A DNA stretch of 64,000 nucleotides from an uncultured Planctomycetales bacterium (GTDB lineage Bacteria > Omnitrophota > Gorgyraeia > Zapsychrales > JANLHA01). How positions within the stretch are numbered: position 1 is the stretch's first letter; each line of letters starts with the position of its first letter. The position numbers and the translations under genes were made by a program. Under the pieces are notes generated by a model. It saw only the letters and a program-made list of their open reading frames with translations, was not told the DNA's origin and made no database searches. This document shows positions 1-64,000 of this stretch, one piece after another. The DNA lies in assembly GCA_964450385.1 (NCBI GenBank), contig CAYVEC010000001.1:97104-161103 (forward strand), in the 5' to 3' direction.

Positions 1-64
1 ACCGGACGCGGGTGCCGCGGCTGGCGAGTAACCGTCACGGCGTTATTGACAAGGAGGGACCGCT

Positions 65-667
65 ATGAACAGCGTGCTCAATCGATGGATCCTCGGGGTC
101 GGGTGTGGTGTCTTTGCCGTGATGGAGGTTCAGGCGGTCCTCATGGGGAGCCGGTACGCCTATGATATCCCCATGGTCCTCATCCTTCTCCTCCTGGTCT
201 TTGATCTGCGCGAGAAAATTTATCTTCATTGGTCGCATTATTTTCTTTTTTTCTGCTTCCTTATGGTCCATGCCGTCGGGCTATACGGGACATATGACTG
301 GTATCCGTTCGGCGTCGAGTATGATTATTGGGTGCATGGGTTTTTTGGTTTTGTCTCGACCCTGATGATCACCGAGTATTTCGAGAGGTCTGGTTGGGTG
401 AGCCGGCGCGCGGCGGGCCTTGCGGCCCTGGTTTTGGTCCTTGGGATCTCGGCCGCGCATGAGCTTTATGAATTTGCCGGGGCCATGCTTCTCGGCGAAG
501 GTGAGGGGGTGCTCTTTATCGGCGCCGGCGACCTGGATGAATGGGACACTCAAAAAGACATGCTCAATAACGTGATCGGCAGTCTGATCGCCCTTGGGCT
601 CTCTGCCGGGGGGTGCGGCCTCAAAGGATGGTTCGCTCGGCGATCCAACGCGGGCCGCAACGGCTGA
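65..667 (+). CDS. Integral membrane protein with several predicted TM helices (possibly DUF2238/YjdF-like)
   Basis: 200-aa ORF with a very hydrophobic translation (several TM segments). The Shine-Dalgarno sequence aggaggga sits directly upstream of the ATG. The family assignment comes from memory of HELYEF/LLG motifs and is uncertain. Confidence 0.5.
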   Translation: MNSVLNRWILGVGCGVFAVMEVQAVLMGSRYAYDIPMVLILLLLVFDLREKIYLHWSHYFLFFCFLMVHAVGLYGTYDWYPFGVEYDYWVHGFFGFVSTLMITEYFERSGWVSRRAAGLAALVLVLGISAAHELYEFAGAMLLGEGEGVLFIGAGDLDEWDTQKDMLNNVIGSLIALGLSAGGCGLKGWFARRSNAGRNG

Positions 668-843
668 CGGTGCGTCGGGCTGGCCGGGCCGTGTTTCCCT
701 GCCGGCGTCTTATTTCTTCTTGTTTCCCACCGTGTGATCATGCAGGAAAGCGCTTCCGCAAAACCCTGGTTGTCCCCTATTTTGTATGGGTTCTATACGG
801 TATACTCTTATTAGGATTTTTATCAAAGGTATAGGGGAGAGCC

Positions 844-3800
844 GTGTTCCAGCCAGCAGGCACACATCATCATCTGTTCCGCATCGGCACGTGGGTGACG
901 CTCGCCGCATTTCTTGGCGGGAGCGTGATCCCGCCGGGTGCCTCGCTCGCCCAGGGGGTGTCGGTTGCCGGGGTTGTCCTTCCGGCCCCGGGCACCATGG
1001 TGATGCCGACCCCAAGTTTTGCCCCGGCCGTGATGCGGGGCATTCGCATTTTTCCGAATGAGCCGCTCCGCTTCGATTTTATCATTGATACCGGCAACAC
1101 CGGATTTAATGATGAGGACTTTAAGTCGGAATCTGAACGATTGATCCGGTATTTTCTTGCCGCGGTAACGATCCCCGAAGATGACCTCTGGGTGAACCTT
1201 TCCCCGTATGAACAGGATCGGATCGTTCCGTCTGCCTTTGGCCAGACCGAGATGGGGCGCGACCTTCTCGCCCAGGACTATCTCTTGAAACAATTGACGG
1301 CCTCGCTGTTGTATCCGGAAAAAGACCTGGGCCATGAATTTTGGGAACGGGTGCGCGCGCGGGTGCGAGAACGGTTCGGGACCGCCGATGTCACGGTCAA
1401 TACGTTTAACAAGGTCTGGGTGATCCCGGACCGGGCGGTGGTCTACGAGAGCGGGGATGTGGCGTTTATCATGGAGAGTCATTTGAAGGTGATGCTCGAG
1501 GAGGATTATCTCGCGATGTCGGAGGCGCAGGCCTCCTCCGGCCGCTCCGCGACGAACAGTGCCGGAGCGGATCGCATGGGGCACGAGATCATCCGTGAGG
1601 TTATTCTGCCTGAGATCGAGCGCGAGGTGAATGAGGGGGCGCATTTCGTCTCGCTCAGGCAGATCTATCACTCGATGATCCTTGCGACATGGTTTAAACG
1701 GAATCTCCGTGCCAGCGTGCTCGGCCGGGTCTATGTCGAGCGGAACAAGATCGGCGGGGTGGAGATTGACGACGCAGAGGCGGGAAAGAAGATCTACGCC
1801 CAGTATTTGGCCGCCTTCAAAAAGGGGGCTTACAACTATATTAAAGAGGAGTATGACCGGACGACAGACCGGATGATCCCGAGGAAATATTTTTCCGGAG
1901 GGGTACGGTTTGGTCAGGCGACCGACAATGCGATGATCGTGGAATCGGGACCGGCTGAGGCGATGCTGAGTAAGGCGGCGGCGGCCGCGGCCGGACCGAT
2001 GACGACAGTGGAATCGGGGATGCGGGTCGTGAGGGATGAGGGGAGGCTGGGTGCGGGTGAAGGCGCTCGCGCGCCGGCCGAGGCATCGGTGGATAAGCCC
2101 GCCGATGAATCAACCCCGCGCCCCGAACCCCGCGCTGAAACAAGGACTGCTGACCGGTCTGTTGGGGAAACGCTGTCAGTCAGGCCAGAAACAGCCAACT
2201 CCGAGCGGGATGGACTGCGAGGCAATGATGGGGATAAATCGAATACCGTTTTTCAGGCGGAGGTTCCTTTACCTGAGTTCTTACGGGGTGTTGAAAATGA
2301 AAAAATCGGGAAATTCCTGCCTCGGCTATTGGAATCTATTCCTGAAGCACGGCGAGCTTTGGCAGAACAGGTCAGACATGTTTCAGACGGGAATCGGACA
2401 GGTCAAGAGTTTTCTATTGAAATGGAGACTCGGGATGCCCAATTGCTTATCTCTGTTCAATCAGGGGAGCGGTATAACACTGGTTATGGAGGGAACGTGG
2501 TCGTGCATACCCATCCCATCTTAAGACTCAGGGATAAAGATAATCAGGGGAAAAGAACTGGTATTGGTTATCGATCTATTCTAGATACTTTGTCACCCAC
2601 ACCTGATTCTTTTGATGTTTTTCGTCCGGGAATGATTGTTGCCGGGTCTGAGGCGACTGGTTATTTCGCATTGGTTTATGACTTATCAGAAACTGAGAAT
2701 AGACGTTGGTATGGTGAAATAGGTAGGCAGAAGGTCGCACGGCATGATAGACCAGGAAAAATCATTGAGCTTGGAGCGGGACAATTATTTAAGATTGTGC
2801 CTCAAGGTGATGAGGTCCAATTACAACCCATTTCGGTTGCCGAAACCGAAGTGAAATGGGGGGAAGTTCAGAGGGCGCCGGAAAAGAAACGGCAATTGGA
2901 GCTGGAATTAAACCTGCGCCCGCACCCCCAACATCCCAGTCAGCCTTTCCGTGCAGAATTCGGTGATGGGTTCAGGGAGGTTATGGCCTTCGTTACGAAT
3001 GGTGAATATTACCCCGTAGAGATTATAGGATATCAAAAAAACCCACGACAGGGAGTCCCGGATGGTTATACGCATTTACTGGACGTTGGAGGAACGGAAG
3101 GTTTCGATTATCGGTTCGTGACGCAAGGGCATGATAAGAATTCATCGAGGAGTAATCAATATTCAAATTTAGCGCGCTTGCAAGGCGTTCTGGCCCAGTT
3201 CGGCGTGGCAGTCTCAGTAATGCAGATAGAAGTTGGAACGAAAAATGTTCAAATCTATAAACCACACCTTACCTCAGTGGGAATTTCCCCCAAAAGCATA
3301 TCACAACTTCATGCGGATAGAGTCATCGAAGAACTGGCAAAGCTGCATGCCGCGGGTATCGTTCACAATGATTTGATTGGTGCTGGAAAGCATGCGGGGT
3401 TGAATTGGCAGAATGTGAAGTTTGAGATGGACTCGAAAACTCAATCTCCTGTGCGGGCTGTTTTTGATGGGTCTGGTTTTGAAAAAGCTGAGGCGTATTC
3501 ATTTGAGAACCGTTTTCTAGCGGATGAGTTTTATGCTGTTGCGGATGCGTTATTGAATGACCTGGATATAAATGATCCCCAAAATCGGGAAAAGATGACC
3601 AAAACATGGTTCGAAAGACACGAGAAAATAATCGGAACGGCCGGGACAAACCGCGCTGAAACCCGATCGCCCAACTTGGCCCCTGTGGGGGAAACCCGGT
3701 CTCCGATTGGGTCAGAAGGATACAATGCGGAAGCGCGTGCTGAAGTGCGTTCTGATACCCCAATTTCACACCGGGAGTTAACACTGGGTGTTGAAACGAG

Positions 3801-4707
3801 TCTGGCTGATCCAGATCGGCGGGAAGTGCGGGGGGATGTCACGGAAAGTTTATCGACGCTCGCTCCGGAGTGGGTGGAGATCGGTCTGAAATCCAATGTG
3901 CTGGTGCGGGATAAGGCAACGAAGGCATTGTCCTTCCGCAATAAAGCGGCCGGGGACGCATGGGCCGCGATGACGAGAAGTTCTTACGCAAGTTACAGCG
4001 TTACGGGGCTAATTGAGAAAGAATTTTCGACGAAGGTAAGCCCGGAACAACTGAAACAATTGATCCTGGCCGGGAGGGTGACTTTTGACGCGGATGTCGG
4101 AGCTTTCAGGGCTTCTGCTGCTGAAAAAGAAACCCGGATAGTTCTTGCCGATGGCCAAGGGTTAAGCTTAACGGAGGATGCCCTGGCCCTTCTTTATGAT
4201 AAGACGCATGCTCGGGATGAAGCTATGCCGGCGACGCTGATTGATGTCGCGGATCTTTCCAACCCCGAGACGCCGGCAAAACAACCGTTCAAGGCGGATG
4301 ACGTTCTAAGCATGATCCTCAAAAAGCAAGTCCCCGCCGGGGAAGTAATGCTCGCCCAACCCATGCCTGACGGTGAGGCCGGCGCCGCTCATCAAACAGC
4401 ACCGAAGGAGACAGATCCTGCCGCGTCAGGGTCTGATGCGGGGATGATATCGGCGGCTGATAAGGGAAAAACAGACGGTGGCGCGGCGCAGAATCCGGGC
4501 GGTATCGATTTGAATCCCGGGCACCTGGACCTGCAAACCCGGGGCGAGGGGATGGACGCGCTTCCGTGGGCGGATATCGAGTCGCTAGAGACCGTGCCGT
4601 TTGATGGTTTTGTCCCGGTGATTTTGAACGTTGTCCCGACGAATCTGCCGATGTTTATGGGTGCGGCCGGGGCTGGAAGCGAATTTGAATTAAGCCGCGT
4701 TCCCTGA
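844..4707 (+). CDS. Giant secreted multidomain protein (1287 aa) of unknown function; N-terminal Sec-type signal peptide, Ala/Glu/Arg/Pro-rich linker, central low-GC module with kinase-like motif
   Basis: Uninterrupted 3.86-kb ORF with GTG start after aggggagag. The N-terminus MFQPAGTHHHLFRIGTWVTLAAFLGGSVIPPGASLA-QG looks like a signal peptide. The central region (about 2230-3650) has visibly lower GC and AT-ending codons. A motif LHAAGIVHNDL...VFDGSGFE resembles the catalytic and Mg-binding loops of protein-kinase-like (APH/LPS-kinase) folds. No family recognised for the N- and C-terminal parts. Confidence 0.6.
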   Translation: MFQPAGTHHHLFRIGTWVTLAAFLGGSVIPPGASLAQGVSVAGVVLPAPGTMVMPTPSFAPAVMRGIRIFPNEPLRFDFIIDTGNTGFNDEDFKSESERLIRYFLAAVTIPEDDLWVNLSPYEQDRIVPSAFGQTEMGRDLLAQDYLLKQLTASLLYPEKDLGHEFWERVRARVRERFGTADVTVNTFNKVWVIPDRAVVYESGDVAFIMESHLKVMLEEDYLAMSEAQASSGRSATNSAGADRMGHEIIREVILPEIEREVNEGAHFVSLRQIYHSMILATWFKRNLRASVLGRVYVERNKIGGVEIDDAEAGKKIYAQYLAAFKKGAYNYIKEEYDRTTDRMIPRKYFSGGVRFGQATDNAMIVESGPAEAMLSKAAAAAAGPMTTVESGMRVVRDEGRLGAGEGARAPAEASVDKPADESTPRPEPRAETRTADRSVGETLSVRPETANSERDGLRGNDGDKSNTVFQAEVPLPEFLRGVENEKIGKFLPRLLESIPEARRALAEQVRHVSDGNRTGQEFSIEMETRDAQLLISVQSGERYNTGYGGNVVVHTHPILRLRDKDNQGKRTGIGYRSILDTLSPTPDSFDVFRPGMIVAGSEATGYFALVYDLSETENRRWYGEIGRQKVARHDRPGKIIELGAGQLFKIVPQGDEVQLQPISVAETEVKWGEVQRAPEKKRQLELELNLRPHPQHPSQPFRAEFGDGFREVMAFVTNGEYYPVEIIGYQKNPRQGVPDGYTHLLDVGGTEGFDYRFVTQGHDKNSSRSNQYSNLARLQGVLAQFGVAVSVMQIEVGTKNVQIYKPHLTSVGISPKSISQLHADRVIEELAKLHAAGIVHNDLIGAGKHAGLNWQNVKFEMDSKTQSPVRAVFDGSGFEKAEAYSFENRFLADEFYAVADALLNDLDINDPQNREKMTKTWFERHEKIIGTAGTNRAETRSPNLAPVGETRSPIGSEGYNAEARAEVRSDTPISHRELTLGVETSLADPDRREVRGDVTESLSTLAPEWVEIGLKSNVLVRDKATKALSFRNKAAGDAWAAMTRSSYASYSVTGLIEKEFSTKVSPEQLKQLILAGRVTFDADVGAFRASAAEKETRIVLADGQGLSLTEDALALLYDKTHARDEAMPATLIDVADLSNPETPAKQPFKADDVLSMILKKQVPAGEVMLAQPMPDGEAGAAHQTAPKETDPAASGSDAGMISAADKGKTDGGAAQNPGGIDLNPGHLDLQTRGEGMDALPWADIESLETVPFDGFVPVILNVVPTNLPMFMGAAGAGSEFELSRVP

Positions 4708-4732
4708 TCCATATGTCGTGGTCCGTCGCGTC

Positions 4733-5116
4733 TTAGGCCTCGTCAGCGTGAGGCTGTTGTGTGGCGTGGGTCTTGATCCGGCTGACCACGTCCTGGATGG
4801 TAAACGGTTTTTTCATGAAATCGGTCACGCCGATCTTACGAAATCCGGCCTCCATTTGACTGTTGCCCGTCATCATCACAAGCGGGATTGATTTGGTCTC
4901 CGGTTTGGCTTTTAGCCCCGTCAGGAAGTCGACCCCATCGGCATCCGGCATAAAAACGTCACAGAAGATGATGTCCGGTTTATGCAGGCCGATCTTCATC
5001 AGGGCATCTCTGCCGTTGTGGGCGATGAGGGCGTTATATCCTTCCTTGGACAGGCCGACCCTCATCATGGTTTGTGTGGTGTGGTCGTCATCAACGACCA
5101 TGACCCGAGTGCTCAT
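4733..5116 (-). CDS. Single-domain response regulator (CheY-like receiver)
   Basis: 127-aa translation MSTRVMVVDDDHTT...FCDVFMPDADG...MMTG...KKP carries the canonical receiver DD, D, T and K residues and has no output domain. Its start overlaps the 3' end of lpxB by 26 nt on the same strand. Confidence 0.8.
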   Translation of the reverse strand: MSTRVMVVDDDHTTQTMMRVGLSKEGYNALIAHNGRDALMKIGLHKPDIIFCDVFMPDADGVDFLTGLKAKPETKSIPLVMMTGNSQMEAGFRKIGVTDFMKKPFTIQDVVSRIKTHATQQPHADEA

Positions 5117-6305
5117 AGGCGCCTCCTTGTGGTTCGCGTTTGGGTGTAGGGTTATCGAGCTGTTCCGCCTCTAATGCCGAGAGGACGACCTGTGCCGCGC
5201 GTTCGCTGGCCCCATGATCACCGAGGCGGGTCCGGATCGCGCGTAATTCTTTTTTGGTTTCCTGAAATAACGACGGGTCCTGGTAGACCTTGAGGGCCTC
5301 GGCGGCGACCGTCTCGGCCGTGGCGCGTTCCTGGACGCATTCGGGAACGATCTCGCGGCCGGCAACGATATTGACCAGTCCGATATGCGGGATTTTGATG
5401 AGGCGCCGTGCGAGCACGCTTGTAAGCCAGGCGGTCTTGTAGAGGATCACCATGGGTTTTTCCAGGAGTGCAGTCTCAAGGGTGGCGGTGCCTGAGGTCA
5501 CAAGGCACATGTCAGCGGCGTTCACGGCATTGTAGAAATCGTTTTCGACCCGCGCGATTCGGAACGAACATCGCTGCTGAAAAGGCGTGATCCATTTGGT
5601 CTTGATGCTCGGGGCCTGGGTGAGAAGGAACTGGGCGCCGGGGACTTCACGGTGGATCATCTCAGCCGCCTCGATCATGACGGGGAGGAGTGCCGCGATC
5701 TCTTTTTTGCGTGATCCCGGAACGAGCCCGAAGATGGGGCGCGCGGGATCAAGTCCGTGCCGTTGGCAGAAGATCTCTTTCGGCGTGCGCGCGGTCACCG
5801 CGTCAACGAGCGGGTGGCCCACAAAGTCCACCGGGATGCCGCGGTCGGCATAAAATTTCTTTTCAAAATCGAAGAGCACCATCATCCGGTCCGTGACCTT
5901 CGGGACCAAGTAGGCGCGCCGTTCTTTCCAGGCCCAGACCTGGGGGGAGATGTAGTAGATGACCGTAATGCCGAGTTTTTTCAGCCGGGCGGCGAGCCGC
6001 AGGTTGAAGCCGGGATAATCCACGAGGATGATTGCGTCTGGCCGCAGGGTGCGGGCCTTATTGAGGAAGAGGTAAAAGAGGCGGGTGAGTTGGTGGCAGT
6101 GGGCAAGGACCTCAACAAAACCGATCACCGCGAGTTTTGTGAGGTCTGCGTAGATCTCAACCCCGCAGGCGCGCAGATGCTGTCCGCCCAGTCCGGAGAA
6201 TCGGACAGCGGGGTCGATCGCCTGGATGGCCTTTACGAGTCGCGCGGCGTGCAGGTCTCCGGAGACCTCGCCGGTGACGATCATAATATGTTTGGGTGTG
6301 GCCAT
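5091..6305 (-). CDS. lpxB: Lipid-A-disaccharide synthase
   Basis: 404 aa. The N-terminus IMIVTGEVSGDLHAARL..., ...YISPQVWAWKERR and overall collinearity match LpxB. The ATG is at 6305 (cat on + strand at 6303-6305). Confidence 0.9.
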   Translation of the reverse strand: MATPKHIMIVTGEVSGDLHAARLVKAIQAIDPAVRFSGLGGQHLRACGVEIYADLTKLAVIGFVEVLAHCHQLTRLFYLFLNKARTLRPDAIILVDYPGFNLRLAARLKKLGITVIYYISPQVWAWKERRAYLVPKVTDRMMVLFDFEKKFYADRGIPVDFVGHPLVDAVTARTPKEIFCQRHGLDPARPIFGLVPGSRKKEIAALLPVMIEAAEMIHREVPGAQFLLTQAPSIKTKWITPFQQRCSFRIARVENDFYNAVNAADMCLVTSGTATLETALLEKPMVILYKTAWLTSVLARRLIKIPHIGLVNIVAGREIVPECVQERATAETVAAEALKVYQDPSLFQETKKELRAIRTRLGDHGASERAAQVVLSALEAEQLDNPTPKREPQGGAYEHSGHGR

Positions 6306-6446
6306 ACCAGACCGCGATCCTTTTCAATGATGCTGGTCAGACGGTTTTTAGAATAACAAATGCCTCGACAAAAGTCAAATCACATGCTAACATTTCAAAA
6401 TTCGCCAAAATAGTTATAATAATTAGTAATTTTTATATTACACGCC
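6306..6446. promoter_or_regulatory. Divergent AT-rich promoter region between lpxB (-) and msbA-like gene (+)
   Basis: 141-bp AT-rich spacer containing TATAAT-like hexamers (tagttataat around 6410-6420) between two divergently transcribed genes. Confidence 0.3.
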
Positions 6447-6464
6447 TTGCGAAAAGGACCTCCC

Positions 6465-8264
6465 ATGAAGGGATATATCAAGATCCTGGGGTTTTTGAAA
6501 GATTATAAACGGCTTTTTGCCTTTTCGGTGATCGCGATGTTCATCTCGAGCGCCTTTGAAGGCATCCAGCTGTCCTTTCTTATTCCGTTGACGGACCGCA
6601 TTTTCAATAATCGTCCGATCGTGATCCCGAACAAATTGCCGGAACCTCTGGTCCGGCTTGTCGATCAGCTGAACGCCATCTCTCCGGAGACCCTGTTTTG
6701 GACCCTGCCGTTCGTGGCGATTGTGATGATCATTGTGAAGAACGCCTTTGTCTTTTTGTATGGGTATCTGATGAATGACCTCTCGCAGCAGGTCCTCCGT
6801 GACGTGCGGATGAAGATCTATCAGAAGATCCAGTATCTCTCGCTGGACTATTTCAGCACAAAACGGACCGGGGAATTGATCTCGCGGATCACGAATGATG
6901 TATCGCTCATTGAGAACGCGGTTTCGTACGGGATTACGGATCTTTTTACCCAGACCTTTCTTCTCATATCGTATGTGATCATTGCGCTTGTGATTAATTT
7001 TAAAGCGGCGCTTGTGATCTTTTGTATCCTCCCGTGGATCATCTGGCCGATCGCGGTCTTGGGCCGAAAGATCAAGAAGCTCACCCTCGGTGAGCAGGAG
7101 AGCATGGCCGACATCAGTTCGATCCTCCTTGAGACGATCTCGGGGGTCAAGGTGATCAAGGCCTTTTGTACCGAGGATCAGGAGATCGAGAGGTTCCGGC
7201 AGAAGAATTTTTACTGCTACAGGGTCAAGATGAAGTCAACGGTCAAGACCAAACTCCTCGTACCGATTTCAGACGCCTTTGGCGTCCTTTGCGGGATCCT
7301 TGTGATCCTCGGGCTCGGGCGTCAGGTGATGTCCGGGGCGTTGTCGTTTGGTGTCTTCGGTGTTTTTCTCGCCGCGGTCCTTTCGATCATCCGGCCGATC
7401 AAAAAATTAGGCAATGTCCATGCGATCATGCAGCGCGCGATCTCAGCCCAAGAGCGGATTCATGAAGTCCTGGATGAGCAGCCGACGGTCAAAGAGGCGG
7501 CGGCCCCGGTCGATGTTGCGGCCTTGCGAGAGGCGATCACCGTCGAGGCTGTCGATTTTTCCTATAGCCGAGAGGATGAGCCCGTGCTTCATGGGATCGA
7601 TCTCACGATCCGGCGGGGCGAGCTCGTCGCGATCGTGGGCCCGACCGGATCCGGCAAGACCACGCTCGTGAACCTGATCCCGCGATTTTATGATCCAACG
7701 CGCGGCCGGGTCCTTTTTGACGGCCACGACCTGCGGGATGTCTCGTTTAAGTCGCTCCGGTCCCGGATCGGGATCGTGCTTCAGGAAAATTTTTTATTCA
7801 ATGACACGGTTCGCGCCAATATTGCTTACGGTCGGCCTGGGGTGACCGATGCCGAGATCGAGGCGGCGGCCCAGCGCGCCTACGCCCACGGGTTTATTTC
7901 GGATCTGCCTCAGGGCTACGCGACCGTGATCGGCGAGCGGGGATTCCGTCTTTCCGGAGGGGAAAAACAGCGGATCGCGATTGCGCGGGCCATCCTGAGT
8001 AACCCAGAGATCCTCATCCTGGATGAGGCCACGAGTTCGCTTGATTCAGAATCGGAACAATATATCAAAGAGGCCTTGGATGACCTGATGAAAGGGCGGA
8101 CGGTTGTGGCGATCGCCCATCGGCTCTCCACCGTCATCCAGGCGGATAAGATCGTCGTGATCCAGGACGGCCGTATCGTGGGGATGGGTCGGCATGAGGA
8201 GCTGCTCAAGGCCGGGGGGCTGTATCAGCGTCTTTATGAGACCCAGTTTGAGGTTTCGTCGTAG
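6465..8264 (+). CDS. msbA: ABC transporter ATP-binding/permease protein, MsbA-like lipid A / lipid exporter
   Basis: N-terminal 6-TM domain plus C-terminal NBD with Walker A GPTGSGKTT, signature LSGGEKQRIAIARAI and Walker B ILILDEATSSLD. ATG at 6465 is preceded by aaaggacc; the listed ORF starts at an in-frame TTG at 6447. It lies divergent to lpxB. The MsbA assignment rests on context and architecture. Confidence 0.7.
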   Translation: MKGYIKILGFLKDYKRLFAFSVIAMFISSAFEGIQLSFLIPLTDRIFNNRPIVIPNKLPEPLVRLVDQLNAISPETLFWTLPFVAIVMIIVKNAFVFLYGYLMNDLSQQVLRDVRMKIYQKIQYLSLDYFSTKRTGELISRITNDVSLIENAVSYGITDLFTQTFLLISYVIIALVINFKAALVIFCILPWIIWPIAVLGRKIKKLTLGEQESMADISSILLETISGVKVIKAFCTEDQEIERFRQKNFYCYRVKMKSTVKTKLLVPISDAFGVLCGILVILGLGRQVMSGALSFGVFGVFLAAVLSIIRPIKKLGNVHAIMQRAISAQERIHEVLDEQPTVKEAAAPVDVAALREAITVEAVDFSYSREDEPVLHGIDLTIRRGELVAIVGPTGSGKTTLVNLIPRFYDPTRGRVLFDGHDLRDVSFKSLRSRIGIVLQENFLFNDTVRANIAYGRPGVTDAEIEAAAQRAYAHGFISDLPQGYATVIGERGFRLSGGEKQRIAIARAILSNPEILILDEATSSLDSESEQYIKEALDDLMKGRTVVAIAHRLSTVIQADKIVVIQDGRIVGMGRHEELLKAGGLYQRLYETQFEVSS

Positions 8265-8333
8265 GAGAGGATGCCGCGGTCTGGAGAGCGCCTGGGGGGC
8301 GGTCGCAATTTTGGGGCAGGCTTAAATTTTTAG

Positions 8334-8361
8334 TTGAATTTACATTTTTTTTTGTTAAAAT
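8334..8361 (+). promoter_or_regulatory. Sigma70-like promoter candidate (TTGAAT-16-TAAAAT) upstream of rpsB operon
   Basis: TTGAAT at 8334-8339, a 16-nt spacer and TAAAAT at 8356-8361, about 165 nt upstream of the rpsB start. This leaves a long leader. Confidence 0.35.
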
Positions 8362-8525
8362 ACCACAAACTTTTCGTCGTGGCCGTTGCCCTGTAAAGTG
8401 AAAGGCGCGGCAAATGTGGGCACAGGGCCCAACCCACCATCTAGGGTGGGATAACAGTATTCCGTTTATGTTCACTTGACCGATGTGATCGGGACACCCA
8501 TAAGCGGATCATCAAGGAGTGATTC

Positions 8526-9320
8526 ATGCCATCAGAAGTATTAAAGAAACTGCTCGAATGCGGAGTGCATTTTGGGCACCAGACCCGTCGGTGGAATCCG
8601 AAGATGCAGCGCTTTATTTTTGGTCAGCGCAGCGGGATCCATATCATCGATCTCGAGAAGACGGAGCAGCAGCTCGGCCTGGCCCGGGAGTTCGCGAAGA
8701 CGGTCGCGGCCAAGGGCGGGAGGGTGTTGTTCGTCGGGACGAAGAAACAGGCGCGTGATGTGATGGCCGCGGAGGCCGCGCGCGCGGGGATGCCCTACAT
8801 CACCAACCGTTGGCTCGGGGGCCTGCTCACGAATTTTGAGACCATCAGAAAGTCGCTCGATAAGCTCTTTCAGATCGAGAAGATGGAGGCCGATGGGGTT
8901 TTTCAGAATCTGAAGAAAAAAGAGGTGGCGCAGATCCTTAAGACCAAGGAGAAGATTCTTCGAGATCTCGGAGGGATCCGTGAGATGCTCTCTCTTCCCG
9001 AGGCCATTTTTGTGATCGATACCAAACGCGAGGAGACCGCGGTCAAAGAGGCGACCCGGCTCGGGATCCCACTGATCGGGCTCCTGGACACGAATGCCGA
9101 TCCGGATGTGATCCAGTATCCGGTGCCGGGCAATGATGATGCCTTAAAATCCATTCGTTATATCGCGACCGTGGTTGCTGACGGGATCATTGAGGGGCGG
9201 AGGGTGTTTTTAGAGACCGAGAGCCTGAGGATTCGGAAGTCTGACAAGGCTGAGGAAAAGGGCAAGACCGTTGAGGCCGTTGTGTCAGACGTGCCAGCGG
9301 ATGCCGCGGCTGCTGAATAG
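8526..9320 (+). CDS. rpsB: 30S ribosomal protein S2
   Basis: MPSEVLKKLLECGVHFGHQTRRWNPKM... is the canonical S2 N-terminus; 264 aa. Confidence 0.95.
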   Translation: MPSEVLKKLLECGVHFGHQTRRWNPKMQRFIFGQRSGIHIIDLEKTEQQLGLAREFAKTVAAKGGRVLFVGTKKQARDVMAAEAARAGMPYITNRWLGGLLTNFETIRKSLDKLFQIEKMEADGVFQNLKKKEVAQILKTKEKILRDLGGIREMLSLPEAIFVIDTKREETAVKEATRLGIPLIGLLDTNADPDVIQYPVPGNDDALKSIRYIATVVADGIIEGRRVFLETESLRIRKSDKAEEKGKTVEAVVSDVPADAAAAE

Positions 9321-9359
9321 GCCGTGGTGTAGAGGCGGGTCGATAAGAGAAAGGGACGT

Positions 9360-9893
9360 GTGATGGCACCATCAGTAGATCAGATCAAAGAGCTTCGTGA
9401 GATGACCTCGTGCGGGGTCATTGAGTGTAAAAAGGCCTTGGAAGAGGCCGGCGGTGATTTCGATAAGGCCAAGAAGATCCTGCAGCAGCGGGGTCTTGAG
9501 GTCGCGGCAAAGAAGAGCGGCCGAACGGCGAAGGAGGGACGGGTCGAGATCTATGTTCATCCCGGCAATAAGATCGCAGTCATGGTCGAGATGAACTGCG
9601 AGACGGATTTTGTGGCGCGGAACACCGATTTTATCACCTTCGCAAAAGATGTGGCGATGCATATTGCGGCCATGAGCCCGCGATATGTTTCAGAGGCGGA
9701 TGTGCCTGAGGATGTGCTCGCCGGGGTTCCGGACCGAGCCGTCTTTATTAAGGAAGCCTGCCTCATGGCCCAGCCGTTCGTGAAGGACCCCAAAAAGACG
9801 ATCCAAGATTATCTTAATGAGATCGTGGCGAAGATCGGGGAGAATATGTTCGTGGGTCGGTTTGAACGATATAAGGTCGGCGAGCGTGGCTAA
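9360..9893 (+). CDS. tsf: Elongation factor Ts (short form)
   Basis: The translation contains the UBA-like N-terminus ...[33 protein letters not shown]... and the ...CETDFVARN... core. 177 aa. Confidence 0.9.
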
Positions 9894-10605
9894 GGGACCG
9901 AGATATCAGCGGATCTTGCTCAAGTTGAGCGGCGAGGCCCTGCTCGGTGACGGGCAGCACGGCATCGATGCCGAGGTCTGCGCATCCTTGGCCCGGGAGG
10001 TCAAGGAGGTCCGGGATCTTGGGGTCACGGTCGCGCTGGTGGTCGGCGGCGGCAATATCTTTCGAGGGCAGGTTGCCTCGAAGGCCTTTGGGCTTGACCG
10101 GTCGGTCGCTGATTATATGGGGATGCTCGCGACGGTCTTGAATGGGCTGGCCCTTCAGAACGCCCTTGAAAAGGTGGGGGTCGAGACGCGGGTCATGACG
10201 GCGATCGCGATGTCGGCGGTGGCCGAACCCTATATCCGGCGACGGGCCATGCGGCATCTTGAGAAGGGACGGGTCGTGATCTTTGTCGCGGGCACGGGAA
10301 ACCCGTATTTCACCACGGACACGGCCGCGGCCCTGCGCGCCGCCGAGATCGGGGCGGATGTCCTGTTTAAGGCGACCAAGGTGGATGGGGTGTATTCGGC
10401 GGACCCGGTGACGCATCCGGAGGCGACACGGTTTGAGGCCCTGTCGTTCATGGAGGTCCTTCAGAAGGGGCTGAACGTGATGGATTCGACGGCGGTCAGC
10501 ATGTGTATGAACAATCACATGCCGATCGTCGTTTTTAATTTAACGCAGGCGGGGAACATTAAGCGTGCGGTCCTGGGTGAGGTGATCGGGACCGTTGTTC
10601 ACTGA
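9886..10605 (+). CDS. pyrH: Uridylate (UMP) kinase
   Basis: ...[13 protein letters not shown]... and ...[10 protein letters not shown]... are UMP kinase motifs. The most plausible start is the GTG at 9886, which overlaps the tsf stop; the listed ORF begins further upstream at 9817. Confidence 0.9.
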
Positions 10606-10619
10606 TCGGGGAGGGTGAC

Positions 10620-11180
10620 ATGCTGAAAGAATTGAAAAGGGATGTTGAGGGAAAGATGAAAAAGGCCTTTGAGTCGGCGGAACGCGAGCTGGCCGAGGTC
10701 CGGACCGGGAGGGCACATCCGGGGTTGATCGAGGGGCTTCATGCGGATTATTATGGGACCCCGACGATGCTGAAGCAGATGGCGTCGATCACTGTGCCGG
10801 ATCCGCACACGATCGTGATCCAGCCGTGGGATCCGACGGCGATCCCTGAGATCGAAAAGGCGATCGTGAATAATCCTAAGCTGGGTCTTTCTCCGTCGAA
10901 TGACGGCAAGGTGTTACGTCTCAATATTCCGCAGCTTTCTCAAGAGCGGCGCGAGGAACTTCAGAAGCTGGCGCGTCAGATGGCCGAGCACGGACGGGTT
11001 TCCCTCCGGACGATCCGCCGCGAGGCGAATGACCGGATCAAGAAGACCCAGTCCGAAGGCACGGTCTCTGAGGATGACTGCGCCCGCGCTACCGATGAGA
11101 TCCAGAAGATGACGGACCGCTTTATCAGCGACATCGATCACGCCCTTGATAAGAAATTGAAAGACCTGATCGCGATTTAA
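10620..11180 (+). CDS. frr: Ribosome recycling factor
   Basis: 186 aa; MLKELKRDVEGKMKKAFES...VRTGRAHPGL...LNIPQLSQERREEL matches RRF. Confidence 0.95.
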   Translation: MLKELKRDVEGKMKKAFESAERELAEVRTGRAHPGLIEGLHADYYGTPTMLKQMASITVPDPHTIVIQPWDPTAIPEIEKAIVNNPKLGLSPSNDGKVLRLNIPQLSQERREELQKLARQMAEHGRVSLRTIRREANDRIKKTQSEGTVSEDDCARATDEIQKMTDRFISDIDHALDKKLKDLIAI

Positions 11181-11255
11181 CGCGCGTGGCCCGCGCACGT
11201 TTGAGGCACGGGCGTGGTGTTGGGGATTGTTCTTTTTCAATAGGATATGACGTGT

Positions 11256-11331
11256 GACCCACTAGCTCATCTGGTAGAGCACAGCCCTTTTAAGGCTGGT
11301 GTACCGCGTTCGAGTCGCGGGTGGGTCACCA
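11256..11331 (+). tRNA. tRNA-Lys (anticodon UUU)
   Basis: Hand-folded cloverleaf. The acceptor pair GACCCAC/GTGGGTC, D arm GCTC-ATCTGGTA-GAGC, anticodon stem CAGCC/GGCTG with loop CTTTTAA (TTT), T arm CCGCG-TTCGAGT-CGCGG, discriminator A and an encoded CCA are all present. Confidence 0.85.
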
Positions 11332-11411
11332 TGATTTGCCCTTTCTTGAGGCATCAGGGTCCGTCGACATCGTGGGCCCTGATGTCCGGGGAGGCGCCCA
11401 GGTCGTGGTGC

Positions 11412-11493
11412 GGGCGGATGGCGGAATTGGTAGACGCGCTAGTCTTAGGAACTAGTGGGGAAACTCATGGAGGTTCAAGTCCTCTTCCGCCCA
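11412..11493 (+). tRNA. tRNA-Leu (anticodon UAG), type II with long variable arm
   Basis: The acceptor pair GGGCGGA/TCCGCCC, anticodon stem CTAGT/ACTAG with loop CTTAGGA (TAG) and T arm GGAGG-TTCAAGT-CCTCT fold cleanly. The 13-nt variable arm forms GGG-GAAA-CUC. No CCA is encoded. Confidence 0.8.
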
Positions 11494-11552
11494 CTTATTT
11501 CAGGGAAGCGGCGTATCGTGTGGTATAATATCACACATCGCGTGGCACACAT

Positions 11553-11626
11553 GCGGCGGTAATTCAGTTGGCTAGAATGCCACCTTGCCAAGGTGGATGT
11601 CGTGGGTTCGAATCCCATCCGCCGCT
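11553..11626 (+). tRNA. tRNA-Gly (anticodon GCC)
   Basis: The acceptor pair GCGGCGG/CCGCCGC, D arm ATTC-AGTTGGCTA-GAAT, anticodon stem CCACC/GGTGG with loop TTGCCAA (GCC) and T arm GTGGG-TTCGAAT-CCCAT are all present. Confidence 0.85.
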
Positions 11627-11708
11627 TTATTTTTTATCATGCCTGCAGTTTGGTGAGGGGCCTTGCTGAACGGGGCGGGACAGAGGTGTATAGGAAGGTG
11701 AGGGAAGA

Positions 11709-12170
11709 ATGAAGATCATGGATTTTTTATGCGCGGAGGCGGTAAGTGCCGACCTTAAGTCGCAGACCAAACGTGAGGTCATCGAAGAGCTCGTTGACCT
11801 TCTTGTCGACGCTGGATCTGTTTCGAAGAAGATCCGAGGGAAACTCATCGAGGTTCTGATGGCGCGGGAGGCCCTTGGCTCGACGGCTATCGGTCAGAGC
11901 ATCGCGATCCCTCACGGTAAGTGTGAAAATGTGACAACCCTGACCGCCGCTCTTGGGGTGAGTAAAAAGGGTGTCGATTTCGATTCTCTCGATGGCGAAC
12001 CTGCCCATATCTTTTTCCTGCTGGTGGCGCCAGTCGATTCGGCTGGACCCCATTTGAAGGCCCTGGCCCGGATTTCTCGCCTATTAAAAGACAAGTATTT
12101 TCGTGATAATCTCCGGAACGCCAAAGATGTCGAGGATATGCTAAGCCTGATTCGTCAGGAAGCCGATTAA
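11709..12170 (+). CDS. ptsN: PTS EIIA (nitrogen-regulatory IIA-Ntr / fructose-type EIIA)
   Basis: 153 aa. The phosphorylatable His motif ...SIAIPHGKC... and overall EIIA(Fru/Ntr) pattern are present. No EIIB or EIIC genes are nearby. Confidence 0.8.
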   Translation: MKIMDFLCAEAVSADLKSQTKREVIEELVDLLVDAGSVSKKIRGKLIEVLMAREALGSTAIGQSIAIPHGKCENVTTLTAALGVSKKGVDFDSLDGEPAHIFFLLVAPVDSAGPHLKALARISRLLKDKYFRDNLRNAKDVEDMLSLIRQEAD

Positions 12171-12181
12171 ACAGACACGCC

Positions 12182-13423
12182 ATGTCAACGAACTTGATTA
12201 AGTGGCTCTACCCCGGGATGAGGATCAAACGGTGGTTGCTGACCTCGTTGGCTGGATTGTTTGTCGTGACCGGGGGGGCTATGGCCCTCAGTTCGTCCTA
12301 TGTCTTTGTTAAATTCTTCGGCCTGGTCATTATTCTTTGCGGTGTCGTCCTGATTGTCCTTGGGACCGGCAAGATGATTGTCTCCCTGATCACCCTTTTC
12401 CTTCCCCGCGGTGAACGCGAACTCGTCAATATTCTCTATCAGCGTCGATATCTAGAGCGCGGTCCGAAGATCGTCTGTGTCGGCGGTGGGCATGGGCTTT
12501 CTCATCTCCTTCTCGGGTTGAAGGAATATACGTCGAATCTTACAGCGATCGTTACCGTGGCTGACAGCGGCGGGTCCTCAGGCCGACTCCGCGAGGAATT
12601 CAATATTGTCGCCCCTGGTGACATTCGTAATTGTCTTGTGGCCCTGGCCGATGCCCCGGCCTTGATGGGCGAGCTGTTCCAGTTTCGTTTTTCGCAGTCG
12701 TCGGAATTGAAGGGGCACAATTTTGGGAATCTCTTTTTGACCGCGATGGTCCAGTTGACCGGCGACTTTGAGAAGGCGGTTCAGGAGTCGTCACGGGTTC
12801 TCGCGATTAGGGGGAACGTTGTTCCGTCGACAGTGACCAATGTCCATTTGGTCGCTGAATATGAGGACGGCTCGGTGACCAAGGGTGAGGCGGATATCCC
12901 GAACACCCGGTCGCGGATCCGCCGGGTCTTTCTTCAGCCGGAGAACTCCCCCGCCACGCCTCAGGCCCTTGAGGCGATCAGTGAGGCGGATGTCGTCATC
13001 TTAGGCCCGGGGAGCCTCTATACGAGCCTGATCCCCAACATCCTGGTGACGGGCATGACCGAGGCTCTATCGCGTTCGCGTGCTTTGAAAATTTATGTCT
13101 GCAATGTCATGACCCAGCAGGGGGAGACGGATGGGTTTTCCGCTGCGGACCACGTCCGCGCCCTGATTGGTCACGGCGATAAACATATGCTGGAGGTCTG
13201 CCTGATCAATAATGCCATTCCGTCGGAGAATGTCCTCAGCCGTTATCGCGGGGCTGATTCATTTCCGGTGACGGCGGATGAGGACGCGATCCGGTCGCTC
13301 GGGTATTCGGTTTTCGCGACCGACCTATTGGAGATGGGCAGCACCTATATCCGTCATGATTCGGTGAAATTGACGAAGGCTTTGATCAGATTAATCGAGC
13401 GCTATCGGGTGATCAAACGGTAG
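12182..13423 (+). CDS. YvcK/UPF0052 (CofD-like, gluconeogenesis factor) family protein with N-terminal membrane anchor
   Basis: The core ...IVCVGGGHGLSHLLLGLKEY...VADSGGSSGRLREE...GDIRNCLVALAD... matches the YvcK/CofD-like family. About 75 N-terminal residues form two hydrophobic TM segments (LLTSLAGLFVVTGGAMAL..., GLVIILCGVVLIVLGTG...). Confidence 0.8.
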   Translation: MSTNLIKWLYPGMRIKRWLLTSLAGLFVVTGGAMALSSSYVFVKFFGLVIILCGVVLIVLGTGKMIVSLITLFLPRGERELVNILYQRRYLERGPKIVCVGGGHGLSHLLLGLKEYTSNLTAIVTVADSGGSSGRLREEFNIVAPGDIRNCLVALADAPALMGELFQFRFSQSSELKGHNFGNLFLTAMVQLTGDFEKAVQESSRVLAIRGNVVPSTVTNVHLVAEYEDGSVTKGEADIPNTRSRIRRVFLQPENSPATPQALEAISEADVVILGPGSLYTSLIPNILVTGMTEALSRSRALKIYVCNVMTQQGETDGFSAADHVRALIGHGDKHMLEVCLINNAIPSENVLSRYRGADSFPVTADEDAIRSLGYSVFATDLLEMGSTYIRHDSVKLTKALIRLIERYRVIKR

Positions 13424-13435
13424 GGGGAGGGGCGG

Positions 13436-13699
13436 ATGCCCAGGGTTGAACAGGACATTGTGATCCGTCATACGCAGGGCCTTCATGCCCGGCCGGCCGC
13501 GCTCTTTGTTCAAATCGCTTCTAAATATGACGCCTCATTGACCATCGTCAAAGAGGCGGAGACGGTTAACGGCAAATCGATTATGGGGATTCTGATGCTC
13601 GGGGCCCAGCAGGGAAGTCAGCTTCAGCTCATCGCTGATGGGGAGGATGCCGAGGAGATGATCATGGAGCTAGAAAGGTTTTTGACCGAACATGAATGA
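13436..13699 (+). CDS. ptsH: Phosphocarrier protein HPr
   Basis: 87 aa. ...HTQGLHARPAALFV... contains the active-site His and ...NGKSIMGI... the regulatory Ser region. Confidence 0.9.
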   Translation: MPRVEQDIVIRHTQGLHARPAALFVQIASKYDASLTIVKEAETVNGKSIMGILMLGAQQGSQLQLIADGEDAEEMIMELERFLTEHE

Positions 13700-15482
13700 G
13701 GTCGTCTTAAAAGGGGTTCCGGCAGCGCCGGGGATCACGATCGGGTCCGCGTATATCCTGGACAAACAGGAGATGGTGGTCCCGGTGCGTGAGATCATGG
13801 AGCAGGAGGTCCCGATCGAGATCGCGCGCTTTGAGGAGGCCCTGATCAAGACCCGTGAGGAAATTGCTGAGCTTCGGGAAAAGATCGGCGATCAGATGGG
13901 GACCCAGCACGCGCAGATCTTTGATGCCCATCTCATGGTCCTTGAGGACCGTATGATCATGGAAGAGGTGATCAAGGGGATCCGGAAACAGCGTCAGGCC
14001 GCCGAATCGGTCTTCACGGCGGTCCTCAAAAAATATGCCGCTGTCTTCGCGAATCTTGAAGACGAATATCTGCGCGACCGCATGACGGATGTCAATGATA
14101 TCGGACGGCGGGTGATCAAGAACCTCATTGATGAGGACAAGCTTCACGAGTTCGACCGCCTCGAGGGAGAGCTCGTCATCATCGCCCATGATCTTTCTCC
14201 GTCGGACACGGTCAGTATGTTTAATAAAAGCATCTTGGGATTTGCTACGGATATGGGGAGCCGAACGTCCCACACGGCCATCATTGCCAAGTCCATGGGG
14301 GTCCCCGCAGTCGTTGGTCTGAAGGACGCGACCCTTCGGATCACGAATCAGGATATCGTGATCGTTGACGGGCGCATGGGGCTTGTGATTGTGCATCCGA
14401 CGCCGCAGACACTCAAGATCTACGAGGAAGAGCAGCTTCGGATCCAGTCCCTGCGGCACCGGTTCGATGATGTCCGGGACCTGCCCGCGGTGACGCTTGA
14501 CGGCCATGAGGTGACGATCCTTGCGAATATGGAGATCCCTCAGGAGGTCGCGACGGCCCAGAAATATGGGGCGAGTGGGGTCGGGCTCTATCGGACAGAG
14601 TTTTTCTTCATGAATCGGGTTGACCTCCCCGGGGAAGATGAACAGTACGAGGCCTATAAGCGGGTGGCCCTTGAATTCCCGAATCATCCCGTCACGATCA
14701 GGACCGTGGACCTTGGAGGCGATAAATTCATTTCAAGTGTCCAGATCCCGAAGGATATGTATCCGTTCCTCGGGTGGCGGGCCTTGAAATTTTGTTTCGC
14801 CAGGCCGGACATTTTTAAGACCCAGCTTCGTGCGATCCTGCGCGCCTCGGTCCATGGGCAGATCAGGCTGATGTACCCGATGATAGCGGGACTGAGCGAC
14901 CTGAGACGGGCCAACGCTATTCTAGAGGAGGCCAAGGAGGAGCTGTCGCGAGAAGGGATCCCGTTCTATGAGCGGATGCCGGTCGGGGTGATGATTGAGG
15001 TTCCGTCCGCTGCGATGACCGCGGACCTCTTGGCCCGAGAGGCAGACTTTTTCAGCATTGGGACGAACGACCTGATTCAGTACACTTTGGCGGTTGACCG
15101 GGCAAACGAACAGCTCGCGGATTTTTATGAACCGTGCCACCCGGGGGTGTTGCGGTTGATCCAGCGCACGATTGATGCGGCGCATGCCGCGCAGATACCC
15201 GTCGGGCTCTGCGGGGAGATGTCGAGCGAGCCGAATCAGGCCCTGCTCTTGCTTGGGCTTGGGCTTGATGAATTCAGCATGACACCCTTGAGCATTCTTC
15301 AGGTGAAGCAGCTCATTCGGTCCGTGACCTATAAAGACGCTCAGACCGTGGCCGAGCAGGCCCTGGGCTTGAACGTGGGGAGCGAGATCGAGGATCTGTG
15401 TAAACGCTGGGTCCGAGACCTGGCGCCGATGATCTTTAAGGCGGATGAAAACATTAAAGACGCGACCGAGGAGGAGGCATGA
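13692..15482 (+). CDS. ptsI: Phosphoenolpyruvate-protein phosphotransferase (Enzyme I)
   Basis: 596 aa, collinear with EI: N-terminal HPr-binding domain, the phospho-His region ...GSRTSHTAIIAKSMGVP... and a PEP-utilising C-terminal domain. The start overlaps the ptsH stop. Confidence 0.9.
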   Translation: MNEVVLKGVPAAPGITIGSAYILDKQEMVVPVREIMEQEVPIEIARFEEALIKTREEIAELREKIGDQMGTQHAQIFDAHLMVLEDRMIMEEVIKGIRKQRQAAESVFTAVLKKYAAVFANLEDEYLRDRMTDVNDIGRRVIKNLIDEDKLHEFDRLEGELVIIAHDLSPSDTVSMFNKSILGFATDMGSRTSHTAIIAKSMGVPAVVGLKDATLRITNQDIVIVDGRMGLVIVHPTPQTLKIYEEEQLRIQSLRHRFDDVRDLPAVTLDGHEVTILANMEIPQEVATAQKYGASGVGLYRTEFFFMNRVDLPGEDEQYEAYKRVALEFPNHPVTIRTVDLGGDKFISSVQIPKDMYPFLGWRALKFCFARPDIFKTQLRAILRASVHGQIRLMYPMIAGLSDLRRANAILEEAKEELSREGIPFYERMPVGVMIEVPSAAMTADLLAREADFFSIGTNDLIQYTLAVDRANEQLADFYEPCHPGVLRLIQRTIDAAHAAQIPVGLCGEMSSEPNQALLLLGLGLDEFSMTPLSILQVKQLIRSVTYKDAQTVAEQALGLNVGSEIEDLCKRWVRDLAPMIFKADENIKDATEEEA

Positions 15483-16225
15483 TCGCTTTGATCCTGGCGG
15501 CAGGTTATGGCACACGGCTTTATCCCGTGGTGAGGGACACCCCGAAACCGCTCTTGCCGATCGCGGACCGAACGCTGATTGATTTTTTGATGGATAAGGT
15601 CAAGGGGCTTCCGGACCTTTCACGGGTCGTGGTTGTGACGAATGAAAAATTCCACGGCCAGTTCGTCGAATGGGCGAAGGGGTACGCATCTTGGGCGGCC
15701 CCTGTCGAGGTTGTCAATGACGGGACACGGACCCCTGAGGAGCGATTAGGTTCGGTCGGGGATATCCGTTTTGTTATCCAGCAGTGCGGGATTGATGAGG
15801 ACCTCCTTGTTCTCGGAGGGGACAACCTTTTCGATTATGCCCTTGATGATTTTGTGGCCCAGGCGCGGGTGAGCGCTGATCAGGTCACGATCGGCCTGTA
15901 TGACATCGGGGACCGGGAGGCGGCGAAAAATTTCGGCGTCGTTGAACTCGCCGAGGATACGGGCCGGGTTATGACCTTTGAGGAAAAGCCGGCTGCGCCG
16001 CGTTCGACGCTTATCGCGATGTGTTCGTATTATTTCCCTCGGGCCTCCCTTGATCTCATCGAGACCTATATCCAGCAGACACGGAATACCGATAAGGCCG
16101 GTGATTACATCCATTGGCTTACGGTATATCACGGTGTCTGCGGTGTGCAGTTTGAAGGGCAGTGGTATGATATCGGCAGTGTCAAGGCGCTCCGCGAGGC
16201 GCAAAAGGCTTTCGGAGGGGCATGA
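15479..16225 (+). CDS. Sugar-phosphate nucleotidyltransferase (NTP_transferase family)
   Basis: MIALILAAGYGTRLYPVVRDTPKPLLPIADR is the G-x-G-T-R-L nucleotidyltransferase signature. The start overlaps the ptsI stop (ATGA). Confidence 0.7.
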   Translation: MIALILAAGYGTRLYPVVRDTPKPLLPIADRTLIDFLMDKVKGLPDLSRVVVVTNEKFHGQFVEWAKGYASWAAPVEVVNDGTRTPEERLGSVGDIRFVIQQCGIDEDLLVLGGDNLFDYALDDFVAQARVSADQVTIGLYDIGDREAAKNFGVVELAEDTGRVMTFEEKPAAPRSTLIAMCSYYFPRASLDLIETYIQQTRNTDKAGDYIHWLTVYHGVCGVQFEGQWYDIGSVKALREAQKAFGGA

Positions 16226-16250
16226 GGTGAGGGTGTAATCATGGAAATTC

Positions 16251-16264
16251 GTTAATGCATTAAC
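16251..16264 (+). promoter_or_regulatory. Perfect 14-bp palindrome GTTAATGCATTAAC immediately upstream of metK RBS (candidate operator)
   Basis: Seen directly in the sequence at 16251-16264; the metK RBS and GTG start follow within about 15 nt. Confidence 0.3.
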
Positions 16265-16279
16265 AGAAAGGACGTCGCA

Positions 16280-17434
16280 GTGAAAGGACAATATTTTCTT
16301 ACTTCGGAATCAGTGGGCAACGGACATCCTGACAAGGTTTGCGATCAGATCTCAGACGCGGTCCTTGATGCGATCCTGAAAGACGATCCCAAAGGACGGG
16401 TGGCGTGTGAGACCTTTATTTCGGCCGGACTTGTTGTTGTCGGCGGAGAGATTACGACCACAACGTATGTTGATGTGCATAAATTGGTCCGTCGGGTCCT
16501 TCGTGACATCGGTTACACGGATCAAAAATACGGTTTTGATGCCTCGACCTGTGCGATCTTGAACGCGATCAACAGCCAGTCGCCGGACATCGCCCAAGGC
16601 GTGGATGCCGGCGGGGCCGGGGACCAGGGGATCATGATCGGGTATGCTTGCGACGAGACTCCGGAGCTCATGCCGCTTCCGATCCTCCTCGCGCATAAGA
16701 TCGTGGCCCGGATTGAAGAGGTTCGTAAGAGCGGGGTCCTCGCTTATCTCGGACCGGATTGCAAGAGCCAGGTCACGGTGGAGTATGACAGCGGTGTGGC
16801 GAAACGGATTGATGCGGTTGTTATTGCCTGTCAGCACACTGAGGCCATTCTTGATAAGACTGGCAAACGGATCACGGCTGAGGCCCGTCAGGAGATCATC
16901 GACACGATCGCGATGCCGATCGTGGGAAAGATGATCGACAAGGAAACGAAATTTTATGTGAATGAGACCGGAAAATTCGTTGTCGGCGGTCCCCAGTCCG
17001 ATACTGGGGTCACCGGCCGCAAGATCATTGTGGATACCTATGGCGGGGTGGTCTCGCATGGCGGCGGCGCCTTTTCGGGCAAGGACCCGACCAAGGTCGA
17101 CCGTTCGGCGACGTATATGGCCCGATATGTAGCCAAGAATATTGTGGCCGCGGGCCTGGCGAAGCGCTGCTGGATCCAGTTCGGCTATGCGATCGGCAAG
17201 GCGGAACCGGTCTCGGTGATGGTTGATACCTTTGGGACTGGAAAGGTCACAGAGCAAAAGCTCGTTGAACTTGTTCGGAAACATTTTGACCTGACCCCTC
17301 GCGGGATTATAAAGGAATTAGACCTGCTCAAGCCGGTGTATGAGCGGACTGCCGCGTACGGACATTTCGGGCGCGCCGAGTTCACCTGGGAGAAGACGCC
17401 GAAGGCCGCTGCTCTGGCCAAGGATGCCAAGTAA
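16280..17434 (+). CDS. metK: S-adenosylmethionine synthetase
   Basis: ...[17 protein letters not shown]..., ...[12 protein letters not shown]... and ...[16 protein letters not shown]... are MetK hallmarks. GTG start at 16280. Confidence 0.95.
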
Positions 17435-17480
17435 AACCGGGACGATTTATTTATCAACATCCGTAACAAAAGGGATCTGC

Positions 17481-18878
17481 ATGGCAGAGCACAAGGTAAA
17501 AGACATGTCGCAGGCTGCATTCGGTCATAAAGAGATTGAGCTCGCGGAACATGAGATGCCGGGCCTCATGGCCCTTCAGGAAAAGTATGGCAAGGCCCAG
17601 CCGCTTAAGGGTGCGCGCATCACCGGATCGCTCCATATGACGATCCAGACTGCGGTTCTGATCAAGACCCTTGTCAAGCTCGGGGCTGAGGTGCGTTGGG
17701 CGAGTTGCAATATTTTTTCGACCCAGGATCACGCTGCGGCCGCCATTGCGGACCTCGGGATCCCGGTCTTCGCCTGGAAGGGCGAGACCCTCGAGGAATA
17801 TTGGTGGTGCACGCGGCAGGCCCTGATGTTCCCTGGAGGCAAGGGTCCGACGCTGATCGTCGATGATGGCGGGGATGCGACGCTCATGGTCCATCGCGGG
17901 TGCGCGGCCGAGAAGGATCCGTCGATTTTGGACCGCCCGGCGGATACAGAGGACGAACGGCAGCTCAATATCCTGCTTAAAAAAACGCTTAAAGAACATC
18001 CTGGGGTATGGACCGGTGTTGCCCGTGAGATCCGCGGGGTCTCAGAGGAAACGACAACGGGCGTTCACCGTCTCTATCAGATGATGAAAGAGGGGTCGCT
18101 CTTGTTCCCTGCGTTCAATGTGAACGATTCGGTGACGAAATCAAAATTTGACAATCTTTACGGGTGTCGTGAATCACTCGCCGACGGGATCAAACGCGCG
18201 ACGGATGTCATGATCGCGGGCAAGGTTGTGGTGGTCTGTGGCTACGGGGACGTGGGCAAGGGGTGCGCCCACTCGATGCGGTCGTACGGCGCCCGGGTCC
18301 TTGTGACCGAGATCGATCCGATTTGCGCGCTCCAGGCCGCGATGGAGGGTTTTGAGGTGGTGACGATCGAGGATGCCCTGCCGGAGGGGAACATCTATGT
18401 AACGGCCACGGGGAACTGTCAGGTTGTCACCGCCGAGCACATGGCGCGGATGCGCGACCAGGCGATCGTCTGCAACATTGGTCACTTTGACAATGAGATC
18501 GAGGTCGGCCGGTTGGAGGCGTGGCCTGGAATCCGGAAGGAAAACGTGAAGCCTCAGGTGGACCAGTATTATTTTCCCGACGGGCATTCGATCGTGCTCC
18601 TTGCGTCGGGGCGCCTTGTGAATCTGGGCTGCGCCACAGGTCATCCGTCTTTTGTCATGAGCAATTCGTTCACAAATCAAACCCTGGCTCAGATCGAACT
18701 CTGGACTAAGGCCTATGAGATCGGGGTCTATTGCCTGCCCAAGCATCTCGACGAAGAGGTGGCACGTCTGCATCTCGCGAAGATCGGGGCGCGGCTGACC
18801 TGCTTGACGGCCAAACAGGCCGAGTATCTTGGGATCGATCCCAAGGGCCCGTATAAGCCGGATCATTATCGTTATTGA
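17481..18878 (+). CDS. ahcY: Adenosylhomocysteinase
   Basis: [32 protein letters not shown]... and the NAD-binding ...[14 protein letters not shown]... motif match AhcY. ATG at 17481 is preferred over the upstream in-frame start of the listed ORF. Confidence 0.95.
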
Positions 18879-18888
18879 TAGACGCGTT

Positions 18889-18912
18889 GGGCAGGGCTGA
18901 TTGGCCCTGCCC
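18889..18912 (+). terminator. GC-rich hairpin after ahcY (GGGCAGGGC-tgattg-GCCCTGCCC), no U-tract
   Basis: 9-bp perfect inverted repeat 11 nt after the ahcY stop. No poly-T follows, so intrinsic-terminator status is doubtful. Confidence 0.3.
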
Positions 18913-18996
18913 AGGTGTCCTGTTGCCGCACGAGGGGACGTCCGATGCGCACGTTGACCAAACGATTGATGCTCGCTCACCTCGGTCAGGTCTTTT

Positions 18997-19024
18997 TTGT
19001 TAATACTAGGGTCTCTATTAAAAT
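18997..19024 (+). promoter_or_regulatory. Sigma70-like promoter candidate (TTGTTA-16-TAAAAT) upstream of cupin gene
   Basis: Hexamers at 18997-19002 and 19019-19024 with a 16-nt spacer, about 150 nt upstream of the cupin start. Confidence 0.3.
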
Positions 19025-19174
19025 CTATCACATTGTTTTATCCATTCCTCGTGCCTTCCTTGCTGGGACTGATATTTTTGAGCAAGGCGGGAGATTTTTT
19101 ATTTTTTAAAGTGTGGCCGGAGAGGGTGGAATCGCCATGGCAGGGCTCACGATCAGCGAGAGGAACCGTGGGGA

Positions 19175-19510
19175 ATGAGAAGGCATAAGGGCGGGAATAT
19201 TTATAAGAAAGTGCCTCGACCGAAGGATGCTGAGGTCGTTGAGACCCTGATAGACAGAGGCCATTTTACGATTGAACGGATCGTGTCGCGGGGGCACACG
19301 ACGCCTGAGGGTACGTGGCTTGTTTCCCCCCATGATGAATGGGTGATGGTGGTGAAGGGAGAAGGCCGTTTGGTATTTCGTGGTGACCCGTGCCCGGTTC
19401 CATTGCGGGCCGGGGATTATGTCTTTATTTCGGCGAGGCGGCGGCATCGCGTTGAATGGACGTCCCCGCGCCGCGCCACGCTGTGGCTCGCGATTTATGT
19501 GAAACGATAA
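19175..19510 (+). CDS. Cupin-domain protein
   Basis: 111-aa small beta-barrel-type sequence (...GHTTPEGTWLVSPHDEWVMVVKGEG...GDYVFI...HRVEW...). Generic cupin; no specific function inferred. Confidence 0.55.
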   Translation: MRRHKGGNIYKKVPRPKDAEVVETLIDRGHFTIERIVSRGHTTPEGTWLVSPHDEWVMVVKGEGRLVFRGDPCPVPLRAGDYVFISARRRHRVEWTSPRRATLWLAIYVKR

Positions 19511-19544
19511 CGGTCGGTGAGCGGGTGTTGCGGAAGGAGAGCTG

Positions 19545-19982
19545 ATGGACCCCTATTTGGAGGCGGCGATTGAGGAGGCCCGGAAGGGATTGGCTGAGGG
19601 AGGGATTCCCATTGGATCCGTGATCGTGCATCAGGGCCGGATCATCGGCCGCGGGCACAACCAACGGGTCCAGGATGAGAGCCCGATCCTCCACGCCGAG
19701 ATGGCCGCGTTAGCCGATGCCGGGCGCCTGACGGCCCGGGTCTACCGTGAGTGTATTCTTTATACCACCCTGTCGCCGTGTCCGATGTGCGCGGGTGCGA
19801 TCCGGCTCTACCGGATCCCACGCGTCGTCATCGGTGAGAACACGACCTTTATGGGTGATGAAGCAGCGCTGCGTGCGGCCGGGGTCACGGTTGAGGTGTG
19901 TCAGGATCCGGCGTGTGTGACTTTGATGAGGAATTTTATTGCGGCACGGCCCGAGGTTTGGGGAGAGGATATCGGCGAATAG
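19545..19982 (+). CDS. CMP/dCMP-type (CDA-fold) nucleoside/nucleobase deaminase family protein
   Basis: The zinc-binding H-A-E (..PILHAEMAAL..) and PCxxC (..SPCPMCAGA..) motifs of the cytidine/deoxycytidylate deaminase superfamily are present. Confidence 0.75.
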   Translation: MDPYLEAAIEEARKGLAEGGIPIGSVIVHQGRIIGRGHNQRVQDESPILHAEMAALADAGRLTARVYRECILYTTLSPCPMCAGAIRLYRIPRVVIGENTTFMGDEAALRAAGVTVEVCQDPACVTLMRNFIAARPEVWGEDIGE

Positions 19983-20120
19983 CCGGGTGTACGGCGAGGG
20001 TTGTGATCCTATTCCGTGTGTTGGGTTTGTAGAATTTGAATGCGCGGACGTGATAAATAATAAGATCAGCATGGCCTCTGGATCTGCAGAGGACCGCTGG
20101 TACGAAACCGAGGAGGGGAT

Positions 20121-21089
20121 ATGGGTTCTGCGAGTGAGATCACGGTTGCTGCGTTAAACACTAATGATTTTATCCGCGCGCAGGCGGCGGAGATCGCCGC
20201 GGCCGTCGGTGACGGGGTCGCGATCAACGCGCTCTCGGGCGGGGTGGATTCGTCGGTCGTGACGTTACTCGGGCACCGAGCCCTTGGCGAGCGGCTGCGG
20301 ACCGTGTTTATCGATAACGGCCTCATGCGGGCGGGCGAGCCGGAGATGATCGTAGATATTTTTAAAAAGCTTGGGGTGCGGGTCGAGGTCTTGGACGCCC
20401 GGGAGAAATTCTTTTCCGCCCTGCGCGGGGTCACGGATCCTGAGGAAAAACGCGAGGCGATTACCCAGACGTTTTATAAGGATGTCTTTGGAAAATTAGT
20501 GCGTGAGAGCGGGGCCCGGCATCTGCTTCAGGGGACGATCCTGACGGACATCGATGAGACCGTGGCCGGGATCAAACGACAACATAATGTTTTTGCTCAG
20601 CTTGGGATCGATCCACAGGCCGCGTTTGGATATAAGATCATCGAGCCCCTGGTTCGCCTCCGTAAGGACGGGGTCCGCAAGGTCGGCGAGGCCTTGGGCC
20701 TGCCGGCGGTGATCTATCAGCGGATGCCGTTTCCCGGGCCGGCCCTGGCCGCAAGGGTCATTGGTGAGGCGACACCCGAACGGATTGAGACCGTGCGCCG
20801 GGCTACCGTCATCCTTGAGGAAGAGCTCGCCGGGAGCCGGGCCTTTCAGCACCTCGCGATCCTGCATCAGGACCGGGTGACGGGCATGCGCTCCGGCCAG
20901 CGTGATTTTGGATGTCAGATCGAGGTACGCAGCTGGGACAGCGTGGATGCCCGGACCGCCGCACCGACCGAGATCCCGCATGCGCGGCTTATCCGGCTCG
21001 CAGACCGGATCTGCGCTGAGGTCCCGGGGGTGGTGAGCGTGACTTATAATATCGCGTCCAAACCGCCGTCAACCATGGAGGCGGTGTAA
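20121..21089 (+). CDS. guaA: GMP synthase, ATP-pyrophosphatase subunit (subunit B; split archaeal-type GuaA)
   Basis: PP-loop ..ALSGGVDSSVV.. followed by a collinear ATP-PPase domain and the characteristic C-terminus ..NIASKPPSTMEAV (dimerisation domain). 322 aa with no N-terminal glutamine amidotransferase domain. Confidence 0.75.
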   Translation: MGSASEITVAALNTNDFIRAQAAEIAAAVGDGVAINALSGGVDSSVVTLLGHRALGERLRTVFIDNGLMRAGEPEMIVDIFKKLGVRVEVLDAREKFFSALRGVTDPEEKREAITQTFYKDVFGKLVRESGARHLLQGTILTDIDETVAGIKRQHNVFAQLGIDPQAAFGYKIIEPLVRLRKDGVRKVGEALGLPAVIYQRMPFPGPALAARVIGEATPERIETVRRATVILEEELAGSRAFQHLAILHQDRVTGMRSGQRDFGCQIEVRSWDSVDARTAAPTEIPHARLIRLADRICAEVPGVVSVTYNIASKPPSTMEAV

Positions 21090-21104
21090 AAAAGTGACGA
21101 GAAA

Positions 21105-21146
21105 GTGACAGGCACTTTTTTGACCGGTGCCTGTCACTTTTTTATT
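21105..21146 (+). terminator. Rho-independent terminator (11-bp stem GTGACAGGCAC/GTGCCTGTCAC + T-tract)
   Basis: Perfect 11-bp inverted repeat at 21105-21115 and 21127-21137, followed by TTTTTTATT, 16 nt after the guaA(B) stop. Confidence 0.7.
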
Positions 21147-21220
21147 GCGGCAGGGGGGGTTGTCATGTAGAATATCCCCTATGTTTGACGGCATCATGGA
21201 TATAAAAAGGGGTTCTCTGT

Positions 21221-21254
21221 AGAGACGATCGCTCGAAGATGGTCTCTTTTTTTT
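21221..21254 (+). terminator. Second terminator-like hairpin (AGAGAC...GTCTCT) followed by 8 T
   Basis: 6-bp stem with a 15-nt loop, then an 8-nt T run at 21247-21254. It lies about 90 nt upstream of the DUF1846 gene start. Confidence 0.4.
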
Positions 21255-21345
21255 GAGTGGACAACGAAACGGCTGGGGGGACGTTCGGTTGGGTGTCATC
21301 AGGGCGCGCCCACGGCCGGTTCTCCGGATGAGGAAAGGGCGCGAC

Positions 21346-22863
21346 ATGGCACGAGCAACTGGGTTTGATAATGCCGAATACCTACGGCAGCAGTCCGAGG
21401 CGATCCTCGCCCGGGTCGAGAAATTCGATAATAAACTGTATTTGGAATTCGGGGGCAAGCTCCTCTTTGATTATCACGCCGCGCGGGTCCTTCCGGGCTT
21501 TGATCCGAATGTCAAGATGCGCCTCCTCCAACAGCTTCGCGACCGAGCTGATATTATCCTCTGCATTTACGCCGGAGACATCGAGCGCCGCAAGATGCGC
21601 GCGGATTTTGGGATCACGTATGACGCCGACGCCTTAAAATTGATCGAAGAGGTCAAGGATTGGGGACTCACCATCCGGGCGGTCGTGATCACCCGTTTTG
21701 ATAACCAGCCGTCCGTCAAGATCTTCAAGAATAAGCTTGAGCGCCAGGGCATCAAGGTCTATACCCATCGTTTTACGAAAGGGTATCCGACGGATATTGA
21801 TCTGATTGTTAGCGATCAGGGCTATGGGGCCAACGAATATATCGAGACGAAAAAAGACCTCGTGATCGTGACCGGCCCGGGCCCGGGGAGCGGCAAGCTC
21901 GCCACGTGCCTGAGCCAGATGTATCATGATTATCGTCAGGGCGTTAAGTCCGGGTATGCCAAATTCGAGACGTTCCCAATCTGGAATATCCCGCTCAAGC
22001 ATCCGGTGAACGTGGCCTATGAATCCGCGACCGCGGACATTAAAGACGTCAACATGATCGATCCGTTCCATCTTGAGGCCTACAACGAACGGGCGGTGAA
22101 CTATAATCGCGATGTCGAGGTCTTTCCGGTCCTGAAGCGGATCCTCGAAAAGATCACGGGCGGGGTCTCGATGTATCAGTCGCCCACGGATATGGGGGTC
22201 AACTGCGCCGGGTTCGCGATCGTCGACGACGCGGCGGTTCAGGAGGCCGCGCGCCAGGAGGTGATCCGGAGGTATTTTCGTTATGGATGCGAGTACATCA
22301 TGGGACTCGTTGAGCGGGAGACGGTCGAGCGGGCCGAGCTGATTATGAAGGAATTAGGGGTTACCCCCGAAGACCGCCGGGTTGTTCTTCCGGCCCGTCA
22401 GGCCGCGACCGAGGCCCGTGCTGCGAATAAGGGCAACGAAGGGGTTTTCTGTGGGGCCGCGATCGAATTAGCTGACGGCACGATCATCACGGGGAAGAAT
22501 TCGCCCCTGATGCATGCGGTCTCGAGCCTTGTATTGAACGCAGCCAAGCATCTCGCCGGGATCCCGGACAAACTTCATGTCCTGTCGCCGAATATCATCA
22601 GTTCGGTCAAAGATTTTAAGGAGAAGATTTTTCAGGCGAGGACTGTGAGTCTTGACCTTGACGAGGCCCTTATCGCGCTTGCGATCAGCGCGACGAATAA
22701 CGCAACCGCTCAGGCAGTGCTTGAGCGGCTCAACGACCTTCGCGGCTGTGAGGTGCATATGACCCATATCCCTACGCCTGGGGATGAGGCGGGGTTAAAG
22801 CGATTGGGGATCAATCTCACAACGGATCTAAATTTCTCAACATTTTCCACATATGCGGCGTGA
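21346..22863 (+). CDS. UPF0371/DUF1846 family protein
   Basis: ...FDNAEYLRQQSEAILARVEKFDNKLYLEFGGKLLFDYHAARVLPGFDPN... matches the conserved N-terminus of the DUF1846 family as I recall it. ATG at 21346 is preceded by aggaaagg; the listed ORF begins at an upstream in-frame start (21253). Confidence 0.65.
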   Translation: MARATGFDNAEYLRQQSEAILARVEKFDNKLYLEFGGKLLFDYHAARVLPGFDPNVKMRLLQQLRDRADIILCIYAGDIERRKMRADFGITYDADALKLIEEVKDWGLTIRAVVITRFDNQPSVKIFKNKLERQGIKVYTHRFTKGYPTDIDLIVSDQGYGANEYIETKKDLVIVTGPGPGSGKLATCLSQMYHDYRQGVKSGYAKFETFPIWNIPLKHPVNVAYESATADIKDVNMIDPFHLEAYNERAVNYNRDVEVFPVLKRILEKITGGVSMYQSPTDMGVNCAGFAIVDDAAVQEAARQEVIRRYFRYGCEYIMGLVERETVERAELIMKELGVTPEDRRVVLPARQAATEARAANKGNEGVFCGAAIELADGTIITGKNSPLMHAVSSLVLNAAKHLAGIPDKLHVLSPNIISSVKDFKEKIFQARTVSLDLDEALIALAISATNNATAQAVLERLNDLRGCEVHMTHIPTPGDEAGLKRLGINLTTDLNFSTFSTYAA

Positions 22864-22903
22864 CGGGTGTCACGGCCGTTAACGGATCATCAGGGGGAGG
22901 GGT

Positions 22904-25900
22904 ATGCCACGACGTAACGATATCCACAAGGTGCTTATTATCGGCTCGGGTCCGATCATTATCGGCCAGGCCTGTGAGTTTGATTATTCCGGGACCCAGG
23001 CCTGCCGCGCATTAAAGGAAGAGGGTTATGAGGTCGTGCTCGTTAATTCAAATCCGGCGACGATCATGACGGACCCAGAGACGGCGGACAAGACCTATAT
23101 TGAACCCCTGACGGTCGAGAGCGTGACGGCGATCATTGAGAGAGAGCGGCCTGACGCGATCCTGCCGAATCTCGGCGGGCAGACCGCGCTGAATCTGAGC
23201 GCCTCTCTTCATGCGAGCGGGGTGTTGAAGAAATATGGGGTCGAGATGATCGGTATCCGGGCCGATGTAATCGAGCGCGGTGAGGATCGGATTGCGTTTA
23301 AGGAGGCGATGAACCGCATCGGGGTGCCGATGCCGAAATCCGAGCCGTCGCATTCAGTCGAGGAGGCCGAGGCGATCGCTGAACGGATCGGGTATCCCGT
23401 AGTGCTTCGCCCGGCATATACCATGGGCGGTACCGGCGGCGGGATCGTTTATAATGTGGAGGATCTCCGCACGGTCGTGACTCGGGGGCTTGCGGCAAGC
23501 CTGGTCCACCAGGTCCTGGTTGAAGAATCTGTCATCGGCTGGGAGGAGCTGGAACTTGAGGTCGTGCGTGATGACAAGGGCCAGCGGATCACGGTGTGTT
23601 TTATCGAGAACATCGATCCCATGGGCGTTCATACAGGGGATAGTTTTTGTGTGGCCCCGATGCTCACGGTCCCGAAACCGTTGCAGGCGCGACTTCAGGA
23701 GATCTCCTACAAGATCGCCGACGCCATCGGGATCATCGGGGGATCGAACATCCAGCTGGCCCACAATCCGAAGGACGGCCGGATCGTGGTCATCGAGATC
23801 AATCCGCGGACCTCACGGTCGTCGGCCTTGGCCTCAAAGGCCACGGGATTCCCGATCGCGCGGATCTCAACGAAACTCGCAGCCGGATTCACGCTGGATG
23901 ATTTTCCTTATTGGAAAAAGGACACCCTCGACCAATACGAGCCGAGCGGGGATTACGTGGTCTCGAAATTCGCCCGTTGGGCCTTTGAGAAATTCCCCAA
24001 GGCCAAGGATGCCCTTGGCACCCAGATGCGCGCCGTGGGTGAGGCCATGAGCATCGGTAAGACCTTTCAAGAATCGTTTCAGAAGGTGGTCCGCTCGCTT
24101 GAGATCAAGCGCTACGGTCTCGGGATGGTCAAGAAATTTCAGGCGCTCTCCGTTGATGAGCTCCGTCAGCGGCTCGCTGTGCCGTCGAGCGAACGTTATT
24201 TTCTCATGTATGAGGCCCTGCGCAAGGGGATGAGCGTTGAGGCCCTGCACGAGCTCACCTTCGTTGGCCGGTGGTTCATTGAGCAGATGCGCGAGCTCGT
24301 TGTGTTTGAGGAGACCATGCGCGCCTCCGGCTGGGCCGGGTTTAAGGATAAGGATCTGGTCCGGGCCAAGGAGATGGGGTTCTCCGACCGGTATCTGGCG
24401 CTGGTTTTTGGGATCAAGGAAAAAGAGGTAAGGGACCGGCGGCTCAAGATCGGCAAGACCGCGCGCTATGAGGCGGTCCCCGTGAGCGGGGTAAAGGACG
24501 CGGCCTATTATTATTCAACGTATCATGACATGAAAGACGAGACGCCCGTCTCGTCGTGCGAGAAGATCATGATCCTCGGCGGAGGGCCGAACCGGATCGG
24601 GCAGGGGATCGAATTCGATTATACCTGTGTCCATGCGGCCTTCGCGATCCGCGATGAGGGGTATGAGTCGATCATGGTGAATTGCAATCCCGAGACCGTC
24701 TCAACGGATTATGACACGTCGAACAAACTCTATTTTGAGCCGTTGACGGTCGAGGATGTCTTAAATATTTATCATAAGGAAAAACCCAAGGGTGTCATTG
24801 TTCAGTTCGGCGGTCAGACGCCGCTCATGATCGCGCAGGAGCTCAAGGATAATGGGGTTCCGATCCTCGGGACCACACCGGAGAATATCCATTTTGCCGA
24901 GGATCGTGAACGGTTCCGTGAAAAAATGATCGAACTCGGCATCCCGCAGCCCGAGAGTGACACGGCGCGTTCGCTTGAGGAGGCGATCGCGATCGCTCGT
25001 CGGATCGGCTATCCCCTGATGGTGCGGCCGTCCTATGTCCTCGGCGGACGGGGTATGGAAGTCATTTACGATGAGGAGGCCCTCACCCGGTACGCCCTTG
25101 AGGCGATTGATGTGAGTCCGGAGCATCCAATGCTGATCGACCGTTTTCTTGATGACGCGGTCGAGACCGAGGTTGATGCCTTATCGGACGGATGCGACGT
25201 TTTTGTCGCGTCGGTGATGGAACATATCGAGCTTGCGGGGGTGCATTCGGGGGATTCGGCCTGTTCACTGCCGAGCCGGAGTCTCTCCAAGAAACATCTG
25301 GCCACGATCGAGGACTATACCAGGAAAATTGCGAAGGCACTGAAGGTCGTGGGGCTGATGAACATTCAGTTCGCGATCTGTCAGGATACGGTGTATATTC
25401 TCGAGGCGAATCCGCGGGCCTCACGCACGGTCCCGATCGTCTCCAAGATGGCCGGGATCTCACTGGCGCGGATCGCGACCCAGGTCATGCTCGGCAAGTC
25501 CCTCAAGGATTTTCCCGAGCTTGCGGTCAAGAAGATTCCTTATGTTGGCGTCAAGGAGGCGGTCTTTCCTTTTAATATGTTTCCTGAGGTTGATCCGCTC
25601 CTAGGCCCGGAGATGCGGGCGACCGGAGAGGTGATGGGAATCGCGGATTCATTCGGGCTGGCCTTTTATAAGGCCCAGGAGGCCGCTGGATATCATCTGC
25701 CCTTGAAGGGGAATATCCTGTTAAGTGTTGCCGAGAAAGACCGAAAAAAACTCCTGCCGATCGCGCGGCGTTTTGCCGCGATCGGATTTACCATCTACGC
25801 CACGGAGGGGACCTCGCGCTTTCTGCAGGGACACGGGATCGAGAACGCCATGATTAAAAAACTCCACGAAGGCCGGCCGAATATCGCGGATGCCTTGAAG

Positions 25901-26104
25901 AACGGGGAACTGCATCTGATTGTGAATACGCCTATCGGGAAAGGCGGTCGCGACGACAGTTATATCCGCATGGCCGCGATCCAGCGGAAGATCCCCTATG
26001 TGACATCCATGGCGGCGGCTGAGGCCACGGCGGCGGGGATTGAAGAGATGATCCGGGCCACGGACCATATCCGGTCGCTTCAGGAATATCACGATCTTCT
26101 TTAG
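22904..26104 (+). CDS. carB: Carbamoyl-phosphate synthase large subunit
   Basis: 1066 aa with duplicated ATP-grasp halves (...VLIIGSGPIIIGQACEFDYSGTQA... and ...IMILGGGPNRIGQGIEFDYTCVHA...) and a C-terminal MGS-like domain. Confidence 0.95.
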   Translation: MPRRNDIHKVLIIGSGPIIIGQACEFDYSGTQACRALKEEGYEVVLVNSNPATIMTDPETADKTYIEPLTVESVTAIIERERPDAILPNLGGQTALNLSASLHASGVLKKYGVEMIGIRADVIERGEDRIAFKEAMNRIGVPMPKSEPSHSVEEAEAIAERIGYPVVLRPAYTMGGTGGGIVYNVEDLRTVVTRGLAASLVHQVLVEESVIGWEELELEVVRDDKGQRITVCFIENIDPMGVHTGDSFCVAPMLTVPKPLQARLQEISYKIADAIGIIGGSNIQLAHNPKDGRIVVIEINPRTSRSSALASKATGFPIARISTKLAAGFTLDDFPYWKKDTLDQYEPSGDYVVSKFARWAFEKFPKAKDALGTQMRAVGEAMSIGKTFQESFQKVVRSLEIKRYGLGMVKKFQALSVDELRQRLAVPSSERYFLMYEALRKGMSVEALHELTFVGRWFIEQMRELVVFEETMRASGWAGFKDKDLVRAKEMGFSDRYLALVFGIKEKEVRDRRLKIGKTARYEAVPVSGVKDAAYYYSTYHDMKDETPVSSCEKIMILGGGPNRIGQGIEFDYTCVHAAFAIRDEGYESIMVNCNPETVSTDYDTSNKLYFEPLTVEDVLNIYHKEKPKGVIVQFGGQTPLMIAQELKDNGVPILGTTPENIHFAEDRERFREKMIELGIPQPESDTARSLEEAIAIARRIGYPLMVRPSYVLGGRGMEVIYDEEALTRYALEAIDVSPEHPMLIDRFLDDAVETEVDALSDGCDVFVASVMEHIELAGVHSGDSACSLPSRSLSKKHLATIEDYTRKIAKALKVVGLMNIQFAICQDTVYILEANPRASRTVPIVSKMAGISLARIATQVMLGKSLKDFPELAVKKIPYVGVKEAVFPFNMFPEVDPLLGPEMRATGEVMGIADSFGLAFYKAQEAAGYHLPLKGNILLSVAEKDRKKLLPIARRFAAIGFTIYATEGTSRFLQGHGIENAMIKKLHEGRPNIADALKNGELHLIVNTPIGKGGRDDSYIRMAAIQRKIPYVTSMAAAEATAAGIEEMIRATDHIRSLQEYHDLL

Positions 26105-26151
26105 AGGCGGGGTGACGCGGATTAACGCTTTAGAACAAAAGGACACAATGT

Positions 26152-27573
26152 ATGAGCGGAGTCGTTGGGGTTGTCTCGTCGGAACAGTGCGCGCGTACCT
26201 TGTTCTATGGGATCGATTATCATTCGCATCTGGGGACCCAGTTCGGCGGCATGGCCGTGCTCGGGACGGAGTTCAGGCGGCAGATCCACAACATCACCCG
26301 GACCCAGTTTAAGTCGAAATTCTATGATGATTATCACCATATGCAGGGTCACGCCGGGATCGGGGTCATCAGCGATCATGATGAGCAGCCGATGTACCTT
26401 GATTCGCGCTTTGGGCCGTTCTGTATCGTGACGACGGGGTTGATCACGAATAAGGCCGCCTTAAAAGAGAGGCTTTTTGAACGCGGGATCTCGTTCAGCG
26501 AGGTGAGCCGTGATCAGGTCAACGCCACGGAACTCGTCGCCAAGCTCATTAGTCTTGGAGACAATTTGATCGACGGCATCGAGCGGATGTTCGACCTGAT
26601 CGAGGGGTCGTGTTCACTTCTGCTCTTGACACGCGAAGGGATCTATGCCGCGCGGGACCGGCGGGGGTATACCCCTCTTGTCATCGGGAAAAACGGCGCG
26701 GATTGGATGGTTGTTTCTGAGAGCTGCGCTCTGCCGAATCTCGGGTTCTCTATTTTTTCGTATCTGAAACCCGGAGAGATCGTGCGGATCAATGAGCAGG
26801 GCCTTCACACGGAGCGGCCTGGGCGGCCTGTTAATCAGGTCTGCGCCTTTCTCTGGATCTATACGGGTTTCCCGGCGTCGCACTATCAGGGGATCAATGT
26901 GGAGACGGCGCGCGAGCGCTGTGGCGCGGCCCTGGCCCGTCATGACCATGATATTAAGGCGGATTTTGTCTGCGGGATCCCGGACTCCGGGATTGCCCAC
27001 GCGATCGGATATGCCATGGAATCGCGGAAGCCCTATCGTCGGCCTTTTGTGAAATACACCCCCGGATATGGACGAAGCTATACCCCGCCCGAACAGGTGA
27101 CCCGGGATTTTATCGCTACGATGAAGCTCATTCCGATCGCGGATATCATTAAGGGTGCCCGGATCGTGGTCTGCGAGGATTCGATCGTGCGCGGGACCCA
27201 GTTGAAGAATTTAGCCGTGACCAAATTGTGGAATGCCGGCGCAAAGGAAGTCCACGCGCGCGCGGCGTGTCCGCCGCTCATGTTCCCGTGCCGATACTGT
27301 TTGTCCACGCGTACGACGCGAGAACTCGCCGCCCGGCGGGCGATCAAGGCCATCGAGGGGCATGATCCGGAGGATGTCTCGGCCTATCTTGATCCGTCAA
27401 CGAAAGAATATCAGCGGATGGTTGAATGGATCGCCAAAGACCTCGGGGTCACGACCCTGCGGTATCAGACGATGGACGAGATGATCCAGGCCATCGGCCT
27501 GCCGCGCGATCAGATGTGTCTTTACTGCTGGACCGGCCAGTGCCCGGGGAAATCGGGCGAGAGCCGATCGTGA
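26152..27573 (+). CDS. Amidophosphoribosyltransferase (PurF)-like protein with degenerate glutaminase active site
   Basis: Collinear with PurF. The N-terminal Ntn domain reads MSGVVGVV... where PurF has MCGIVGI, and HRGQD and HNGN are replaced by HLGTQ and TTGL. The C-terminal type-I PRTase domain has an intact PRPP motif ..VVCEDSIVRGTQ.. and a Cys cluster (ACPPLMFPCRYC). Confidence 0.75.
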   Translation: MSGVVGVVSSEQCARTLFYGIDYHSHLGTQFGGMAVLGTEFRRQIHNITRTQFKSKFYDDYHHMQGHAGIGVISDHDEQPMYLDSRFGPFCIVTTGLITNKAALKERLFERGISFSEVSRDQVNATELVAKLISLGDNLIDGIERMFDLIEGSCSLLLLTREGIYAARDRRGYTPLVIGKNGADWMVVSESCALPNLGFSIFSYLKPGEIVRINEQGLHTERPGRPVNQVCAFLWIYTGFPASHYQGINVETARERCGAALARHDHDIKADFVCGIPDSGIAHAIGYAMESRKPYRRPFVKYTPGYGRSYTPPEQVTRDFIATMKLIPIADIIKGARIVVCEDSIVRGTQLKNLAVTKLWNAGAKEVHARAACPPLMFPCRYCLSTRTTRELAARRAIKAIEGHDPEDVSAYLDPSTKEYQRMVEWIAKDLGVTTLRYQTMDEMIQAIGLPRDQMCLYCWTGQCPGKSGESRS

Positions 27574-28319
27574 TTCCCCTCAGGCCGTCACGAGACCCTG
27601 TCGGTGCCGGTGAGATCTCGGCCCGGTGGGGGTTCCCGCTGCGGCCACCGCAGCCTGATGACGCCTTTGTCCTCGATATCATCGATGATCGTTTGACGCT
27701 TTTGATGACAGGTGATGCGAAGTTTGGCGGTCTTACGGTTGATTTTGTGACCGGTGCGGCGCTCTTCCGCCGACGCTGGGCGCAGGGCCGTGAGGCCGTC
27801 GCCCATGCCGTTGGACTTAAGAAAGGGTTCCGCCCGACTGTGGTTGATGCGACCGCGGGGCTCGGCCGTGACGCCTTTGTTCTGGCGTCCTTGGGGTGCC
27901 GGGTCCATATGATCGAGCGCTCGCCCGTCGTTGCCGCCCTTCTTGATGATGGTCTCCGCCGGGCCGGCCAAGACCCCGAGATCGGGGGCTGGGTCAGGGA
28001 GCGGCTCTCGCTCATCCATGTCGATAGTCTTCAAGGATTGGGGGGGCTTTTATTTCAGCCGGACGTCGTTTATTTAGATCCCATGTTTCCAGAGCGGCGG
28101 AAAACGGCCCTTGTTAAAAAAGAGATGCGGCTTTTGCAGACCCTCCTGGGAGATGACGGTGATTCTGATGCCCTGCTGCTTCTGGCCCTTAAAATAGCAG
28201 GCCGCCGGGTGGTGGTCAAACGTCCGCGATCCGCGGGGCCTTTAGGCGGCCGGGTTCCGGAGGCGGCGCTCACGACTGGTCGGCATCGGTTTGATCTATA
28301 TCGCCCTTTTGTTGCCTGA
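27570..28319 (+). CDS. rsmJ: 16S rRNA (guanine1516-N2)-methyltransferase RsmJ
   Basis: Near-identical motifs to E. coli RsmJ: ...VVDATAGLGRDAFVLASLGCRV.MIER.PVVAALLDDGL..., ...VVYLDPMFP...KTALVKKEMR... and ...VVVKRP.... The GTG start at 27570 overlaps the PurF-like stop (gTGA). Confidence 0.85.
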   Translation: MIPLRPSRDPVGAGEISARWGFPLRPPQPDDAFVLDIIDDRLTLLMTGDAKFGGLTVDFVTGAALFRRRWAQGREAVAHAVGLKKGFRPTVVDATAGLGRDAFVLASLGCRVHMIERSPVVAALLDDGLRRAGQDPEIGGWVRERLSLIHVDSLQGLGGLLFQPDVVYLDPMFPERRKTALVKKEMRLLQTLLGDDGDSDALLLLALKIAGRRVVVKRPRSAGPLGGRVPEAALTTGRHRFDLYRPFVA

Positions 28320-28351
28320 ATCTGCGATTTTTCCGTCCAAAAAATTTTTAA

Positions 28352-28379
28352 TTTACATATTATTGTTCTATGCTAGAAT
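28352..28379 (+). promoter_or_regulatory. Sigma70-like promoter candidate (TTTACA-16-TAGAAT) upstream of ilvC
   Basis: Hexamers at 28352-28357 and 28374-28379 in a 130-bp AT-rich spacer, followed by the palindromes AAACGCGTTT (28410-28419) and AAACGTTT. Confidence 0.35.
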
Positions 28380-28451
28380 ACATTTCAAATTTGTGGCAAA
28401 AAACAAATAAAACGCGTTTAAATTCAAACGTTTTTAAAGGAAGGAAGGACA

Positions 28452-29444
28452 ATGGCTAAAATTTATTATGATGGGGATGCGGACCTGTCCGTGCTTAAAA
28501 ACAGGGTGATCGGGGTGATCGGCTATGGGATTCAGGGCCGCGCCCAGGCGTTGAATCTGCGCGACTCGGGGCTTCAGGTCCTCGTGAGCGAGGTCAAGGG
28601 CACACCGAATTATGATCAGGCCGTCACCGATGGGTTTAAGCCGGTTGAGGCGAAAGTGGTCGCGAAAAAGGCGGATATCATTCAGATCCTCACCCAGGAT
28701 CATGTTCAGGCCGCACTTTATCGCAAGGCGATCCGTCGGTACCTCAAGGCTGGGAAATCACTCGTTTTTTCGCATGGGTTTAATATCCATTTTGAGCAGA
28801 TCGTGCCGCCGAAGGATGTCGATGTCTGGATGATCGCGCCCAAAAGCCCGGGTGCCCTGGTTCGACGTCAGTATGAGGAAGGCCGTGGGGTGCCGTGCCT
28901 GGTCGCTGTCTTTCAGGACGCCTCAGGAAAGGCGTTGAAGGATGCCTTGGCGTATGCCAAGGGGATCGGCGGGACACGCGCCGGGGTTATCGAGACGACC
29001 TTTAAGGAAGAGACCGAAACCGATCTCTTCGGCGAGCAGGCCGTGCTCTGCGGCGGGGCGAGTGAGCTGGTCAAGGCGGGTTTTGAGACCCTGGTCGATG
29101 CTGGGTATCAGCCCGAGATCGCGTATTTTGAATGCCTTCATGAGCTTAAGCTCATTGTTGACCTTTTTTATGAGGTTGGGATCCAGGGGATGCGCAAACG
29201 CGTGTCGGATACGGCTGAATACGGCGATTATTCCCGTGGCAAGCGGATCATTACTGACCGGACCCGTAAGGAGATGAAGAAGATTCTTGCTGAGGTTCAG
29301 TCGGGCAAGTTTGCCCGCGAGTGGATCCGCGAGAATAAGCGTGGACGTAAGAATTTTAACGCGATGCGTGCCGAGGGCGAGAATCATCCGATCGAGAAGA
29401 TCGGGGCTAAGCTGCGCGGCATGATGTCGTGGATGAAGAAATAA
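28452..29444 (+). CDS. ilvC: Ketol-acid reductoisomerase
   Basis: [40 protein letters not shown]... is the canonical class I KARI N-terminus; 330 aa. Confidence 0.95.
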
Positions 29445-29546
29445 ATCATTGATCTGAGGACTGCGGCGGCACGATCACGGCTGGCGGTGAGCACAGCACG
29501 ATCGTGCCGTGGCATCTTGGCGACGCGTTACGCGTAAGGAGATATC

Positions 29547-31064
29547 ATGAGCGACCGGGTATTGATTTTCGATACAACGCTGAGGGACGGCGAGCAGGCC
29601 CCTGGGGCCAGCATGAACGAGACCGAGAAGCTTGAGGTCGCCCATGCCCTTGAGCGTCTCGGGGTCGACATCATTGAGGCGGGATTCCCTGTGAGTTCGC
29701 CTGGGGACTTCGCCTCGGTCCAGGCGATCGCGCGGGCGATCCGCGGATCGATCATCTGCGGGCTGGCCCGTTCTATCAAGAAAGATATCGACGCAGCCTA
29801 TGACGCGGTGAAGGTCGCGGCGCAGGGCCGGATCCATGTCTTTGTCGCGACGTCGAAGATCCATCTGGAGCATAAATTGAAAAAGGACCAGGACACGGTC
29901 CTCGAGATGGCTGTTGAGTCGGTCAAATATGCGAAGTCCAAGATGGCCGATATTGAGTTTTCTCCGGAGGATGCCTCACGGAGCGAGAAGGAATTTCTGT
30001 ATCGGATCCTCGAGGCGGTCATTAAGGCCGGGGCCACGACCGTGAACATCCCGGATACCGTCGGGTATACGAATCCTCAGGAGTATGCGCAGCTCATTAC
30101 GGACATCATCACGCATGTGCCCAACATCCGTCAGGCCGTGATTTCGGTCCACTGTCATGATGATCTGGGCCTGTCGGTCGCGAATTCTCTGGCCGCGATC
30201 AAGAACGGGGCCCGCCAGGTTGAGTGCACGATCAACGGGATCGGCGAACGCGCGGGGAATGCCGCGATGGAAGAAATTGTGATGGCGCTCAAGACACGGA
30301 AGGATTATTTCGGGGTCGATACGAAGATCAACACCCGTGAGATCACCCGCGTCTCGCGTCTCGTTTCAAAATTGACGGGGTTCCCGGTGCCGCCGAACAA
30401 GGCGATCGTTGGTGCGAATGCCTTTGCCCATGAGTCCGGCATCCATCAGCACGGGATCATGAACGAGCGGAGCACCTATGAGATCATGCGGGCCGAGGAT
30501 GTCGGGGTCGTCGGATGCGGCCTGGTTCTGGGAAAGCACTCGGGGCATCACGCCTTTGCCCAGCGGCTCCAGTCGCTCGGCGTTGGCCTCTCTGACGAAA
30601 AGATGGCCCTGGCCTTTGAGCGTTTTAAGGTCCTGGCTGACAAGAAAAAAGAGGTCTTTGATGAGGACCTGTTGGCGATCGTTGAGGATGAGTTCAAGAC
30701 CTTCGCCCCGGTCTGGATCCTGGATGATGTCGTGGTGAGCAGCGGGCTTAATATGATGCCGCAGGTTGAGGTCGTGCTCCGGAATAAGGACGGCAAGATC
30801 GAGCGGGCCGCCTCGTCGGGGGATGGTCCCGTGGACGCCTGCTATAAGGCCGTGGATTCGATCGTCGGCATGCGCGGCAAGCTCATGGATTATTCGATCC
30901 GCTCCGTGACCCATGGGAAGGACGCCTTGGGCGAGGTGAGCATTCGTGTTCAGTTCAAGGGCAAGGTCGTGGTGGCGAGCGCCGCCAGCACGGATATTAT
31001 TGTCGGGTCCGTGAAGGCCTACGTGAACGCCTTGAATAAGGTGATCGGTTACGAAGACCGCTGA
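29547..31064 (+). CDS. leuA: 2-isopropylmalate synthase / (R)-citramalate synthase family enzyme
   Basis: ...IFDTTLRDGEQAPGASM... and ...HCHDDLGL... are DRE-TIM metallolyase motifs, followed by a LeuA-type C-terminal regulatory domain. 505 aa (short form); LeuA versus CimA cannot be distinguished by eye. Confidence 0.85.
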   Translation: MSDRVLIFDTTLRDGEQAPGASMNETEKLEVAHALERLGVDIIEAGFPVSSPGDFASVQAIARAIRGSIICGLARSIKKDIDAAYDAVKVAAQGRIHVFVATSKIHLEHKLKKDQDTVLEMAVESVKYAKSKMADIEFSPEDASRSEKEFLYRILEAVIKAGATTVNIPDTVGYTNPQEYAQLITDIITHVPNIRQAVISVHCHDDLGLSVANSLAAIKNGARQVECTINGIGERAGNAAMEEIVMALKTRKDYFGVDTKINTREITRVSRLVSKLTGFPVPPNKAIVGANAFAHESGIHQHGIMNERSTYEIMRAEDVGVVGCGLVLGKHSGHHAFAQRLQSLGVGLSDEKMALAFERFKVLADKKKEVFDEDLLAIVEDEFKTFAPVWILDDVVVSSGLNMMPQVEVVLRNKDGKIERAASSGDGPVDACYKAVDSIVGMRGKLMDYSIRSVTHGKDALGEVSIRVQFKGKVVVASAASTDIIVGSVKAYVNALNKVIGYEDR

Positions 31065-31084
31065 CGCGTCGCGGCATATTCTTT

Positions 31085-31951
31085 ATGACAGAAGAGATCA
31101 CGACATACGGGCTGATCGGGTTCCCCCTGGGACACAGTCTATCCCCGTGCATGCATAACACGGCCTTTCGGGCGCTGGATGTCGACGCGATCTACAAACT
31201 ATTCCCTTTAAAGGATTCGGAGGTCGACCCGTTTATGCGGGCCCTGAAAGATCCCGCATCGCCGATCTTCGGGCTCAACGTAACGGTCCCGTATAAAGAG
31301 CGGGTCATCCCGTACCTTGACGCCCTTTCGCCTTTTGCTGAGAAGGCCCGCGCGGTCAACACGATCGTGATCGATGAGCAGCGGCGCCTTATTGGGCACA
31401 ATACGGACGGGCCGGGATTTTTGTCGCATCTGACGGAGCTCGGGGTCGATCCCTTGGGGAAGAGCATCGCCCTGATGGGCGCCGGCGGAGCAGCCCGCGC
31501 GATCGTGAGCGTCCTCTGCCTGCTCGAGGTCCCGCCGAAGGAGATCCGTTTTTTTGACCTTGATCGTGCGAAGGCCCAGATCCTCATCGAGGACCTCGGT
31601 GAACGGATCGATGTCTCGCCCGTGGAACTTGTGTCCCAGAGGGAGGATCTCGGGATCGATCGGGCCGATATTCTCATCAATGCCACGCCGGTCGGACTGC
31701 GTCCCGATGACCCGGAGCTCGTTAAGGAGCGCGAACTCCATGAGGGGTTGTTTGTCTATGACTTGATTTATAATCCGGCAGAGACGCGACTACTCGCCGC
31801 GGCGCATCGGTGCGGGTGCCGGGGTTCGAATGGATTGGGGATGCTGTTGTATCAGGGCGTCTTGGCCTTTCAATATTGGGCGAATATGGAATTGCCGATT
31901 GAGATCACACAGCAAATGCGCATGAGCCTTGAGCTCGGGGAGGTCATATGA
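31085..31951 (+). CDS. aroE: Shikimate dehydrogenase
   Basis: ...YGLIGFPLGHSLSPCMHNTAF... and ...GAGGAARA... match AroE. Confidence 0.85.
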   Translation: MTEEITTYGLIGFPLGHSLSPCMHNTAFRALDVDAIYKLFPLKDSEVDPFMRALKDPASPIFGLNVTVPYKERVIPYLDALSPFAEKARAVNTIVIDEQRRLIGHNTDGPGFLSHLTELGVDPLGKSIALMGAGGAARAIVSVLCLLEVPPKEIRFFDLDRAKAQILIEDLGERIDVSPVELVSQREDLGIDRADILINATPVGLRPDDPELVKERELHEGLFVYDLIYNPAETRLLAAAHRCGCRGSNGLGMLLYQGVLAFQYWANMELPIEITQQMRMSLELGEVI

Positions 31952-32982
31952 TGGGGGGTCCTGCCGTCGATGTCTTTGTCTTTCTCTTTGGGTCGATCAT
32001 CGGGAGTTTTTTGAATGTCTGTATCGTTCGGATGCCGAAAGGTGAGTCGGTCGTTGCTCCGCGCTCGCATTGCGGGGTCTGTCAGCGGCTGATTCCCTGG
32101 TATGATAATATCCCTTTGGTGTCGTATTTTCTGCTGCGGGGGCGGTGCCGGTCGTGCGGTTCGCGGTTTTCATTTCGGTACGTTTTTGTTGAGCTCCTCA
32201 CCGCGGCCGCGTTTTTAGGGTTGTACCGCTCATTCGGCTGGTCTGGACAGACGCTTGCCTATTGTGTCATGGTGTCGTGTTTTATCGTGGCCACCTTTGT
32301 GGATTTCGGACATCGGATCATTCCGGATGAGATCAGTGTCGGCGGGATGTTCGCGGGCCTTGCCCTGAGCGCAGTGACACTGGAGCTGCATGAGATCGAT
32401 CCGTCGGCCTTAGGGATCGGTCGTGTCGTGATGCGGGTCTTTGTCCTTGGATGTCTGGCGATCCATGCGATTGACTTTTTGATCCATCGGCGGGCCTGGG
32501 AGCGTGAGGACCGGATCCTGCTCAGCGTCATTGGCGGGCTTTTTGTTACCGAGGCCGTGCTTGCCGTCTTGGCCGGGCATCCGGGGATGAAGGCCTGGGA
32601 GGGATATCTCGCGAGCGCCGATGCCTCGGTCATCGGGCTTCTGTTAGGCGGGGGCATCATTTATGCGATGGGACTGCTCGGTGATGTGATCTTTCAGAAA
32701 GAATCAATGGGGGGCGGCGATGTGAAGCTCATGGCTCTGATCGGCGCGTTCCTCGGCTGGAAATTGGCGGTTGTGACGTTTTTTGTGGCGCCGTTCTTCG
32801 GCGCGGGCTACGGGATTGTTGAAAAGATCCGGACGCGCGACAGCGCGATCGCCTACGGACCGTTCTTGGTTCTCGGGGCCCTTGTCAGTCTTTTCTGGGG
32901 GCCTGAGATCATTGCCTGGGTGATGGGTCAGTACGGTTATGCCCCGGCGGAACTCTATGGGGGCATATCGGGCGGTTTGTGA
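31948..32982 (+). CDS. pilD: Prepilin (type IV) leader peptidase / N-methyltransferase
   Basis: The N-terminal zinc-binding CGVCQ...CRSCG pair, multiple TM helices and the catalytic-Asp-containing peptidase A24 domain (...GGGDVKLMALIGAFLGW...) are all present. 344 aa is longer than typical. Confidence 0.8.
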   Translation: MMGGPAVDVFVFLFGSIIGSFLNVCIVRMPKGESVVAPRSHCGVCQRLIPWYDNIPLVSYFLLRGRCRSCGSRFSFRYVFVELLTAAAFLGLYRSFGWSGQTLAYCVMVSCFIVATFVDFGHRIIPDEISVGGMFAGLALSAVTLELHEIDPSALGIGRVVMRVFVLGCLAIHAIDFLIHRRAWEREDRILLSVIGGLFVTEAVLAVLAGHPGMKAWEGYLASADASVIGLLLGGGIIYAMGLLGDVIFQKESMGGGDVKLMALIGAFLGWKLAVVTFFVAPFFGAGYGIVEKIRTRDSAIAYGPFLVLGALVSLFWGPEIIAWVMGQYGYAPAELYGGISGGL

Positions 32983-32993
32983 TCCGTGGGGAG

Positions 32994-33506
32994 ATGATGA
33001 GTATAAAAAATATCGTCCTTATTGGTTTTATGGGGGCAGGAAAATCCTCGGTCGCGCGCCTCATCTCGCGCCGCCTTAGCCGGCCGGTCGTCTCGATTGA
33101 TGAGCGGATCGTTGCCGACGAGGGGCGGTCGATCGCTGAGATCTTCGCCTGTGAGGGCGAAGGGTATTTCCGCGATATCGAGAGCCGGGTCATCCGCGGG
33201 CAGGCCGCGGCCCAGGGCGTGATCGTGGACTGTGGGGGCGGGGCGGTCCTGCGGTCCGAGAACGTCGCGGCCCTGAAACAGGGCGGGGTGATCGTTTATT
33301 TAAAGGCATCGCCGGAAACCGTGTACGCGCGGGTCAAGAACGAGCGGCATCGTCCGCTCCTCGTTTCAGCGGACCCGCTGTCAACGATCAGAACGATGCT
33401 CGCTGGGCGTGCCGAGGTCTATGCCGCGGCGGCCGATGTCGTGATCGATACGGACGGGAAGACGCCTGAGGCCGTGGCTGAAGAAATTATGAGGCGTGTC
33501 GAGTAG
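32994..33506 (+). CDS. aroK: Shikimate kinase
   Basis: ...IVLIGFMGAGKSSVARL... P-loop and SK core. ATG at 32994 follows ggggag; a GTG at 32979 overlapping the pilD stop is an alternative start. Confidence 0.85.
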   Translation: MMSIKNIVLIGFMGAGKSSVARLISRRLSRPVVSIDERIVADEGRSIAEIFACEGEGYFRDIESRVIRGQAAAQGVIVDCGGGAVLRSENVAALKQGGVIVYLKASPETVYARVKNERHRPLLVSADPLSTIRTMLAGRAEVYAAAADVVIDTDGKTPEAVAEEIMRRVE

Positions 33507-33557
33507 TGGCGGGTGATGTGGTGGCGGTGACGGGTGCGGGTGGTAGGAGACGATGCG

Positions 33558-34763
33558 ATGGACGAGAAGGATGCCTTGTTGTGCCTCAACGCGGTCGATG
33601 GTTTGGGTCCGGTTCGAATCCGGCAGCTTGTTGATCATTATGGATCGGCCCGAGAGGTCATTCGGCACCGGGCGCGGTGCCGTCCGTTCGGGCGCATTCC
33701 CCAGGCGGTCGTTGATTCCCTAAGGTCTTTCAATATCCTTGATTTTCTCGCATCAGAGCATGAGCGGATACGTCTTTGTGGAGTCAGTGTTTATTGCCCG
33801 GCGGATGAAGAGTATCCAGTCTTCCTGAAAAACATTCACGATGCACCGCCCATCCTTTATGTCTGGGGCGACATCCTCGTTTTCCGTTATCCGGCGGTGG
33901 CGGTTGTCGGGTCCCGGCGCTGTAGTATCTACGGCCGGCAGACAGCAACGCGTCTTGCGGATGAACTTGCGTCGCATGGGGTGGTTGTAATATCGGGGTT
34001 GGCCCGCGGGATCGATGCCGCGGCGCATCGGGGCGCGCTCGGTGCCGGGGGGTTTACGGCTGCTGTTTTAGGCAGCGGGCTTGATGCTATTTATCCATCG
34101 GAGCATCTCGATCTGGCCCGGTCGATCGCGGAACACGGGGCCGTGATTTCCGAATTCCCCATGGCGACATCGGCCCGGCCGGGTCATTTTCCGCGGCGAA
34201 ACCGGATCATCAGCGGCCTCTCCCGCGGGGTCGTTGTGGTCGAGGCTACGCGCCGGAGCGGCGCGCTGCTCACGGCCCAGTTCGCGCTTGAGCAGGGACG
34301 CGAGGTCTATGCGGTTCCGGGCAAGATCGACAGCCCGGAGAGTTATGGGCCCCTGGGTCTTATTAAGGAAGGGGCCATGATGGTCTGTTCCGCTCAAGAT
34401 ATTTTAGAGGATCTTGGGGTCGAGCCCGTAACGAAATTGAATCCAGACTTTGCAAACGAGGGATTTTGTGATAATCTTTCAGGGCCGTCTCGTGAGATTT
34501 ATGCATGTCTCACAGATGAGCCGGTCTCGATCGATGAGATCGTGGCTCGAACCGGACAGGCCGTGTCGGATGTCCTCGCCGGGCTGCTCGCCTTGGAATG
34601 CCGGCGGGTGATCGAGCGGGTCGGGCCTAATCGGATTGCGCGATCGGCCGTGGCCGATCACGGCCGTAGAGATGGAGCAGGGGATCATGGCAGAGAAATT
34701 AGTTATCGTGGAGTCGCCAACCAAGATCAAGACGATCAGCAAGATCTTGGGCAGGCAATATAA
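33558..34763 (+). CDS. dprA: DNA processing protein DprA (Smf)
   Basis: ...VVGSRRCSIYGRQTATRLADELASHGVVVISGLARGIDAAAHRGAL... is the Rossmann-like DprA core. ATG at 33558 follows ggtaggaga. The 3' end overlaps the topA start by 77 nt, so the tail may be over-extended. Confidence 0.85.
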   Translation: MDEKDALLCLNAVDGLGPVRIRQLVDHYGSAREVIRHRARCRPFGRIPQAVVDSLRSFNILDFLASEHERIRLCGVSVYCPADEEYPVFLKNIHDAPPILYVWGDILVFRYPAVAVVGSRRCSIYGRQTATRLADELASHGVVVISGLARGIDAAAHRGALGAGGFTAAVLGSGLDAIYPSEHLDLARSIAEHGAVISEFPMATSARPGHFPRRNRIISGLSRGVVVVEATRRSGALLTAQFALEQGREVYAVPGKIDSPESYGPLGLIKEGAMMVCSAQDILEDLGVEPVTKLNPDFANEGFCDNLSGPSREIYACLTDEPVSIDEIVARTGQAVSDVLAGLLALECRRVIERVGPNRIARSAVADHGRRDGAGDHGREISYRGVANQDQDDQQDLGQAI

Positions 34764-36660
34764 GGTCGTTTCGTCGATGGGGCATCTCATCGATCTCCCT
34801 AAGGCGTCCTTCGGCGTGGACGTTGAGAATGCCTTCACGCCGAAATTCATCGTGGTGCGCGCGAAGCAAAAGATCCTCGGCAAACTCAAGAAGGAGGCCG
34901 AGGGAAAAAAAGAGATCTACTTCGCGACCGATCCTGATCGGGAGGGTGAGGCGATTGGGTGGAATCTCGCCCAGCAGATCGGCGACGGGAAAAAGATTTT
35001 TCGTGTGACCTTCCAGGAGATCACCAAGGGTGCCGTGAAGCGCGCCTTTGAGCATCCGCGTGATTTTAATCAGAACTTGATCAGCGCGCAGATGAGCCGG
35101 CGGGTTCTGGATCGCATCGTGGGTTATAAGATCAGCCCGTTGTTGTGGCAGAAGGTGGGCTCGCGGTTGAGCGCCGGTCGCGTTCAGAGCGTGGCCCTGC
35201 GGCTGATCGTTGAACGCGAACGCGAGATCCGTGGGTTTGTCCCGCAGGAGTATTGGCAGATCGCGGTAGATCTTCAAAAGGCCGGGGTCGAAGGTGCGCT
35301 GGCGACACAACTTGAAAAAATTGCGGACGAGAAATTCTCGGCCAAGACGATCGCGGAGGCCGAGGCCGTTGCCGAGGAACTCCGGTCTCAGACATTCACG
35401 ATCACGGGGATCACGGACCGTCAGCGCTCGAAAAAGGCCCTGCCGCCGTTCATCACAAGCACCCTTCAGCAGGAGGCCTTTAACAAGTTAGGCTTTAACG
35501 CGGACCGCACGATGCGGGTGGCCCAGCAGCTTTATGAGGGGATCGACATCGGTAATGGTGAGACCGTTGGGTTGATCACCTATATGCGCACGGATTCGGT
35601 CGCGATCTCGCAGGAGGCCCTTGAGCGGGTCCGGTCGTTTATCGTAGAAGAGTGCGGCAACGAGTACCTGCCGTCGGAGCCCAATGTTTATCGTTCCAAA
35701 AAATCAGCCCAGGAGGCGCATGAGGCGATCCGTCCGTCCCAGATCGATCTGAAGCCTGAGCAGCTCGAGGGTGTTCTTGATAAGGATCAGTACCGGCTTT
35801 ACGACCTCATCTGGCGCCGGTGTATTAGCTCTCAGATGACACCGGCCCTGTATCAGACCCGGCGGATCGATGTCAGAGCGGGCCGTTTTTCACTCGGTGC
35901 CTCGGGATCGATCCTGATCTTTGACGGGTTTCTCAAAGTCAGTCAGGACAAGAACGGTGACGATGAATCGCGCGCGGACCTCACTGCGTATGAGCAGGGT
36001 GATGGTCTCTCTCTCGTTGAGGTGCGGCCCACGCAGCATTTTACGAAGCCGCCGCCACGCTATTCAGACGCGACCCTGGTCAAGGCCCTTGAAGAGAACG
36101 GGATCGGCCGGCCGAGTACCTATGCCTCGATCATTCTGACCCTCGTGGCCCGGAATTATATGACGCGGCAGAAGGGATATTTTCACGCCACGGGACTCGG
36201 GGAGCAGGTGATCGAGCTCCTCGTCGGATATTTTCCGCGGATCCTGGATGTCCAGTTCACGGCGAAGATGGAAGAGGACCTGGACCGTGTCGAGGAGGGC
36301 GCGGTGACCTATCTCGGGCTGATGACGGAATTTTATGAACCGTTCCAGAAGGAGCTCGCCCATGCGGACACGCATATGGAGCGGACTCAGAATTTTGTCG
36401 ATGAGGAGTGCCCGGAGTGTCATCAGCGGCTTGTCGTTAAATGGGGCCGCCGCGGGCGGTTCTTGAGCTGTTCCGGGTTCCCTCAGTGCAAGTTCGCGAA
36501 ACCGTTCACGACCGGGGTCCGCTGCCCGCAGGACGGCTGCACCGGAGAGCTTGTCCAGCGCCAGTCGCGGGGCCGGCATTTTTATGGATGCAGCCGTTAT
36601 CCGGCGTGCACTTTTACCTCCAATTCTCTGCCGTCGGAATCTGACGCGGCCAAATCCTAA
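34687..36660 (+). CDS. topA: DNA topoisomerase I
   Basis: [22 protein letters not shown]... is the Toprim N-terminus. The topo IA core and C-terminal Zn-ribbon repeats ([27 protein letters not shown]..., CPQDGC...YGCSRYPAC) follow. Confidence 0.95.
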
Positions 36661-36728
36661 AAAAACAGCCCTGCCTCTGGCCTCTATTTTGCCGGGATGA
36701 TACAATACAGACAAAAACGGCGAGGCGC

Positions 36729-37592
36729 ATGAACAGATATATTGAGAAGTATCTTACCTTCCTTGAGATCGAAAAGAACTATTCGGCGCACACGATCGTC
36801 AATTATAAGGTTGATCTTGACGAGTTCTTTGAATTTATGGGGCCGGCCCGCGATGTCAAGTCGGTCGTGTATCTTGATTTTCGCCGGTTCTTGGCTCACC
36901 TCAGGCAGGGCCAGCTGAGGCCGAGAACCCTGGCGCGCAAGCTCTCCTCCTTGAGGAGCTTCTTCCGGTTTCTTCATCGTGAGGGATTGATCGATCAGAA
37001 TCCCGCGCTCTTGGTGATGACGCCTAAATTGGACAAGCCGTTACCGAAATTTTTATCCGAGCAGGAGATGGTCAGACTGCTTGAGATCCCGCCGGCGGAT
37101 ACCCTGACCGGGCTTCGTGACCGGGCCATCCTTGAGACGCTGTACAGCAGCGGGATCCGCGTCTCAGAGCTCGTTGGTCTGAATCTTGACAGCGTGGATA
37201 TGATCAGCAATGTTGTCAAAGTCGAAGGGAAGGGGAAAAAGGAACGGCTGGTCCCGATCGGGCAGAAGGCCCAGGTCGCGATCGCGGTGTATTTAAAAAA
37301 ACGGAAGTCGAACCAGCGGGCCGTGTTCCTTAACAAGAGCGGGTCGCGGCTCACGGACCGGAGCGTGAGGAACATCGTCAATAAATATATTCTGAAGGCG
37401 AGCATTCAGCTTCATGTTTATCCGCACATGTTTCGACACTCGTTTGCGACCCATCTGCTTGATCGAGGGGCTGACCTTCGTTCAGTTCAGGAATTATTGG
37501 GGCACAGCAATCTCTCAACAACCCAGATCTATACGCACGTCACGACCGATCGGTTGAAACGTGTCTATGATCAGGCGCATCCGCGCGCGTAA
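36729..37592 (+). CDS. xerC: Tyrosine recombinase XerC/XerD family
   Basis: R...HxxR...Y catalytic pattern: ...[10 protein letters not shown]..., ...[39 protein letters not shown].... 287 aa. It sits in the conserved dprA-topA-xer neighbourhood, so it is probably the chromosomal dimer-resolution recombinase rather than a mobile-element integrase. Confidence 0.85.
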
Positions 37593-37601
37593 GGAGGCGG
37601 T

Positions 37602-38864
37602 GTGGTTGTTCTCTATGATCTGATCTTTGTGGTTTTTGCTATTCTCTACGTTCCGTACCTTGTGATCCGCCGGAAATGGCATCCCCAGTTCAGGATGCGT
37701 CTCGGCCGGATCCCGCGATATCTGGTGCAGCGTTTCCGTGACCAGCCGCAGATTTGGGTTCATGCTGTCTCGGTCGGAGAGGTTATGACGGTCGTGGGGT
37801 TGGTCCAGGCGCTCAAGCGCCGGTATCCCCATCACGGGATCGTGCTCTCGACGGTGACAACGACCGGTTATGAGGTGGCCCGGGCCCAGCTTGCGCCTGA
37901 GGACGCGGTGATCTTTGCCCCGCTCGATTTTAGCCCGATCGTCCGGCACCTCGTCAGGGTGATCCGTCCTGTTCTCTATGTGACCGCGGAGACCGAGATC
38001 TGGCCCAATATTTTTTACGCCCTTCATCGGCGTTTTGTGCCGATCGTCATGGTCAACGGCCGCTTGTCGGATAAGGGGTTTCGCCGGTATCATTTAGGGC
38101 GGTGGTTTATTTATCGGGTGCTTCAGTATGTCCGCTTTTTCTGTATGCAGTCCGAACTTGATGCCGAGCGTGTGACCGCTCTTGGCGCCTCGCCCGCCAA
38201 GGTGGCGGTGACCGGGAATATGAAGTTCGACCAGGCTGGGCATGGCGCGGCGCATAAGGTCGACGCGGTCGTTGGGTCATGGACCGGTCCCGTCTGGATC
38301 GCGGGGAGTACGCATCCGGGCGAGGAGGCGATCGTCCTGCATGTCTTTAAACAGCTCCGGCTGGAATTCCCGCTGTTGAAGCTGATCGTGGTCCCCCGGC
38401 ATGTTGAACGGGTCGATGAGGTCGCGGCGATCATTCGTCAGGAGGGGCTGGAGTGTCAGCGGTATACGGAATTGGAAAATGGGGGCGCCTTGACTGGAAG
38501 GATCCTGCTCGTGGACGTGATCGGGCGTCTCAAAGGGCTTTACGCGGTGGCGAGCGTGGTGTTTGTTGGTAAGAGCCTGTGCGGCCGAGGCGGTCAGAAT
38601 ATGATCGAGCCGGCCTTCTTTGGGAAACCCGTCATCGTCGGGCCTCAGACCCAGAATTTTAAAAGCATTATCGAATTGCTTATCCGCCGTCAGGCCGTGT
38701 CGGTTGTTCGGAATCCCCAGGAACTCAGAGACGTCCTTAAAGATCTACTGCGAGACCCTGTCAAGGCTGGGGCCATGGGTGCGCGGGCGCGCGAGGTGGT
38801 CATGGACCAGCAGGGCGCGACCGTGAGGACCCTCGAGATCATCACAAATATCCTTCCAGAATAA
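37602..38864 (+). CDS. waaA: 3-deoxy-D-manno-octulosonic acid (Kdo) transferase
   Basis: The membrane-proximal N-terminus, GT-B KdtA pattern and length (420 aa) fit WaaA/KdtA. lpxK follows directly, as in many genomes. Confidence 0.9.
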   Translation: MVVLYDLIFVVFAILYVPYLVIRRKWHPQFRMRLGRIPRYLVQRFRDQPQIWVHAVSVGEVMTVVGLVQALKRRYPHHGIVLSTVTTTGYEVARAQLAPEDAVIFAPLDFSPIVRHLVRVIRPVLYVTAETEIWPNIFYALHRRFVPIVMVNGRLSDKGFRRYHLGRWFIYRVLQYVRFFCMQSELDAERVTALGASPAKVAVTGNMKFDQAGHGAAHKVDAVVGSWTGPVWIAGSTHPGEEAIVLHVFKQLRLEFPLLKLIVVPRHVERVDEVAAIIRQEGLECQRYTELENGGALTGRILLVDVIGRLKGLYAVASVVFVGKSLCGRGGQNMIEPAFFGKPVIVGPQTQNFKSIIELLIRRQAVSVVRNPQELRDVLKDLLRDPVKAGAMGARAREVVMDQQGATVRTLEIITNILPE

Positions 38865-38945
38865 TAGATAATAAAAATATCAGTACTAGAAATTTAAAGC
38901 CTTTACGGTAAAATAATAGGCAAACTTTATCTTAAAGGGGTATGG

Positions 38946-40001
38946 ATGCGTGATTTTATATGGTCCATGATGACGGATCAGGGATCGGGTCTGGGGGTTC
39001 GTTTCGGCCAGGCTGTGTTATGGCTGTGTTCGATCGCTTATGGGGTGATTGTTCGGGGCCTTAGGTTTTTCTATTCTTCCGGAGTCCTGCCGTCGGTTTC
39101 TTTGCCCCGACCGGTCGTGTGTGTCGGCAATCTAACGATTGGGGGATCCGGGAAGACGCCCATGGTTGAATGGCTTGCGCGAGGCCTTGCCCGGCGCGGT
39201 CTTCGGCCAGCGGTCTTGACCCGAGGATATATGCCGCATGCTCAGGCGCCCGCGACGAGCGATGAGGCTGCTGAACTCGGCGAGGCCCTGCCAGGTATCA
39301 CGATGGCGGTGAATCCGGACCGTTCGGCTGGCGCTCGCGAGGCCTTGGGACGCGGGGAAGTCGATCTTTTTATTATGGATGATGGGTTTCAGCACTGGCG
39401 GGTCCGGCGGGATTGTGATGTGGTCGTGATCGATGCGATGAGCCCCTTTGGCAATCGACATGTTCTGCCGCGGGGGATCCTGCGTGAGCCGATCGGGGCG
39501 CTTGTCCATGCAGATGTCTTTGTGATCACCCGGTCAGACTTGGCCCCTGAAGGGGCGGCTTCTGTGAGGGCCTTTTTGAAAAAGACGTATCCGGGCCGGC
39601 TGATTATGATGACCCGACATCAGCCCGTTGCGGTTCGAGACCTGTCCTCGGGTAAGGAGGTCGGTCTTGAGGTGTTGAAGGGTCAGCGGGTTTGTGCTGT
39701 GGCTTCGATCGGGAACCCGGTCGGGTTTTATCGTACGATTGAACGGTTGGGCGTCGATATTGTGGATCGATATGAGAGGCCTGACCACCATGTTTATACG
39801 GCTGCTGAGGTTGATGCCTTGTGTTCGGGGCAAGGTGACCGGATTTTTATTACTACGATGAAGGATGCGGTTAAGCTTCGCGGGATTGTGCAGGAACGCT
39901 CGGCCGGCCAGGCCGGGACGTGGTATGCGCTCAAGATCGAGATTCGGACGGATGATGGTGAAGAACTCTTTAAAAAGATCTGCGGCCTGGCGGGCCGTTA
40001 A
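38946..40001 (+). CDS. lpxK: Tetraacyldisaccharide 4'-kinase
   Basis: ...VVCVGNLTIGGSGKTPMVEWLARGL... P-loop and LpxK collinearity; 351 aa. Confidence 0.9.
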   Translation: MRDFIWSMMTDQGSGLGVRFGQAVLWLCSIAYGVIVRGLRFFYSSGVLPSVSLPRPVVCVGNLTIGGSGKTPMVEWLARGLARRGLRPAVLTRGYMPHAQAPATSDEAAELGEALPGITMAVNPDRSAGAREALGRGEVDLFIMDDGFQHWRVRRDCDVVVIDAMSPFGNRHVLPRGILREPIGALVHADVFVITRSDLAPEGAASVRAFLKKTYPGRLIMMTRHQPVAVRDLSSGKEVGLEVLKGQRVCAVASIGNPVGFYRTIERLGVDIVDRYERPDHHVYTAAEVDALCSGQGDRIFITTMKDAVKLRGIVQERSAGQAGTWYALKIEIRTDDGEELFKKICGLAGR

Positions 40002-41943
40002 TGCTGCGGGCGGGTGCCTTCGGGCGCTGCCGTATGCCTGGGCCTGCCGGCTGGGGGCTGTTGCAGGGTATTTGATGTATTTGGTCGACGTCAGGCATCG
40101 GCGTCAGGTGTATCAGAATCTGAAGATCGCCTTTGGCCCGACAGCGTCGCGGCAGTCGCTTGCGCGTTGGACGCGTCAGTTTTTTATTCATTTTGGGATG
40201 AACATCGCGGAGTTCCTCTGTCTTCCATCGATGACCCCTGAGCGGGTTCAGACGTTGGTGACGGTGGAGCGGGGCGACCTGGTCGATGCCGCCGTGGCCC
40301 AGGGCAAGGGGCTCATTTTTTTGACGATGCATAACGGGAATTGGGAGATCCTCAGCCTGCGCGGCCGGTTAATGGTCGGCGATTACAACGTGATTTATAA
40401 GACGCAGAACCGGGATCGGGTCTTTGATTCGCTGATCTATGAGTATCGAATGCAGGCGCATATGGCCTGCGGCGGGGTCACTTTGTTTGAGCGGGGTGAG
40501 GGCGCGCGTGACCTCATGAGAGCTCTCCGGGATCGTGGGACGGTTGGTATTGTTTTTGATCAAGGAGGGAAGGAAGGGACGCCGGTTCATTTTTTCGGCC
40601 GTGAGGCGCGTTTTGCCGCGGGTGCCGTTCGATTGGCCTTGGCCACGGGCGCCCCGTTGTGTTTGGCAGCGATTCATCGTCAGGACGGCACGGGGCATCA
40701 TTGCATGACCGTGAAAAAGGTGATCTCGTGCGTCGCGAGCGGAGACCGTGACGCGGACGTCGCCCGGTACCTTCAGGAATGTGTGGCCTCGTATGAAGAG
40801 GAGATCCGCGCCTATCCGCAGGAATATATGTGGATGTATAAGATCTGGCGCTTTGATCCAGGGCGCCGGGTCCTGATCCTTGATGACGGCCGGACCGGGC
40901 ATCTCCGCCAGTCGGAGGCCGTGGCGGATCAGGTCCGGCGCCGTTTTGCCGAGCTGGGTTATCGCACAACGATCGAGGTGACCAAGGTCCCATATCATTT
41001 CCCTATCTTTCGGTTTATCGCGAATCTCTTGGGGCTTGTGGGCTGGGTTCTGCCCCGTTCGGTCTCGGGGATGTTTCTCTCTTGGCTTGTGAGCGACGAG
41101 GTGTTTAACGCTGTTTTTTCTCGACCGGCGGATGTGATCATTTCCTGCGGGTCGATGACCGGGGCGGTGAATTTGCTCCTGAGCCGTGAACATGAGGCGA
41201 TCAATATCGGGATCCTGCGTCAGGGGATATTGCCCGGTGGGTTCTTTAGCGCACTTGTCCTGCCCCAGCATGACTGCCCCGCAGCTCGTCGAGGGGTCAT
41301 CGTGACGCGCGGGGCGCCCAATTCGATCAATGCCGAATATCTCGCGGCCCAGGGGGAGGGGCTGCTCACCCGTTTTTCTCACTTAAGGGGGCACCACAAA
41401 TATCGGATCGGGATCCTTTTGGGGGGGGACACAAAAGAATATTCCCTTGACGAGGGATTGGTCCGGGCGGTGATCCATCAGGTCCAGGAGGTCGCGCGTG
41501 AGATCGATGCCGAGATCCTGATCACGACCTCGCGGCGGACATCGTCCGCGGTGGAGCGGGTCGTGCTGGCGGCGTGTAAGAACGATCCGCGGTGCGCGCT
41601 TGTCATCATCGCGAATAAAAAGAATGTGCCGGAGGCGATGGGGGGGATCTTGGCGCTCTCGGACCTCGTCGTAGTGTCGAGCGACAGTATCTCGATGGTC
41701 TCGGAGGCGGCCTCCTCTGGAAAAAAGACGGTCGTCTTTTCGGTTCAGCCGCATGAGCCGGGCCGGCCGCGGAACAAGCATCATGCTTTTGTCGACGGCC
41801 TGAACGCCGAGGGGTATGTTCTGTCATCGGATGCCCAGAACATGGCGGCCTCGATCTATAATTTGGTCAAAGAAAAGATCTCTCTGAAGACCCTCGATGA
41901 TCATGAGCGGATTTATCAGGGGTTACGGGAGATCGTGAGGTAA
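39952..41943 (+). CDS. Fusion protein: lipid A biosynthesis lauroyl/myristoyl acyltransferase (LpxL/HtrB-like) + ELM1/DUF1022 predicted glycosyltransferase domain
   Basis: The N-terminal about 300 aa carry the LPLAT/LpxL motif ...LIFLTMHNGNWEIL... (H-x4-[DE]). The C-terminal about 350 aa start ...VLILDDGRTGHLRQSEAVADQV..., typical of ELM1/DUF1022 proteins often encoded next to kdtA. The start is uncertain: the MM at 39952 was chosen, giving a 50-nt overlap with lpxK, while the listed ORF starts at 39865. Confidence 0.7.
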   Translation: MMVKNSLKRSAAWRAVNAAGGCLRALPYAWACRLGAVAGYLMYLVDVRHRRQVYQNLKIAFGPTASRQSLARWTRQFFIHFGMNIAEFLCLPSMTPERVQTLVTVERGDLVDAAVAQGKGLIFLTMHNGNWEILSLRGRLMVGDYNVIYKTQNRDRVFDSLIYEYRMQAHMACGGVTLFERGEGARDLMRALRDRGTVGIVFDQGGKEGTPVHFFGREARFAAGAVRLALATGAPLCLAAIHRQDGTGHHCMTVKKVISCVASGDRDADVARYLQECVASYEEEIRAYPQEYMWMYKIWRFDPGRRVLILDDGRTGHLRQSEAVADQVRRRFAELGYRTTIEVTKVPYHFPIFRFIANLLGLVGWVLPRSVSGMFLSWLVSDEVFNAVFSRPADVIISCGSMTGAVNLLLSREHEAINIGILRQGILPGGFFSALVLPQHDCPAARRGVIVTRGAPNSINAEYLAAQGEGLLTRFSHLRGHHKYRIGILLGGDTKEYSLDEGLVRAVIHQVQEVAREIDAEILITTSRRTSSAVERVVLAACKNDPRCALVIIANKKNVPEAMGGILALSDLVVVSSDSISMVSEAASSGKKTVVFSVQPHEPGRPRNKHHAFVDGLNAEGYVLSSDAQNMAASIYNLVKEKISLKTLDDHERIYQGLREIVR

Positions 41944-41949
41944 TTATTT

Positions 41950-44064
41950 ATGCGCGTGATGCAGATTTTGCCAGAACTTCAGGTGGGCGGGGTCGAGACC
42001 GGGACGGTTGATTTTGCCAAATACCTTCAGCGTCACGGCCATTATAACATTGTCGTTTCGCACGGAGGACGGATGGTCGCGGAGCTCGAGCGGCACGGGA
42101 TCCCGCATTATACCCTGCCGGTTCATAAAAAAAATCTGTTCACGGCGTGGAAGGCGGTCTCCGATGTCCGCGCCTTGATCATCCGGGAGCGGATCGATAT
42201 TGTGCATGCGCGCTCGCGGGTGCCGGCCTGGATCGCCTATTTCGCCTGCCGCGGGACATCCGCCCAATTTATCACGACCTGTCACGGCCATTATTCGGTT
42301 CAGTTCTTTTCGCGGGTGATGGGCTTCCCGAAGCTGATCATTGTGCCGAGCCGCGTCATCGGGCGGCATATGATCGATGCGTTCCATGTCGCGCCAGAGG
42401 CGGTCCGGTGCATTCCGCGCAGTGTCGATCAGAATCGTTTTAAACGGCGGGAGCAGGAGGCCCTCAATCGGTCGTATGCCGTGGTCACGATCGTCGGGCG
42501 GCTGTCGCCTATTAAAGGGCATACGTATTTTCTCAAGGCCATGGCGAAGGTTGTTCGGTCCATGCCCTATGTTCGTGTCCGGATCGTTGGGGATGTGGCG
42601 CCTCACAAAGAGTCGTACCGCCAGGAATTGGAGGTCCTGACCCGGCACCTCGGACTGGTGGCGCAGGTTGAATTTCTCGGTGACCGTCAGGATGTCCCGG
42701 AGATCCTTGCCGAGAGCGATGTCCTTGTCATGGCTTCGGTCGTGCCGGAGGCCTTCGGCCGCGTGATCCTTGAGGCCCAGGCCGTCGGTGTCCCGGTGGT
42801 CGCCACGGATGTGGGCGGGGTGGGGGAGGTTATTGAGCACGGCAAGACGGGTCTGTTGGTCCTGCCGCGCGATACGGACGCTATGGCCCAGGCTGTTTTG
42901 CGGATACTCAATGAACCGAAACTGGCCCGCGAGATGGTGGCCGCGGCATGGCGAAAGATCGATGATCAGTACACGCTTGAGCATATGGCCAGCCGGACCG
43001 TCGGGGTTTATGAGGAGCTGCTGAATCGGCAGAATATCTTGGTTATTAAACTCGGGGCCCTGGGGGATGTCGTGTTGATTACGGCATCGTTAAAGGCCTT
43101 GCGAAAGAAATTTCCGCAGGCGAAGATATCCTGCCTTGTCGGGGAGGCCTCGAAGGAGGTTCTTCAGAAGTGCGCTTCGATCGATGAGATGATCGTGGTG
43201 GATTTGAAGGGCCGGCATCGGGGGTGGCTTGGCGTGATTGCGATGGGCCGGCGCCTGGCTCAATGTCATTTTGACCGGGTTGTGGATTTTCAAAATAATG
43301 CCCGAAGTCATGTCCTGGCGGCCCTCACCGGTGCGGTCCATACCTATGGGTTCCGCAATCGCAAGCTCGGTTTTTTGTTGACCGATCCGGTTGAACAGGT
43401 CAATGATGATCTGCCGCCGGTTGAGCATCAGTTTCAGATTCTCAAATTATTGGGGATTGAGTATCAGGATGAGGTCGCCCTTGATGTCTCGATCTCTGAG
43501 CGAGATCGGAAGCGGGCCCAGGAGCTTCTCGCCGCGGAATGGATCACCGACGGGGTGCGGATGGTCGGGATGAATGTTGCAGCCTCGCCGCAATGGGTGA
43601 CGAAAAATTGGCCCGCGGCGTCGATGGCGCGGCTGTGCGATCTGTTGGCCTCGCGGAATCTTCGCGTGGCCTTGACGGGAACCGACAAAGACCGGGCAAC
43701 GGCCCAGGAGGTCCTTCGGTTGAGCCGGAGTAAACCCGCGGATCTGACCGGAAAGACAACGATCATGGAATTGTGCTGGATCATCAAGCGGTGTGAGGCC
43801 TATGTCTCTCCTGATTCCTGTCCGCTCCATCTCGCGGCCGCGATGCGAACACCGTTTGTCGCGTTATTTGGTCCGACATCATCACGGCGTCATCTGCCGC
43901 CGGGGCGGGGGGTTGTTCATGAGCGGTCAATGGCCTGCGCCCCATGCTATGAAAAATTTTGTAAGGAGGCGACGCATGCCTGTATGACGTCGATCTCGCC
44001 CGAAGAGGTCGCGGACTCGATCTATTCGTTTGTATCAAAGGAACACGGAAGAGGGGAGGCATGA
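41950..44064 (+). CDS. Bifunctional glycosyltransferase: N-terminal GT4 (GT-B, family 1 fold) domain fused to C-terminal GT9 heptosyltransferase-like domain
   Basis: Residues 1-350 have the GT4 E-x7-E region ...EAFGRVILEAQAVGVPVVATDVGGVGEVIEHGKTGLL.... Residues from about 360 start ...ILVIKLGALGDVVLITASLKALRKKFPQAKISC..., the GT9 (WaaC/WaaF) N-terminal signature. Confidence 0.8.
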   Translation: MRVMQILPELQVGGVETGTVDFAKYLQRHGHYNIVVSHGGRMVAELERHGIPHYTLPVHKKNLFTAWKAVSDVRALIIRERIDIVHARSRVPAWIAYFACRGTSAQFITTCHGHYSVQFFSRVMGFPKLIIVPSRVIGRHMIDAFHVAPEAVRCIPRSVDQNRFKRREQEALNRSYAVVTIVGRLSPIKGHTYFLKAMAKVVRSMPYVRVRIVGDVAPHKESYRQELEVLTRHLGLVAQVEFLGDRQDVPEILAESDVLVMASVVPEAFGRVILEAQAVGVPVVATDVGGVGEVIEHGKTGLLVLPRDTDAMAQAVLRILNEPKLAREMVAAAWRKIDDQYTLEHMASRTVGVYEELLNRQNILVIKLGALGDVVLITASLKALRKKFPQAKISCLVGEASKEVLQKCASIDEMIVVDLKGRHRGWLGVIAMGRRLAQCHFDRVVDFQNNARSHVLAALTGAVHTYGFRNRKLGFLLTDPVEQVNDDLPPVEHQFQILKLLGIEYQDEVALDVSISERDRKRAQELLAAEWITDGVRMVGMNVAASPQWVTKNWPAASMARLCDLLASRNLRVALTGTDKDRATAQEVLRLSRSKPADLTGKTTIMELCWIIKRCEAYVSPDSCPLHLAAAMRTPFVALFGPTSSRRHLPPGRGVVHERSMACAPCYEKFCKEATHACMTSISPEEVADSIYSFVSKEHGRGEA

Positions 44065-44068
44065 TTCG

Positions 44069-45175
44069 ATGAGAGTCTTGCTTGTGGCGAACCATTTTAA
44101 TATTGGAGGGATTGCCTCATATGTGAGCACTCTCGCGAAGAGGCTCTCGGAGAGGAATCATTATGTGTGTGTGGCCTCGAGCGGCGGGAGTCTCGAATCC
44201 CGTCTTCAGGCCTACGGCATCCCTCATGTCCAGGTCAGGGTCAAGACAAAGTCCGAGGTTTCACTGACGGCCTTTGCCGCGGTGCCCATCCTGCGTCGGC
44301 TGATGCGGGAGCAAAAGATCGATATCGTTCATTCGCATACCCGGGTGACCGATGTCGTCGCATCAATAGCGCGGCTCGGGCTTCCGGTCGAGCATGTGGA
44401 GACCTTCCATGGGTTTTATAAACGCCGGTTGGGACGGCGCTTGTTCCCTTGCATTGGATCAGCGGTGATCGCGATCAGTCCTCCTGTTCAGGAGCATCTG
44501 ATCGTGGACCATCATGTGCCGGCCGAGAAGATCGTGCTGATTCCAAACGGCATTGATGAGCAGCGTTTCATTCCCGTGGCCGCGCAGGATCGGTTGCGGA
44601 TCCGTCGGTCGCTCGGTCTTCCTGACGGGAAGATTATTGGTATGGTCTCACGGTTCTCCCGGATCAAAGGGCATCATGTCGCGATTGAGGCCTTGCCGCA
44701 GATCCTTCGCTCGGTGCCGGACGCACACCTTGTGTTCGTCGGTGATGGCGTTAAGCGTGGCGAGGTGGAAGACCTCGTGGCCGCGAAGGGGTTGACGGAC
44801 CGGATTCATTGCCTCGGTCAAGGGGTGTGGACTCATGAGTTTTATGCGGCCGTGGATTGCTATATCATGCCCTCGCTTCAGGAGGGACTTGGCCTGGCGC
44901 TGATGGAGGCCCAGTCCGCTGGCGCTCCGGTCGTTGGATCGCGGACCGGCGGGATCTTATCGCTCATCAAGGACGGCGTCACCGGGCTCCTTGTGACACC
45001 CGGGGATCCGCTTGATTTGGCACGGGCGGTCGTGAGGGTACTTCAGGATCCGGTCTTTGCCGCCGAGTTGGGCCGAGAGGCCCGGCGGTTCATTGAACGC
45101 GAGGGGACAGCGACCCGGATGACGGAACAGATCCTGGCGGTTTATGAACGGGTCTTGGCGGAAAGGCGGTCGTGA
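44069..45175 (+). CDS. Glycosyltransferase family 4 (GT-B)
   Basis: MRVLLVANHFNIGGIASYV... and the C-terminal ...EGLGLALMEAQSAGAPVVGSRTGGI...DGVTGLLV... motif match GT4. ATG at 44069 follows gaggggagg. Confidence 0.8.
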   Translation: MRVLLVANHFNIGGIASYVSTLAKRLSERNHYVCVASSGGSLESRLQAYGIPHVQVRVKTKSEVSLTAFAAVPILRRLMREQKIDIVHSHTRVTDVVASIARLGLPVEHVETFHGFYKRRLGRRLFPCIGSAVIAISPPVQEHLIVDHHVPAEKIVLIPNGIDEQRFIPVAAQDRLRIRRSLGLPDGKIIGMVSRFSRIKGHHVAIEALPQILRSVPDAHLVFVGDGVKRGEVEDLVAAKGLTDRIHCLGQGVWTHEFYAAVDCYIMPSLQEGLGLALMEAQSAGAPVVGSRTGGILSLIKDGVTGLLVTPGDPLDLARAVVRVLQDPVFAAELGREARRFIEREGTATRMTEQILAVYERVLAERRS

Positions 45176-46206
45176 TGCAGAGGCTCTTGGTGGTCAATGT
45201 CAATTGGATCGGTGATGTTGTTATGACGACGCCGGTCTTTCGGGCGTTGCGCCGCGAGTTTCCTTCGGCCTGGATCGCCTGCCTGGCGATGCCTCGGGTC
45301 ATCCCCGTCTTAGAATGTTGTCCTGAGATCGATGAGATCATCGTGAATGATGAGGAGGGCCGGCATCATGGGATCATCGGCATGGGGCGGCTTGTCCTGG
45401 CCGTACGGAAGAAACGTTTCGATGCGGTTTTTTTGCTTCATCGTTCCCGCACGCGCGCGGCGTTGATGTTCTTGGCAGGGATCCCGGTCCGGGTCGGTTA
45501 CAATGTTAAGCGCCTGGGCCCGCTCTTGACCCATGTGGTTGATCCCCTCGCTGGGGATGGTCATAAACGCGATCATTATTGTCAGGTTCTTGAATCGTTC
45601 GGCATTCCGGTTCCGGACCGGGTTACCCAGCTTGTCGTTCCGGAAAAAGAGCGCTCGGAGATCGCCTCGATCCTGCGGGCCCGAGGTATCGGCGAGGATG
45701 AGTCGGTCGTGGTCCTTCACGTTGGCGCGAATTGGGAGCTTAAACGCTGGCCGACCGAGCATGTGGTCCGCCTGATCCGACTGCTTCAAGGACGGACACG
45801 GATGAAGATTATTTTAAGCGGGGGAAAGGCGGACGAGGCGCTGGCCCGTTCGATCCTGGCCGGACTGAATGGAGGGGTCGTGTCGTTCACCGGCCAGTTG
45901 AGCCTCCGTCAGCTTGTTGCCTTGCTCGGCCGGGCCGCGGTTGTGGTCTCGGGTGATTCAGGACCCATGCATATCGCAAGCAGTGTGGGGGCCAACGTCG
46001 TTGCTGTCTTTGGTCCGACGAGTCCCGAGCATTCTGGGCCCTGCGGCCCGGGTGCGCACCAGGTCCTGCGGCACCAGTTTGAATGCAACCGCTATCCGTG
46101 TTATGAGGTGACCTGTGATCATCACCGCTGCATGCGTGATGTGACCCCGGATGAGGTTTGTGAGGCGGTGGTTCGGATGATCTCGATCGGGGAGGGGGGG
46201 CGATGA
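45172..46206 (+). CDS. ADP-heptose:LPS heptosyltransferase (GT9)
   Basis: ...LLVVNVNWIGDVVMTTPVFRALRREFP... is the GT9 signature. The start overlaps the upstream stop. Confidence 0.85.
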   Translation: MMQRLLVVNVNWIGDVVMTTPVFRALRREFPSAWIACLAMPRVIPVLECCPEIDEIIVNDEEGRHHGIIGMGRLVLAVRKKRFDAVFLLHRSRTRAALMFLAGIPVRVGYNVKRLGPLLTHVVDPLAGDGHKRDHYCQVLESFGIPVPDRVTQLVVPEKERSEIASILRARGIGEDESVVVLHVGANWELKRWPTEHVVRLIRLLQGRTRMKIILSGGKADEALARSILAGLNGGVVSFTGQLSLRQLVALLGRAAVVVSGDSGPMHIASSVGANVVAVFGPTSPEHSGPCGPGAHQVLRHQFECNRYPCYEVTCDHHRCMRDVTPDEVCEAVVRMISIGEGGR

Positions 46207-47213
46207 GACGGGTGAATCCTGCGAGGGTAAAAAAGATTCTGCTCATTACCTTGAGTAATCTCGGCGATGTTGTGTTGACCTTTCCTGTGCTCGATATCCT
46301 TTTGCGTGATTTTCCTCAGGCCGAGATCTCGGTCGTGTTGGGACCAAAAACAAAGGGACTGCTGATTGATCACCCTCGGATCAAAAATATTTATATTTAT
46401 CACAAGCATGATTCGTGGGGGCAAAAGTTCCGGTGGGCCCTTGAACTGCGAAAGGTCGGTTTTGATTTTGTTGTTGACCTTCGGCATGGCGTCTTGCCAC
46501 TCCTGATCGGCGCGCGTTATATGACCCCGTTGATCCGTCGGCGTGGCGAGGGTCATATGAAAGAGAAGCATCTGGCCTGTCTCTTGCAGATTCATCCTGT
46601 TCAACCCGCGGAAGATTGCGGGGCGCTTTTTATTTCGGATGGGGACCGGGCACAGGTGCGGCAATATCTTGCCGGCATTATCACAGCTCAGGATCGGTAT
46701 CTGGTCATCGCCCCTGGGGCTGCCGATCATCGCAAACGTTGGACTGAGGAGGGTTTTGCTGAGGTCGCGGACTGGGTGGTCCAGCAGTACGGATTAAAAG
46801 TCGTTTTTGTTGGTCTTTCTGAGGAGACCGTCCTCATTGAACGGATCCAGGCGCGGATGCGGATGACCTCACTGAATCTGGCTGGCCGTTTGAGCCTGAT
46901 TCAAGTGGCATGTCTGCTGCAGCAGGCCTCGCTCGCCGTGATGAATGACAGCGGGCTCATGCATCTCTCGAGCTATCTTGATGTCCCGACGGTCGCGGTG
47001 TTCGGCCCGACCGACCCGGCACGGGTTTTTCCCTGGGCCTCGCGCGCGGCTTTCGTGCGCTGTCATGAAGCATGTGCGGCCTGCACCGCTGGAGATCGAA
47101 CAAGTTTTGAACACACGTGCATGGCTGCGGCATCCGGGGCCATCGTGAAACAGCGGGTTGATGAGATATTACAGGGCACGATGAAAGGGCGCGATGCAGG
47201 GCAACGGGGTTGA
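46203..47213 (+). CDS. ADP-heptose:LPS heptosyltransferase (GT9)
   Basis: ...ILLITLSNLGDVVLTFPVLDILLRDFP... is the GT9 signature. 4-nt overlap with the upstream gene. Confidence 0.85.
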   Translation: MRRVNPARVKKILLITLSNLGDVVLTFPVLDILLRDFPQAEISVVLGPKTKGLLIDHPRIKNIYIYHKHDSWGQKFRWALELRKVGFDFVVDLRHGVLPLLIGARYMTPLIRRRGEGHMKEKHLACLLQIHPVQPAEDCGALFISDGDRAQVRQYLAGIITAQDRYLVIAPGAADHRKRWTEEGFAEVADWVVQQYGLKVVFVGLSEETVLIERIQARMRMTSLNLAGRLSLIQVACLLQQASLAVMNDSGLMHLSSYLDVPTVAVFGPTDPARVFPWASRAAFVRCHEACAACTAGDRTSFEHTCMAAASGAIVKQRVDEILQGTMKGRDAGQRG

Positions 47214-48249
47214 ACCGAGACAAATTTTGGTGGTGCGGACGGACCGTATTGGGGACGTGGTCTTGACGACCCCTGCCTTGCGGCGATTGCGCGCGCGTTT
47301 CCCGGAGGCCTGGATTGCGATTTTGGTCTCGCCGGTCACGACGGATCTCTTGAAAGGCAATCCTGACGTTGACAAGGTTCTAGTCGATGACCGACGGGGC
47401 CGTCACCGTGGGCTCATTGGGTTTTGCCGTCTTGTCACCGAGCTTCGGCGGTTCCGATTTGATCTAGCGATTAATCTTCATACGAAACGGCGTTCGAATC
47501 TATTGCTCTTTTGTTCGGGGATCCCGCGCCGGATTGGATACCGGAACGAGAAGTGGGGTCATTTGCTGACTGAGCCGCTTCTTGACCAGCGGACCCAGGG
47601 ACTGCGTCATGAGGCGCAGTATTGTGTCGATGCCCTGAGACCGCTCGGGGTCGCGGTCGATGGGCCTCTGGTGCCTCGGATTGAGGTTGATGACGCGGAC
47701 CGGCAATGGGCGGCAGAGAGGGTGCGCGAATGGGGTCTCACGCCGGGAGACCGGATTATCGCGATCCACGCCGGCTCAAGCTGTCCGACTAAGTGTTGGC
47801 CCCTGGAAAATTTTGCCGAGCTGATGGAGGATGTCGCGCGACGCTATCAGACGGTCTTTGTGCTTGTCGGCGAGCAGGTGGAGTCGGGTTCACGAGACCC
47901 TTTATCCGGTCTTGCTGGCCGTCTCAAGGTCGTTGATCTTCGCGGTCAGACGACGCTTGGTGAATTGGCCGGTCTTTTTGCCGTTGTTCATGCCGTGATT
48001 TCAAATGATTCGGGCCCTGTCCATATCGCGGATGCCGTGGGCGCACCGGTGGTCTCAATCTTTACGCGCAATCAGCCAGGGATCAATCCTGAGCGCTGGC
48101 GGCCTCTGGGCCCGCGTTCCCACTGGGTGGCGCCGCCCTCGGATGCTTCTGTTTCGTTTGCTGACGGGAAGGTTCATGATCCCGCACAGCTTAAAAAAGT
48201 CTCGGTTCGGGATGTTTTAGCCGAGGTTGACGCTATTTTCCAAGTATGA
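47194..48249 (+). CDS. ADP-heptose:LPS heptosyltransferase (GT9)
   Basis: ...ILVVRTDRIGDVVLTTPALRRLRARFP... is the GT9 signature; 351 aa. Confidence 0.8.
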   Translation: MQGNGVEPRQILVVRTDRIGDVVLTTPALRRLRARFPEAWIAILVSPVTTDLLKGNPDVDKVLVDDRRGRHRGLIGFCRLVTELRRFRFDLAINLHTKRRSNLLLFCSGIPRRIGYRNEKWGHLLTEPLLDQRTQGLRHEAQYCVDALRPLGVAVDGPLVPRIEVDDADRQWAAERVREWGLTPGDRIIAIHAGSSCPTKCWPLENFAELMEDVARRYQTVFVLVGEQVESGSRDPLSGLAGRLKVVDLRGQTTLGELAGLFAVVHAVISNDSGPVHIADAVGAPVVSIFTRNQPGINPERWRPLGPRSHWVAPPSDASVSFADGKVHDPAQLKKVSVRDVLAEVDAIFQV

Positions 48250-48296
48250 TAGAATCAGTCCCTCTTTTCTTATTAGTAATATAAAAGGAGTGGCCG

Positions 48297-49328
48297 GTGC
48301 TTAAAAATGCACGTTCGATCGTTGCGAAATTCAAGGATAAATGCATCGTGGTTGTTGGGGATGTGATCCTGGACCGCTATATTCAGGGTTCGGTTTCGCG
48401 GATATCTCCTGAGGCGCCGGTGCCGGTTGTCTTAGAGGAAACATTTTCCTATAAACCTGGCGGGGCTGCGAATGTTGCCCACAATCTTTCTGTTTTAGGG
48501 GCTACTGTGGTACAGGTTGCCCGTGTCGGGATCGATTTTGAGGGGAATCTGCTCAGGCGCGACCTTAAAAGAAAAGGGATCAATATCAGCGGGATTTTTT
48601 CTGACAAAAATATTCACACGATCACCAAAACACGTGTTATTGCCCAGCATCAGCAGGTTGTTCGGATCGATCGGGAAAAACGGGATGCCCGGGTTAATAA
48701 GGCCGTTGATCAGCGGATCATGGATTTTTTGCCTGGAGCGATCAAAAAGAGCGACGGGGTCATTATCTCGGATTATGGAAAAGGCATGATCACTCCGCAG
48801 CTTGTTGATATGATCCGTGAGGTCGCGTTGTCGAACCGGATCCCGCTCACCGTGGACCCCAAGGTGGAACATTTTGGATCCTATCGTAATGTCACCTGTA
48901 TCACCCCCAATCTGAAAGAGGCGGAGAACGCGATCCGCAATATCAAGATCCGCGAGGCGACGGGGCAGAATTTGGATTTGCGGACTGATCGGCTTGAGAC
49001 TATGGCCGATGTCGATCTTGCCGGCAAGAAATTATTGGAGTATCTTGAACTGGAATCGCTCCTGATCACGCTCGGTGAACACGGGATGAGGCTCTTCGAA
49101 CGCGGAGCTAGGCCTTATGCGATCGAAACCCGGGCGCAGGAGGTGTTCGACGTGACCGGTGCGGGTGATGCCGTGGTTTCGGTCTTTACCTTGGCGCTCA
49201 CAGCGGGCGCGAGTAAGCGCCAGGCCGCGGAGCTCGCGAATTATGCCGCGGGTGTTGTCGTTGGGAAAATGGGTGCCGTGGCTGTGACACCTGAGGAGCT
49301 GTTGGGGGCGATAAGGAGCCGAGGATGA
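48297..49328 (+). CDS. hldA: D-glycero-beta-D-manno-heptose-7-phosphate kinase (HldE kinase domain / HldA, pfkB family)
   Basis: ...CIVVVGDVILDRYIQGSVSRISPEAPVPVV... and ...DVTGAGDAVVSVFTLAL... are ribokinase/pfkB-fold heptose kinase motifs. There is no fused adenylyltransferase domain. GTG start follows aaggag. Confidence 0.85.
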   Translation: MLKNARSIVAKFKDKCIVVVGDVILDRYIQGSVSRISPEAPVPVVLEETFSYKPGGAANVAHNLSVLGATVVQVARVGIDFEGNLLRRDLKRKGINISGIFSDKNIHTITKTRVIAQHQQVVRIDREKRDARVNKAVDQRIMDFLPGAIKKSDGVIISDYGKGMITPQLVDMIREVALSNRIPLTVDPKVEHFGSYRNVTCITPNLKEAENAIRNIKIREATGQNLDLRTDRLETMADVDLAGKKLLEYLELESLLITLGEHGMRLFERGARPYAIETRAQEVFDVTGAGDAVVSVFTLALTAGASKRQAAELANYAAGVVVGKMGAVAVTPEELLGAIRSRG

Positions 49329-50071
49329 AGGCGATCGGGGTGATTCCGGCGCGGTGGGGGTCGACTCGTTTTCCTGGCAAGGTCCTGGCCGTGATTCACG
49401 GACGGCCGATGATCCAGTATGTCTGGGAGCAGGCGCAGAAGGCCGCGCGTCTTGATGAGGTCATTGTGGCCTGTGATGATGCCCGGGTGTGTCGCGCGGT
49501 TGAGGGGTTTGGCGGCCGGGCGGTCATGACATCGCCGGGTCACGTCTCGGGTACGGATCGTATCGCTGAGGCGGTGGGCAATTCGGACGCGGATATCGTG
49601 ATCAATATTCAGGGAGATGAGCCGCTCATAGAACCCACGGTGATCGATCAGCTTGTTGGTGCCCTTGAAAGGGATACGGAGAGCGTTATGGCAACGGTGG
49701 TCCGCCGGATCACGGATGACGCCATGTTGGATAATCCGAATGTCGTGAAGGTTGTTGTTGATCGGCATCATCAGGCGTTGTATTTTTCTCGCGCACCGAT
49801 CCCCTATGACCGTGACGGGAATCATCCCGTGCGGGGCTATCAGCACCTCGGTCTTTATGGCTATCGCACGTCATTTCTGATGGGGTTCCGGGATCTTCCG
49901 GCCTCGGTTTTGGAGCAGACGGAACGTCTCGAACAGCTCCGGGTCTTAGAGGCCGGGTATCGGATCGTGGTCGTTGAGACAGCCTATGAAACGATTGGGG
50001 TTGATACGCCCGAAGACCTTGAGCGTGTCGCCCGTTATCTGTCGAGGGGGGAATATGGTCAAACCGGTTAA
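49325..50071 (+). CDS. kdsB: 3-deoxy-manno-octulosonate cytidylyltransferase (CMP-Kdo synthetase)
   Basis: MKAIGVIPARWGSTRFPGKVLAVIHGRPMIQYV... matches KdsB. Confidence 0.9.
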   Translation: MKAIGVIPARWGSTRFPGKVLAVIHGRPMIQYVWEQAQKAARLDEVIVACDDARVCRAVEGFGGRAVMTSPGHVSGTDRIAEAVGNSDADIVINIQGDEPLIEPTVIDQLVGALERDTESVMATVVRRITDDAMLDNPNVVKVVVDRHHQALYFSRAPIPYDRDGNHPVRGYQHLGLYGYRTSFLMGFRDLPASVLEQTERLEQLRVLEAGYRIVVVETAYETIGVDTPEDLERVARYLSRGEYGQTG

Positions 50072-50888
50072 AGCGGGGAAGATTGTTTTTGGGGGCGGGG
50101 CGCCGCTCGTCTTGATCGCGGGTCCCTGCGTGATCGAGGATGAAGGGACGGTCATGCGGATCGCGGAGCGGCTGTCTGAGATGACCGGCCGGCTGGGGAT
50201 CCCATTCGTATTTAAGGCGAGTTATGACAAGGCGAATCGGACATCGGTGACGGGGTTTCGAGGACCCGGCATTGATGACGGGCTCCGGATCCTCTCGGAT
50301 GTCAAAACGAGGTTCGGGGTGCCGATCTTGAGCGACGTGCATTCGCCTGAGGAGGTCGCAAAGGCGGCCCGTGTCCTTGATGTGCTTCAGATCCCGGCGT
50401 TTCTCTGCCGGCAGACGGATCTTCTTGCCGCCGCGGCGCGGTCAGGCCGGGTTGTGAATATCAAGAAGGGTCAGTTCCTTGCGCCTTGGGATATGCGTCA
50501 GGCCGCGGCCAAGGTGACAGAGAGCGGGAATGATCAGGTCCTTTTGACCGAGCGCGGGTCGAGTTTCGGGTATAACACCCTGGTCACGGATTTTCGGTCT
50601 CTGCCGATCATGCGCGAGATCGGGTTTCCCGTGATCCTCGACGCCTCGCATAGTGTTCAAAAACCAGGAGGGCTCGGATCGGCCTCCGGCGGTAACAGTG
50701 AATATATTCCGCTCATGGCCCGCTGCGGGGCCGCTGCGGGATGCGATGGGATCTTTATGGAGGTTCATGAGAATCCCGAAAAGGCGCTCTCCGACGGACC
50801 GAACATGCTGTCCCTCGATCGGCTTGAGGACGTCCTCCGGGATGTTCAGGTGATCGACGCGCTTGTGAAACAACGGATAAAGGAATAA
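50055..50888 (+). CDS. kdsA: 2-dehydro-3-deoxyphosphooctonate aldolase (Kdo-8-P synthase)
   Basis: ...LVLIAGPCVIEDEG... plus DAHP/KDO8P synthase collinearity. ATG at 50055; the listed ORF starts upstream at 49974. Confidence 0.9.
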   Translation: MVKPVKAGKIVFGGGAPLVLIAGPCVIEDEGTVMRIAERLSEMTGRLGIPFVFKASYDKANRTSVTGFRGPGIDDGLRILSDVKTRFGVPILSDVHSPEEVAKAARVLDVLQIPAFLCRQTDLLAAAARSGRVVNIKKGQFLAPWDMRQAAAKVTESGNDQVLLTERGSSFGYNTLVTDFRSLPIMREIGFPVILDASHSVQKPGGLGSASGGNSEYIPLMARCGAAAGCDGIFMEVHENPEKALSDGPNMLSLDRLEDVLRDVQVIDALVKQRIKE

Positions 50889-50892
50889 GACG

Positions 50893-51852
50893 ATGTCATT
50901 AGCGAAAGCACGGAAGGTGATCTTGACTGAGGCCGCTGGGCTTGAGGAGCTGGCGCGCAAACTTGATCGGTCGTTCTTAAAGGCGGTCGAGATGATTTTA
51001 GCGAGCAAGGGCCGGCTTATTGTCTCGGGGATGGGCAAGACCGGGATCGTGGGGCGCAAGATCGCCGCGACCCTCTCGTCGACCGGGACCCCGAGCCTTT
51101 GGATGCACAGCGCTGAGGCGGTCCATGGGGATCTCGGTCAGGTGACGGCCCAGGATGTGGTCATGGTCATTTCAACGAGCGGGGAGACCGAAGAGACAAC
51201 GCGACTGGTTCCTCTGCTCAAGAAGATGGGGGTTCCAACGATCGCGGTGACCGGGAATCCCAAGTCCCGTCTGGCCTGTCACGCCGATGTTGTCCTTGAT
51301 GTGGGTGTCGCTGAGGAAGGCTGCCCGTTGGGCCTTGCCCCGATGGCCTCGACGACCGCAACCCTCGCGATGGGGGATGCCCTGGCGGCCTGTCTTATTG
51401 TCCGTCGGGGTTTTCGAAAAGAGGATTTCGCCTTTTTTCATCCCGGGGGTGCCCTCGGCCGGCAGTTGTATTTATCCGTGGCGGATCTTATGCGCAAGGG
51501 TCGGCATTACCCGTGTGTCCGTGAGGACGTGATCGTCAAAGATGTGCTTAAAGAGGTCACGCGCGCCCGATGTGGTTCCGCCTGTGTGGTGACGCGGACC
51601 GGCAAGCTCATCGGGATCCTGACGGATGGCGATATCCGGAGGAACCTTGAGCACGGTGAGGCCTTTCTGAACCGAAAGGTGAGCGAGGTCATGACCCGGC
51701 ATCCGGTCTCGGTGGTTGCGGACCATCTTGCGGTGGAGGCCTTTCAGCTCCTGAAGGAACGTAAGATCGATGAGCTTCCTGTGGTGGATGCGAAGGGTCT
51801 GTCGGTTGGATTGCTCGATATTCAAGATTTATTACGCGCGGGGTTATTTTAA
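50893..51852 (+). CDS. kdsD: Arabinose-5-phosphate isomerase (SIS + tandem CBS domains)
   Basis: SIS motif ...LIVSGMGKTGIVGRKIAATLSSTGTP... and a C-terminal CBS pair; 319 aa. Confidence 0.9.
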   Translation: MSLAKARKVILTEAAGLEELARKLDRSFLKAVEMILASKGRLIVSGMGKTGIVGRKIAATLSSTGTPSLWMHSAEAVHGDLGQVTAQDVVMVISTSGETEETTRLVPLLKKMGVPTIAVTGNPKSRLACHADVVLDVGVAEEGCPLGLAPMASTTATLAMGDALAACLIVRRGFRKEDFAFFHPGGALGRQLYLSVADLMRKGRHYPCVREDVIVKDVLKEVTRARCGSACVVTRTGKLIGILTDGDIRRNLEHGEAFLNRKVSEVMTRHPVSVVADHLAVEAFQLLKERKIDELPVVDAKGLSVGLLDIQDLLRAGLF

Positions 51853-52367
51853 TGATGAGACGGATGGCGACACGATTGGCCCGGATCCGTGTGCTTGCCC
51901 TTGATGTCGATGGGGTGCTCACCGATGGCCGGATCATCATGGATGCCGATGGCCGAGAGATCAAGAATTTTGATGTGAAAGATGGCTTTGCCATTGCGAT
52001 GTGGCACCGGGCCGGAGGTCGGAGCGCGATCATCACGGCGCGGTCGTCGGTTCCGGTTGAGGCTCGGGCGCGGGACCTGAAGATCTCGTGCGTCTATCAG
52101 GACGCCTATCCCAAAAATGTCTATTATGAGCGGATGCTCTCGGAGCTGGGGGTCAGTGATGACGAGGTGTGCTATATCGGCGATGATCTGCCCGACCTGC
52201 CCCTGATCCTACGGGCGGGCTGGGGGGTCGCTCCTCGTGATGCGGCGCCTGAGGTTCGCCGGGCAGCTGCGTATGTCACGCGTCAGGCTGCCGGGCGCGG
52301 GGCGGTTCGCGAGACGGTTGAAATGATGTTGAAAGCGCAGGGGAAATGGCAGGACCTGATCGTGTGA
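51852..52367 (+). CDS. kdsC: 3-deoxy-D-manno-octulosonate 8-phosphate phosphatase (HAD family)
   Basis: ...IRVLALDVDGVLTDGRI... is the HAD motif I and KdsC pattern. The start overlaps the kdsD stop by 1 nt. Confidence 0.85.
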   Translation: MMRRMATRLARIRVLALDVDGVLTDGRIIMDADGREIKNFDVKDGFAIAMWHRAGGRSAIITARSSVPVEARARDLKISCVYQDAYPKNVYYERMLSELGVSDDEVCYIGDDLPDLPLILRAGWGVAPRDAAPEVRRAAAYVTRQAAGRGAVRETVEMMLKAQGKWQDLIV

Positions 52368-52386
52368 GCGGATAGGGGAGGCAGAG

Positions 52387-53226
52387 ATGAACTATTGTCT
52401 TCAGATGGGGCGGATCGTACTGGTGGCAGGGCTGATGGTAGTTGTGGTTTCTGGCACGGGGTGGCCCCAGGGTGTGCAGCAGACGGTGGATGGATTTAAC
52501 CTGGAGGGGTTCTCCGGTGAGGGGGAGCCGGCCTGGAATGTGCGCGGCAGCACTGCGGATGTTTTAGGCGATACGATTAAAATTCGTGATGTTGATGCTA
52601 ATGCGTATGGTGAGCAAGACGTGAATATCACGGCGGATCATGGCGAATATGACAAGACCAGCGGTAATGTTCGGCTCAATACCAATGTGGTCGTGACAAC
52701 GCAGGAGGGTGGGCAGCTCAAGACCGATGAGTTGAATTGGGATAAGACGAATAATGTCGTGACAAGCGATAAAGAGGCCGTGATCACGGATAAGGGGATG
52801 GTCGCGACGGGTAGCGGCCTCATCGCCCATCCGGACTTAAAGACCGCTCAGTTGAATAAAGATGTGACGGTTGAGATGGAGACGAATTCTCGGCCGCAGG
52901 ATCCGACCACGATGAAGATCACGTGCGTGGGGCCGATGGAATTCGATCAACTCAATAATATCGCGACCTTTCGTGATCAGGTGGTTGCGGTTCGGGCGGA
53001 CCAGACCCTGAGGGCGGATAAGGTCGAGGTGAATTTCGATCCGGGTACGAAAAAAGTCGCAACCATCATTTGTACCGACAACGTTTCGGTCACCCGGGGG
53101 CAGAACACGACCTATTCGGACAAGGCCATTTACAGCGCGGCTGATCAGAAGATCATTTTTGTGGGGCGCCCCCGACTCATCATGCAGGGAGATGTCCCGG
53201 AGGAAGTCTTGTCGCTCGGGCAGTGA
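52387..53226 (+). CDS. LPS export periplasmic protein, LptC/LptA (OstA-like beta-jellyroll) family, with N-terminal membrane anchor
   Basis: An N-terminal TM helix is followed by a repetitive beta-strand-rich sequence (...ITADHGEYDKTSGNVRLNTNVVVT...LRADKVEVNF...) typical of the LptC/LptA OstA-like fold. Its position between kdsC and lptB matches the E. coli kdsD-kdsC-lptC-lptA-lptB order. Only one ORF (279 aa) is present where E. coli has two. Confidence 0.6.
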   Translation: MNYCLQMGRIVLVAGLMVVVVSGTGWPQGVQQTVDGFNLEGFSGEGEPAWNVRGSTADVLGDTIKIRDVDANAYGEQDVNITADHGEYDKTSGNVRLNTNVVVTTQEGGQLKTDELNWDKTNNVVTSDKEAVITDKGMVATGSGLIAHPDLKTAQLNKDVTVEMETNSRPQDPTTMKITCVGPMEFDQLNNIATFRDQVVAVRADQTLRADKVEVNFDPGTKKVATIICTDNVSVTRGQNTTYSDKAIYSAADQKIIFVGRPRLIMQGDVPEEVLSLGQ

Positions 53227-53252
53227 GAGGGTGAATGACGGCGTTAAAATTT

Positions 53253-53280
53253 TTTACAATTCGTAAAAATGTATTATAAT
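53253..53280 (+). promoter_or_regulatory. Sigma70-like promoter candidate (TTTACA-16-TATAAT) upstream of lptB
   Basis: Hexamers at 53253-53258 and 53275-53280 with a 16-nt spacer, 39 nt before the lptB ATG. Confidence 0.4.
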
Positions 53281-53318
53281 AGCTTTTTTTCAACGGCAGA
53301 AGACGGGGGATCAGGCCG

Positions 53319-54047
53319 ATGTCGGTAAACCTTTTAGAGACCAAGGGACTTGTTAAAAAGTATGGCGGTCGAACGGTTGTCGATAATCTGAGCATCTCGG
53401 TCGGCCGCTCAGAGATCGTCGGGATCCTCGGGCCCAATGGGGCAGGGAAGACGACATCGTTCTATATGATCGTCGGCATCATTCCGAGTGACGGGGGCAA
53501 CATTTTTTTTGATCAGCAGGACGTGACCCGGATGCCGATCCATCTGCGCTGCCGGCTGGGCATGGGGTATCTGGCCCAGGAGGCCTCGATCTTTCGAAAG
53601 CTCACGGTTGAAGAGAACATCATGGCGATCCTCGAGACCCTTGACATTGGACCGGCGGAGCGGCGGCATCGTCTGACGGCCCTTTTGGAAGAATTGAATA
53701 TCGGGCACCTTGCCAAGAGTAAGGCCTATACCCTCTCGGGGGGGGAACGTCGACGGCTTGAGATCACCCGGGCCCTTGTCACGAATCCGTCATTTTTGCT
53801 CCTGGATGAGCCGTTCTCCGGGATCGATCCGATTGTGGTCGCGGAGGCCCAGGATATCATTAAATCGCTCAAGCATCGGGGGCTTGGGATCCTGCTCACG
53901 GATCATAATGTGCGCGAGACCCTGTCGATCACGGACCGCGCCTATCTGATCGCCGACGGGAATGTCCTGATCTCTGGGACCGCGGCGGATCTGATCAATG
54001 ATCCGAAGGCCAAGGAGATTTACCTCGGGGACAAATTTCAGATGTAG
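53319..54047 (+). CDS. lptB: LPS export ABC transporter ATP-binding protein
   Basis: Walker A GPNGAGKTTSF, signature LSGGERRRLEITRAL and Walker B LLLDEPFSGIDP are present. 242 aa. It lies downstream of the lptC/A-like gene. Confidence 0.9.
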   Translation: MSVNLLETKGLVKKYGGRTVVDNLSISVGRSEIVGILGPNGAGKTTSFYMIVGIIPSDGGNIFFDQQDVTRMPIHLRCRLGMGYLAQEASIFRKLTVEENIMAILETLDIGPAERRHRLTALLEELNIGHLAKSKAYTLSGGERRRLEITRALVTNPSFLLLDEPFSGIDPIVVAEAQDIIKSLKHRGLGILLTDHNVRETLSITDRAYLIADGNVLISGTAADLINDPKAKEIYLGDKFQM

Positions 54048-54117
54048 GGAAGGCGGGCGGAGGTCGCAGGCCTCTGGCCGGGATGTTTATCAATCATTAA
54101 CAAAGGAATGTTGTCAA

Positions 54118-55017
54118 ATGAAGGTTGTTGTCAAGAAAATCGATGCGATGAAGCGCGAGCTTCATTTTGAGATCGGGAAGGACCGGGTTCAGGCGAAGCA
54201 GGATGAGGTCTATCATGAGGTGGCCCGTGTGGCCAAGATCAAGGGGTTCCGTCCTGGGAAGGCCCCGCGGCCCATGGTCGAGGCTCAGTACGGGACCGTC
54301 ATTAAAGAGGAGACGATCAAGAAGATCATCCCCGAGGCTTATCAGGAGGGGATCGAGCAGGAAAAATTGTCACCCTTGGATTATCCGGAGATCCGAGATG
54401 TAGAATTCAAGAACGGCGGGGTTGTTTTTAAGGCAGACATCGAGATCAAGCCTGAGATCAAGCTTGCGAATTATAAGGGCATTCCGGTGACACGCAAGAG
54501 CGCTAAAGTCACGGATGAGGAGATCAATCAGACGCTGGAATATTTCAAAAAAGGCAAGGGCGCTGGGTCTGAGATCGAGATCAACGATGACTTTGTGAAA
54601 GGCCTGGGGTATCCGACGGTCGCGGCCTTCAAAGAGTCTCTGGCCCGCCAGATGGAGATCGATAAGGACCGACATAATCGCGCTGATGTCGAACGACAGA
54701 TCACGGACCATCTCATCAAGTCGATTAAGGTCACGGTGCCGCCGTCGTTTCTCGAAAAACAGCTTGCTCATCGGATCGCTGATCTGAAAAAGCGTTTGAA
54801 GAATCAGGGCCTTTCTGATGAGGATGCCGAAAAGCGCCAGGAACAGATGCGCAAGGATCTGAAGGAGTCGGTCGAACGGGATGTGAAGTTGTTTTTGATC
54901 TTTGACCGGATCGCGCAGGAGGAGAACGTGACCGTGGCGGAGAATGAGAATCTCGCGGTCAAGGTCTTGGAGCTCTTGATGAAAGAGGCCGCGTGGACGG
55001 ATGAGGCGAAATCATAG
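54118..55017 (+). CDS. tig: Trigger factor, short form lacking the PPIase (FKBP) domain
   Basis: N-terminal ribosome-binding domain with the TF signature ...GFRPGKAP... and a C-domain segment (...[27 protein letters not shown]...). Only 299 aa. ATG at 54118 follows aaaggaa. clpP follows. Confidence 0.75.
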
Positions 55018-55046
55018 AGTATGCCGTTAGCATAAAGGAGGAGGAC

Positions 55047-55646
55047 ATGGCTGTTTATAATCAAACATTGGTTCCCATGGTGGTTGAACAGTCGGGGCAC
55101 GCGGAGCGCGCGTATGATATTTTTTCGCGGCTGCTCAAGGACCGGATCGTTTTTATCGGAACAGCGATCGATGACTCGGTGGCGAACCTGATCATTGCCC
55201 AGCTCCTTTTTTTGCAGAGTGAGGATGCGGCGAAGGATATCCATGTGTACATCAATTCTCCAGGCGGTTCGGTGACCGCGGGGCTTGCCATCTATGACAC
55301 GATGCAGTTTATTAAGCCGAGCGTTTGCACCTATTGTATAGGGCAGGCGGCGAGCATGGGCGCGGTCTTGCTGGCCGCAGGTGCGCCAGGGAAACGATTC
55401 TCGCTTCCGTTCTCCCGGATCATGATCCATCAGCCGTGGGGCGGGGCCGAGGGGACAGCAAGCGATATCTCGATTCAGGCGAAGGAGATCCTCAGGATGA
55501 AGGACGCCCTGACCGAGATCCTCGCGAAGCACACGGGTCAGTCCTTGGACAAGATCCGGACAGACTCGGACCGCGATTTTTTTATGTCCGCGGCTGAGGC
55601 TAAGGCCTATGGGTTGGTTGATGAGGTGATCGTTTCCTCCCGATAG
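55047..55646 (+). CDS. clpP: ATP-dependent Clp protease proteolytic subunit
   Basis: ...[19 protein letters not shown]..., ...[23 protein letters not shown]... and the catalytic Ser in ...GQAASMGA... match ClpP. Confidence 0.95.
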
Positions 55647-55708
55647 GATCCGGGGTGAGCGGGGCCAGGAACACATTTTAAAAAGTGATTGAGCCAAGGA
55701 GTGATCAG

Positions 55709-56851
55709 ATGAAACGCAATGTCTTATTGACCCCAGGACCGACTCAGGTACCTCCGGAATTGTGCGCCGCGTTGGGACGGCCGATTATTCATCATCGGAC
55801 GCCGCAGTTCCAGGAATATCTGAAGGAGGCCATGGACGGCCTGAAATATGTCCTTCAGACCACGAATGATGTTTATATCATGGCCTCATCGGGGACGGGC
55901 GCCATGGAGGCGAGTGTCTGCAGCCTGGTCTCAGAAGGAGACAAGGTCCTCACAGTCGAATCGGGAAAATTCGGAGAACGCTGGACAGGTCTCTGTCGCG
56001 CCTTTCGAACCGTTCCAACGGTGGTCCAGGTGCCGTGGGGACGCGCGGTCACAGCGAAGGAGATTGAGGCGCATTTAAAAGCCGAGCCGGAGACCAAGGC
56101 CGTTTTTATTACGCTCTGCGAGACCTCAACCGGGGTGGGTCCGGATATTCAGGCGATCGGTGAGGTCGTTAGAAAGACCAAGGCGGTTCTCGTGGTTGAT
56201 GCCGTGAGCGGTCTCGGTGTCGTGGATCTTAAGATGGATGCCTGGTCAGTGGACGTCGTGGCGTCAGCGTCGCATAAAGGGTTTATGCTTCCGCCGGGGG
56301 TCGCGTTTGTGGCCATGAGCCCTAAGGCCAAGGCCGTGATGGAGACCTCGACCGCGCCGAAGTTTTATTTTGACCTGCGTAAATACGCGAAGGTGGCGGC
56401 GAAGCCGGATACTCCCTTTACACCGGCGATCGGGGTCGTTATTGCCCTGACCGAAAGCCTGCGGATGATCCGCGCGCAGGGATTGGATAAGCTTTTTGCC
56501 CATTACGCCCGTCTTGCTCAGGGTGTCCGTGCCGGGGCCAAGGCCCTGGGGCTTACGGTTTATGCCGAGGAGGATGCTCGGTCCAATGTACTCACGGCGG
56601 TCGTTATGCCTGAGGGGATCGATAGCGGCAAGGTCGTTAAGATGATGAGGGATGTCCACGGGGTTTCGATCGCCGGGGGCCAGGGAGACCTGAAAGGGAA
56701 GATCATCCGGATCGCCCATATGGGCTGTCTCGACGAGTATGATCTGCTGACGGGTCTGGCCTGCCTTGAGAAGGTGCTCAAGGAATTAGGGTATAAGTTT
56801 ACGATGGGTGCCGGGGTCGCGGCGGCCCAGAAGTATTTTAATCAGGCATAG
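55709..56851 (+). CDS. Class V aminotransferase (serine-pyruvate / phosphoserine aminotransferase family), likely SerC function given serA linkage
   Basis: ...LLTPGPTQVPPEL... N-terminus and the PLP-lysine region ...ASASHKGFMLPPG... match the AGXT family. It lies directly upstream of serA. ATG at 55709 follows aaggag. Confidence 0.8.
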   Translation: MKRNVLLTPGPTQVPPELCAALGRPIIHHRTPQFQEYLKEAMDGLKYVLQTTNDVYIMASSGTGAMEASVCSLVSEGDKVLTVESGKFGERWTGLCRAFRTVPTVVQVPWGRAVTAKEIEAHLKAEPETKAVFITLCETSTGVGPDIQAIGEVVRKTKAVLVVDAVSGLGVVDLKMDAWSVDVVASASHKGFMLPPGVAFVAMSPKAKAVMETSTAPKFYFDLRKYAKVAAKPDTPFTPAIGVVIALTESLRMIRAQGLDKLFAHYARLAQGVRAGAKALGLTVYAEEDARSNVLTAVVMPEGIDSGKVVKMMRDVHGVSIAGGQGDLKGKIIRIAHMGCLDEYDLLTGLACLEKVLKELGYKFTMGAGVAAAQKYFNQA

Positions 56852-56868
56852 GAACAACAGGAGCAACG

Positions 56869-58452
56869 ATGAGGATCCTGATCACAGACAAGCTTGCGCA
56901 AGAGGGGGTTGATATTCTAAAGGCCGTCAAGAGTTTTGACGTTGACTGCCAATTCGGGATCGCCCCGGACAAACTGAAAAGCATCATCCACGATTATCAC
57001 GCGCTCATTATCCGCAGCGATACAAAGGTCACGGCGGAGATTATTGAGGCCGCGGACAAGTTGAAGTTCATTGGCCGCGCGGGCGTCGGGCTTGATAATG
57101 TTGATCTCAAGGCCGCTACGAAAAAGGGGATTGTCGCCATGAATACCCCGGCGGGCAACACGACCTCGACCGCTGAACAGACGATGAGCCTTATTCTGTC
57201 GCTCGCCCGGAATATCCCCCAGGCCTGCGCCTCGCTCAAGAGCGGGAAGTGGGACCGCTCGAAATTCAAGGGGATCGAGCTTTATGGTAAAACACTCGGC
57301 GTCATTGGGCTCGGTCGGATCGGATCGACCGTCGCCTCGATGGCCAAGGGATTTGGGATGAAGGTGATCGGATTTGATCCGTATCTTGCGATCGAGATCG
57401 CGAGCCAGCGGGGTGTCGAGATGGTCCCGTTTGAGGAATTGTTAAAGGCGGCTGATTTCATTACACTCCATATCCCGAAAACCCCGGAGACAAAGGGGAT
57501 GATCGGCGAGAAAGAGATCGCTCTGATGAAGCCGACCACGCGGTTGATCAATTGCGCGCGCGGAGGGATCATCGATGAGGCGGCTCTCGTCAAGGCCCTA
57601 ACGGAAAAACGGATCGCCGGATGCGCGCTCGATGTCTTTGAGCAGGAGCCGCCGGATCCGAAGCACCCGTTGCTTGCCTTTGATCATTGTGTCGCGACCC
57701 CGCATCTTGGGGCATCCACGTCCGAGGCGCAGATCAATGTCGCGATCGAGATCGCCGAGACCGTGCGGAACGCCCTTCTCGGGAAGGGGATCGTCAATGC
57801 CGCGAATTTTCCCTCGGTATCTGCTGAGGCCTATGCCGTCCTGGCCCCCTATATCCAGCTTGCCGAAAAGATGGGGTTATTTGCGGGTCAGCTCATCGCC
57901 GGACGTGTGGCGGCGATCAAGATCGTCTACAGCGGTGAGATGGCCAAACACAATACAGAATCTGTGACTATGTCGCTCGTTTACGGGTTGCTGGCGCCAA
58001 TCCTCGGTGAGAGCATCAATGCGATCAATGCTTTGACGATCGCCAAGGAACGCGGGATCGCGGTTGAGGCTGTTCAGTCGCAGAATGAAGAGGAGTATGT
58101 CAATCTCATCAGCGTCCAGATCGTCACGGATCAGGAACCGCTGACCGTCTGGGGGACGCTGGCCAGCAATAAGAAGCCGCGTATCGTGAAGATCAATAAG
58201 GTGTATGTGGAGGCGACCCCAGAGGGACATCTTCTGTTTATCAAGAATAACGATCAGCCGGGTGTCGTCGGGGCGGTGGGAACGATCTTAGCGGCGGATC
58301 ATGTCAATATCGCGGGAATCACCTTCGGCCGTGAGGCCCCGGGCGGGTTGGCGGTTTCTGTTGTCAACATCGACAGCGATATCTCTGACGCTACGATCAG
58401 TAAGATTCAGAAGGCCCGGGATGTCTTGTTCGTGAAACTTTTGAATGTCTAG
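56869..58452 (+). CDS. serA: D-3-phosphoglycerate dehydrogenase (with C-terminal ASB/ACT regulatory domains)
   Basis: 2-hydroxyacid dehydrogenase core (...GKTLGVIGLGRIGSTVA..., ...CARGGIIDE...) plus an extended ACT C-terminus. 527 aa. Confidence 0.9.
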   Translation: MRILITDKLAQEGVDILKAVKSFDVDCQFGIAPDKLKSIIHDYHALIIRSDTKVTAEIIEAADKLKFIGRAGVGLDNVDLKAATKKGIVAMNTPAGNTTSTAEQTMSLILSLARNIPQACASLKSGKWDRSKFKGIELYGKTLGVIGLGRIGSTVASMAKGFGMKVIGFDPYLAIEIASQRGVEMVPFEELLKAADFITLHIPKTPETKGMIGEKEIALMKPTTRLINCARGGIIDEAALVKALTEKRIAGCALDVFEQEPPDPKHPLLAFDHCVATPHLGASTSEAQINVAIEIAETVRNALLGKGIVNAANFPSVSAEAYAVLAPYIQLAEKMGLFAGQLIAGRVAAIKIVYSGEMAKHNTESVTMSLVYGLLAPILGESINAINALTIAKERGIAVEAVQSQNEEEYVNLISVQIVTDQEPLTVWGTLASNKKPRIVKINKVYVEATPEGHLLFIKNNDQPGVVGAVGTILAADHVNIAGITFGREAPGGLAVSVVNIDSDISDATISKIQKARDVLFVKLLNV

Positions 58453-58494
58453 ACCGGATCGGGTTCGCCGGTTCATCGCGCATAGGGCAGGGCC

Positions 58495-60541
<2,047 letters not shown>

Positions 60542-60584
60542 GCTGGGTATGTAAGCTATTTATTTCATTATATTTAGATTAAAC

Positions 60585-60613
60585 TTGACTTTAAAAGGGC
60601 GCTTTGTTAATAT
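60585..60613 (+). promoter_or_regulatory. Sigma70-like promoter candidate (TTGACT-17-TAATAT) upstream of OmpA-family lipoprotein gene
   Basis: Hexamers at 60585-60590 and 60608-60613 in an AT-rich spacer after purA. Confidence 0.35.
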
Positions 60614-60645
60614 TGAACAAAAGCGACAAACGAAGGAGGACGCGG

Positions 60646-61302
60646 ATGCGTAGACTAACATCACTAGTTCAATGTTGTGCCGCTGTTATGGTTTTGGTCT
60701 TCGGGCTCAGCGGTTGCACATTTGTTTTTCAAAAGGGGCGGAAAAAAGATATTGAGCGGATCTCCGAACTTCAAAACCAATATACGGAGCTTCGTGAAGA
60801 GCTTTCAGAACTTGAGCGTGCGAAGCGTGAGCTCGAAAATCGCCTCCAGGGCGAGATCCGGGATCGGAATGTTAAGGTCGAGATGCTTGACCGCGGTCTC
60901 GTCATCACGTTTGTCGCTGAGGTCCTTTTTGATTCAGGGAAGGCTGAGCTCCGTGGGGAGGCACTTGAGACCTTGGATAAGGTGGCGCGCGTCTTGAATA
61001 CCACGGTCCGTGATTTGAACGTTGGGATCGAAGGGCACACGGATAATGTGCCGATCAAGCATTCAGGGTGGAAGTCGAACTGGGAGCTTTCCTCGGCCCG
61101 CGCCCTGAGCGTTGTCCATTATTTGATCGATGAGATGGGGGTCACGCCTGAGAGGCTTTCAGCCACAGGATTTGGGGAGTTTCATCCGGTGGCACCGAAC
61201 GATTCGGTTCAGGAACGCCAGAAAAATCGACGGGTCGAGATCGTAATCTTGCCGCGTGTTGAAAAACAGCCCGCGGTTAGCGATCAGGAAAATTTGAAGT
61301 AG
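60646..61302 (+). CDS. OmpA/MotB-family peptidoglycan-binding lipoprotein with coiled-coil segment
   Basis: The lipobox in ...VLVFGLSGC... is followed by a heptad-like coiled-coil stretch. The C-terminal OmpA-like domain is ...VLFDSGKAELR...LNVGIEGHTDNVPI...NWELSSARA...NRRVEIVI.... ATG at 60646 follows aaggagga. Confidence 0.8.
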   Translation: MRRLTSLVQCCAAVMVLVFGLSGCTFVFQKGRKKDIERISELQNQYTELREELSELERAKRELENRLQGEIRDRNVKVEMLDRGLVITFVAEVLFDSGKAELRGEALETLDKVARVLNTTVRDLNVGIEGHTDNVPIKHSGWKSNWELSSARALSVVHYLIDEMGVTPERLSATGFGEFHPVAPNDSVQERQKNRRVEIVILPRVEKQPAVSDQENLK

Positions 61303-61319
61303 ACGGAGGATTACAGAAT

Positions 61320-61718
61320 ATGACGAAGAAAGCGGAGGGATCTATGAAGAACATGGTGGTTCCAGTCGCAGTGATTGTCTTTGTCCTGGTTTGTGTCATG
61401 ACCGTTATGACGAGCATTCAGAATAAGAAAAATTTCTCTCTGCTTGAGCAGGAGCGTTATAAACGCTTGACGGCTGAGGAAAAACTCCAGGTGGTCCAGA
61501 CCCATGCGGCGAAGGCCGAGGCAGACCTGCAGGCGGCTCAGGAAAAGCTTAACGGGATCGATGGTATTTTGCAACAGGGGAATTCCGTTGCTCAGAAGCT
61601 GACAACCGAATTGGAAAATGTCAAGGGTGAACGGGATCTCGTTCAGAAGCAGTTGATGGAGCTTCGTGAGTCGATTGGTGTCGGGACGTTGAAGGAATCA
61701 GGTATGGCGAACGATTAA
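61320..61718 (+). CDS. Small membrane-anchored coiled-coil protein (hypothetical)
   Basis: 132 aa with an N-terminal TM helix (VVPVAVIVFVLVCVMTVMTSI) and then a charged helical region rich in E/K/Q/L. It sits 18 nt downstream of the OmpA-family gene. Confidence 0.45.
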   Translation: MTKKAEGSMKNMVVPVAVIVFVLVCVMTVMTSIQNKKNFSLLEQERYKRLTAEEKLQVVQTHAAKAEADLQAAQEKLNGIDGILQQGNSVAQKLTTELENVKGERDLVQKQLMELRESIGVGTLKESGMAND

Positions 61719-61762
61719 AGGGGTGTCCGCCTTCGGGCGCGCCTCATGAGCGGTGCGTATGG

Positions 61763-61793
61763 CCAGGGGGATTGTTCAATCCCCCTGTTTTTT
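61763..61793 (+). terminator. Rho-independent terminator (9-bp stem CAGGGGGAT/ATCCCCCTG, 6-nt loop, 7 T)
   Basis: Perfect inverted repeat at 61763-61771 and 61778-61786, followed by TTTTTTT. It lies between the coiled-coil ORF and uppS. Confidence 0.7.
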
Positions 61794-61804
61794 TGAGGGA
61801 ACGA

Positions 61805-62551
61805 ATGACAGAGCGAAAAATTCCACGGCATGTGGCGATCATTATGGATGGAAACGGGCGCTGGGCCGAGCGCCGGCGATTGCCTCGGACCCAGGGTCAT
61901 CTCGAGGGAGTGAAACGAGTCGCCGAGGTGGTTGATGTGGCGGCTGAGGTTGGGATCGAGGCGGTCACGTTTTTTACCTTTTCTCAGGAAAATTGGAAGC
62001 GTCCTGAGACCGAGGTCTCGATGCTCATGCAGACGATCTGTCGGGCCCTTGATATGAAGTCGGCAGAGATCGCTAAACGCAATATGCGGCTGCGTTTTAT
62101 CGGCCGGCGAGAAGGGATCCCTGCTGATGTGTTAAAAGGTTTTGATCGGACAGCGGCTGTGACGCGGGCGAACACGGGGTTGATCATCAATCTCGCCTTC
62201 AATTATAGTGCCCGCACGGAGATCGTGGACGCGGCTCGGACTCTGGCGCGCCGCGTGGCGGACGGAGGGCTCGCGCCGGAGGAGATCACCGAGAGCGTGT
62301 TTCAGCAGTGCCTGTATGCGCCGGATATTCCCGATCCGGACCTTCTTATCCGGACCTCGGGTGAGCAGCGTCTAAGTAATTTTTTATTGTGGCAGGTGTC
62401 GTACGCGGAGTTTTATTTTACCCCCGTGTGCTGGCCGGAGTTCACCGCAGAGGAGTTTAGGAAAGCCCTCGCTGAGTACGAGCGGCGGGAACGACGCTTC
62501 GGCGGGGTTACGGGGCGCCAATCAGGAGAAGGAGTGGCCGATGAATCGTGA
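61805..62551 (+). CDS. uppS: Undecaprenyl-diphosphate synthase
   Basis: ...HVAIIMDGNGRWA..., ...FSQENWKRP... and ...DLLIRTSGEQRLSNFLLWQ... are cis-prenyltransferase motifs. ATG at 61805. Confidence 0.9.
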   Translation: MTERKIPRHVAIIMDGNGRWAERRRLPRTQGHLEGVKRVAEVVDVAAEVGIEAVTFFTFSQENWKRPETEVSMLMQTICRALDMKSAEIAKRNMRLRFIGRREGIPADVLKGFDRTAAVTRANTGLIINLAFNYSARTEIVDAARTLARRVADGGLAPEEITESVFQQCLYAPDIPDPDLLIRTSGEQRLSNFLLWQVSYAEFYFTPVCWPEFTAEEFRKALAEYERRERRFGGVTGRQSGEGVADES

Positions 62552-63359
62552 TCGAATCATTAGTTCCGTGATTAGCATCGGGATCATCTTGAGCGCAATC
62601 TTTGTCGATTGGGCCTTTATGATCGTTGTCATGGGCCTGATCATCGGCGGGCTGTATGAATTTTTTTATATGATCAAGAAAAAAGGGATCCCGATCTACA
62701 GTTATATCGGGATCTTTATCGGGGTGATGATCCCGTTATCGATCTATCATCAATTTGAGTTGACGAAGAATTGGGAGCTCTTGTTTACGGTCCTGATGTT
62801 CTTGATGGTGCTCCTGCTCCAGTTCGCGCGTAAGGAGAACACGAATGCGACCGTCGGTATTTCAACCACGATGTTTGGCGTTTTTTATGTCTCGTGGCTG
62901 TTTAGTTTTCTGGTCAAGATCCGGTTCCTTCTTCCAGGGATCGACGGGATCAAATTATTATCGTTTATTCTGATCGTGACGAAGGCGGGGGATATCGGGG
63001 CCCTGGTGATCGGGACCTATTGGGGAAGGCGGCCTCTTCTGCCACGGGTGAGTCCGAATAAATCCGTCGAGGGCGCGATCGGGAGCGCTGTCTTTAGCAC
63101 GGGCGCGGCCCTGGCATCGAGTTCATTTTTGCCATCTGTCGCGGGATTCCCTATGTGGCAGGTCGCCATGATGGGATTATTTTTCGGGGCGATCGGTCAG
63201 CTCGGGGATCTGTCAGAGTCATTGATCAAGAGGGACTGTCAGGTCAAGGACTCGGGTAAATTGTTGCCGGGGATGGGTGGGGTGCTGGATATCATTGACA
63301 GCCTCCTTTTTTCAGCGCCGGCGTTTTATCTGTATATGTCAACGGTCTTGAAGGGATAG
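62541..63359 (+). CDS. cdsA: Phosphatidate cytidylyltransferase
   Basis: Multi-TM protein with the CdsA C-terminal signature ...KRDCQVKDSGKLLPGMGGVLDIIDSLLF.... It overlaps the uppS stop. Confidence 0.9.
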   Translation: MNRDRIISSVISIGIILSAIFVDWAFMIVVMGLIIGGLYEFFYMIKKKGIPIYSYIGIFIGVMIPLSIYHQFELTKNWELLFTVLMFLMVLLLQFARKENTNATVGISTTMFGVFYVSWLFSFLVKIRFLLPGIDGIKLLSFILIVTKAGDIGALVIGTYWGRRPLLPRVSPNKSVEGAIGSAVFSTGAALASSSFLPSVAGFPMWQVAMMGLFFGAIGQLGDLSESLIKRDCQVKDSGKLLPGMGGVLDIIDSLLFSAPAFYLYMSTVLKG

Positions 63360-63360
63360 C

Positions 63361-64000
63361 ATGGGAAGAAAAAAGGTCCTTATCCTTGGGTCAACGGGAT
63401 CGATCGGCGTGAATGCCCTTGCGGTCATCGAGCGGTTTCCTGACCGCTTTGAGGTCTTCGGCCTCACGGCTCATGATCATGATCGTCGACTCATCGAGCA
63501 GGCCCGGCGTTTTCGGCCGCGCTATCTCGGCATTCGAAAGGACAAGATTGATACGGTCCGCGGGCGTCTCGGTGATGATTCGATCGAGATCCTGGATTCG
63601 ACCTCTGAGTTGGGGACCCTGGCCGCGCTCCCCGAGGTGGATATTGTGGTCATTGGGGTGAGCGGCCGCGCGGCCCTTGAACCGTTCTTGGCGGCGGCGG
63701 CGGCGGGTAAGGTGATCGCCCCGGCGAACAAAGAGGCCTTGGTCATCGCGGGGGATTTCATTATGGCGGAGGCCCGAGCGTCTGGGGCCAGGGTGATCCC
63801 GGTTGATTCAGAGCAGAGCGCGATCTTTCAGTGCCTTGAGGGGCGTTCGCGTGATCATCTGGAGCAGATCTTATTGACGGCCTCGGGGGGTATCCTGAAA
63901 GATGTGGCGCGCGAGGAATTTTCTAGGCTGTCGGTTGATGATGTTCTTGTGCATCCGCGTTGGTCCATGGGGCCGAAGATCACGGTGGATTCCGCGACAT
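63361..64000 (+). CDS. dxr: 1-deoxy-D-xylulose 5-phosphate reductoisomerase (5' partial, runs off window)
   Basis: MGRKKVLILGSTGSIGVNALAVI..., ...APANKEALV... and ...PVDSEQSAIFQCL... match DXR. The ORF is open to the window end, so no stop is seen. It follows uppS and cdsA as in many bacteria. Confidence 0.9.
   Translation, partial: MGRKKVLILGSTGSIGVNALAVIERFPDRFEVFGLTAHDHDRRLIEQARRFRPRYLGIRKDKIDTVRGRLGDDSIEILDSTSELGTLAALPEVDIVVIGVSGRAALEPFLAAAAAGKVIAPANKEALVIAGDFIMAEARASGARVIPVDSEQSAIFQCLEGRSRDHLEQILLTASGGILKDVAREEFSRLSVDDVLVHPRWSMGPKITVDSAT

What the first reader, a model, noticed from the sequence alone, without database searches (positions are those of the whole stretch)
844..4707. Giant secreted protein carrying an in-frame, compositionally foreign ~1.4-kb cassette with a kinase-like motif, facing a CheY-like regulator
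The 1287-aa ORF begins with a plausible Sec signal peptide and has no family I can recognise. Its central part (about nt 2230-3650, residues about 463-936) is visibly lower in GC than the flanks: roughly mid-40s% against more than 60% for the neighbouring codons, by eye. It also uses AT-ending codons (tta/ttg Leu, aaa, gaa, att, aat) that are rare elsewhere in this window, so the shift is in codon choice and not only in amino-acid composition. An AT-rich stretch staying open for about 470 codons is unlikely by chance, so it is coding. Inside the cassette the motif AKLHAAGIVHNDLIGAGKHAGLNW...AVFDGSGFEKAE resembles the catalytic-loop (H-x-D-L) and DFG-like Mg site of protein-kinase-like folds (APH / Kdo-WaaP LPS kinases / RIO). 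An upstream HTHP...SPTPDSFD stretch is weakly reminiscent of a JAB/RadC HxHP...PTPSxxD metal site, but with a long insertion. The cassette is preceded by an Ala/Glu/Arg/Pro-rich low-complexity linker. A single-domain response regulator is encoded convergently 26 nt downstream. This looks like a chimeric, possibly horizontally assembled, secreted or surface enzyme-like protein in an otherwise housekeeping, LPS-centred neighbourhood.
Basis: partly seen in the sequence, partly recalled or inferred. Interest (0 to 1): 0.7.

Follow-up and report, generated by a model that had tools for sequence, protein, structure and literature searches.

The report
Omnitrophota scaffold protein with imported cargo
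This gene belongs to a very large, apparently undescribed family of exported Omnitrophota proteins that keep the same head and tail but swap the middle, and here the middle is a recently imported, extremely rare two-domain cassette, one domain of which has a protein-kinase-like fold.

The parts
844..4707 (+). Whole ORF, 1287 aa: signal peptide, N module, linker, cargo (domain A, domain B, orphan region), C module
844..951 (+). Sec-type signal peptide (residues 1-36, predicted cleavage after ASLA, before Q37)
   Evidence: The only strongly hydrophobic segment of the protein. The family-wide [ASVGT]x[AS]Q signature follows an uncharged run in 91 of 120 members. The AF2 model has a helix at 9-28. 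SignalP could not be run.
952..1938 (+). Conserved N-terminal family module (residues ~37-365; motifs WVNLSPYE, TEMGRDLLAQDY, NTFNKVWIVP, PRKYFSGG). GC3 matches the host genome.
1939..2274 (+). Low-complexity Ala/Glu/Gly/Arg/Pro-rich linker 1 (residues 366-477). It contains the left compositional boundary.
2134..3816 (+). Compositionally foreign tract (codons 431-991, GC3 0.42 against 0.72 upstream and 0.70 genome background)
   Evidence: Change-point analysis. Background distribution. Codon switch.
2275..2943 (+). Cargo domain A (residues ~478-700): rare domain with invariant N..T..E, HTHP (nt 2506-2517), L.P[ST], G.IV.G and G.F. Fold relative unresolved.
   Evidence: Matched on its own by P0121/P0126, P0123 and P0125 in the exhaustive search. 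AF2 pLDDT 80-95 over most of it. No PDB sequence hit, no Pfam hit. hhalign against RadC/YicR gives 0.7%.
2944..3651 (+). Cargo domain B (residues ~701-936): Bud32/RIO/Kdo-type protein-kinase-like fold. HND at nt 3364-3372, Asn 857 of WQNVKF, Asp 875 of FDG at nt 3466-3468. Gln 761 (nt 3124-3126) occupies the expected beta3-Lys position.
2128..2145 (+). Linker motif PRAETR (R-x-E-[TV]-R), copy 1, at the left GC3 change-point
3649..3666 (+). Linker motif NRAETR, copy 2, immediately after domain B. Its 12 nt CCGCGCTGAAAC are identical to copy 1.
3736..3750 (+). Linker motif RAEVR, copy 3
3817..3831 (+). Linker motif RREVR, copy 4, at the right GC3 change-point
3844..4263 (+). Orphan region 3 (residues ~1001-1140, flanked by linkers at 937-1000 and 1141-1214). 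No detectable homologue. GC3 intermediate (~0.5-0.6).
   Evidence: No hit in the word-indexed search of 5.8 billion proteins. Not covered by any of the 119 top family members. GC3. No structure was predicted for it.
4486..4677 (+). Conserved C-terminal family module (residues ~1215-1278; GGIDLNP...L.LQ...GF.PVI..V.P). GC3 matches the host genome.
   Evidence: Present in about 110 of 119 top homologues and always within 0-67 residues of the C-terminus. Co-evolves with the N module, Mantel r 0.36, p 0.001. No Pfam, NCBIfam or PDB match.

Best explanation
ORF 844-4707 encodes a Sec-exported member of a very large, Omnitrophota-restricted family of modular proteins. Each member is built as signal peptide, a conserved ~330-aa N-terminal module (no recognisable fold relative), a linker, variable cargo, a linker, and a conserved ~60-aa C-terminal module.

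In this gene the cargo slot has been refilled, recently on an evolutionary scale, with about 1.7 kb of DNA from a lower-GC relative (nt 2134-3816). The insert brought its own R-x-E-[TV]-R linkers and a very rare two-domain cassette. Domain A has an invariant HTHP motif and unknown activity. Domain B has a Bud32/RIO/Kdo-type kinase fold without the usual beta3 lysine, so it is probably a pseudokinase or an unconventional nucleotide-binding domain. An orphan ~140-aa region follows.

Shown: the architecture, the family, the compositional break, the kinase-like fold, the rarity of the cassette, and its presence in two different kinds of carrier protein.

Inferred:
1. The replacement happened by recombination in the linkers, with both terminal modules kept.
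2. The head and tail modules carry out a common export, localisation or anchoring step for whatever cargo lies between them, placing it in the envelope, on the surface, or in a host or prey cell.
3. The cassette binds or modifies a target rather than acting as a standard protein kinase.
For: Family and architecture:
- 4798 of the 8000 scored candidates match at E <= 0.001. The top 119 share only residues ~25-360 (119 of 119) and ~1215-1275 (about 110 of 119), always at the two extreme ends.
- The middles carry unrelated Pfam domains: phosphoglucomutase, PGI, PGK, GNAT, PP2C, HATPase_c, HEAT, TPR, LysM, glycosyltransferases, Pkinase, radical SAM, NUDIX and others.
- At least 576 N-module loci occur in species-representative genomes. 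All 80 listed come from Omnitrophota MAGs, some auto-labelled Planctomycetales, with several copies per genome and 17 of 81 loci holding two or more copies.

Export:
- The signal-peptide signature is conserved across the family, and there is no other transmembrane-like segment.

Import of the cargo:
- GC3 is 0.72 | 0.42 | 0.60 along the gene, with sharp change-points, against a host background of 0.70 +/- 0.05, and codon choice switches.
- The N and C modules are host-like.
- In P0002, on a 40%-GC contig, the same cassette has the same GC3 as its own N and C modules: 0.34 against 0.38 and 0.41.
- Across 35 family genes the termini track the host GC3 (+0.02, not significant), while the middles are lower (-0.058, p 0.002). 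In 14% the middle is more than 0.15 below background.
- N and C modules co-evolve, Mantel r 0.36, p 0.001, which fits replacement of the middle only.

Cassette:
- An exhaustive HMMER scan of 1.84 billion representatives found only 5 other proteins, each matching one half only.
- The complete cassette occurs in P0002 (36% identity) and in the 6263-aa P0126 (43% over 483 aa).
- The R.E[ASTVM]R linker motif is enriched in the query (4 observed, 0.1 expected), in P0126 (19 vs 0.7) and in P0123 (7 vs 0.3), but not in other carriers. The stricter R[SA]E[VTA]R form is absent from the other 119 family members. This marks the insert's lineage.

Kinase-like fold.

Catalytic-site variation.
Against: - No experiment or expression data bear on export, localisation or activity. 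SignalP and DeepTMHMM were not available.
- Much of the family's cargo is typical cytoplasmic, ATP- or sugar-phosphate-dependent enzymes. That sits awkwardly with plain periplasmic or surface localisation.
- The variable middles are on average slightly AT-shifted across the whole family. Part of the shift could therefore reflect a family-wide evolutionary regime rather than a single import event.
- No donor was identified. The closest cassette copy is only 43% identical.
- No recurrent neighbouring gene such as a secretion or processing partner was found, so nothing links the scaffold to a particular machinery.
- The fold of domain A and the structures of the C module and of region 3 were not resolved.
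- The claim that the family is undescribed rests on Pfam, NCBIfam, PHROGs, PADLOC and a search limited to open-access papers and bioRxiv.
Confidence: 0.72

Rival explanations
1. Metagenome assembly chimera. The AT-rich middle comes from a different, lower-GC Omnitrophota population and was joined in silico to this contig through the family's conserved modules.
For: The sequence comes from a MAG contig (P0001 is recorded once, on a 167-kb NCBI contig). The family is multi-copy and present in many co-occurring Omnitrophota. The composition break is abrupt.
Against: Both junctions lie in non-conserved linkers, not in the conserved modules where shared k-mers could mislead an assembler. Two independent in-frame joins would be needed, and the reading frame runs uninterrupted into a host-like C module. 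At the DNA level even the conserved N module of P0002 matches the query only in short stretches of 73-87% identity. Other family genes in independent assemblies show the same pattern of host-like termini and an AT-shifted middle.
Confidence: 0.05
2. There was no recent transfer. The low GC3 is a native property of fast-evolving cargo regions in this family, for example through weaker codon selection or less GC-biased gene conversion than in the recombining terminal modules.
For: Across 35 family genes the variable middles are on average 0.058 lower in GC3 than their genomic background, while the termini are not. Region 3 of the query has an intermediate GC3 of about 0.6.
Against: The query's cassette is 0.29 below background, about 5.8 SD from the mean of the window's other genes. 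The change-points are sharp. Rare codons that are absent from the N part (TTA, ATA, AGA) are used. The cassette's sequence is conserved at 36-43% identity between distant carriers, so it is not freely drifting. In a 40%-GC genome the same cassette is compositionally unremarkable.
Confidence: 0.12
3. The protein is not secreted. The N-terminal hydrophobic segment is an uncleaved membrane anchor, and the N and C modules tether cytoplasmic-type enzymes at the inner membrane. The family would then be a membrane-scaffolded set of metabolic and signalling enzymes.
For: The family's cargo is dominated by enzymes that need ATP, nucleotide sugars or sugar phosphates: PGM, PGK, PGI, PPDK_N, HATPase_c, radical SAM, NUDIX. 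[quoted passage not shown]
Against: Positive charges lie before the hydrophobic segment (3.1 K+R against 0.23 D+E in the first 15 residues), and a conserved AxA-Q signal-peptidase-type site follows it. By the positive-inside rule this places the body of the protein outside the cytoplasmic membrane. No second transmembrane segment could bring it back.
Confidence: 0.12
4. The cassette is an active effector pair: a JAB-type metallo-isopeptidase (domain A) and an active atypical kinase (domain B), delivered to a host or prey cell.
For: Domain A keeps an invariant Glu, HTHP and a downstream P[ST]..D, arranged like the JAMM/RadC motif. Domain B in the query keeps the HxD Asp, an Asn and the FDG Asp. 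Bud32 and RIO kinases are active despite minimal architecture (established knowledge). Omnitrophota are proposed predators or parasites (PMC10066038).
Against: hhalign of the domain A profile against a RadC-like JAB protein gives 0.7% and aligns only 11 residues. No JAB or RadC Pfam hit appears even at E <= 10. The expected beta3 Lys is Gln or Leu in all three cassette copies. The catalytic Asp is Asn in P0002, and the DFG Asp is Glu in P0126. This is the pattern expected of pseudokinases.
Confidence: 0.12

Closest known systems
Archaeovorins and 'multi-enzyme' giant proteins of Omnitrophota (West-Roberts et al. 2023, bioRxiv 10.1101/2023.11.21.568195; bioRxiv 10.64898/2026.06.07.730766)
   Same: Same phylum. 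Same unusual cargo repertoire: HEAT, TPR, HATPase_c, GNAT, radical SAM, NUDIX, PPDK_N, phosphoglucomutase, starch-synthase-type glycosyltransferases, kinases. Predicted signal peptides or extracytoplasmic location. The query's complete A+B cassette also sits inside a 6263-aa multidomain protein (P0126).
   Different: Those papers treat proteins of at least 10,000 aa or at least 30,000 aa with many transmembrane helices and a conserved upstream T2SS-like locus. This family has a median of about 1460 aa (range 695-3200 in the loci examined), one signal peptide and no other transmembrane segment, and no recurrent neighbour. It is defined by conserved N- and C-terminal modules that I did not find mentioned in the passages and sections I searched and read in either paper. 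P0126 has a different N-terminus.
Cargo proteins with a C-terminal sorting domain, such as type IX secretion substrates (signal peptide, variable passenger, conserved ~80-aa CTD)
   Same: A Sec signal peptide, a highly variable passenger and a short conserved domain at the extreme C-terminus, shared by many paralogues per genome.
   Different: No sequence match to any curated sorting domain (Pfam and NCBIfam give 0 hits). T9SS is a Bacteroidota system (established knowledge). Here a large conserved N-terminal module is also obligatory. No secretion machinery is linked. This is an analogy of architecture only.
Polymorphic toxin and effector families (Rhs, CDI, MAFB and similar) with swappable modules
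   Same: Multi-copy family in which a conserved trafficking part is recombined with diverse, often horizontally exchanged and compositionally deviant modules.
   Different: In those systems the variable toxin is C-terminal and is followed by an immunity gene. Here the variable part is internal, between two conserved ends. The cargo is mostly housekeeping-type enzymes and repeats rather than toxins. No immunity-like neighbour or PADLOC hit was found.
Bud32/PRPK, RIO and Kdo/WaaP atypical kinases (protein-kinase-like superfamily)
   Same: Domain B has the small bilobal kinase-like fold. It matches Bud32 across the alphaC-to-catalytic-loop region, including LH..G..H.DL. Its relatives pass weak Pfam Kdo and Pkinase matches.
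   Different: The query itself reaches no Pfam kinase threshold. It has an insertion between HxD and the Asn. Gln sits at the position aligned with the Thr-Lys of its relatives. The context is extracytoplasmic, and there are no KEOPS, ribosome-biogenesis or LPS-kinase partners.
RadC-like JAB/MPN domains
   Same: A Glu, then a strand ending in H-x-H-P, then P-[ST]-x-x-D, then an I-V-x-G strand. The order of elements is the same as in RadC/YicR (and my reading of the YicR sequence fetched).
   Different: A roughly 25-residue insertion separates HxHP from P[ST]..D. There is no profile or Pfam similarity. The fold comparison was swamped by kinase hits. Membership is not established.

Membership tests
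   Residues ~25-360 align to 119 of 119 top hits at 50-58% identity, and 39 columns are invariant across 68 aligned sequences.
   Residues 1215-1278 align to about 110 of 119 hits, always 0-67 residues from the end.
   Residues 400-1200 are covered by 0-3 of the 119 hits, and the hits carry dozens of different Pfam domains.
   The rule-based signature (basic n-region, uncharged run of at least 15 residues, [ASVGT]x[AS]Q) is present in the query and in 91 of 120 members. No dedicated predictor or experiment was available.
Protein-kinase-like superfamily (Bud32/RIO/Kdo/APH type) | Bilobal protein-kinase-like fold | tested here: met
Protein-kinase-like superfamily (Bud32/RIO/Kdo/APH type) | Significant sequence-profile similarity to known kinases | tested here: met
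   The 5-sequence profile hits Bud32 8unk_B at 6.5e-6, 9x4g_B at 1.1e-5, and 2vwb and 3en9 at 3e-5. The query alone has no Pfam hit.
Protein-kinase-like superfamily (Bud32/RIO/Kdo/APH type) | Catalytic loop HxD, catalytic Asn and metal-binding DFG Asp | tested here: met
   The query has H841-N-D843, N857 and D875 (FDG). These residues vary among the cassette copies: P0002 has HGN and P0126 has FEG.
Protein-kinase-like superfamily (Bud32/RIO/Kdo/APH type) | ATP-anchoring beta3 lysine | tested here: not met
   The position aligned with the Thr-Lys of P0122 and P0124 is Gln 761 in the query, Gln in P0126 and Leu in P0002. This is alignment-based, so a displaced lysine as in WNK kinases is not excluded.
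JAB/MPN (RadC-like) metalloenzymes | JAMM motif E...HxH...S/T-x-x-D with the usual spacing | tested here: inconclusive
   E522, H555 and H557 are invariant and P[ST] follows, but the spacing is about 25 residues longer and the Asp position is not fixed.
JAB/MPN (RadC-like) metalloenzymes | Profile or HMM similarity to JAB/RadC families | tested here: not met
   hhalign against E. coli YicR gives probability 0.7% over 11 columns. No Pfam JAB, RadC or Prok-JAB hit at E <= 10 in any of 5 members. No PDB sequence hit.
JAB/MPN (RadC-like) metalloenzymes | MPN fold | not testable with these tools
   Only the two-domain model could be searched, and kinase hits fill the lists.
Archaeovorin-type giant proteins | Very long ORF (tens of thousands of residues) with many transmembrane helices | tested here: not met
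   1287 aa. The only strongly hydrophobic segment is the signal peptide.
Archaeovorin-type giant proteins | Conserved T2SS/T4P-like locus upstream and pilZ or carbohydrate-import genes downstream | tested here: not met
   The neighbours are DUF2238, a response regulator, lpxB, an msbA-like gene and rpsB. The only pilus-related gene in the part of the window annotated (about 1-48 kb) is a prepilin peptidase 27 kb away. There is no recurrent neighbour in 80 family loci.
Curated C-terminal sorting domains (T9SS CTD, PEP-CTERM, autotransporter barrel and similar) | Match to a curated model of the sorting domain | tested here: not met
   Pfam and NCBIfam give 0 families at E <= 1 for the whole protein.
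Polymorphic toxin or anti-phage defence systems | C-terminal toxin with a cognate immunity gene, or a match to known defence proteins | tested here: not met
   The variable part is internal. PADLOC gives 0 hits. The downstream gene is a response regulator that is not conserved with the family.

The most novel reading that the evidence does not exclude
The N/C-bookend family is a phylum-wide delivery platform. Through it, ultra-small and putatively predatory or parasitic Omnitrophota would export dozens of cytoplasmic-type enzymes and signalling domains beyond their own membrane, possibly into host or prey cells. The head and tail modules (a fold with no known relative, plus a terminal tag) would serve as the common recognition and translocation device. 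Cargo cassettes would be traded between these mid-sized carriers and the giant Archaeovorin-type genes. The peptide-level R-x-E-[VT]-R linkers that bracket cassettes in some lineages would be processing sites that release individual cargo domains.
Probability: 0.15. Interest if true: 0.85.

Novelty: new variant of a known kind. Interest (0 to 1): 0.62.

Why it matters
Omnitrophota are widespread, uncultured, ultra-small bacteria thought to live on other cells, and attention so far has gone to their giant genes. This window points to a much more numerous class of mid-sized exported proteins with a fixed head and tail and a freely exchanged middle. There are thousands of members and several per genome. 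They are absent from Pfam, NCBIfam, PHROGs and PADLOC, and the head module has no fold relative in the PDB.

If the scaffold is a localisation or delivery device, it gives a simple sequence handle for listing the exported 'toolkit' of any Omnitrophota genome. It would also explain why cytoplasmic-type enzymes carry signal peptides in this phylum. The family is a tractable, about 1-kb-scale model for how the giant proteins are assembled and perhaps processed.

The gene studied here is a clear case of cargo replacement. Its termini are host-like, its insert is foreign, and the same cassette occurs in another carrier and in a 6263-aa protein. The cassette itself adds two very rare domains, one of them a probably inactive Bud32-like kinase fold, to the list of unexplored protein families.

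Tried and rejected
1. Cassette-only and region-3-only word-indexed homology searches found nothing. The first even missed P0002, so those negatives are weak. The exhaustive HMMER scan replaced it for the cassette.
2. A flanking DNA direct repeat as an insertion scar. A 12-nt exact repeat and a 19-nt repeat at 84% identity bracket the cassette, but about 1% of random segment pairs within the ORF score as well. In P0123 the motif copies use different codons. So this is a peptide motif, not a DNA site.
3. The AE[TV]R / R.E.R motif as a family-wide junction. It is not enriched in the 119 family members and is confined to the query, P0123 and P0126.
4. JAB/RadC identity of domain A. It is not supported by Pfam, PDB sequence search or hhalign.
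5. Functional link to the convergent CheY-like regulator or to lpxB and msbA. Synteny is not conserved, and RR hits in other loci are generic (24-39% identity) and not adjacent.
6. A dedicated neighbouring secretion or processing gene. The commonest neighbour cluster occurs in only 7 of 80 loci.
7. A mobile element next to the gene. None was found. The nearest recombinase is a Xer-type gene 32 kb away, and the tRNAs lie at 11.2-11.6 kb.
8. Paralogues within the window: none.
9. Promoter and terminator scans around the gene did not exceed shuffles.
11. DNA of P0126 could not be fetched, so its composition is unknown. The query protein was not retrievable by exact look-up.
The cargo list rests on the precomputed Pfam column.

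Full report
**1. The observation**

The ORF at 844-4707 on the + strand starts with GTG and encodes 1287 aa. Homologues begin with the same 'MFQ...' N-terminus, which supports the start.

GC3 in 50-codon windows is 0.72-0.82 over codons 150-300. It falls to 0.26-0.48 over codons 450-900 and returns to 0.70-0.74 in the last 90 codons. The 363 windows of 150 codons taken from the other 45 long ORFs of the window give 0.70 +/- 0.05 and never drop below 0.50.

Synonymous codon choice switches between the N part and the cassette: TTA 0 to 9, ATA 0 to 6, AGA 0 to 7, GGT 2 to 16, GTT 4 to 17, CTC 11 to 1, GGC 11 to 2.

A change-point model, best by BIC with three segments, gives the following.

| Codons | Window nt | GC3 |
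|---|---|---|
| 1-430 | 844-2133 | 0.72 |
| 431-991 | 2134-3816 | 0.42 |
| 992-1287 | 3817-4704 | 0.60 |

All the quoted motifs, the low-complexity linker and the convergent single-domain response regulator at 4733-5116 are present.

**2. The protein has a family, and the family explains the chimerism**

Pfam, NCBIfam, PADLOC and PHROGs give no hit on the full protein. A search of 5.8 billion proteins returned 4798 matches among the 8000 candidates scored. Nearly all that carry a name are from Candidatus Omnitrophota.

I mapped the top 119 onto the query.
- All 119 cover residues ~25-360, at 50-58% identity.
- About 110 cover residues ~1215-1275.
- Almost none cover residues 400-1200.
- In every protein the first block sits at the extreme N-terminus and the second lies within 0-67 residues of the C-terminus.

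The middles are 300 to more than 1700 residues long and carry unrelated Pfam domains. These include phosphoglucomutase, glucose-6-phosphate isomerase, phosphoglycerate kinase, PPDK_N, GNAT, PP2C, HATPase_c, Pkinase, HEAT, TPR, LysM, glycosyltransferases, radical SAM, NUDIX, metallophosphatase, DnaJ and others.

All 80 loci listed are from Omnitrophota MAGs, some auto-labelled Planctomycetales. Genomes hold several copies, and 17 of 81 loci hold two or three within 20 kb. Median length is 1463 aa, range 695-3200. The window itself holds only this one copy.

**3. The terminal modules**

The N-terminus has a basic n-region, an uncharged stretch and a conserved [ASVGT]x[AS]Q site, which is ASLA|Q in the query. 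This signature is present in 91 of 120 members, with 3.1 K+R against 0.23 D+E in the first 15 residues. The query has no other transmembrane-like segment. By the positive-inside rule the body of the protein should lie outside the cytoplasmic membrane. This is an inference, since no predictor or experiment was available.

N- and C-module distances correlate across 103 proteins (Mantel r 0.36, p 0.001). The two ends therefore tend to stay together while the middle changes.

No neighbouring gene recurs. The commonest neighbour cluster is in 7 of 80 loci. The lpxB, msbA and response-regulator context of the window is not conserved.

**4. The cassette**

Only P0002 among the top hits shares the middle. 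It is a 1003-aa family member that matches query residues 485-930 at 36% identity.

An exhaustive HMMER search of 1.84 billion representative proteins with a profile of the two copies found five further proteins. Three match only the first half and two match only the second half. The cassette is therefore two separable and very rare domains.

P0121, the closest relative of domain A, is a contig-truncated fragment. Its cluster-mate P0126 (6263 aa) contains the complete A+B cassette at residues 1146-1620. It is 43% identical over 483 aa, E 4e-106, and sits among many other domains behind a different N-terminus.

*Domain B (residues ~701-936).*
- A 5-sequence profile hits Bud32/KEOPS kinases (E 6.5e-6 to 3e-5) and then a long series of protein kinases across the alphaC-to-catalytic-loop region.
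- Relatives hit Pfam Kdo/WaaP and Pkinase weakly.

Catalytic residues are less convincing.

| Position | Query | P0126 | P0002 | Kinase-like relatives (P0122, P0124) |
|---|---|---|---|---|
| Expected beta3 Lys | Gln 761 | Gln | Leu | Thr-Lys |
| HxD catalytic loop | HND (841-843) | HGD | HGN | HGD / HND |
| Catalytic Asn | Asn 857 | Asn | Asn | His / Asn |
| DFG Asp | FDG (Asp 875) | FEG | FDG | FIDF / FIDY |

I infer an atypical or inactive kinase-like domain.

*Region 3 (937-1215).* It has no detectable homologue.

**5. Origin of the insert**

P0002 lies on a 40%-GC contig. Its GC3 is uniform: N module 0.38, cassette 0.34, C module 0.41. The cassette is therefore compositionally native in a low-GC Omnitrophota and foreign here.

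Across 35 family genes with at least 6 kb of flanking coding sequence:
- the N module tracks the host GC3 (+0.02 +/- 0.08, not significant);
- the C module does too (+0.01);
- the middles are lower (-0.058 +/- 0.10, p 0.002);
- 14% of the middles are more than 0.15 below background.

Extreme cases exist, for example L055 with N 0.73, middle 0.33 and C 0.77. The query, at -0.22 for the whole middle and -0.29 for the cassette, is in the upper tail of a family-wide pattern. The simplest explanation is repeated import of cargo into resident scaffolds. A family-specific mutational or selective regime may contribute.

An assembly chimera is unlikely. It would need two in-frame joins, and both would lie in non-conserved linkers. 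Only read mapping can exclude it.

**6. A linker motif that marks the insert**

The peptide R-x-E-[ASTVM]-R occurs four times in the query:
- PRAETR, residues 429-434
- NRAETR, residues 936-941
- RAEVR, residues 965-969
- RREVR, residues 992-996

All four lie in the linkers flanking the cassette. The first and last coincide with the two GC3 change-points.

Against shuffles the motif is enriched in the query (4 observed, 0.1 expected), in P0126 (19 vs 0.7, including copies on both sides of its cassette) and in P0123 (7 vs 0.3, at domain boundaries). It is not enriched in P0002, P0122, P0125 or P0127. Neither the looser AE[TV]R-type patterns nor the stricter R[SA]E[VTA]R form are found in excess in the other 119 family members, and no ORF in the 81 loci has two or more copies of the strict form.

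In P0123 the copies use different codons, so the conservation is at the peptide level. The 12-nt identity between the first two copies in the query is only marginally significant.

I take this as evidence that the insert came with its own linkers from a P0126/P0123-type multidomain gene. Whether the motif is a processing site is open. The shuffle test ignores the local Arg/Glu richness of linkers.

**7. Literature**

I searched and read parts of two preprints and one paper on Omnitrophota giant proteins: 10.1101/2023.11.21.568195, 10.64898/2026.06.07.730766 and PMC10066038. The two preprints describe the same unusual domain repertoire in ORFs of at least 10,000 aa or more than 90,000 bp. They debate extracellular against membrane-anchored cytoplasmic localisation and possible proteolytic processing. 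The passages I saw do not mention the conserved N- and C-terminal modules or this mid-sized family. The search covers only open-access PMC papers and bioRxiv, so 'undescribed' is provisional.

**8. Verdict**

This is a real, intact gene for an exported modular protein of an Omnitrophota-specific family. Its cargo slot holds a recently imported cassette made of an HTHP domain and a Bud32-like, probably non-canonical, kinase-fold domain.

The family context is the main result. The kinase is probably not a standard enzyme, the JAB link is unsupported, and the CheY-like neighbour is incidental.

What the scaffold does (localisation, anchoring or delivery) is inferred from architecture only.

Noticed in passing
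window 2128-2145, 3649-3666, 3736-3750, 3817-3831; also P0126 (19 copies) and P0123 / L083 (7 copies): A short peptide motif, R-x-E-[ASTVM]-R (RAETR, RAEVR, RSEVR), punctuates inter-domain linkers in a few Omnitrophota multidomain proteins. It brackets the A+B cassette in both the query and the 6263-aa P0126. It is conserved at peptide level, not DNA level. It could be a processing site, but this is unproven.
   Followed up: partly
L002-L081 (80 family loci), e.g. L055 10001-13600, L053, L052: Across the family the variable middles have lower GC3 than both their own terminal modules and the flanking genes (mean -0.06, extreme cases -0.3 to -0.4), while the termini match the host genome. This suggests frequent cargo import, or a distinct evolutionary regime for cargo.
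   Followed up: partly
L005, L007, L008, L011, L015, L016, L018, L020, L035, L036, L046, L048, L052, L053, L064, L067, L075: 17 of 81 loci hold two or three family genes within 20 kb, so paralogues are often adjacent. In L053 two copies lie directly upstream of rpsB, which loosely resembles the window's arrangement.
   Followed up: no
variable regions of P0002-P0120: The tetrapeptides SSPV, SSPI, ASSP and DAAM are 20-30 times over-represented in the linkers of family members. A D-x-A-M-[IV]-V element follows the N module in many of them (DNAMIV at residues 361-366 in the query). Their meaning is unknown.
   Followed up: no
window 4707-5116 and 5091-6305 (- strand): The response-regulator gene overlaps the 3' end of lpxB by 26 nt on the minus strand, so they probably form one operon. 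It ends 25 nt from the stop codon of the family gene, with no convincing terminator between the convergent genes.
   Followed up: partly
window 39865-41943 and 41950-44064: Two fused LPS-core genes. One joins a lipid A acyltransferase domain to a Mito_fiss_Elm1 (PF06258) domain. The other joins a GT4 glycosyltransferase to a GT9 heptosyltransferase. Three further GT9 paralogues follow.
   Followed up: no
window 46203-49328: After the cassette, this glycosyltransferase stretch has the lowest GC3 in the window: 0.58-0.60 per gene, with 150-codon windows down to 0.50. It may be a second, older acquisition within the LPS-core cluster.
   Followed up: no
P0122, P0124/P0127, P0123, P0121/P0126 (not in the window): The few other carriers of domain A or domain B are all large multidomain proteins that also contain a GHKL-type HATPase_c domain or further kinase-like domains. 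P0122 combines a glutamate-dehydrogenase domain with two copies of the domain-B-type kinase fold.
   Followed up: partly
window 11256-11626: A cluster of three tRNA genes (Lys-TTT, Leu-TAG, Gly-GCC) between frr and the PTS EIIA gene. It is unrelated to the finding.
   Followed up: no

What the first reader, a model, noticed from the sequence alone, without database searches (positions are those of the whole stretch)
26152..27573. PurF paralog with the catalytic Cys1 replaced by Ser and other glutaminase residues substituted
The ORF is collinear with glutamine PRPP amidotransferase, and its PRTase domain looks intact (..VVCEDSIVRGTQ.., a Cys cluster compatible with Fe-S ligation). However, the N-terminal Ntn nucleophile position reads M-S-G-VVGVV where PurF has M-C-G-IVGI, and HRGQD and HNGN become HLGTQ and TTGL. 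A TGT (Cys) codon sits immediately 5' of the ATG, but no in-frame start precedes it (CAA, ACA, AGG, AAA and AAC codons, then a TAG stop). Either this is a glutamine-independent or ammonia-dependent PurF-like enzyme, a catalytically altered paralog with a different role (it sits between carB and rsmJ, not in a pur operon), or there is a local sequence error.
Basis: partly seen in the sequence, partly recalled or inferred. Interest (0 to 1): 0.55.

Follow-up and report, generated by a model that had tools for sequence, protein, structure and literature searches.

The report
Cysteine-less PurF paralog, probably ammonia-dependent
This gene belongs to a large, uncharacterised family of PurF look-alikes that keep the purine-starting sugar-phosphate chemistry but have lost every glutamine-splitting residue. 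It sits with two other glutamine-free nucleotide enzymes, so it probably starts purine synthesis directly from ammonia.

Summary
ORF 26152-27573 (+) encodes a 473-aa protein collinear with PurF. It starts M-S-G, and no upstream in-frame start could supply the TGT codon.

It is not a sequence error. All 120 closest homologues lack Cys (119 start MSG, one VSG). In 151 more diverse members the residue after Met is Gly 84, Ser 56, Thr 5, Ala 2, other 4, never Cys. The Gln-site residues R26 and N101 are replaced family-wide, and R73 and D127 are replaced in the window protein. The PRPP loop, the flexible loop and the four [4Fe-4S] cysteines stay near-invariant.

The family spans more than 20 bacterial and archaeal phyla, mostly anaerobes. 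It scores below NCBI's purF cut-off (217.6 against 350).

Context links it to nucleotide synthesis:
- It lies inside pur operons, beside a canonical Cys-PurF or in its slot.
- It is tightly linked to a distinct carB subfamily with no carA beside it.
- In this window and its relatives it follows pyrJ (DUF1846), reported in 2024 as an ammonia-only CTP synthase.
- One Desulfobacterales-like contig carries both carA-carB-purF and glnE-PurF-like-carB2.

Best reading (about 0.55): a glutamine-independent, ammonia-using phosphoribosylamine synthase. The strongly conserved remodelled N-domain is unexplained. No biochemical data exist.

The parts
26152..27573 (+). PurF-like ORF (473 aa), a Cys-less paralog of glutamine PRPP amidotransferase
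   Evidence: TIGR01134 purF scores 217.6 bits, below the cut-off of 350. The AF2 model has pLDDT 87 and TM 0.79-0.82 to 1AO0.
26152..26826 (+). N-terminal Ntn-fold (class II GATase-like) domain, aa 1-225, without glutaminase residues
   Evidence: Pfam GATase_7 covers aa 73-194. Per-column comparison with 23 canonical PurFs shows C1 replaced by S/G, R26 by L and N101 by V/N/S/A. The alignment to 1AO0 shows D127 replaced by A and R73 by I.
26152..26160 (+). Met-Ser-Gly start, where PurF has (Met/propeptide)-Cys-Gly
26215..26238 (+). Family signature D-Y-H-S-H-L-G-T (aa 22-29), replacing PurF's x-x-L-Q-H-R-G-Q loop of the glutamine site
   Evidence: In 94 diverse members D22 is conserved at 96%, Y23 at 100%, H24 at 89%, H26 at 100% and L27 at 87%.
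26827..27546 (+). Type I phosphoribosyltransferase domain (aa 226-465), conserved as in PurF
   Evidence: Of 30 columns that are at least 90% conserved in canonical PurF, 28 are shared.
27052..27126 (+). Flexible catalytic loop K301...R308-S309...Q315..R318...K325
   Evidence: K301, R308 and K325 are 100% conserved. The AF2 pLDDT is below 50 at residues 304-309, as expected for a mobile loop.
27163..27201 (+). PRPP-binding loop I-V-V-C-E-D-S-I-V-R-G-T-Q (aa 338-350)
   Evidence: D343, S344 and R347 are invariant.
26842..26844 (+). Cys231, predicted [4Fe-4S] ligand (B. subtilis C236)
27289..27291 (+). Cys380, predicted [4Fe-4S] ligand (B. subtilis C382)
27517..27528 (+). Cys456-x-x-Cys459, predicted [4Fe-4S] ligands (B. 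subtilis C437 and C440)
22904..26104 (+). carB of the PurF-like-linked subfamily ('CarB2'), 47 bases upstream, with no carA in the window
21346..22863 (+). pyrJ (DUF1846/UPF0371), first gene of the likely operon pyrJ-carB-PurF-like-rsmJ. The ORF finder starts it at TTG 21253.
27570..28319 (+). rsmJ-like methyltransferase. Its start overlaps the PurF-like stop codon, which suggests co-transcription.

Best explanation
The ORF encodes an intact member of an ancient, widespread, Cys-less paralog family of PurF. Its phosphoribosyltransferase half still binds PRPP, closes its flexible loop and holds a [4Fe-4S] cluster. Its N-terminal Ntn-fold domain can no longer hydrolyse glutamine. The most likely reaction is PRPP + NH3 -> 5-phosphoribosylamine + PPi. 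This is the ammonia-dependent half-reaction that E. coli PurF C1S and C1A mutants retain. The protein would then be a glutamine-independent isozyme of PurF. In this genome it appears to be co-transcribed as pyrJ-carB-PurF-like-rsmJ. That groups it with an ammonia-only CTP synthase and a carbamoyl-phosphate synthetase large subunit that has no glutaminase subunit beside it. The module would feed free ammonia into nucleotide synthesis and spare the ATP that glutamine synthetase would spend. Shown here: the sequence features, the fold, the family-wide pattern and the genomic linkage. Inferred: the reaction, the nitrogen donor and the physiological rationale.
For: (1) The PRTase machinery is conserved. 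Of 30 columns at least 90% conserved in canonical PurF, 28 are shared, including the PRPP loop, the flexible-loop K/R/Q/R/K residues and all four Fe-S cysteines. (2) The glutaminase residues are lost family-wide. The residue after Met is G84, S56, T5, A2 and other 4 in 151 diverse members, never Cys. R26, N101 and the His of the GHVRY motif are replaced family-wide, and R73 and D127 are replaced in the window protein. (3) The full PurF fold is kept, with AF2 pLDDT 87 and TM about 0.8 to 1AO0 and 1ECB. (4) The gene sits in purine operons. In Dysosmobacter the order is purE-PurFlike-purC-purF-purM-purN-...-purD-purL. In Planctomycetota and Omnitrophota the orders are purF-purM-PurFlike and purL-purQ-purF-PurFlike (L003, L008-L010). 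In Omnitrophota L017 and L018 it occupies the purF slot with no canonical purF in view. (5) It is tightly linked (4-48 bp, both gene orders) to carB in the window and in 9 of 80 GTDB loci from three phyla, with no adjacent carA. Those carBs are 64-87% identical to each other but only 53-54% identical to the carA-linked carB1 of L088. (6) The L088 contig carries carA-carB1-purF(Cys) and also glnE-PurFlike-carB2. (7) pyrJ (DUF1846) lies immediately upstream of the PurF-like gene or of carB in the window, L001, L081/L082 and L083, immediately downstream in L005, and on the opposite strand just downstream in L002. Purified PyrJ uses ammonia but not glutamine (bioRxiv 10.1101/2024.09.24.614635). 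(8) E. coli PurF with Cys1 changed to Ala or Ser loses the glutamine reaction but keeps the ammonia reaction (Mei and Zalkin 1989, as cited in PMC3261824).
Against: No member has been assayed, and the literature searches found no characterisation. The N-domain is not a decaying relic. It is about as conserved as the PRTase half (pairwise identity 0.46 against 0.52; 36 columns at least 90% conserved). It also has its own signature residues C13, D22, Y23, H24, H46, F53 and N124. Simple use of bulk ammonia does not explain that conservation. Co-expression with a canonical PurF from the same operon would also fit a partner or regulatory role. I could not test whether this genome has a canonical purF, because none lies in the 64 kb window. 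Whether CarB2 really works without CarA is unknown.
Confidence: 0.55

Rival explanations
1. The remodelled N-domain has gained a new function. It might capture or deprotonate NH4+, release ammonia from a donor other than glutamine by a non-Ntn mechanism, possibly metal-assisted, or bind a different nucleophile. The protein would then be a PRPP-dependent transferase with new donor chemistry rather than a crippled PurF.
For: The N-domain is under purifying selection as strong as the glutaminase domain of real PurF. Family-specific conserved polar residues cluster in sequence around the former glutamine site: C13, D22, Y23, H24, the shared H26, and H46. The flexible loop that seals the inter-domain channel is even better conserved than in PurF. 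This suggests that something still travels from the N-domain to PRPP. The persistent pairing with a special carB subfamily could reflect shared chemistry.
Against: No candidate donor is indicated by the context beyond ammonia-handling genes (glnE, glnA, GAF-ANTAR). The simplest reading of the PyrJ and carA-less carB neighbours is free ammonia.
Confidence: 0.22
2. The protein is a non-catalytic or regulatory partner of canonical PurF (hetero-oligomer, feedback sensor or PRA-handling scaffold). It would be a pseudo-enzyme retained for PRPP or nucleotide binding.
For: It is encoded in the same operon as a canonical Cys-PurF in Dysosmobacter and in L003 and L008-L010. In L042 the two genes are convergent neighbours. 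PurF enzymes are homo-oligomers, so paralogs could co-assemble (own knowledge). Catalytically dead amidotransferase homologues that act with a cellular amidotransferase are known in viruses (abstract of PMC7605207).
Against: Residues needed only for catalysis and loop closure stay invariant across bacteria and archaea. In most loci no canonical purF is nearby. In L017 and L018 the gene fills the purF position of an otherwise complete-looking pur cluster. In the window and in Desulfobacterales it travels with carB, not with purF.
Confidence: 0.15
3. Ser2 replaces Cys1 as the N-terminal nucleophile, as in Ser-type Ntn hydrolases, and the enzyme is still a glutamine amidotransferase.
For: Ser and Thr are nucleophiles in other Ntn hydrolases (own knowledge). 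All 119 close relatives have Ser. The residue after Met is always small, so Met excision would expose it.
Against: Gly is the commonest residue at this position in the diverse family (G84, S56, T5, A2). The glutamine-binding and oxyanion residues R26, R73, N101 and D127 are all replaced. The E. coli PurF C1S mutant has no glutamine-dependent activity (PMC3261824).
Confidence: 0.03
4. A local sequencing or assembly error, or a mis-called start, hides a normal Cys1.
For: A TGT codon lies directly 5' of the ATG.
Against: No start codon lies between the upstream TAG and the ATG. A ribosome-binding site is correctly spaced for the ATG. All 120 independent homologues from many assemblies lack Cys, and 119 of them start MSG. 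The other glutaminase residues are also replaced. An identical protein is on record elsewhere (P0001).
Confidence: 0.01

Closest known systems
Glutamine PRPP amidotransferase PurF, [4Fe-4S] type (B. subtilis, PDB 1AO0 and 1GPH; NCBIfam TIGR01134)
   Same: The two-domain architecture is collinear (Ntn-fold N-domain plus type I PRTase). Sequence identity is 30% and TM is about 0.8. The PRPP loop, the flexible loop and the four cluster cysteines are conserved. The gene is found in pur operons.
   Different: There is no Cys1 and no propeptide. R26, R73, N101 and D127 are replaced. The protein has its own conserved N-domain signature (DYHSHLGT, H46, F53, N124). It scores 217.6 bits against the 350-bit cut-off. 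It usually co-exists with a true PurF rather than replacing it.
E. coli PurF Cys1 to Ser/Ala mutants (Mei and Zalkin 1989, cited in PMC3261824)
   Same: The loss of the nucleophile matches. The mutants keep NH3-dependent PRA synthesis while losing the glutamine reaction. This is the activity proposed here.
   Different: Those are laboratory point mutants with an otherwise intact glutamine site. This is a natural family in which the whole site has been remodelled and kept under selection.
PyrJ / DUF1846 (Spd_0310), ammonium-dependent CTP synthase (bioRxiv 10.1101/2024.09.24.614635)
   Same: It is a glutamine-independent counterpart of a nucleotide-pathway amidotransferase that co-exists with the glutamine enzyme (PyrG). 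A pyrJ ortholog sits in the same gene cluster as the PurF-like gene here and in relatives.
   Different: PyrJ has an unrelated fold and is not a derivative of PyrG. The PurF-like protein is a direct paralog of PurF.
Carbamoyl-phosphate synthetase I of ureotelic vertebrates (own knowledge)
   Same: It is an amidotransferase whose glutaminase domain lost its catalytic Cys (replaced by Ser). The domain is retained, and the enzyme uses free ammonia.
   Different: It has a class I (triad) glutaminase domain, is eukaryotic and mitochondrial, and needs N-acetylglutamate.
Beta-lactam synthetase and carbapenam synthetase (AsnB homologues; PDB 1M1Z)
   Same: They are class II (Ntn) amidotransferase descendants that lost Cys1 and glutaminase activity but kept the N-domain fold. 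They appear among the fold matches.
   Different: Their synthetase domain is unrelated (ATP pyrophosphatase) and they changed their reaction. They are secondary-metabolism enzymes with a narrow distribution.
Mlab_0150 of Methanocorpusculum labreanum (Brown et al. 2011, PMC3261824)
   Same: [quoted passage not shown] The authors doubted that it is a glutamine amidotransferase.
   Different: It was described as a recent duplicate of the species' own purF. I could not obtain the sequence, so I did not test whether it belongs to the family described here.

Membership tests
PurF, glutamine PRPP amidotransferase (EC 2.4.2.14; TIGR01134 equivalog) | N-terminal Cys nucleophile, exposed by removal of Met or a propeptide | tested here: not met
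   The protein starts M-S-G. No upstream start can reach the TGT codon. None of 270 family members has Cys at this position.
PurF, glutamine PRPP amidotransferase (EC 2.4.2.14; TIGR01134 equivalog) | Glutamine-site and oxyanion residues R26, G27, R73, N101, G102 and D127 (E. coli numbering) | tested here: not met
   R26 is L, R73 is I, N101 is T (V/N/S/A across the family) and D127 is A. Only the two glycines remain.
PurF, glutamine PRPP amidotransferase (EC 2.4.2.14; TIGR01134 equivalog) | Score at or above the curated family cut-off | tested here: not met
   The score is 217.6 bits against a cut-off of 350.
PurF, glutamine PRPP amidotransferase (EC 2.4.2.14; TIGR01134 equivalog) | Type I PRTase PRPP-binding loop and flexible catalytic loop | tested here: met
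   The EDSIVRGTQ loop and K301, R308, S309, Q315, R318 and K325 are invariant or nearly so.
PurF, glutamine PRPP amidotransferase (EC 2.4.2.14; TIGR01134 equivalog) | Four Cys ligands of the [4Fe-4S] cluster (B. subtilis-type subfamily) | tested here: met
   C231, C380, C456 and C459 align to C236, C382, C437 and C440 and are 98-99% conserved.
PurF, glutamine PRPP amidotransferase (EC 2.4.2.14; TIGR01134 equivalog) | Two-domain PurF fold | tested here: met
   The AF2 model has pLDDT 87.1. Foldseek gives E 7e-39 and TM 0.79/0.82 to 1AO0. All top 17 hits are PurF structures.
PurF, glutamine PRPP amidotransferase (EC 2.4.2.14; TIGR01134 equivalog) | Catalyses formation of 5-phosphoribosylamine from PRPP | not testable with these tools
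   Only genomic context is available: pur-operon membership.
Cys-less PurF-like family (unnamed; annotated 'amidophosphoribosyltransferase' in public records) | Start M-[S/G/T/A]-G-x-x-G plus the signature [D]-Y-H-S-H-L-G-T, H46, F53 and N124 | tested here: met
   The window protein has MSGVVG, DYHSHLGT at residues 22-29, H46, F53 and N124.
Cys-less PurF-like family (unnamed; annotated 'amidophosphoribosyltransferase' in public records) | Closer to family members from other phyla and from archaea than to canonical PurF | tested here: met
   Identity is 48-68% to GTDB members from many phyla, including archaea. It is 29-31% to canonical PurFs that sit next to family members.
Ammonia-dependent nucleotide-synthesis module (PyrJ + carA-less CarB + PurF-like): a proposal, not an established system | Physical linkage of the three genes | tested here: met
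   The window has pyrJ-carB-PurFlike in one direction with 40-bp and 47-bp gaps. All three genes are also adjacent in L001 and L081/L082. pyrJ and the PurF-like gene are adjacent without carB in L083.
Ammonia-dependent nucleotide-synthesis module (PyrJ + carA-less CarB + PurF-like): a proposal, not an established system | Each enzyme uses NH3 and not glutamine | not testable with these tools
   This has been shown only for S. pneumoniae PyrJ. It is untested for CarB2 and for the PurF-like protein.

The most novel reading that the evidence does not exclude
PyrJ, a carA-less CarB subfamily and the Cys-less PurF-like protein form a co-inherited, glutamine-independent nucleotide-biosynthesis module. 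The module would let energy-limited anaerobes put free ammonia directly into CTP, carbamoyl phosphate and phosphoribosylamine. The PurF-like N-domain would not be a relic but a newly evolved ammonia-capture or alternative-donor site (C13/D22/H24/H26/H46) feeding the old inter-domain channel.
Probability: 0.25. Interest if true: 0.8.

Novelty: new variant of a known kind. Interest (0 to 1): 0.62.

Why it matters
PurF is taught as the obligatory glutamine-dependent entry to purine synthesis. A very large paralog family, present in gut Oscillospiraceae and Bacteroidales, sulfate reducers, Omnitrophota, Planctomycetota and several archaeal phyla, is annotated simply as 'amidophosphoribosyltransferase' although it cannot use glutamine. 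If it is an ammonia-dependent isozyme, three things follow. Metabolic reconstructions and essentiality predictions for purF in these organisms are wrong. Redundancy could mask phenotypes, as PyrG and PyrJ did. Nitrogen budgeting of nucleotide synthesis in anaerobes would need revising. Together with the 2024 PyrJ finding, it suggests a general, testable pattern of parallel glutamine-free versions of nucleotide amidotransferases. If the conserved N-domain proves to have new chemistry, it would be a new evolutionary outcome for the Ntn amidotransferase fold.

Tried and rejected
- **Sequence error or mis-called start.** Rejected from the upstream codons and the 120 of 120 homologues without Cys.
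- **Ser as replacement nucleophile.** Rejected because Gly is the commoner residue in diverse members.
- **Canonical purF or other de novo pur genes in the window.** A tblastn search with canonical PurF, PurM, PurL, PurB, PurQ, PurD and PurE found none. Only purA turned up.
- **Locating the source contig.** An exact protein look-up returned 'not on record'. Its nearest relatives are Omnitrophota and Planctomycetota MAGs.
- **thiC linkage.** This lead came from the C. ragsdalei thiC-purF operon (PMC6505512). No ThiC motif occurs in the 80 loci, and I did not determine whether that purF is of the Cys-less type.
- **Literature searches.** Searches for 'PurF-like', ammonia-dependent PurF, DVU0161/DVU0162 and pseudoenzyme terms found no characterisation. 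The Fibro-purF riboswitch paper and the Akkermansia purF paper were read and are not about this family.
- **Rfam scan of 18000-29000.** It gave only spurious miRNA-model hits on a terminator hairpin.
- **'Twin-His' ammonium-channel analogy.** I considered this for H24 and H26 and set it aside, because H26 is also invariant in canonical PurF.
Full report
**Observation**

The ORF at 26152-27573 (+) is real and intact. Its product begins MSGVVGVV. The six codons 5' of the ATG are AAC AAA AGG ACA CAA TGT, preceded by TAG. An AAAGGA ribosome-binding site is correctly spaced for the ATG.

Pfam recognises only the class II amidotransferase domain GATase_7. NCBIfam's purF equivalog model matches end to end, but at 217.6 bits against a cut-off of 350.

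The best solved relative is the [4Fe-4S] PurF of B. subtilis (1AO0/1GPH, E about 2e-56, 30% identity). In that alignment:
- HLGTQ replaces HRGQE.
- TTGL replaces HNGN.
- NATE replaces SDTE.
- The PRPP loop (VVCEDSIVRGTQ against VMVDDSIVRGTT) is kept.
- The four cluster cysteines (C231, C380, C456, C459) are kept.

An AlphaFold2 model (pLDDT 87.1, pTM 0.86) superposes on PurF structures over its whole length (TM 0.79-0.82). All 17 best PDB matches are PurF.

**Not an error, but a family**

All 120 closest database homologues (66-82% identical; Omnitrophota, Planctomycetota and unnamed MAGs) lack Cys. Of these, 119 begin MSG and one begins VSG. All carry FYGxDYHSHLGT.

A search of 1.84 billion 50%-identity representatives shows a large, diverse family. 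Its members start MSG, MGG, MTG or MAG. In 151 diverse members the residue after Met is Gly 84, Ser 56, Thr 5, Ala 2 and other 4, never Cys. Ser is therefore not a substitute nucleophile. The position merely stays small, which is compatible with Met excision.

A scan of GTDB species genomes finds the family in more than 20 phyla, mostly anaerobes:
- Omnitrophota, several Planctomycetota orders, Elusimicrobiota and Desulfobacterota/Syntrophia.
- Bacteroidales, Clostridia, Spirochaetes and Lentisphaerae/Kiritimatiellae/Verrucomicrobiota.
- Gemmatimonadota, Acidobacteriota, Aminicenantes and Anaerolineae.
- The archaeal groups Altiarchaeota, Methanobacteriota, Thermoplasmatota and Asgard.

One gut Oscillospiraceae cluster alone holds 3295 sequences.

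**What is kept and what is lost**

I aligned 94 diverse family members with 23 canonical PurFs.
- In the PRTase half, 28 of the 30 columns that are at least 90% conserved in true PurF are shared. These include D343-S344-x-V-R347-G-T, the flexible-loop residues K301, R308, S309, Q315, R318 and K325, and all four Fe-S cysteines.
- In the N-domain the structural glycines, H26, the Q79-P80 pair and N100 are shared.
- Every residue specific to glutamine hydrolysis is replaced. C1 becomes S or G. R26 becomes L or M. The His of the GHVRY motif becomes V. In the pairwise alignment to 1AO0, R73 becomes I and D127 becomes A. N101 becomes V, N, S or A.

The N-domain is nevertheless not decaying. Its pairwise identity within the family is 0.46, against 0.52 for the PRTase half. 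It has 36 columns at least 90% conserved, as many as the working glutaminase domain of canonical PurF, which has 37. It also carries family-specific conserved residues: C13, D22, Y23, H24, S25, L27, H46, F53, I73, N124 and N196. This is the main unexplained point.

**Genomic context in the window**

All the following genes are on the + strand.
- A cupin lies at 19175 and a CDA-type deaminase at 19545.
- A GMP-synthase ATP-pyrophosphatase/dimerisation unit without its GATase domain lies at 20121-21089. A strong terminator hairpin follows it at 21103-21145.
- A roughly 200-nt leader comes next.
- pyrJ (DUF1846) follows. The ORF finder starts it at 21253, but ATG 21346 with a GAGGAAAGGG site is more likely. 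It ends at 22863.
- Then come carB (22904-26104), the PurF-like gene (26152-27573) and rsmJ, whose start overlaps the PurF-like stop codon.

These calls rest. No carA, pyrG or other class I GATase motif occurs anywhere in the 64 kb.

DUF1846 matches the S. pneumoniae Spd_0310-type structure 7F00 at E 8e-160. A 2024 preprint renamed Spd_0310 as PyrJ. It showed that PyrJ is synthetically lethal with pyrG. It also showed that the purified protein converts UTP to CTP with ammonia but not with glutamine (bioRxiv 10.1101/2024.09.24.614635).

**Genomic context elsewhere**

I clustered ORFs from the 80 GTDB loci.
- carB lies directly beside the PurF-like gene in 9 loci from Omnitrophota, Lentisphaerae and Desulfobacterota. 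The gaps are 4-48 bp in eight of them, and both gene orders occur. No carA is adjacent.
- A canonical purF, with propeptide, CG[LIV]FG and LQHRGQES, lies next to it in 5 loci. In L003, L008 and L010 the order is purF-purM-PurFlike. In L009 it is purL-purQ-purF-PurFlike. In L042 the two genes are convergent.
- In Omnitrophota L017 and L018 the gene occupies the purF slot of a cluster with purB, purL, purQ, purM, purD and purE.
- In all, 20 of 80 loci show a nucleotide-biosynthesis neighbour, although many contigs are short.
- Among 44 likely operon partners, the commonest Pfam families are CarB (5), PurM (4) and DUF1846 (2).

Pfam-annotated contigs add further cases.
- DUF1846-carB-PurFlike occurs in the nearest relative of the window protein (L081/L082).
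- DUF1846-PurFlike occurs in an Omnitrophota genome, near glnA and a GAF-ANTAR regulator (L083).
- GAF-ANTAR, a Glu_synthase FMN-domain-only gene and PurFlike occur together in L085.
- In Dysosmobacter a complete pur operon reads purE-PurFlike-purC-purF(Cys)-purM-purN-IMP cyclohydrolase-AICARFT-purD-purL.

**The most telling locus**

L088 is a Desulfobacterales-like contig. One strand carries carA-carB1-purF, with a canonical Cys and HRGQ, GHVRY and HNGN motifs. The other strand carries glnE-PurFlike-carB2, with no carA.

The carB genes linked to PurF-like, including the window's, are 64-87% identical to one another across phyla. They are only 53-54% identical to carB1 of that same contig. They therefore form a distinct subfamily that travels with the PurF-like gene. 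L078 shows the same carA motif at its edge.

**Interpretation**

The chemistry-bearing half of PurF is intact and the gene belongs to purine and nucleotide operons. The protein therefore most likely still makes phosphoribosylamine from PRPP. Because the glutaminase site is gone, the nitrogen must come from elsewhere.

Free ammonia is the simplest donor, for four reasons:
- E. coli PurF C1S and C1A mutants keep exactly this activity (Mei and Zalkin, via PMC3261824).
- Its recurrent neighbours are an ammonia-only CTP synthase and a CPS large subunit without a glutaminase subunit.
- Nitrogen-status genes (glnE, glnA, GAF-ANTAR) recur nearby.
- The carriers are largely energy-limited anaerobes, for which bypassing glutamine synthetase saves ATP. 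This last point is inference.

Vertebrate CPS I offers a precedent. Its dead glutaminase domain carries a Cys-to-Ser change and the enzyme uses ammonia (own knowledge). I give this explanation about 0.55.

**Rivals**

- **New N-domain function (about 0.22).** The conserved, remodelled N-domain and the very conserved flexible loop suggest that something is still delivered through the inter-domain channel. That could be a new ammonia-capturing or alternative-donor site.
- **Partner or regulator of canonical PurF (about 0.15).** Co-expression with canonical purF from one operon fits this reading. Against it stand the invariant catalytic residues and the many loci without a purF nearby.
- **Ser-nucleophile glutaminase (0.03) and sequencing error (0.01).** Both are effectively excluded.

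**Novelty**

Public records call these proteins 'amidophosphoribosyltransferase'. No Pfam or NCBIfam model separates them. I found no paper characterising them. The nearest mention is a single Ser-for-Cys purF duplicate in Methanocorpusculum noted in 2011. The linkage to PyrJ and to a carA-less carB subfamily appears to be undescribed.

I rate the finding a new variant of a known kind, with moderate-to-high interest. It makes a concrete biochemical hypothesis directly testable and affects purine-pathway annotation in many anaerobes, including abundant gut taxa.

**Limits**

- There is no biochemical evidence.
- Whether this genome has a canonical purF or carA is unknown.
- Co-occurrence rests on neighbouring genes only.
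- Spatial clustering of the family-specific residues was not testable.
- My ORF calls in GC-rich loci sometimes picked antisense frames (cluster 2), so the neighbour counts are lower bounds.

Noticed in passing
window 21253-22863 (likelier start ATG 21346): This is a DUF1846/UPF0371 gene. It matches PDB 7F00 at E 8e-160 and NCBIfam PRK13663 at 765 bits, above the cut-off of 631. The family was reported in a 2024 preprint as PyrJ, an ammonia-only CTP synthase. It heads the likely operon pyrJ-carB-PurFlike-rsmJ. It also lies beside PurF-like genes in Omnitrophota and Planctomycetota relatives (L001, L002, L005, L081-L083).
   Followed up: yes
window 22904-26104; loci L001, L041, L047, L057, L059, L071, L076, L078, L081, L088: The window's carB has no carA in 64 kb. 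It belongs to a carB subfamily that is 64-87% identical across phyla. That subfamily is only 53-54% identical to the carA-linked carB1 of the L088 contig, which also carries a carB2. The subfamily is consistently adjacent to the PurF-like gene. It may be an ammonia-dependent or differently partnered CPS large subunit.
   Followed up: partly
window 20121-21089: This GMP synthase homologue consists only of the ATP-pyrophosphatase and dimerisation parts (322 aa). TIGR00884 scores 296 bits, below the cut-off of 338.75. It has no GATase domain and no GATase gene nearby. It could be a two-subunit or ammonia-using GMP synthase.
   Followed up: partly
window 21103-21145 and 21146-21345: A strong, symmetric terminator hairpin with T-runs follows the guaA-like gene. 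It gave spurious miRNA-model hits in Rfam. A roughly 200-nt leader then precedes pyrJ. The leader contains a run of seven G and a second hairpin followed by T8 (about 21221-21252). It may be a transcription attenuator. The fold z-score is -3.4.
   Followed up: partly
L088 1-14621 (JGI 3300083231 Ga0675942_0002611): One contig carries a glutamine-type set, carA-carB1-purF(Cys), and on the other strand glnE-PurFlike-carB2. This is a natural side-by-side of the two versions. L078 shows the same carA motif at its left edge.
   Followed up: yes
L089/L090 8741-21422 (Dysosmobacter sp. contigs): A complete purine operon contains both the Cys-less PurF-like gene (between purE and purC) and a canonical purF with a propeptide (after purC).
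   Followed up: yes
L085 6834-11404: A GAF-ANTAR regulator and a 550-aa Glu_synthase FMN-domain-only protein precede a PurF-like gene. The glutamate synthase core has no amidotransferase domain. This is another synthase half without its glutaminase.
   Followed up: no
protein ids P0209, P0217, P0218, P0232, P0239, P0244, P0253, P0262: A second, more distant group of Cys-less PurF relatives starts MAG[LI]xGLS and carries FYQQHLGE instead of DYHSHLGT. Loss of Cys1 in PurF paralogs seems to have happened more than once, or the family is broader than described here.
   Followed up: no
window 19175-19982: A small cupin (111 aa) and a cytidine/deoxycytidylate-deaminase-type zinc enzyme (145 aa, with HAE...PCxxC motifs) lie upstream of the guaA-like gene. 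This adds one more nucleotide-metabolism gene to the neighbourhood.
   Followed up: no
window 844-4707: A 1287-aa ORF has no NCBIfam match at E 1e-20.
   Followed up: no
window 37602-53226 and 59213-60541: There is an ordinary LPS core and Kdo cluster: kdtA, lpxK, a lipid A acyltransferase fusion, several heptosyltransferases, kdsB, kdsA, a KpsF-like gene and lptC/lptA. purA is also present. The organism is therefore diderm and converts IMP to AMP.
   Followed up: partly

Follow-up and report, generated by a model that had tools for sequence, protein, structure and literature searches.

The window is the whole 64,000 nt stretch of DNA that was analysed, from a probable Omnitrophota genome, and the genes considered here all lie on its forward (+) strand. 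The first of them is waaA (Kdo transferase, GT30; 37602–38864), recognised by PF04413 (E 3.5e-58) and by NF004388 (E 6.9e-106, below its cut-off). It is followed by lpxK (tetraacyldisaccharide 4′-kinase; 38946–40001), with PF02606 at E 4.9e-78 and TIGR00682 above its cut-off. The 3′ end of lpxK overlaps by 50 nts the start of an ORF at 39952–41943 (663 aa plus stop), in which an LpxL-type acyltransferase domain is joined to a KdoT/ELM1-family GT-B glycosyltransferase domain. An earlier note on this DNA had placed such an ORF directly after waaA and lpxK, and both genes are indeed immediately upstream. The next gene 3′ is also a fusion according to Pfam (41950–44064, 704 aa); its halves are a GnaT/LpsB-like GT4 (about 41950–43023) and a heptosyltransferase-like GT9 (about 43030–44064). 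Further core glycosyltransferases come after it, a GT4 at 44030–45175 and three GT9 genes at 45172–46206, 46203–47213 and 47194–48249. Kdo supply is represented by kdsB-like (49325–50071, PF02348), kdsA-like (49974–50888, PF00793) and kdsD-like SIS+CBS (50893–51852, PF01380+PF00571) genes.

The frame of the fused ORF is open from 39865 to 41943, giving 692 aa when counted from its first ATG, and has no internal stop. A start at 39952 yields the 663 aa of a protein already public (P0001, 100% identity over 663 aa), and the N-termini of homologues agree with this start. The junction is very short. Only about 5 residues (40852–40866) separate the last helix of the LpxL domain (YKIWR) from the first GT-B strand (RRVLILDD), and in the sampled alignment rows of fused homologues their number is constant, without gaps. 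That one frame carries both domains, as had been claimed from the letters alone, is borne out by Pfam. PF03279 and PF06258 are both present far beyond chance, the latter in the C-terminal half, and the two motifs quoted at the outset are found, LTMHNGNWEIL in the first domain and ILDDGRTGHLRQSEAVAD in the second (aa 309–326, nt ~40876–40929). Inspection of nt 40800–40900, the interval in which a frameshift or stop had been thought worth looking for, found no stop or frame change, and the reading frame there is intact. The AlphaFold (AF2) model of the full-length protein is of high confidence (pLDDT 95.4, pTM 0.92) and shows a compact two-domain protein, compatible with a fixed arrangement of the two domains.

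Two adjacent genes can be merged by a sequencing error, and for a single contig an assembly or annotation artefact of this kind, which the earlier note had itself named as a danger, would deserve consideration. It is contradicted by the relatives. Full-length fused homologues number at least 120 independent database proteins, with 33–49% identity to the window protein. A GTDB genome scan with the pattern [DE]S[IV]SM[IV]SE gave the fusion in 70 of the best 80 species-representative loci, all from Omnitrophota-type MAGs, the remaining loci being LpxK~KdoT fusions or contig-end cases; the survey of relatives that had been proposed thus makes the fused state the rule in the clade. These genomes come from many studies and assemblers, and the fused ORF is present on long contigs too (1.19 Mb and 3.36 Mb in L051 and L001). 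The one pattern which an artefact might explain is in L005/L031, where the two halves are parted by an in-frame TAG and TAA followed by a GTG restart. However, this split is derived, since two conserved Lys codons have been replaced by the stops. Reassignment of these stop codons at the L005 junction was considered and rejected: given the GTG restart after them and the normal ends of the genes downstream, the case was judged to be an ordinary secondary split or a pseudogenisation. At the family level the artefact explanation is already refuted, and for the window protein it is hardly credible.

The prevailing gene order among the relatives is waaA-lpxK-[LpxL~KdoT]-[GT4~GT9]-GT4, and a GT4 follows the ELM1 domain in nearly all loci with sufficient downstream sequence. 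A minority of relatives have an LpxK~KdoT fusion, a GT9~KdoT fusion or stand-alone genes. The expectation that the ELM1 family is usually encoded by a separate gene next to kdtA holds in part. It is right for Natroniella acetigena, whose stand-alone homologue has waaA immediately before it and a GT4 immediately after, but not for Acinetobacter baumannii, in whose chromosome the neighbour of kdoT is ilvE, nor for the present clade, in which the domain is fused. One stand-alone relative (L007) is flanked by methyltransferases and a GT2, and lipid A genes are not beside it.

The acyltransferase half (aa 14–300; 39991–40851) matches PF03279 with E 7.6e-34 (117.7 bits, cut-off 22.3), over profile positions 17–294 of 295, and belongs to the lysophospholipid-acyltransferase family of LpxL and LpxM. 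Its HX4E catalytic motif, H127-N-G-N-W-E132, is at 40330–40347; among 116 homologues H127, G129, W131 and E132 are invariant, as are R166 and D203. PF03279, the HX4E dyad and the fold are shared with E. coli LpxL, with A. baumannii LpxM (5KN7) and with mycobacterial PatA, and the lpxK/waaA neighbourhood is a further likeness to LpxL/LpxM. The known LpxL, LpxM and PatA proteins have some 300 aa and a single domain; unlike them the fusion bears a C-terminal GT-B domain. It also differs from LpxL/LpxM in passing no equivalog threshold (all 17 NCBIfam models score below cut-off on this half, the best, NF006270, at 126.9 bits vs 248) and in the hydropathy scan, where an obvious transmembrane anchor was not found: no 19-residue window in the fusion is clearly transmembrane-like, and the family-averaged N-terminus reaches 1.44. 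A hydrophobic insertion at aa 350–368, in the other half, was entertained as a membrane hairpin and dropped, family-level support being absent.

Could the first domain be a PatA-like acyltransferase that modifies another glycolipid or a core sugar, in a manner coupled to glycosylation? The unmet LpxL/LpxM thresholds would suit this, as would the lack of a clear N-terminal transmembrane helix in the hydropathy scan, the score of the NCBIfam PatA model (NF005919), which is close to those of the LpxL models, and the Foldseek comparison, in which PatA 5F2Z (TMt 0.87) comes above LpxM 5KN7 (TM 0.68, E 6.4e-12). The PDB profile search gives the opposite order, with LpxM 5KN7 best at E 2.4e-25 and PatA at 1.3e-18. 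Moreover, the lpxK overlap and upstream waaA recur in nearly all the genomes, and the fusion is alone in the cluster as a PF03279-type gene. A PatA-like role is improbable.

For the other half much has changed recently. The earlier description of its family, DUF1022, as predicted but uncharacterised is out of date: A. baumannii KdoT (GtrOC1/A1S_2903), a PF06258 protein, is a CMP-Kdo:Kdo2-lipid IVA Kdo transferase (PMC10936431; PMC12856342). That it adds a third Kdo to Kdo2-lipid IVA, with CMP-Kdo as the donor, was demonstrated in December 2025 (PMC12856342). The purified protein is catalytically active and its preferred acceptor is tetra-acylated Kdo2-lipid IVA, on which LpxL acts as well. The further step is carried out by GnaT (LpsB), a GT4 UDP-GlcNAcA transferase. 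The name ELM1 is historical. It comes from the plant namesake of PF06258, a mitochondrial-fission adaptor without an enzyme role (PMC10936431). Recruitment of dynamin-related protein to mitochondria, the task of that adaptor, has no bearing on a bacterium.

In the fusion the KdoT/ELM1/GtrOC1-family domain extends over aa 304–663 (40861–41940), and PF06258 matches aa 316–654 with E 1e-45 (156.6 bits vs a cut-off of 27, and 203.5 bits for A. baumannii KdoT). The KdoT and LpsB sequences used for comparison were taken from chromosomes of A. baumannii that carry a wrong plasmid label, and the identity of the KdoT sequence was confirmed by finding D8, H13, H109, D110, R179 and R180 at their published positions. 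BLASTP of the C-terminal domain against it gives 30% identity (E 7e-19) and hhalign a probability of 99.8% (E 5.2e-28, 245 columns); within the window KdoT matches the fusion ORF only. Every one of the six residues has a counterpart. D312-G-R-T-G-H317 (40885–40902) corresponds to D8...H13, with H317 and G316 invariant and D312 kept in at least 90% of the fused homologues. P438-Q-H440-D441 (41263–41274) corresponds to H109/D110. TTSRRT (41524–41541) aligns with the KdoT TTSRRT, and its SRRT motif (S527 R528 R529 T530, the arginines being R179/R180 of KdoT) is invariant in 116 fused sequences and in 22 mixed sequences which include stand-alone members. R180 is required for KdoT function, and the proposed role of the motif is to hold the Kdo carboxylate in place (PMC12856342). 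To these can be added the glycine loop G491-G-D-T-K495 (41422–41436), which begins the donor-binding lobe and aligns with GGSSK of KdoT (G491 and G492 invariant, K495 kept in at least 90% of the fused homologues), and the helix motif SSDSISMVSEA (41677–41709), with S579, S581, M582 and E585 invariant. PF06258, the GT-B fold and the D8/H13, H109/D110, GGxxK, SRRT and DSxSMxxEA motifs are thus common to KdoT and the fusion. The differences are that KdoT is a stand-alone protein of 296 aa while the domain here has 360 aa, is covalently joined to an LpxL-type acyltransferase, and has two insertions (aa ~345–375 and ~461–476) that are absent from KdoT.

The AF2 model of the C-terminal domain (pLDDT 96.3) has two Rossmann-like lobes with alternating strand-helix order. 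Its significant matches among PDB structures are exclusively GT-B enzymes or epimerases; the structure comparison found no near relative, only generic GT-B matches of TM 0.4–0.57, and a PDB profile search did not find an ELM1-family relative with a solved structure. No NCBIfam model matched this half.

That the ELM1 domain might be catalytically inert and serve the acyltransferase as a scaffold or regulatory module has some appeal in that plant ELM1 is an adaptor (PMC10936431) and single mutants at the candidate catalytic bases of KdoT are without phenotype (PMC12856342). Yet KdoT is active when purified, and the invariant GH, HD, GG..K, SRRT and SxSMxxE of the fusion are residues kept in that active enzyme. 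Inertness is very improbable.

A more serious question is whether the domain, in a real fusion, is a KdoT paralogue which uses another donor sugar or acts at another inner-core position. PF06258 paralogues, GtrOC14/19a/19b/22, are present in variable A. baumannii outer-core loci, several of them within single loci; it is improbable that every one of them transfers Kdo, and they probably have specificities other than that of KdoT. The level of identity to KdoT and the two insertions that it lacks can also be read in this sense, and the abundance of GT9 genes in the cluster points to a core with heptose, different from the one in Acinetobacter. The conservation of SRRT, with its proposed role in placing the Kdo carboxylate, points the other way, as does the position of the fusion next to waaA and near Kdo-synthesis genes. 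So does the observation that even a highly divergent Rickettsia homologue complements delta-kdoT.

The adjacent GT4 gives a further argument against a changed specificity. Among 1550 matching records its best match is LpsB of A. baumannii (E 2e-58, with 33.6% identity at 100% coverage), in a reference set that is biased, consisting of plasmids and a few mislabelled chromosomes. In the reciprocal direction the best match of LpsB/GnaT within the window is this GT4 half (1e-63), the second GT4 reaching only 7.7e-30. The likeness to GnaT, at ~33% identity, covers its full length and lies in the N-terminal half of the 704-aa protein. Partnership with a GnaT/LpsB-like GT4 is therefore a feature of both systems, though kdoT adjoins ilvE in the A. 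baumannii outer-core locus, with lpsB elsewhere, while here the GT4 partner is the adjacent gene. Unlike GnaT, this adjacent GT4 carries a fused GT9 heptosyltransferase-like domain. With this evidence on both sides, a paralogue of other specificity is unlikely but is the rival to be taken most seriously.

The preferred reading, to which we give a probability of roughly 0.7, is that the fusion is a bifunctional late acyltransferase and inner-core Kdo transferase. Its N-terminal domain would use the HX4E dyad for a secondary acylation of Kdo2-lipid IVA. The C-terminal domain, by homology to KdoT, would attach an extra Kdo, donated by CMP-Kdo, to the Kdo2 unit built by the upstream WaaA. Established by the analysis are the fused state and how widely it is conserved, the families to which the domains belong, their conserved motifs and the order of the genes. 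We infer the donor sugar, as we do the acyl donor, the position that would be acylated, the order of both reactions and any substrate channelling. As both domains would act on the same lipid acceptor, the link of about 5 residues would bring late acylation and the step that opens inner-core extension to one place, and possibly couple them. The product of the GT4~GT9 gene would supply the follow-on enzymes, its GnaT/LpsB-like GT4 capping the new Kdo with the GT9 heptosyltransferase-like domain attached. Counted against this assignment were the identity to KdoT of only ~30% in a family with paralogues, the non-lipid-A setting of L007, the acyltransferase half falling under the NCBIfam equivalog cut-offs, the generic nature of the GT-B structure matches, and the KdoT–GnaT complex that was looked for in A. 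baumannii, where none was detected. From this last result physical coupling is not general to the pathway.

A stronger version can be imagined, in which the fusion is a processive machine whose two active sites fix the sequence of late Raetz-pathway steps in Omnitrophota, and in which the KdoT domain, with LpxL, LpxK and GT9 as its partners, organises a complex for LPS assembly at the inner membrane. Since KdoT favours tetra-acylated Kdo2-lipid IVA, the third Kdo may then be added first and Kdo3-lipid IVA be passed straight to the acyltransferase site. If so, the ‘LpxL’ domain would be a Kdo3-dependent acyltransferase and the substrate order would be new. This processive version is speculative and we consider it doubtful.

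Fused proteins are already in public databases (NCBI) under a family-level name, and in a literature search on KdoT, DUF1022/PF06258, LpxL fusions and the LPS of Omnitrophota no paper was found that describes the fusion. Fused enzymes have precedents in LPS pathways, the HldE kinase/adenylyltransferase of E. coli and the ArnA formyltransferase/decarboxylase. As in these, two steps of one envelope-glycolipid pathway are combined in a single polypeptide. However, HldE and ArnA join soluble steps that modify nucleotide sugars, whereas the fusion joins two predicted membrane-surface transferases acting on a lipid acceptor.

That a fusion of this kind should link the activity of ELM1 with Kdo2-lipid A accords well with what is now known, as KdoT and LpxL both use Kdo2-lipid IVA. 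With the activity of KdoT already known, the fusion corroborates an activity and does not reveal one, and existing knowledge is not overturned. As a Rosetta-stone fusion it is independent genomic support that KdoT-family enzymes act on the acceptor of LpxL, biochemical proof of which is only as old as December 2025. Fused in nature and modelled with confidence, the two-domain protein is also an attractive structural target in a glycosyltransferase family without a solved structure. The non-canonical split Kdo route, with WaaA and KdoT followed by a GnaT-like GT4, would be present beyond Acinetobacter and Rickettsia in an entire uncultured phylum of the PVC group, and it apparently reaches diderm Bacillota (Natroniella) as well. 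In these bacteria there may be a physical coupling between late acylation and the extension of the inner core, which bears on the unexplained co-dependence of KdoT and GnaT in vivo.

The fusion of an LpxL-type acyltransferase to an ELM1 domain claimed in the earlier note is real. One uninterrupted ORF runs from 39865 to 41943 (+), and when read from the start at 39952 that the earlier note had used, it encodes 663 aa with its sole stop the terminal one. It lies directly behind waaA (37602-38864) and lpxK (38946-40001), as had been claimed, with a 50-nt overlap between lpxK and its start. Pfam search places the lipid A acyltransferase domain PF03279 at aa 14-300 (E 7.6e-34) and PF06258 (Mito_fiss_Elm1) in the C-terminal half at aa 316-654 (E 1e-45), both far over the curated cut-offs. 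The two motifs by which the domains had been recognized are at aa 124-134 and aa 309-326. A database protein on a 167-kb NCBI contig (P0001) has the same length and sequence. The AlphaFold model of the full-length protein is confident (pLDDT 95.4, pTM 0.92), as is that of the C-terminal domain (pLDDT 96.3). On structure comparison the N-terminal half resembles LpxM and PatA, and no NCBIfam equivalog threshold is reached by it. The only structural matches of the C-terminal half are generic GT-B folds; no solved structure with sequence kinship to it was found.

Two genes merged by an assembly error was the alternative to be weighed. A search of 5.8 billion proteins gave 211 matches, the best 120 of which are all two-domain proteins of ~650 aa with 33-49% identity to the fusion, and a GTDB scan with one genome per species found a relative encoded in at least 580 genomes. 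Recurrence of the fusion in so many database proteins, and in most of the best species loci, excludes an assembly artefact for the family. In an alignment of 116 homologues the last LpxL helix (consensus EYMWFYKIWKYS) and the first GT-B strand (ILxDGxTGHLRQS) flank a junction that, in the rows sampled, is without gaps and has about 5 variable residues. When the 80 best GTDB loci were sorted into classes with domain HMMs, 70 had the LpxL~ELM1 fusion (the tilde denoting domains in one polypeptide), 4 a Pfam-confirmed LpxK~ELM1 fusion, and 6 were at contig ends and unclassifiable. All 80 belong either to Omnitrophota or to MAGs that carry, in ENA, the label Planctomycetales, Planctomycetia or just 'uncultured bacterium'. 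When the C-terminal domain alone was the query of an exhaustive HMMER search, 2231 cluster representatives matched at E<=1e-3; among the best 150, LpxL~ELM1 accounts for 105, LpxK~ELM1 for 3, GT9~ELM1 for 1 and apparently stand-alone ELM1 for 19, the remainder being fragments. LpxL~ELM1 is a phylum-wide domain architecture, previously undescribed as far as literature searches show. It joins two known kinds of enzyme, and the proteins are already in databases under the family name.

The survey of split versus fused forms also found a split judged to be derived. In one MAG (locus L005, identical to L031, 262-303) in-frame TAG and TAA take the place of both conserved Lys codons in the junction YKIWKYS, and a GTG restart after them separates lpxL from the ELM1 gene. 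The split may have come about by recent fission or by an error, or be a pseudogene. The LpxK~ELM1 proteins (about 715-724 aa, P0157 and P0188 included) come from an Omnitrophota subclade (L049:1813-3981, L053:4915-7068, L075:4909-7080, L078:2831-4972), with no LpxL-type domain inside ~6 kb of them. The GT9~ELM1 protein (P0241, 736 aa) has PF01075 and PF06258; at another locus (L008:1-2078) GT9 and a stand-alone ELM1 are two genes, the GT9 gene running over the ELM1 start. A crude neighbour-joining tree without bootstrap, rooted on Acinetobacter baumannii KdoT, has stand-alone ELM1 genes in basal position and the LpxK-fused genes as one subclade inside the LpxL-fused clade, a pattern that suggests a single ancient fusion and later, secondary remodelling.

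The earlier interpretation was essentially right, but its premise that ELM1 activity is uncharacterized is out of date. Genetics in 2024 showed that A. baumannii A1S_2903 (GtrOC1, PF06258) and LpsB are needed to add KdoIII and GlcNAcA to Kdo2-lipid A (PMC10936431). In December 2025 A1S_2903 was purified and named KdoT; it transfers a third Kdo from CMP-Kdo to Kdo2-lipid IVA, favours a tetra-acylated over a hexa-acylated acceptor and requires R180 within an invariant SRRT motif, LpsB (renamed GnaT) adds GlcNAcA next, no complex between KdoT and GnaT was detected in A. baumannii, and a Rickettsia homologue complements a kdoT deletion (PMC12856342). That paper makes no mention of fusions, the word occurring 0 times. 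The KdoT and LpsB reference sequences used here came from A. baumannii chromosomes that carry a wrong plasmid label, and their identity was checked by published residue numbers (KdoT D8, H13, H109, D110, R179 and R180; GnaT E283). [PLSDB files several 3.6-4.1 Mb A. baumannii chromosomes as 'plasmids' (NZ_CP064203.1, NZ_CP077849.1 and NZ_CP104448.1; loci L089, L090), a data-quality issue.]

The window domain matches KdoT with an hhalign probability of 99.8% (E 5e-28, 245 columns) and, by BLASTP, 30% identity (E 7e-19). KdoT D8 corresponds to D312 of the window protein, H13 to H317, H109/D110 to H440/D441, GGSSK to G491-K495, SRRT to S527-T530 and DSVSMVFEA to D578-A586, and these motifs are where the Omnitrophota family is invariant or near-invariant. 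An additional helical hairpin of ~25-30 residues, absent from A. baumannii KdoT, is present in the acceptor-side lobe of the Omnitrophota domain. At aa 345-392 of the window protein (nt 40984-41127) it is hydrophobic (FPIFRFIANLLGLVGWVLP), a property inconsistent across the family. PF06258 paralogues with other likely specificities exist, and one stand-alone ELM1 relative is in an unrelated glycan cluster.

The next gene (41950-44064, +) encodes a 704-aa fusion of a GT4 to a heptosyltransferase-like GT9, which recurs in nearly all related loci. Over its full length the GT4 half (41950-43023) has A. baumannii LpsB/GnaT as best match among 1550 matching records (33.6% identity, E 2e-58), its next non-Acinetobacter matches being at 5e-50 and 1e-35. 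With LpsB as query the GT4 half comes out at E 1e-63, far ahead of the second GT4 (7.7e-30), so the best match is reciprocal. In Natroniella acetigena, a diderm member of the Bacillota (Halanaerobiales; L006, JALKBX010000026.1, 4795-11029), the order is waaA, a Kdo/WaaP-family kinase, a stand-alone ELM1, a GT4 and two more Kdo/WaaP-family kinases, a hint that a KdoT-like step is at the centre of a phosphorylated inner core. Given the LpsB match in the window and the ELM1, GT4 order in Natroniella, the KdoT-then-GT4 pairing is conserved across phyla, as adjacent genes in the window.

In relatives' loci the order dprA-topA-xerC-waaA-lpxK-[LpxL~ELM1]-[GT4~GT9]-GT4-GT9 is conserved, with proteins 34-41% identical, and 'waaA lpxK N~C gt4~gt9 gt4' is the dominant string in the census. 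Further downstream in the window are three GT9 genes, a PfkB kinase, kdsB/kdsA/kdsD-like genes, an LptC+LptA-like protein and an ABC ATPase; the fusion is the only PF03279-type or ELM1 gene of the whole 64 kb. The kdsB-like ORF (49325-50071, +) overlaps the kdsA-like ORF (listed from 49974, through 50888) by ~98 nt as listed, and kdsA probably begins at a point downstream of 49974. A 279-aa ORF at 52387-53226 (+) with LptC (PF06835, aa 29-162) and LptA/LptD-N (PF03968, aa 185-264) matches may be an LptC~LptA fusion, and behind it is an LptB-like ABC ATPase (53319-54047). Elsewhere a 536-aa protein of the uncharacterized DUF1846 family (21253-22863, +; PF08903 E 5e-171, plus PF20921) is encoded between a GMP-synthase-like gene and carB.

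Kdo2-lipid IVA made by WaaA would be bound by the fused protein at the inner face of the inner membrane. There its KdoT domain would add a further Kdo, with CMP-Kdo as the predicted donor, its HX4E acyltransferase domain would add a secondary acyl chain, and the GnaT-like GT4~GT9 protein would then extend the core. Use of one acceptor by both domains would give a simple rationale for fusing them. The LpxK~KdoT and GT9~KdoT fusions are in keeping with a general tendency for the KdoT domain to become tethered to enzymes of lipid A and the inner core.
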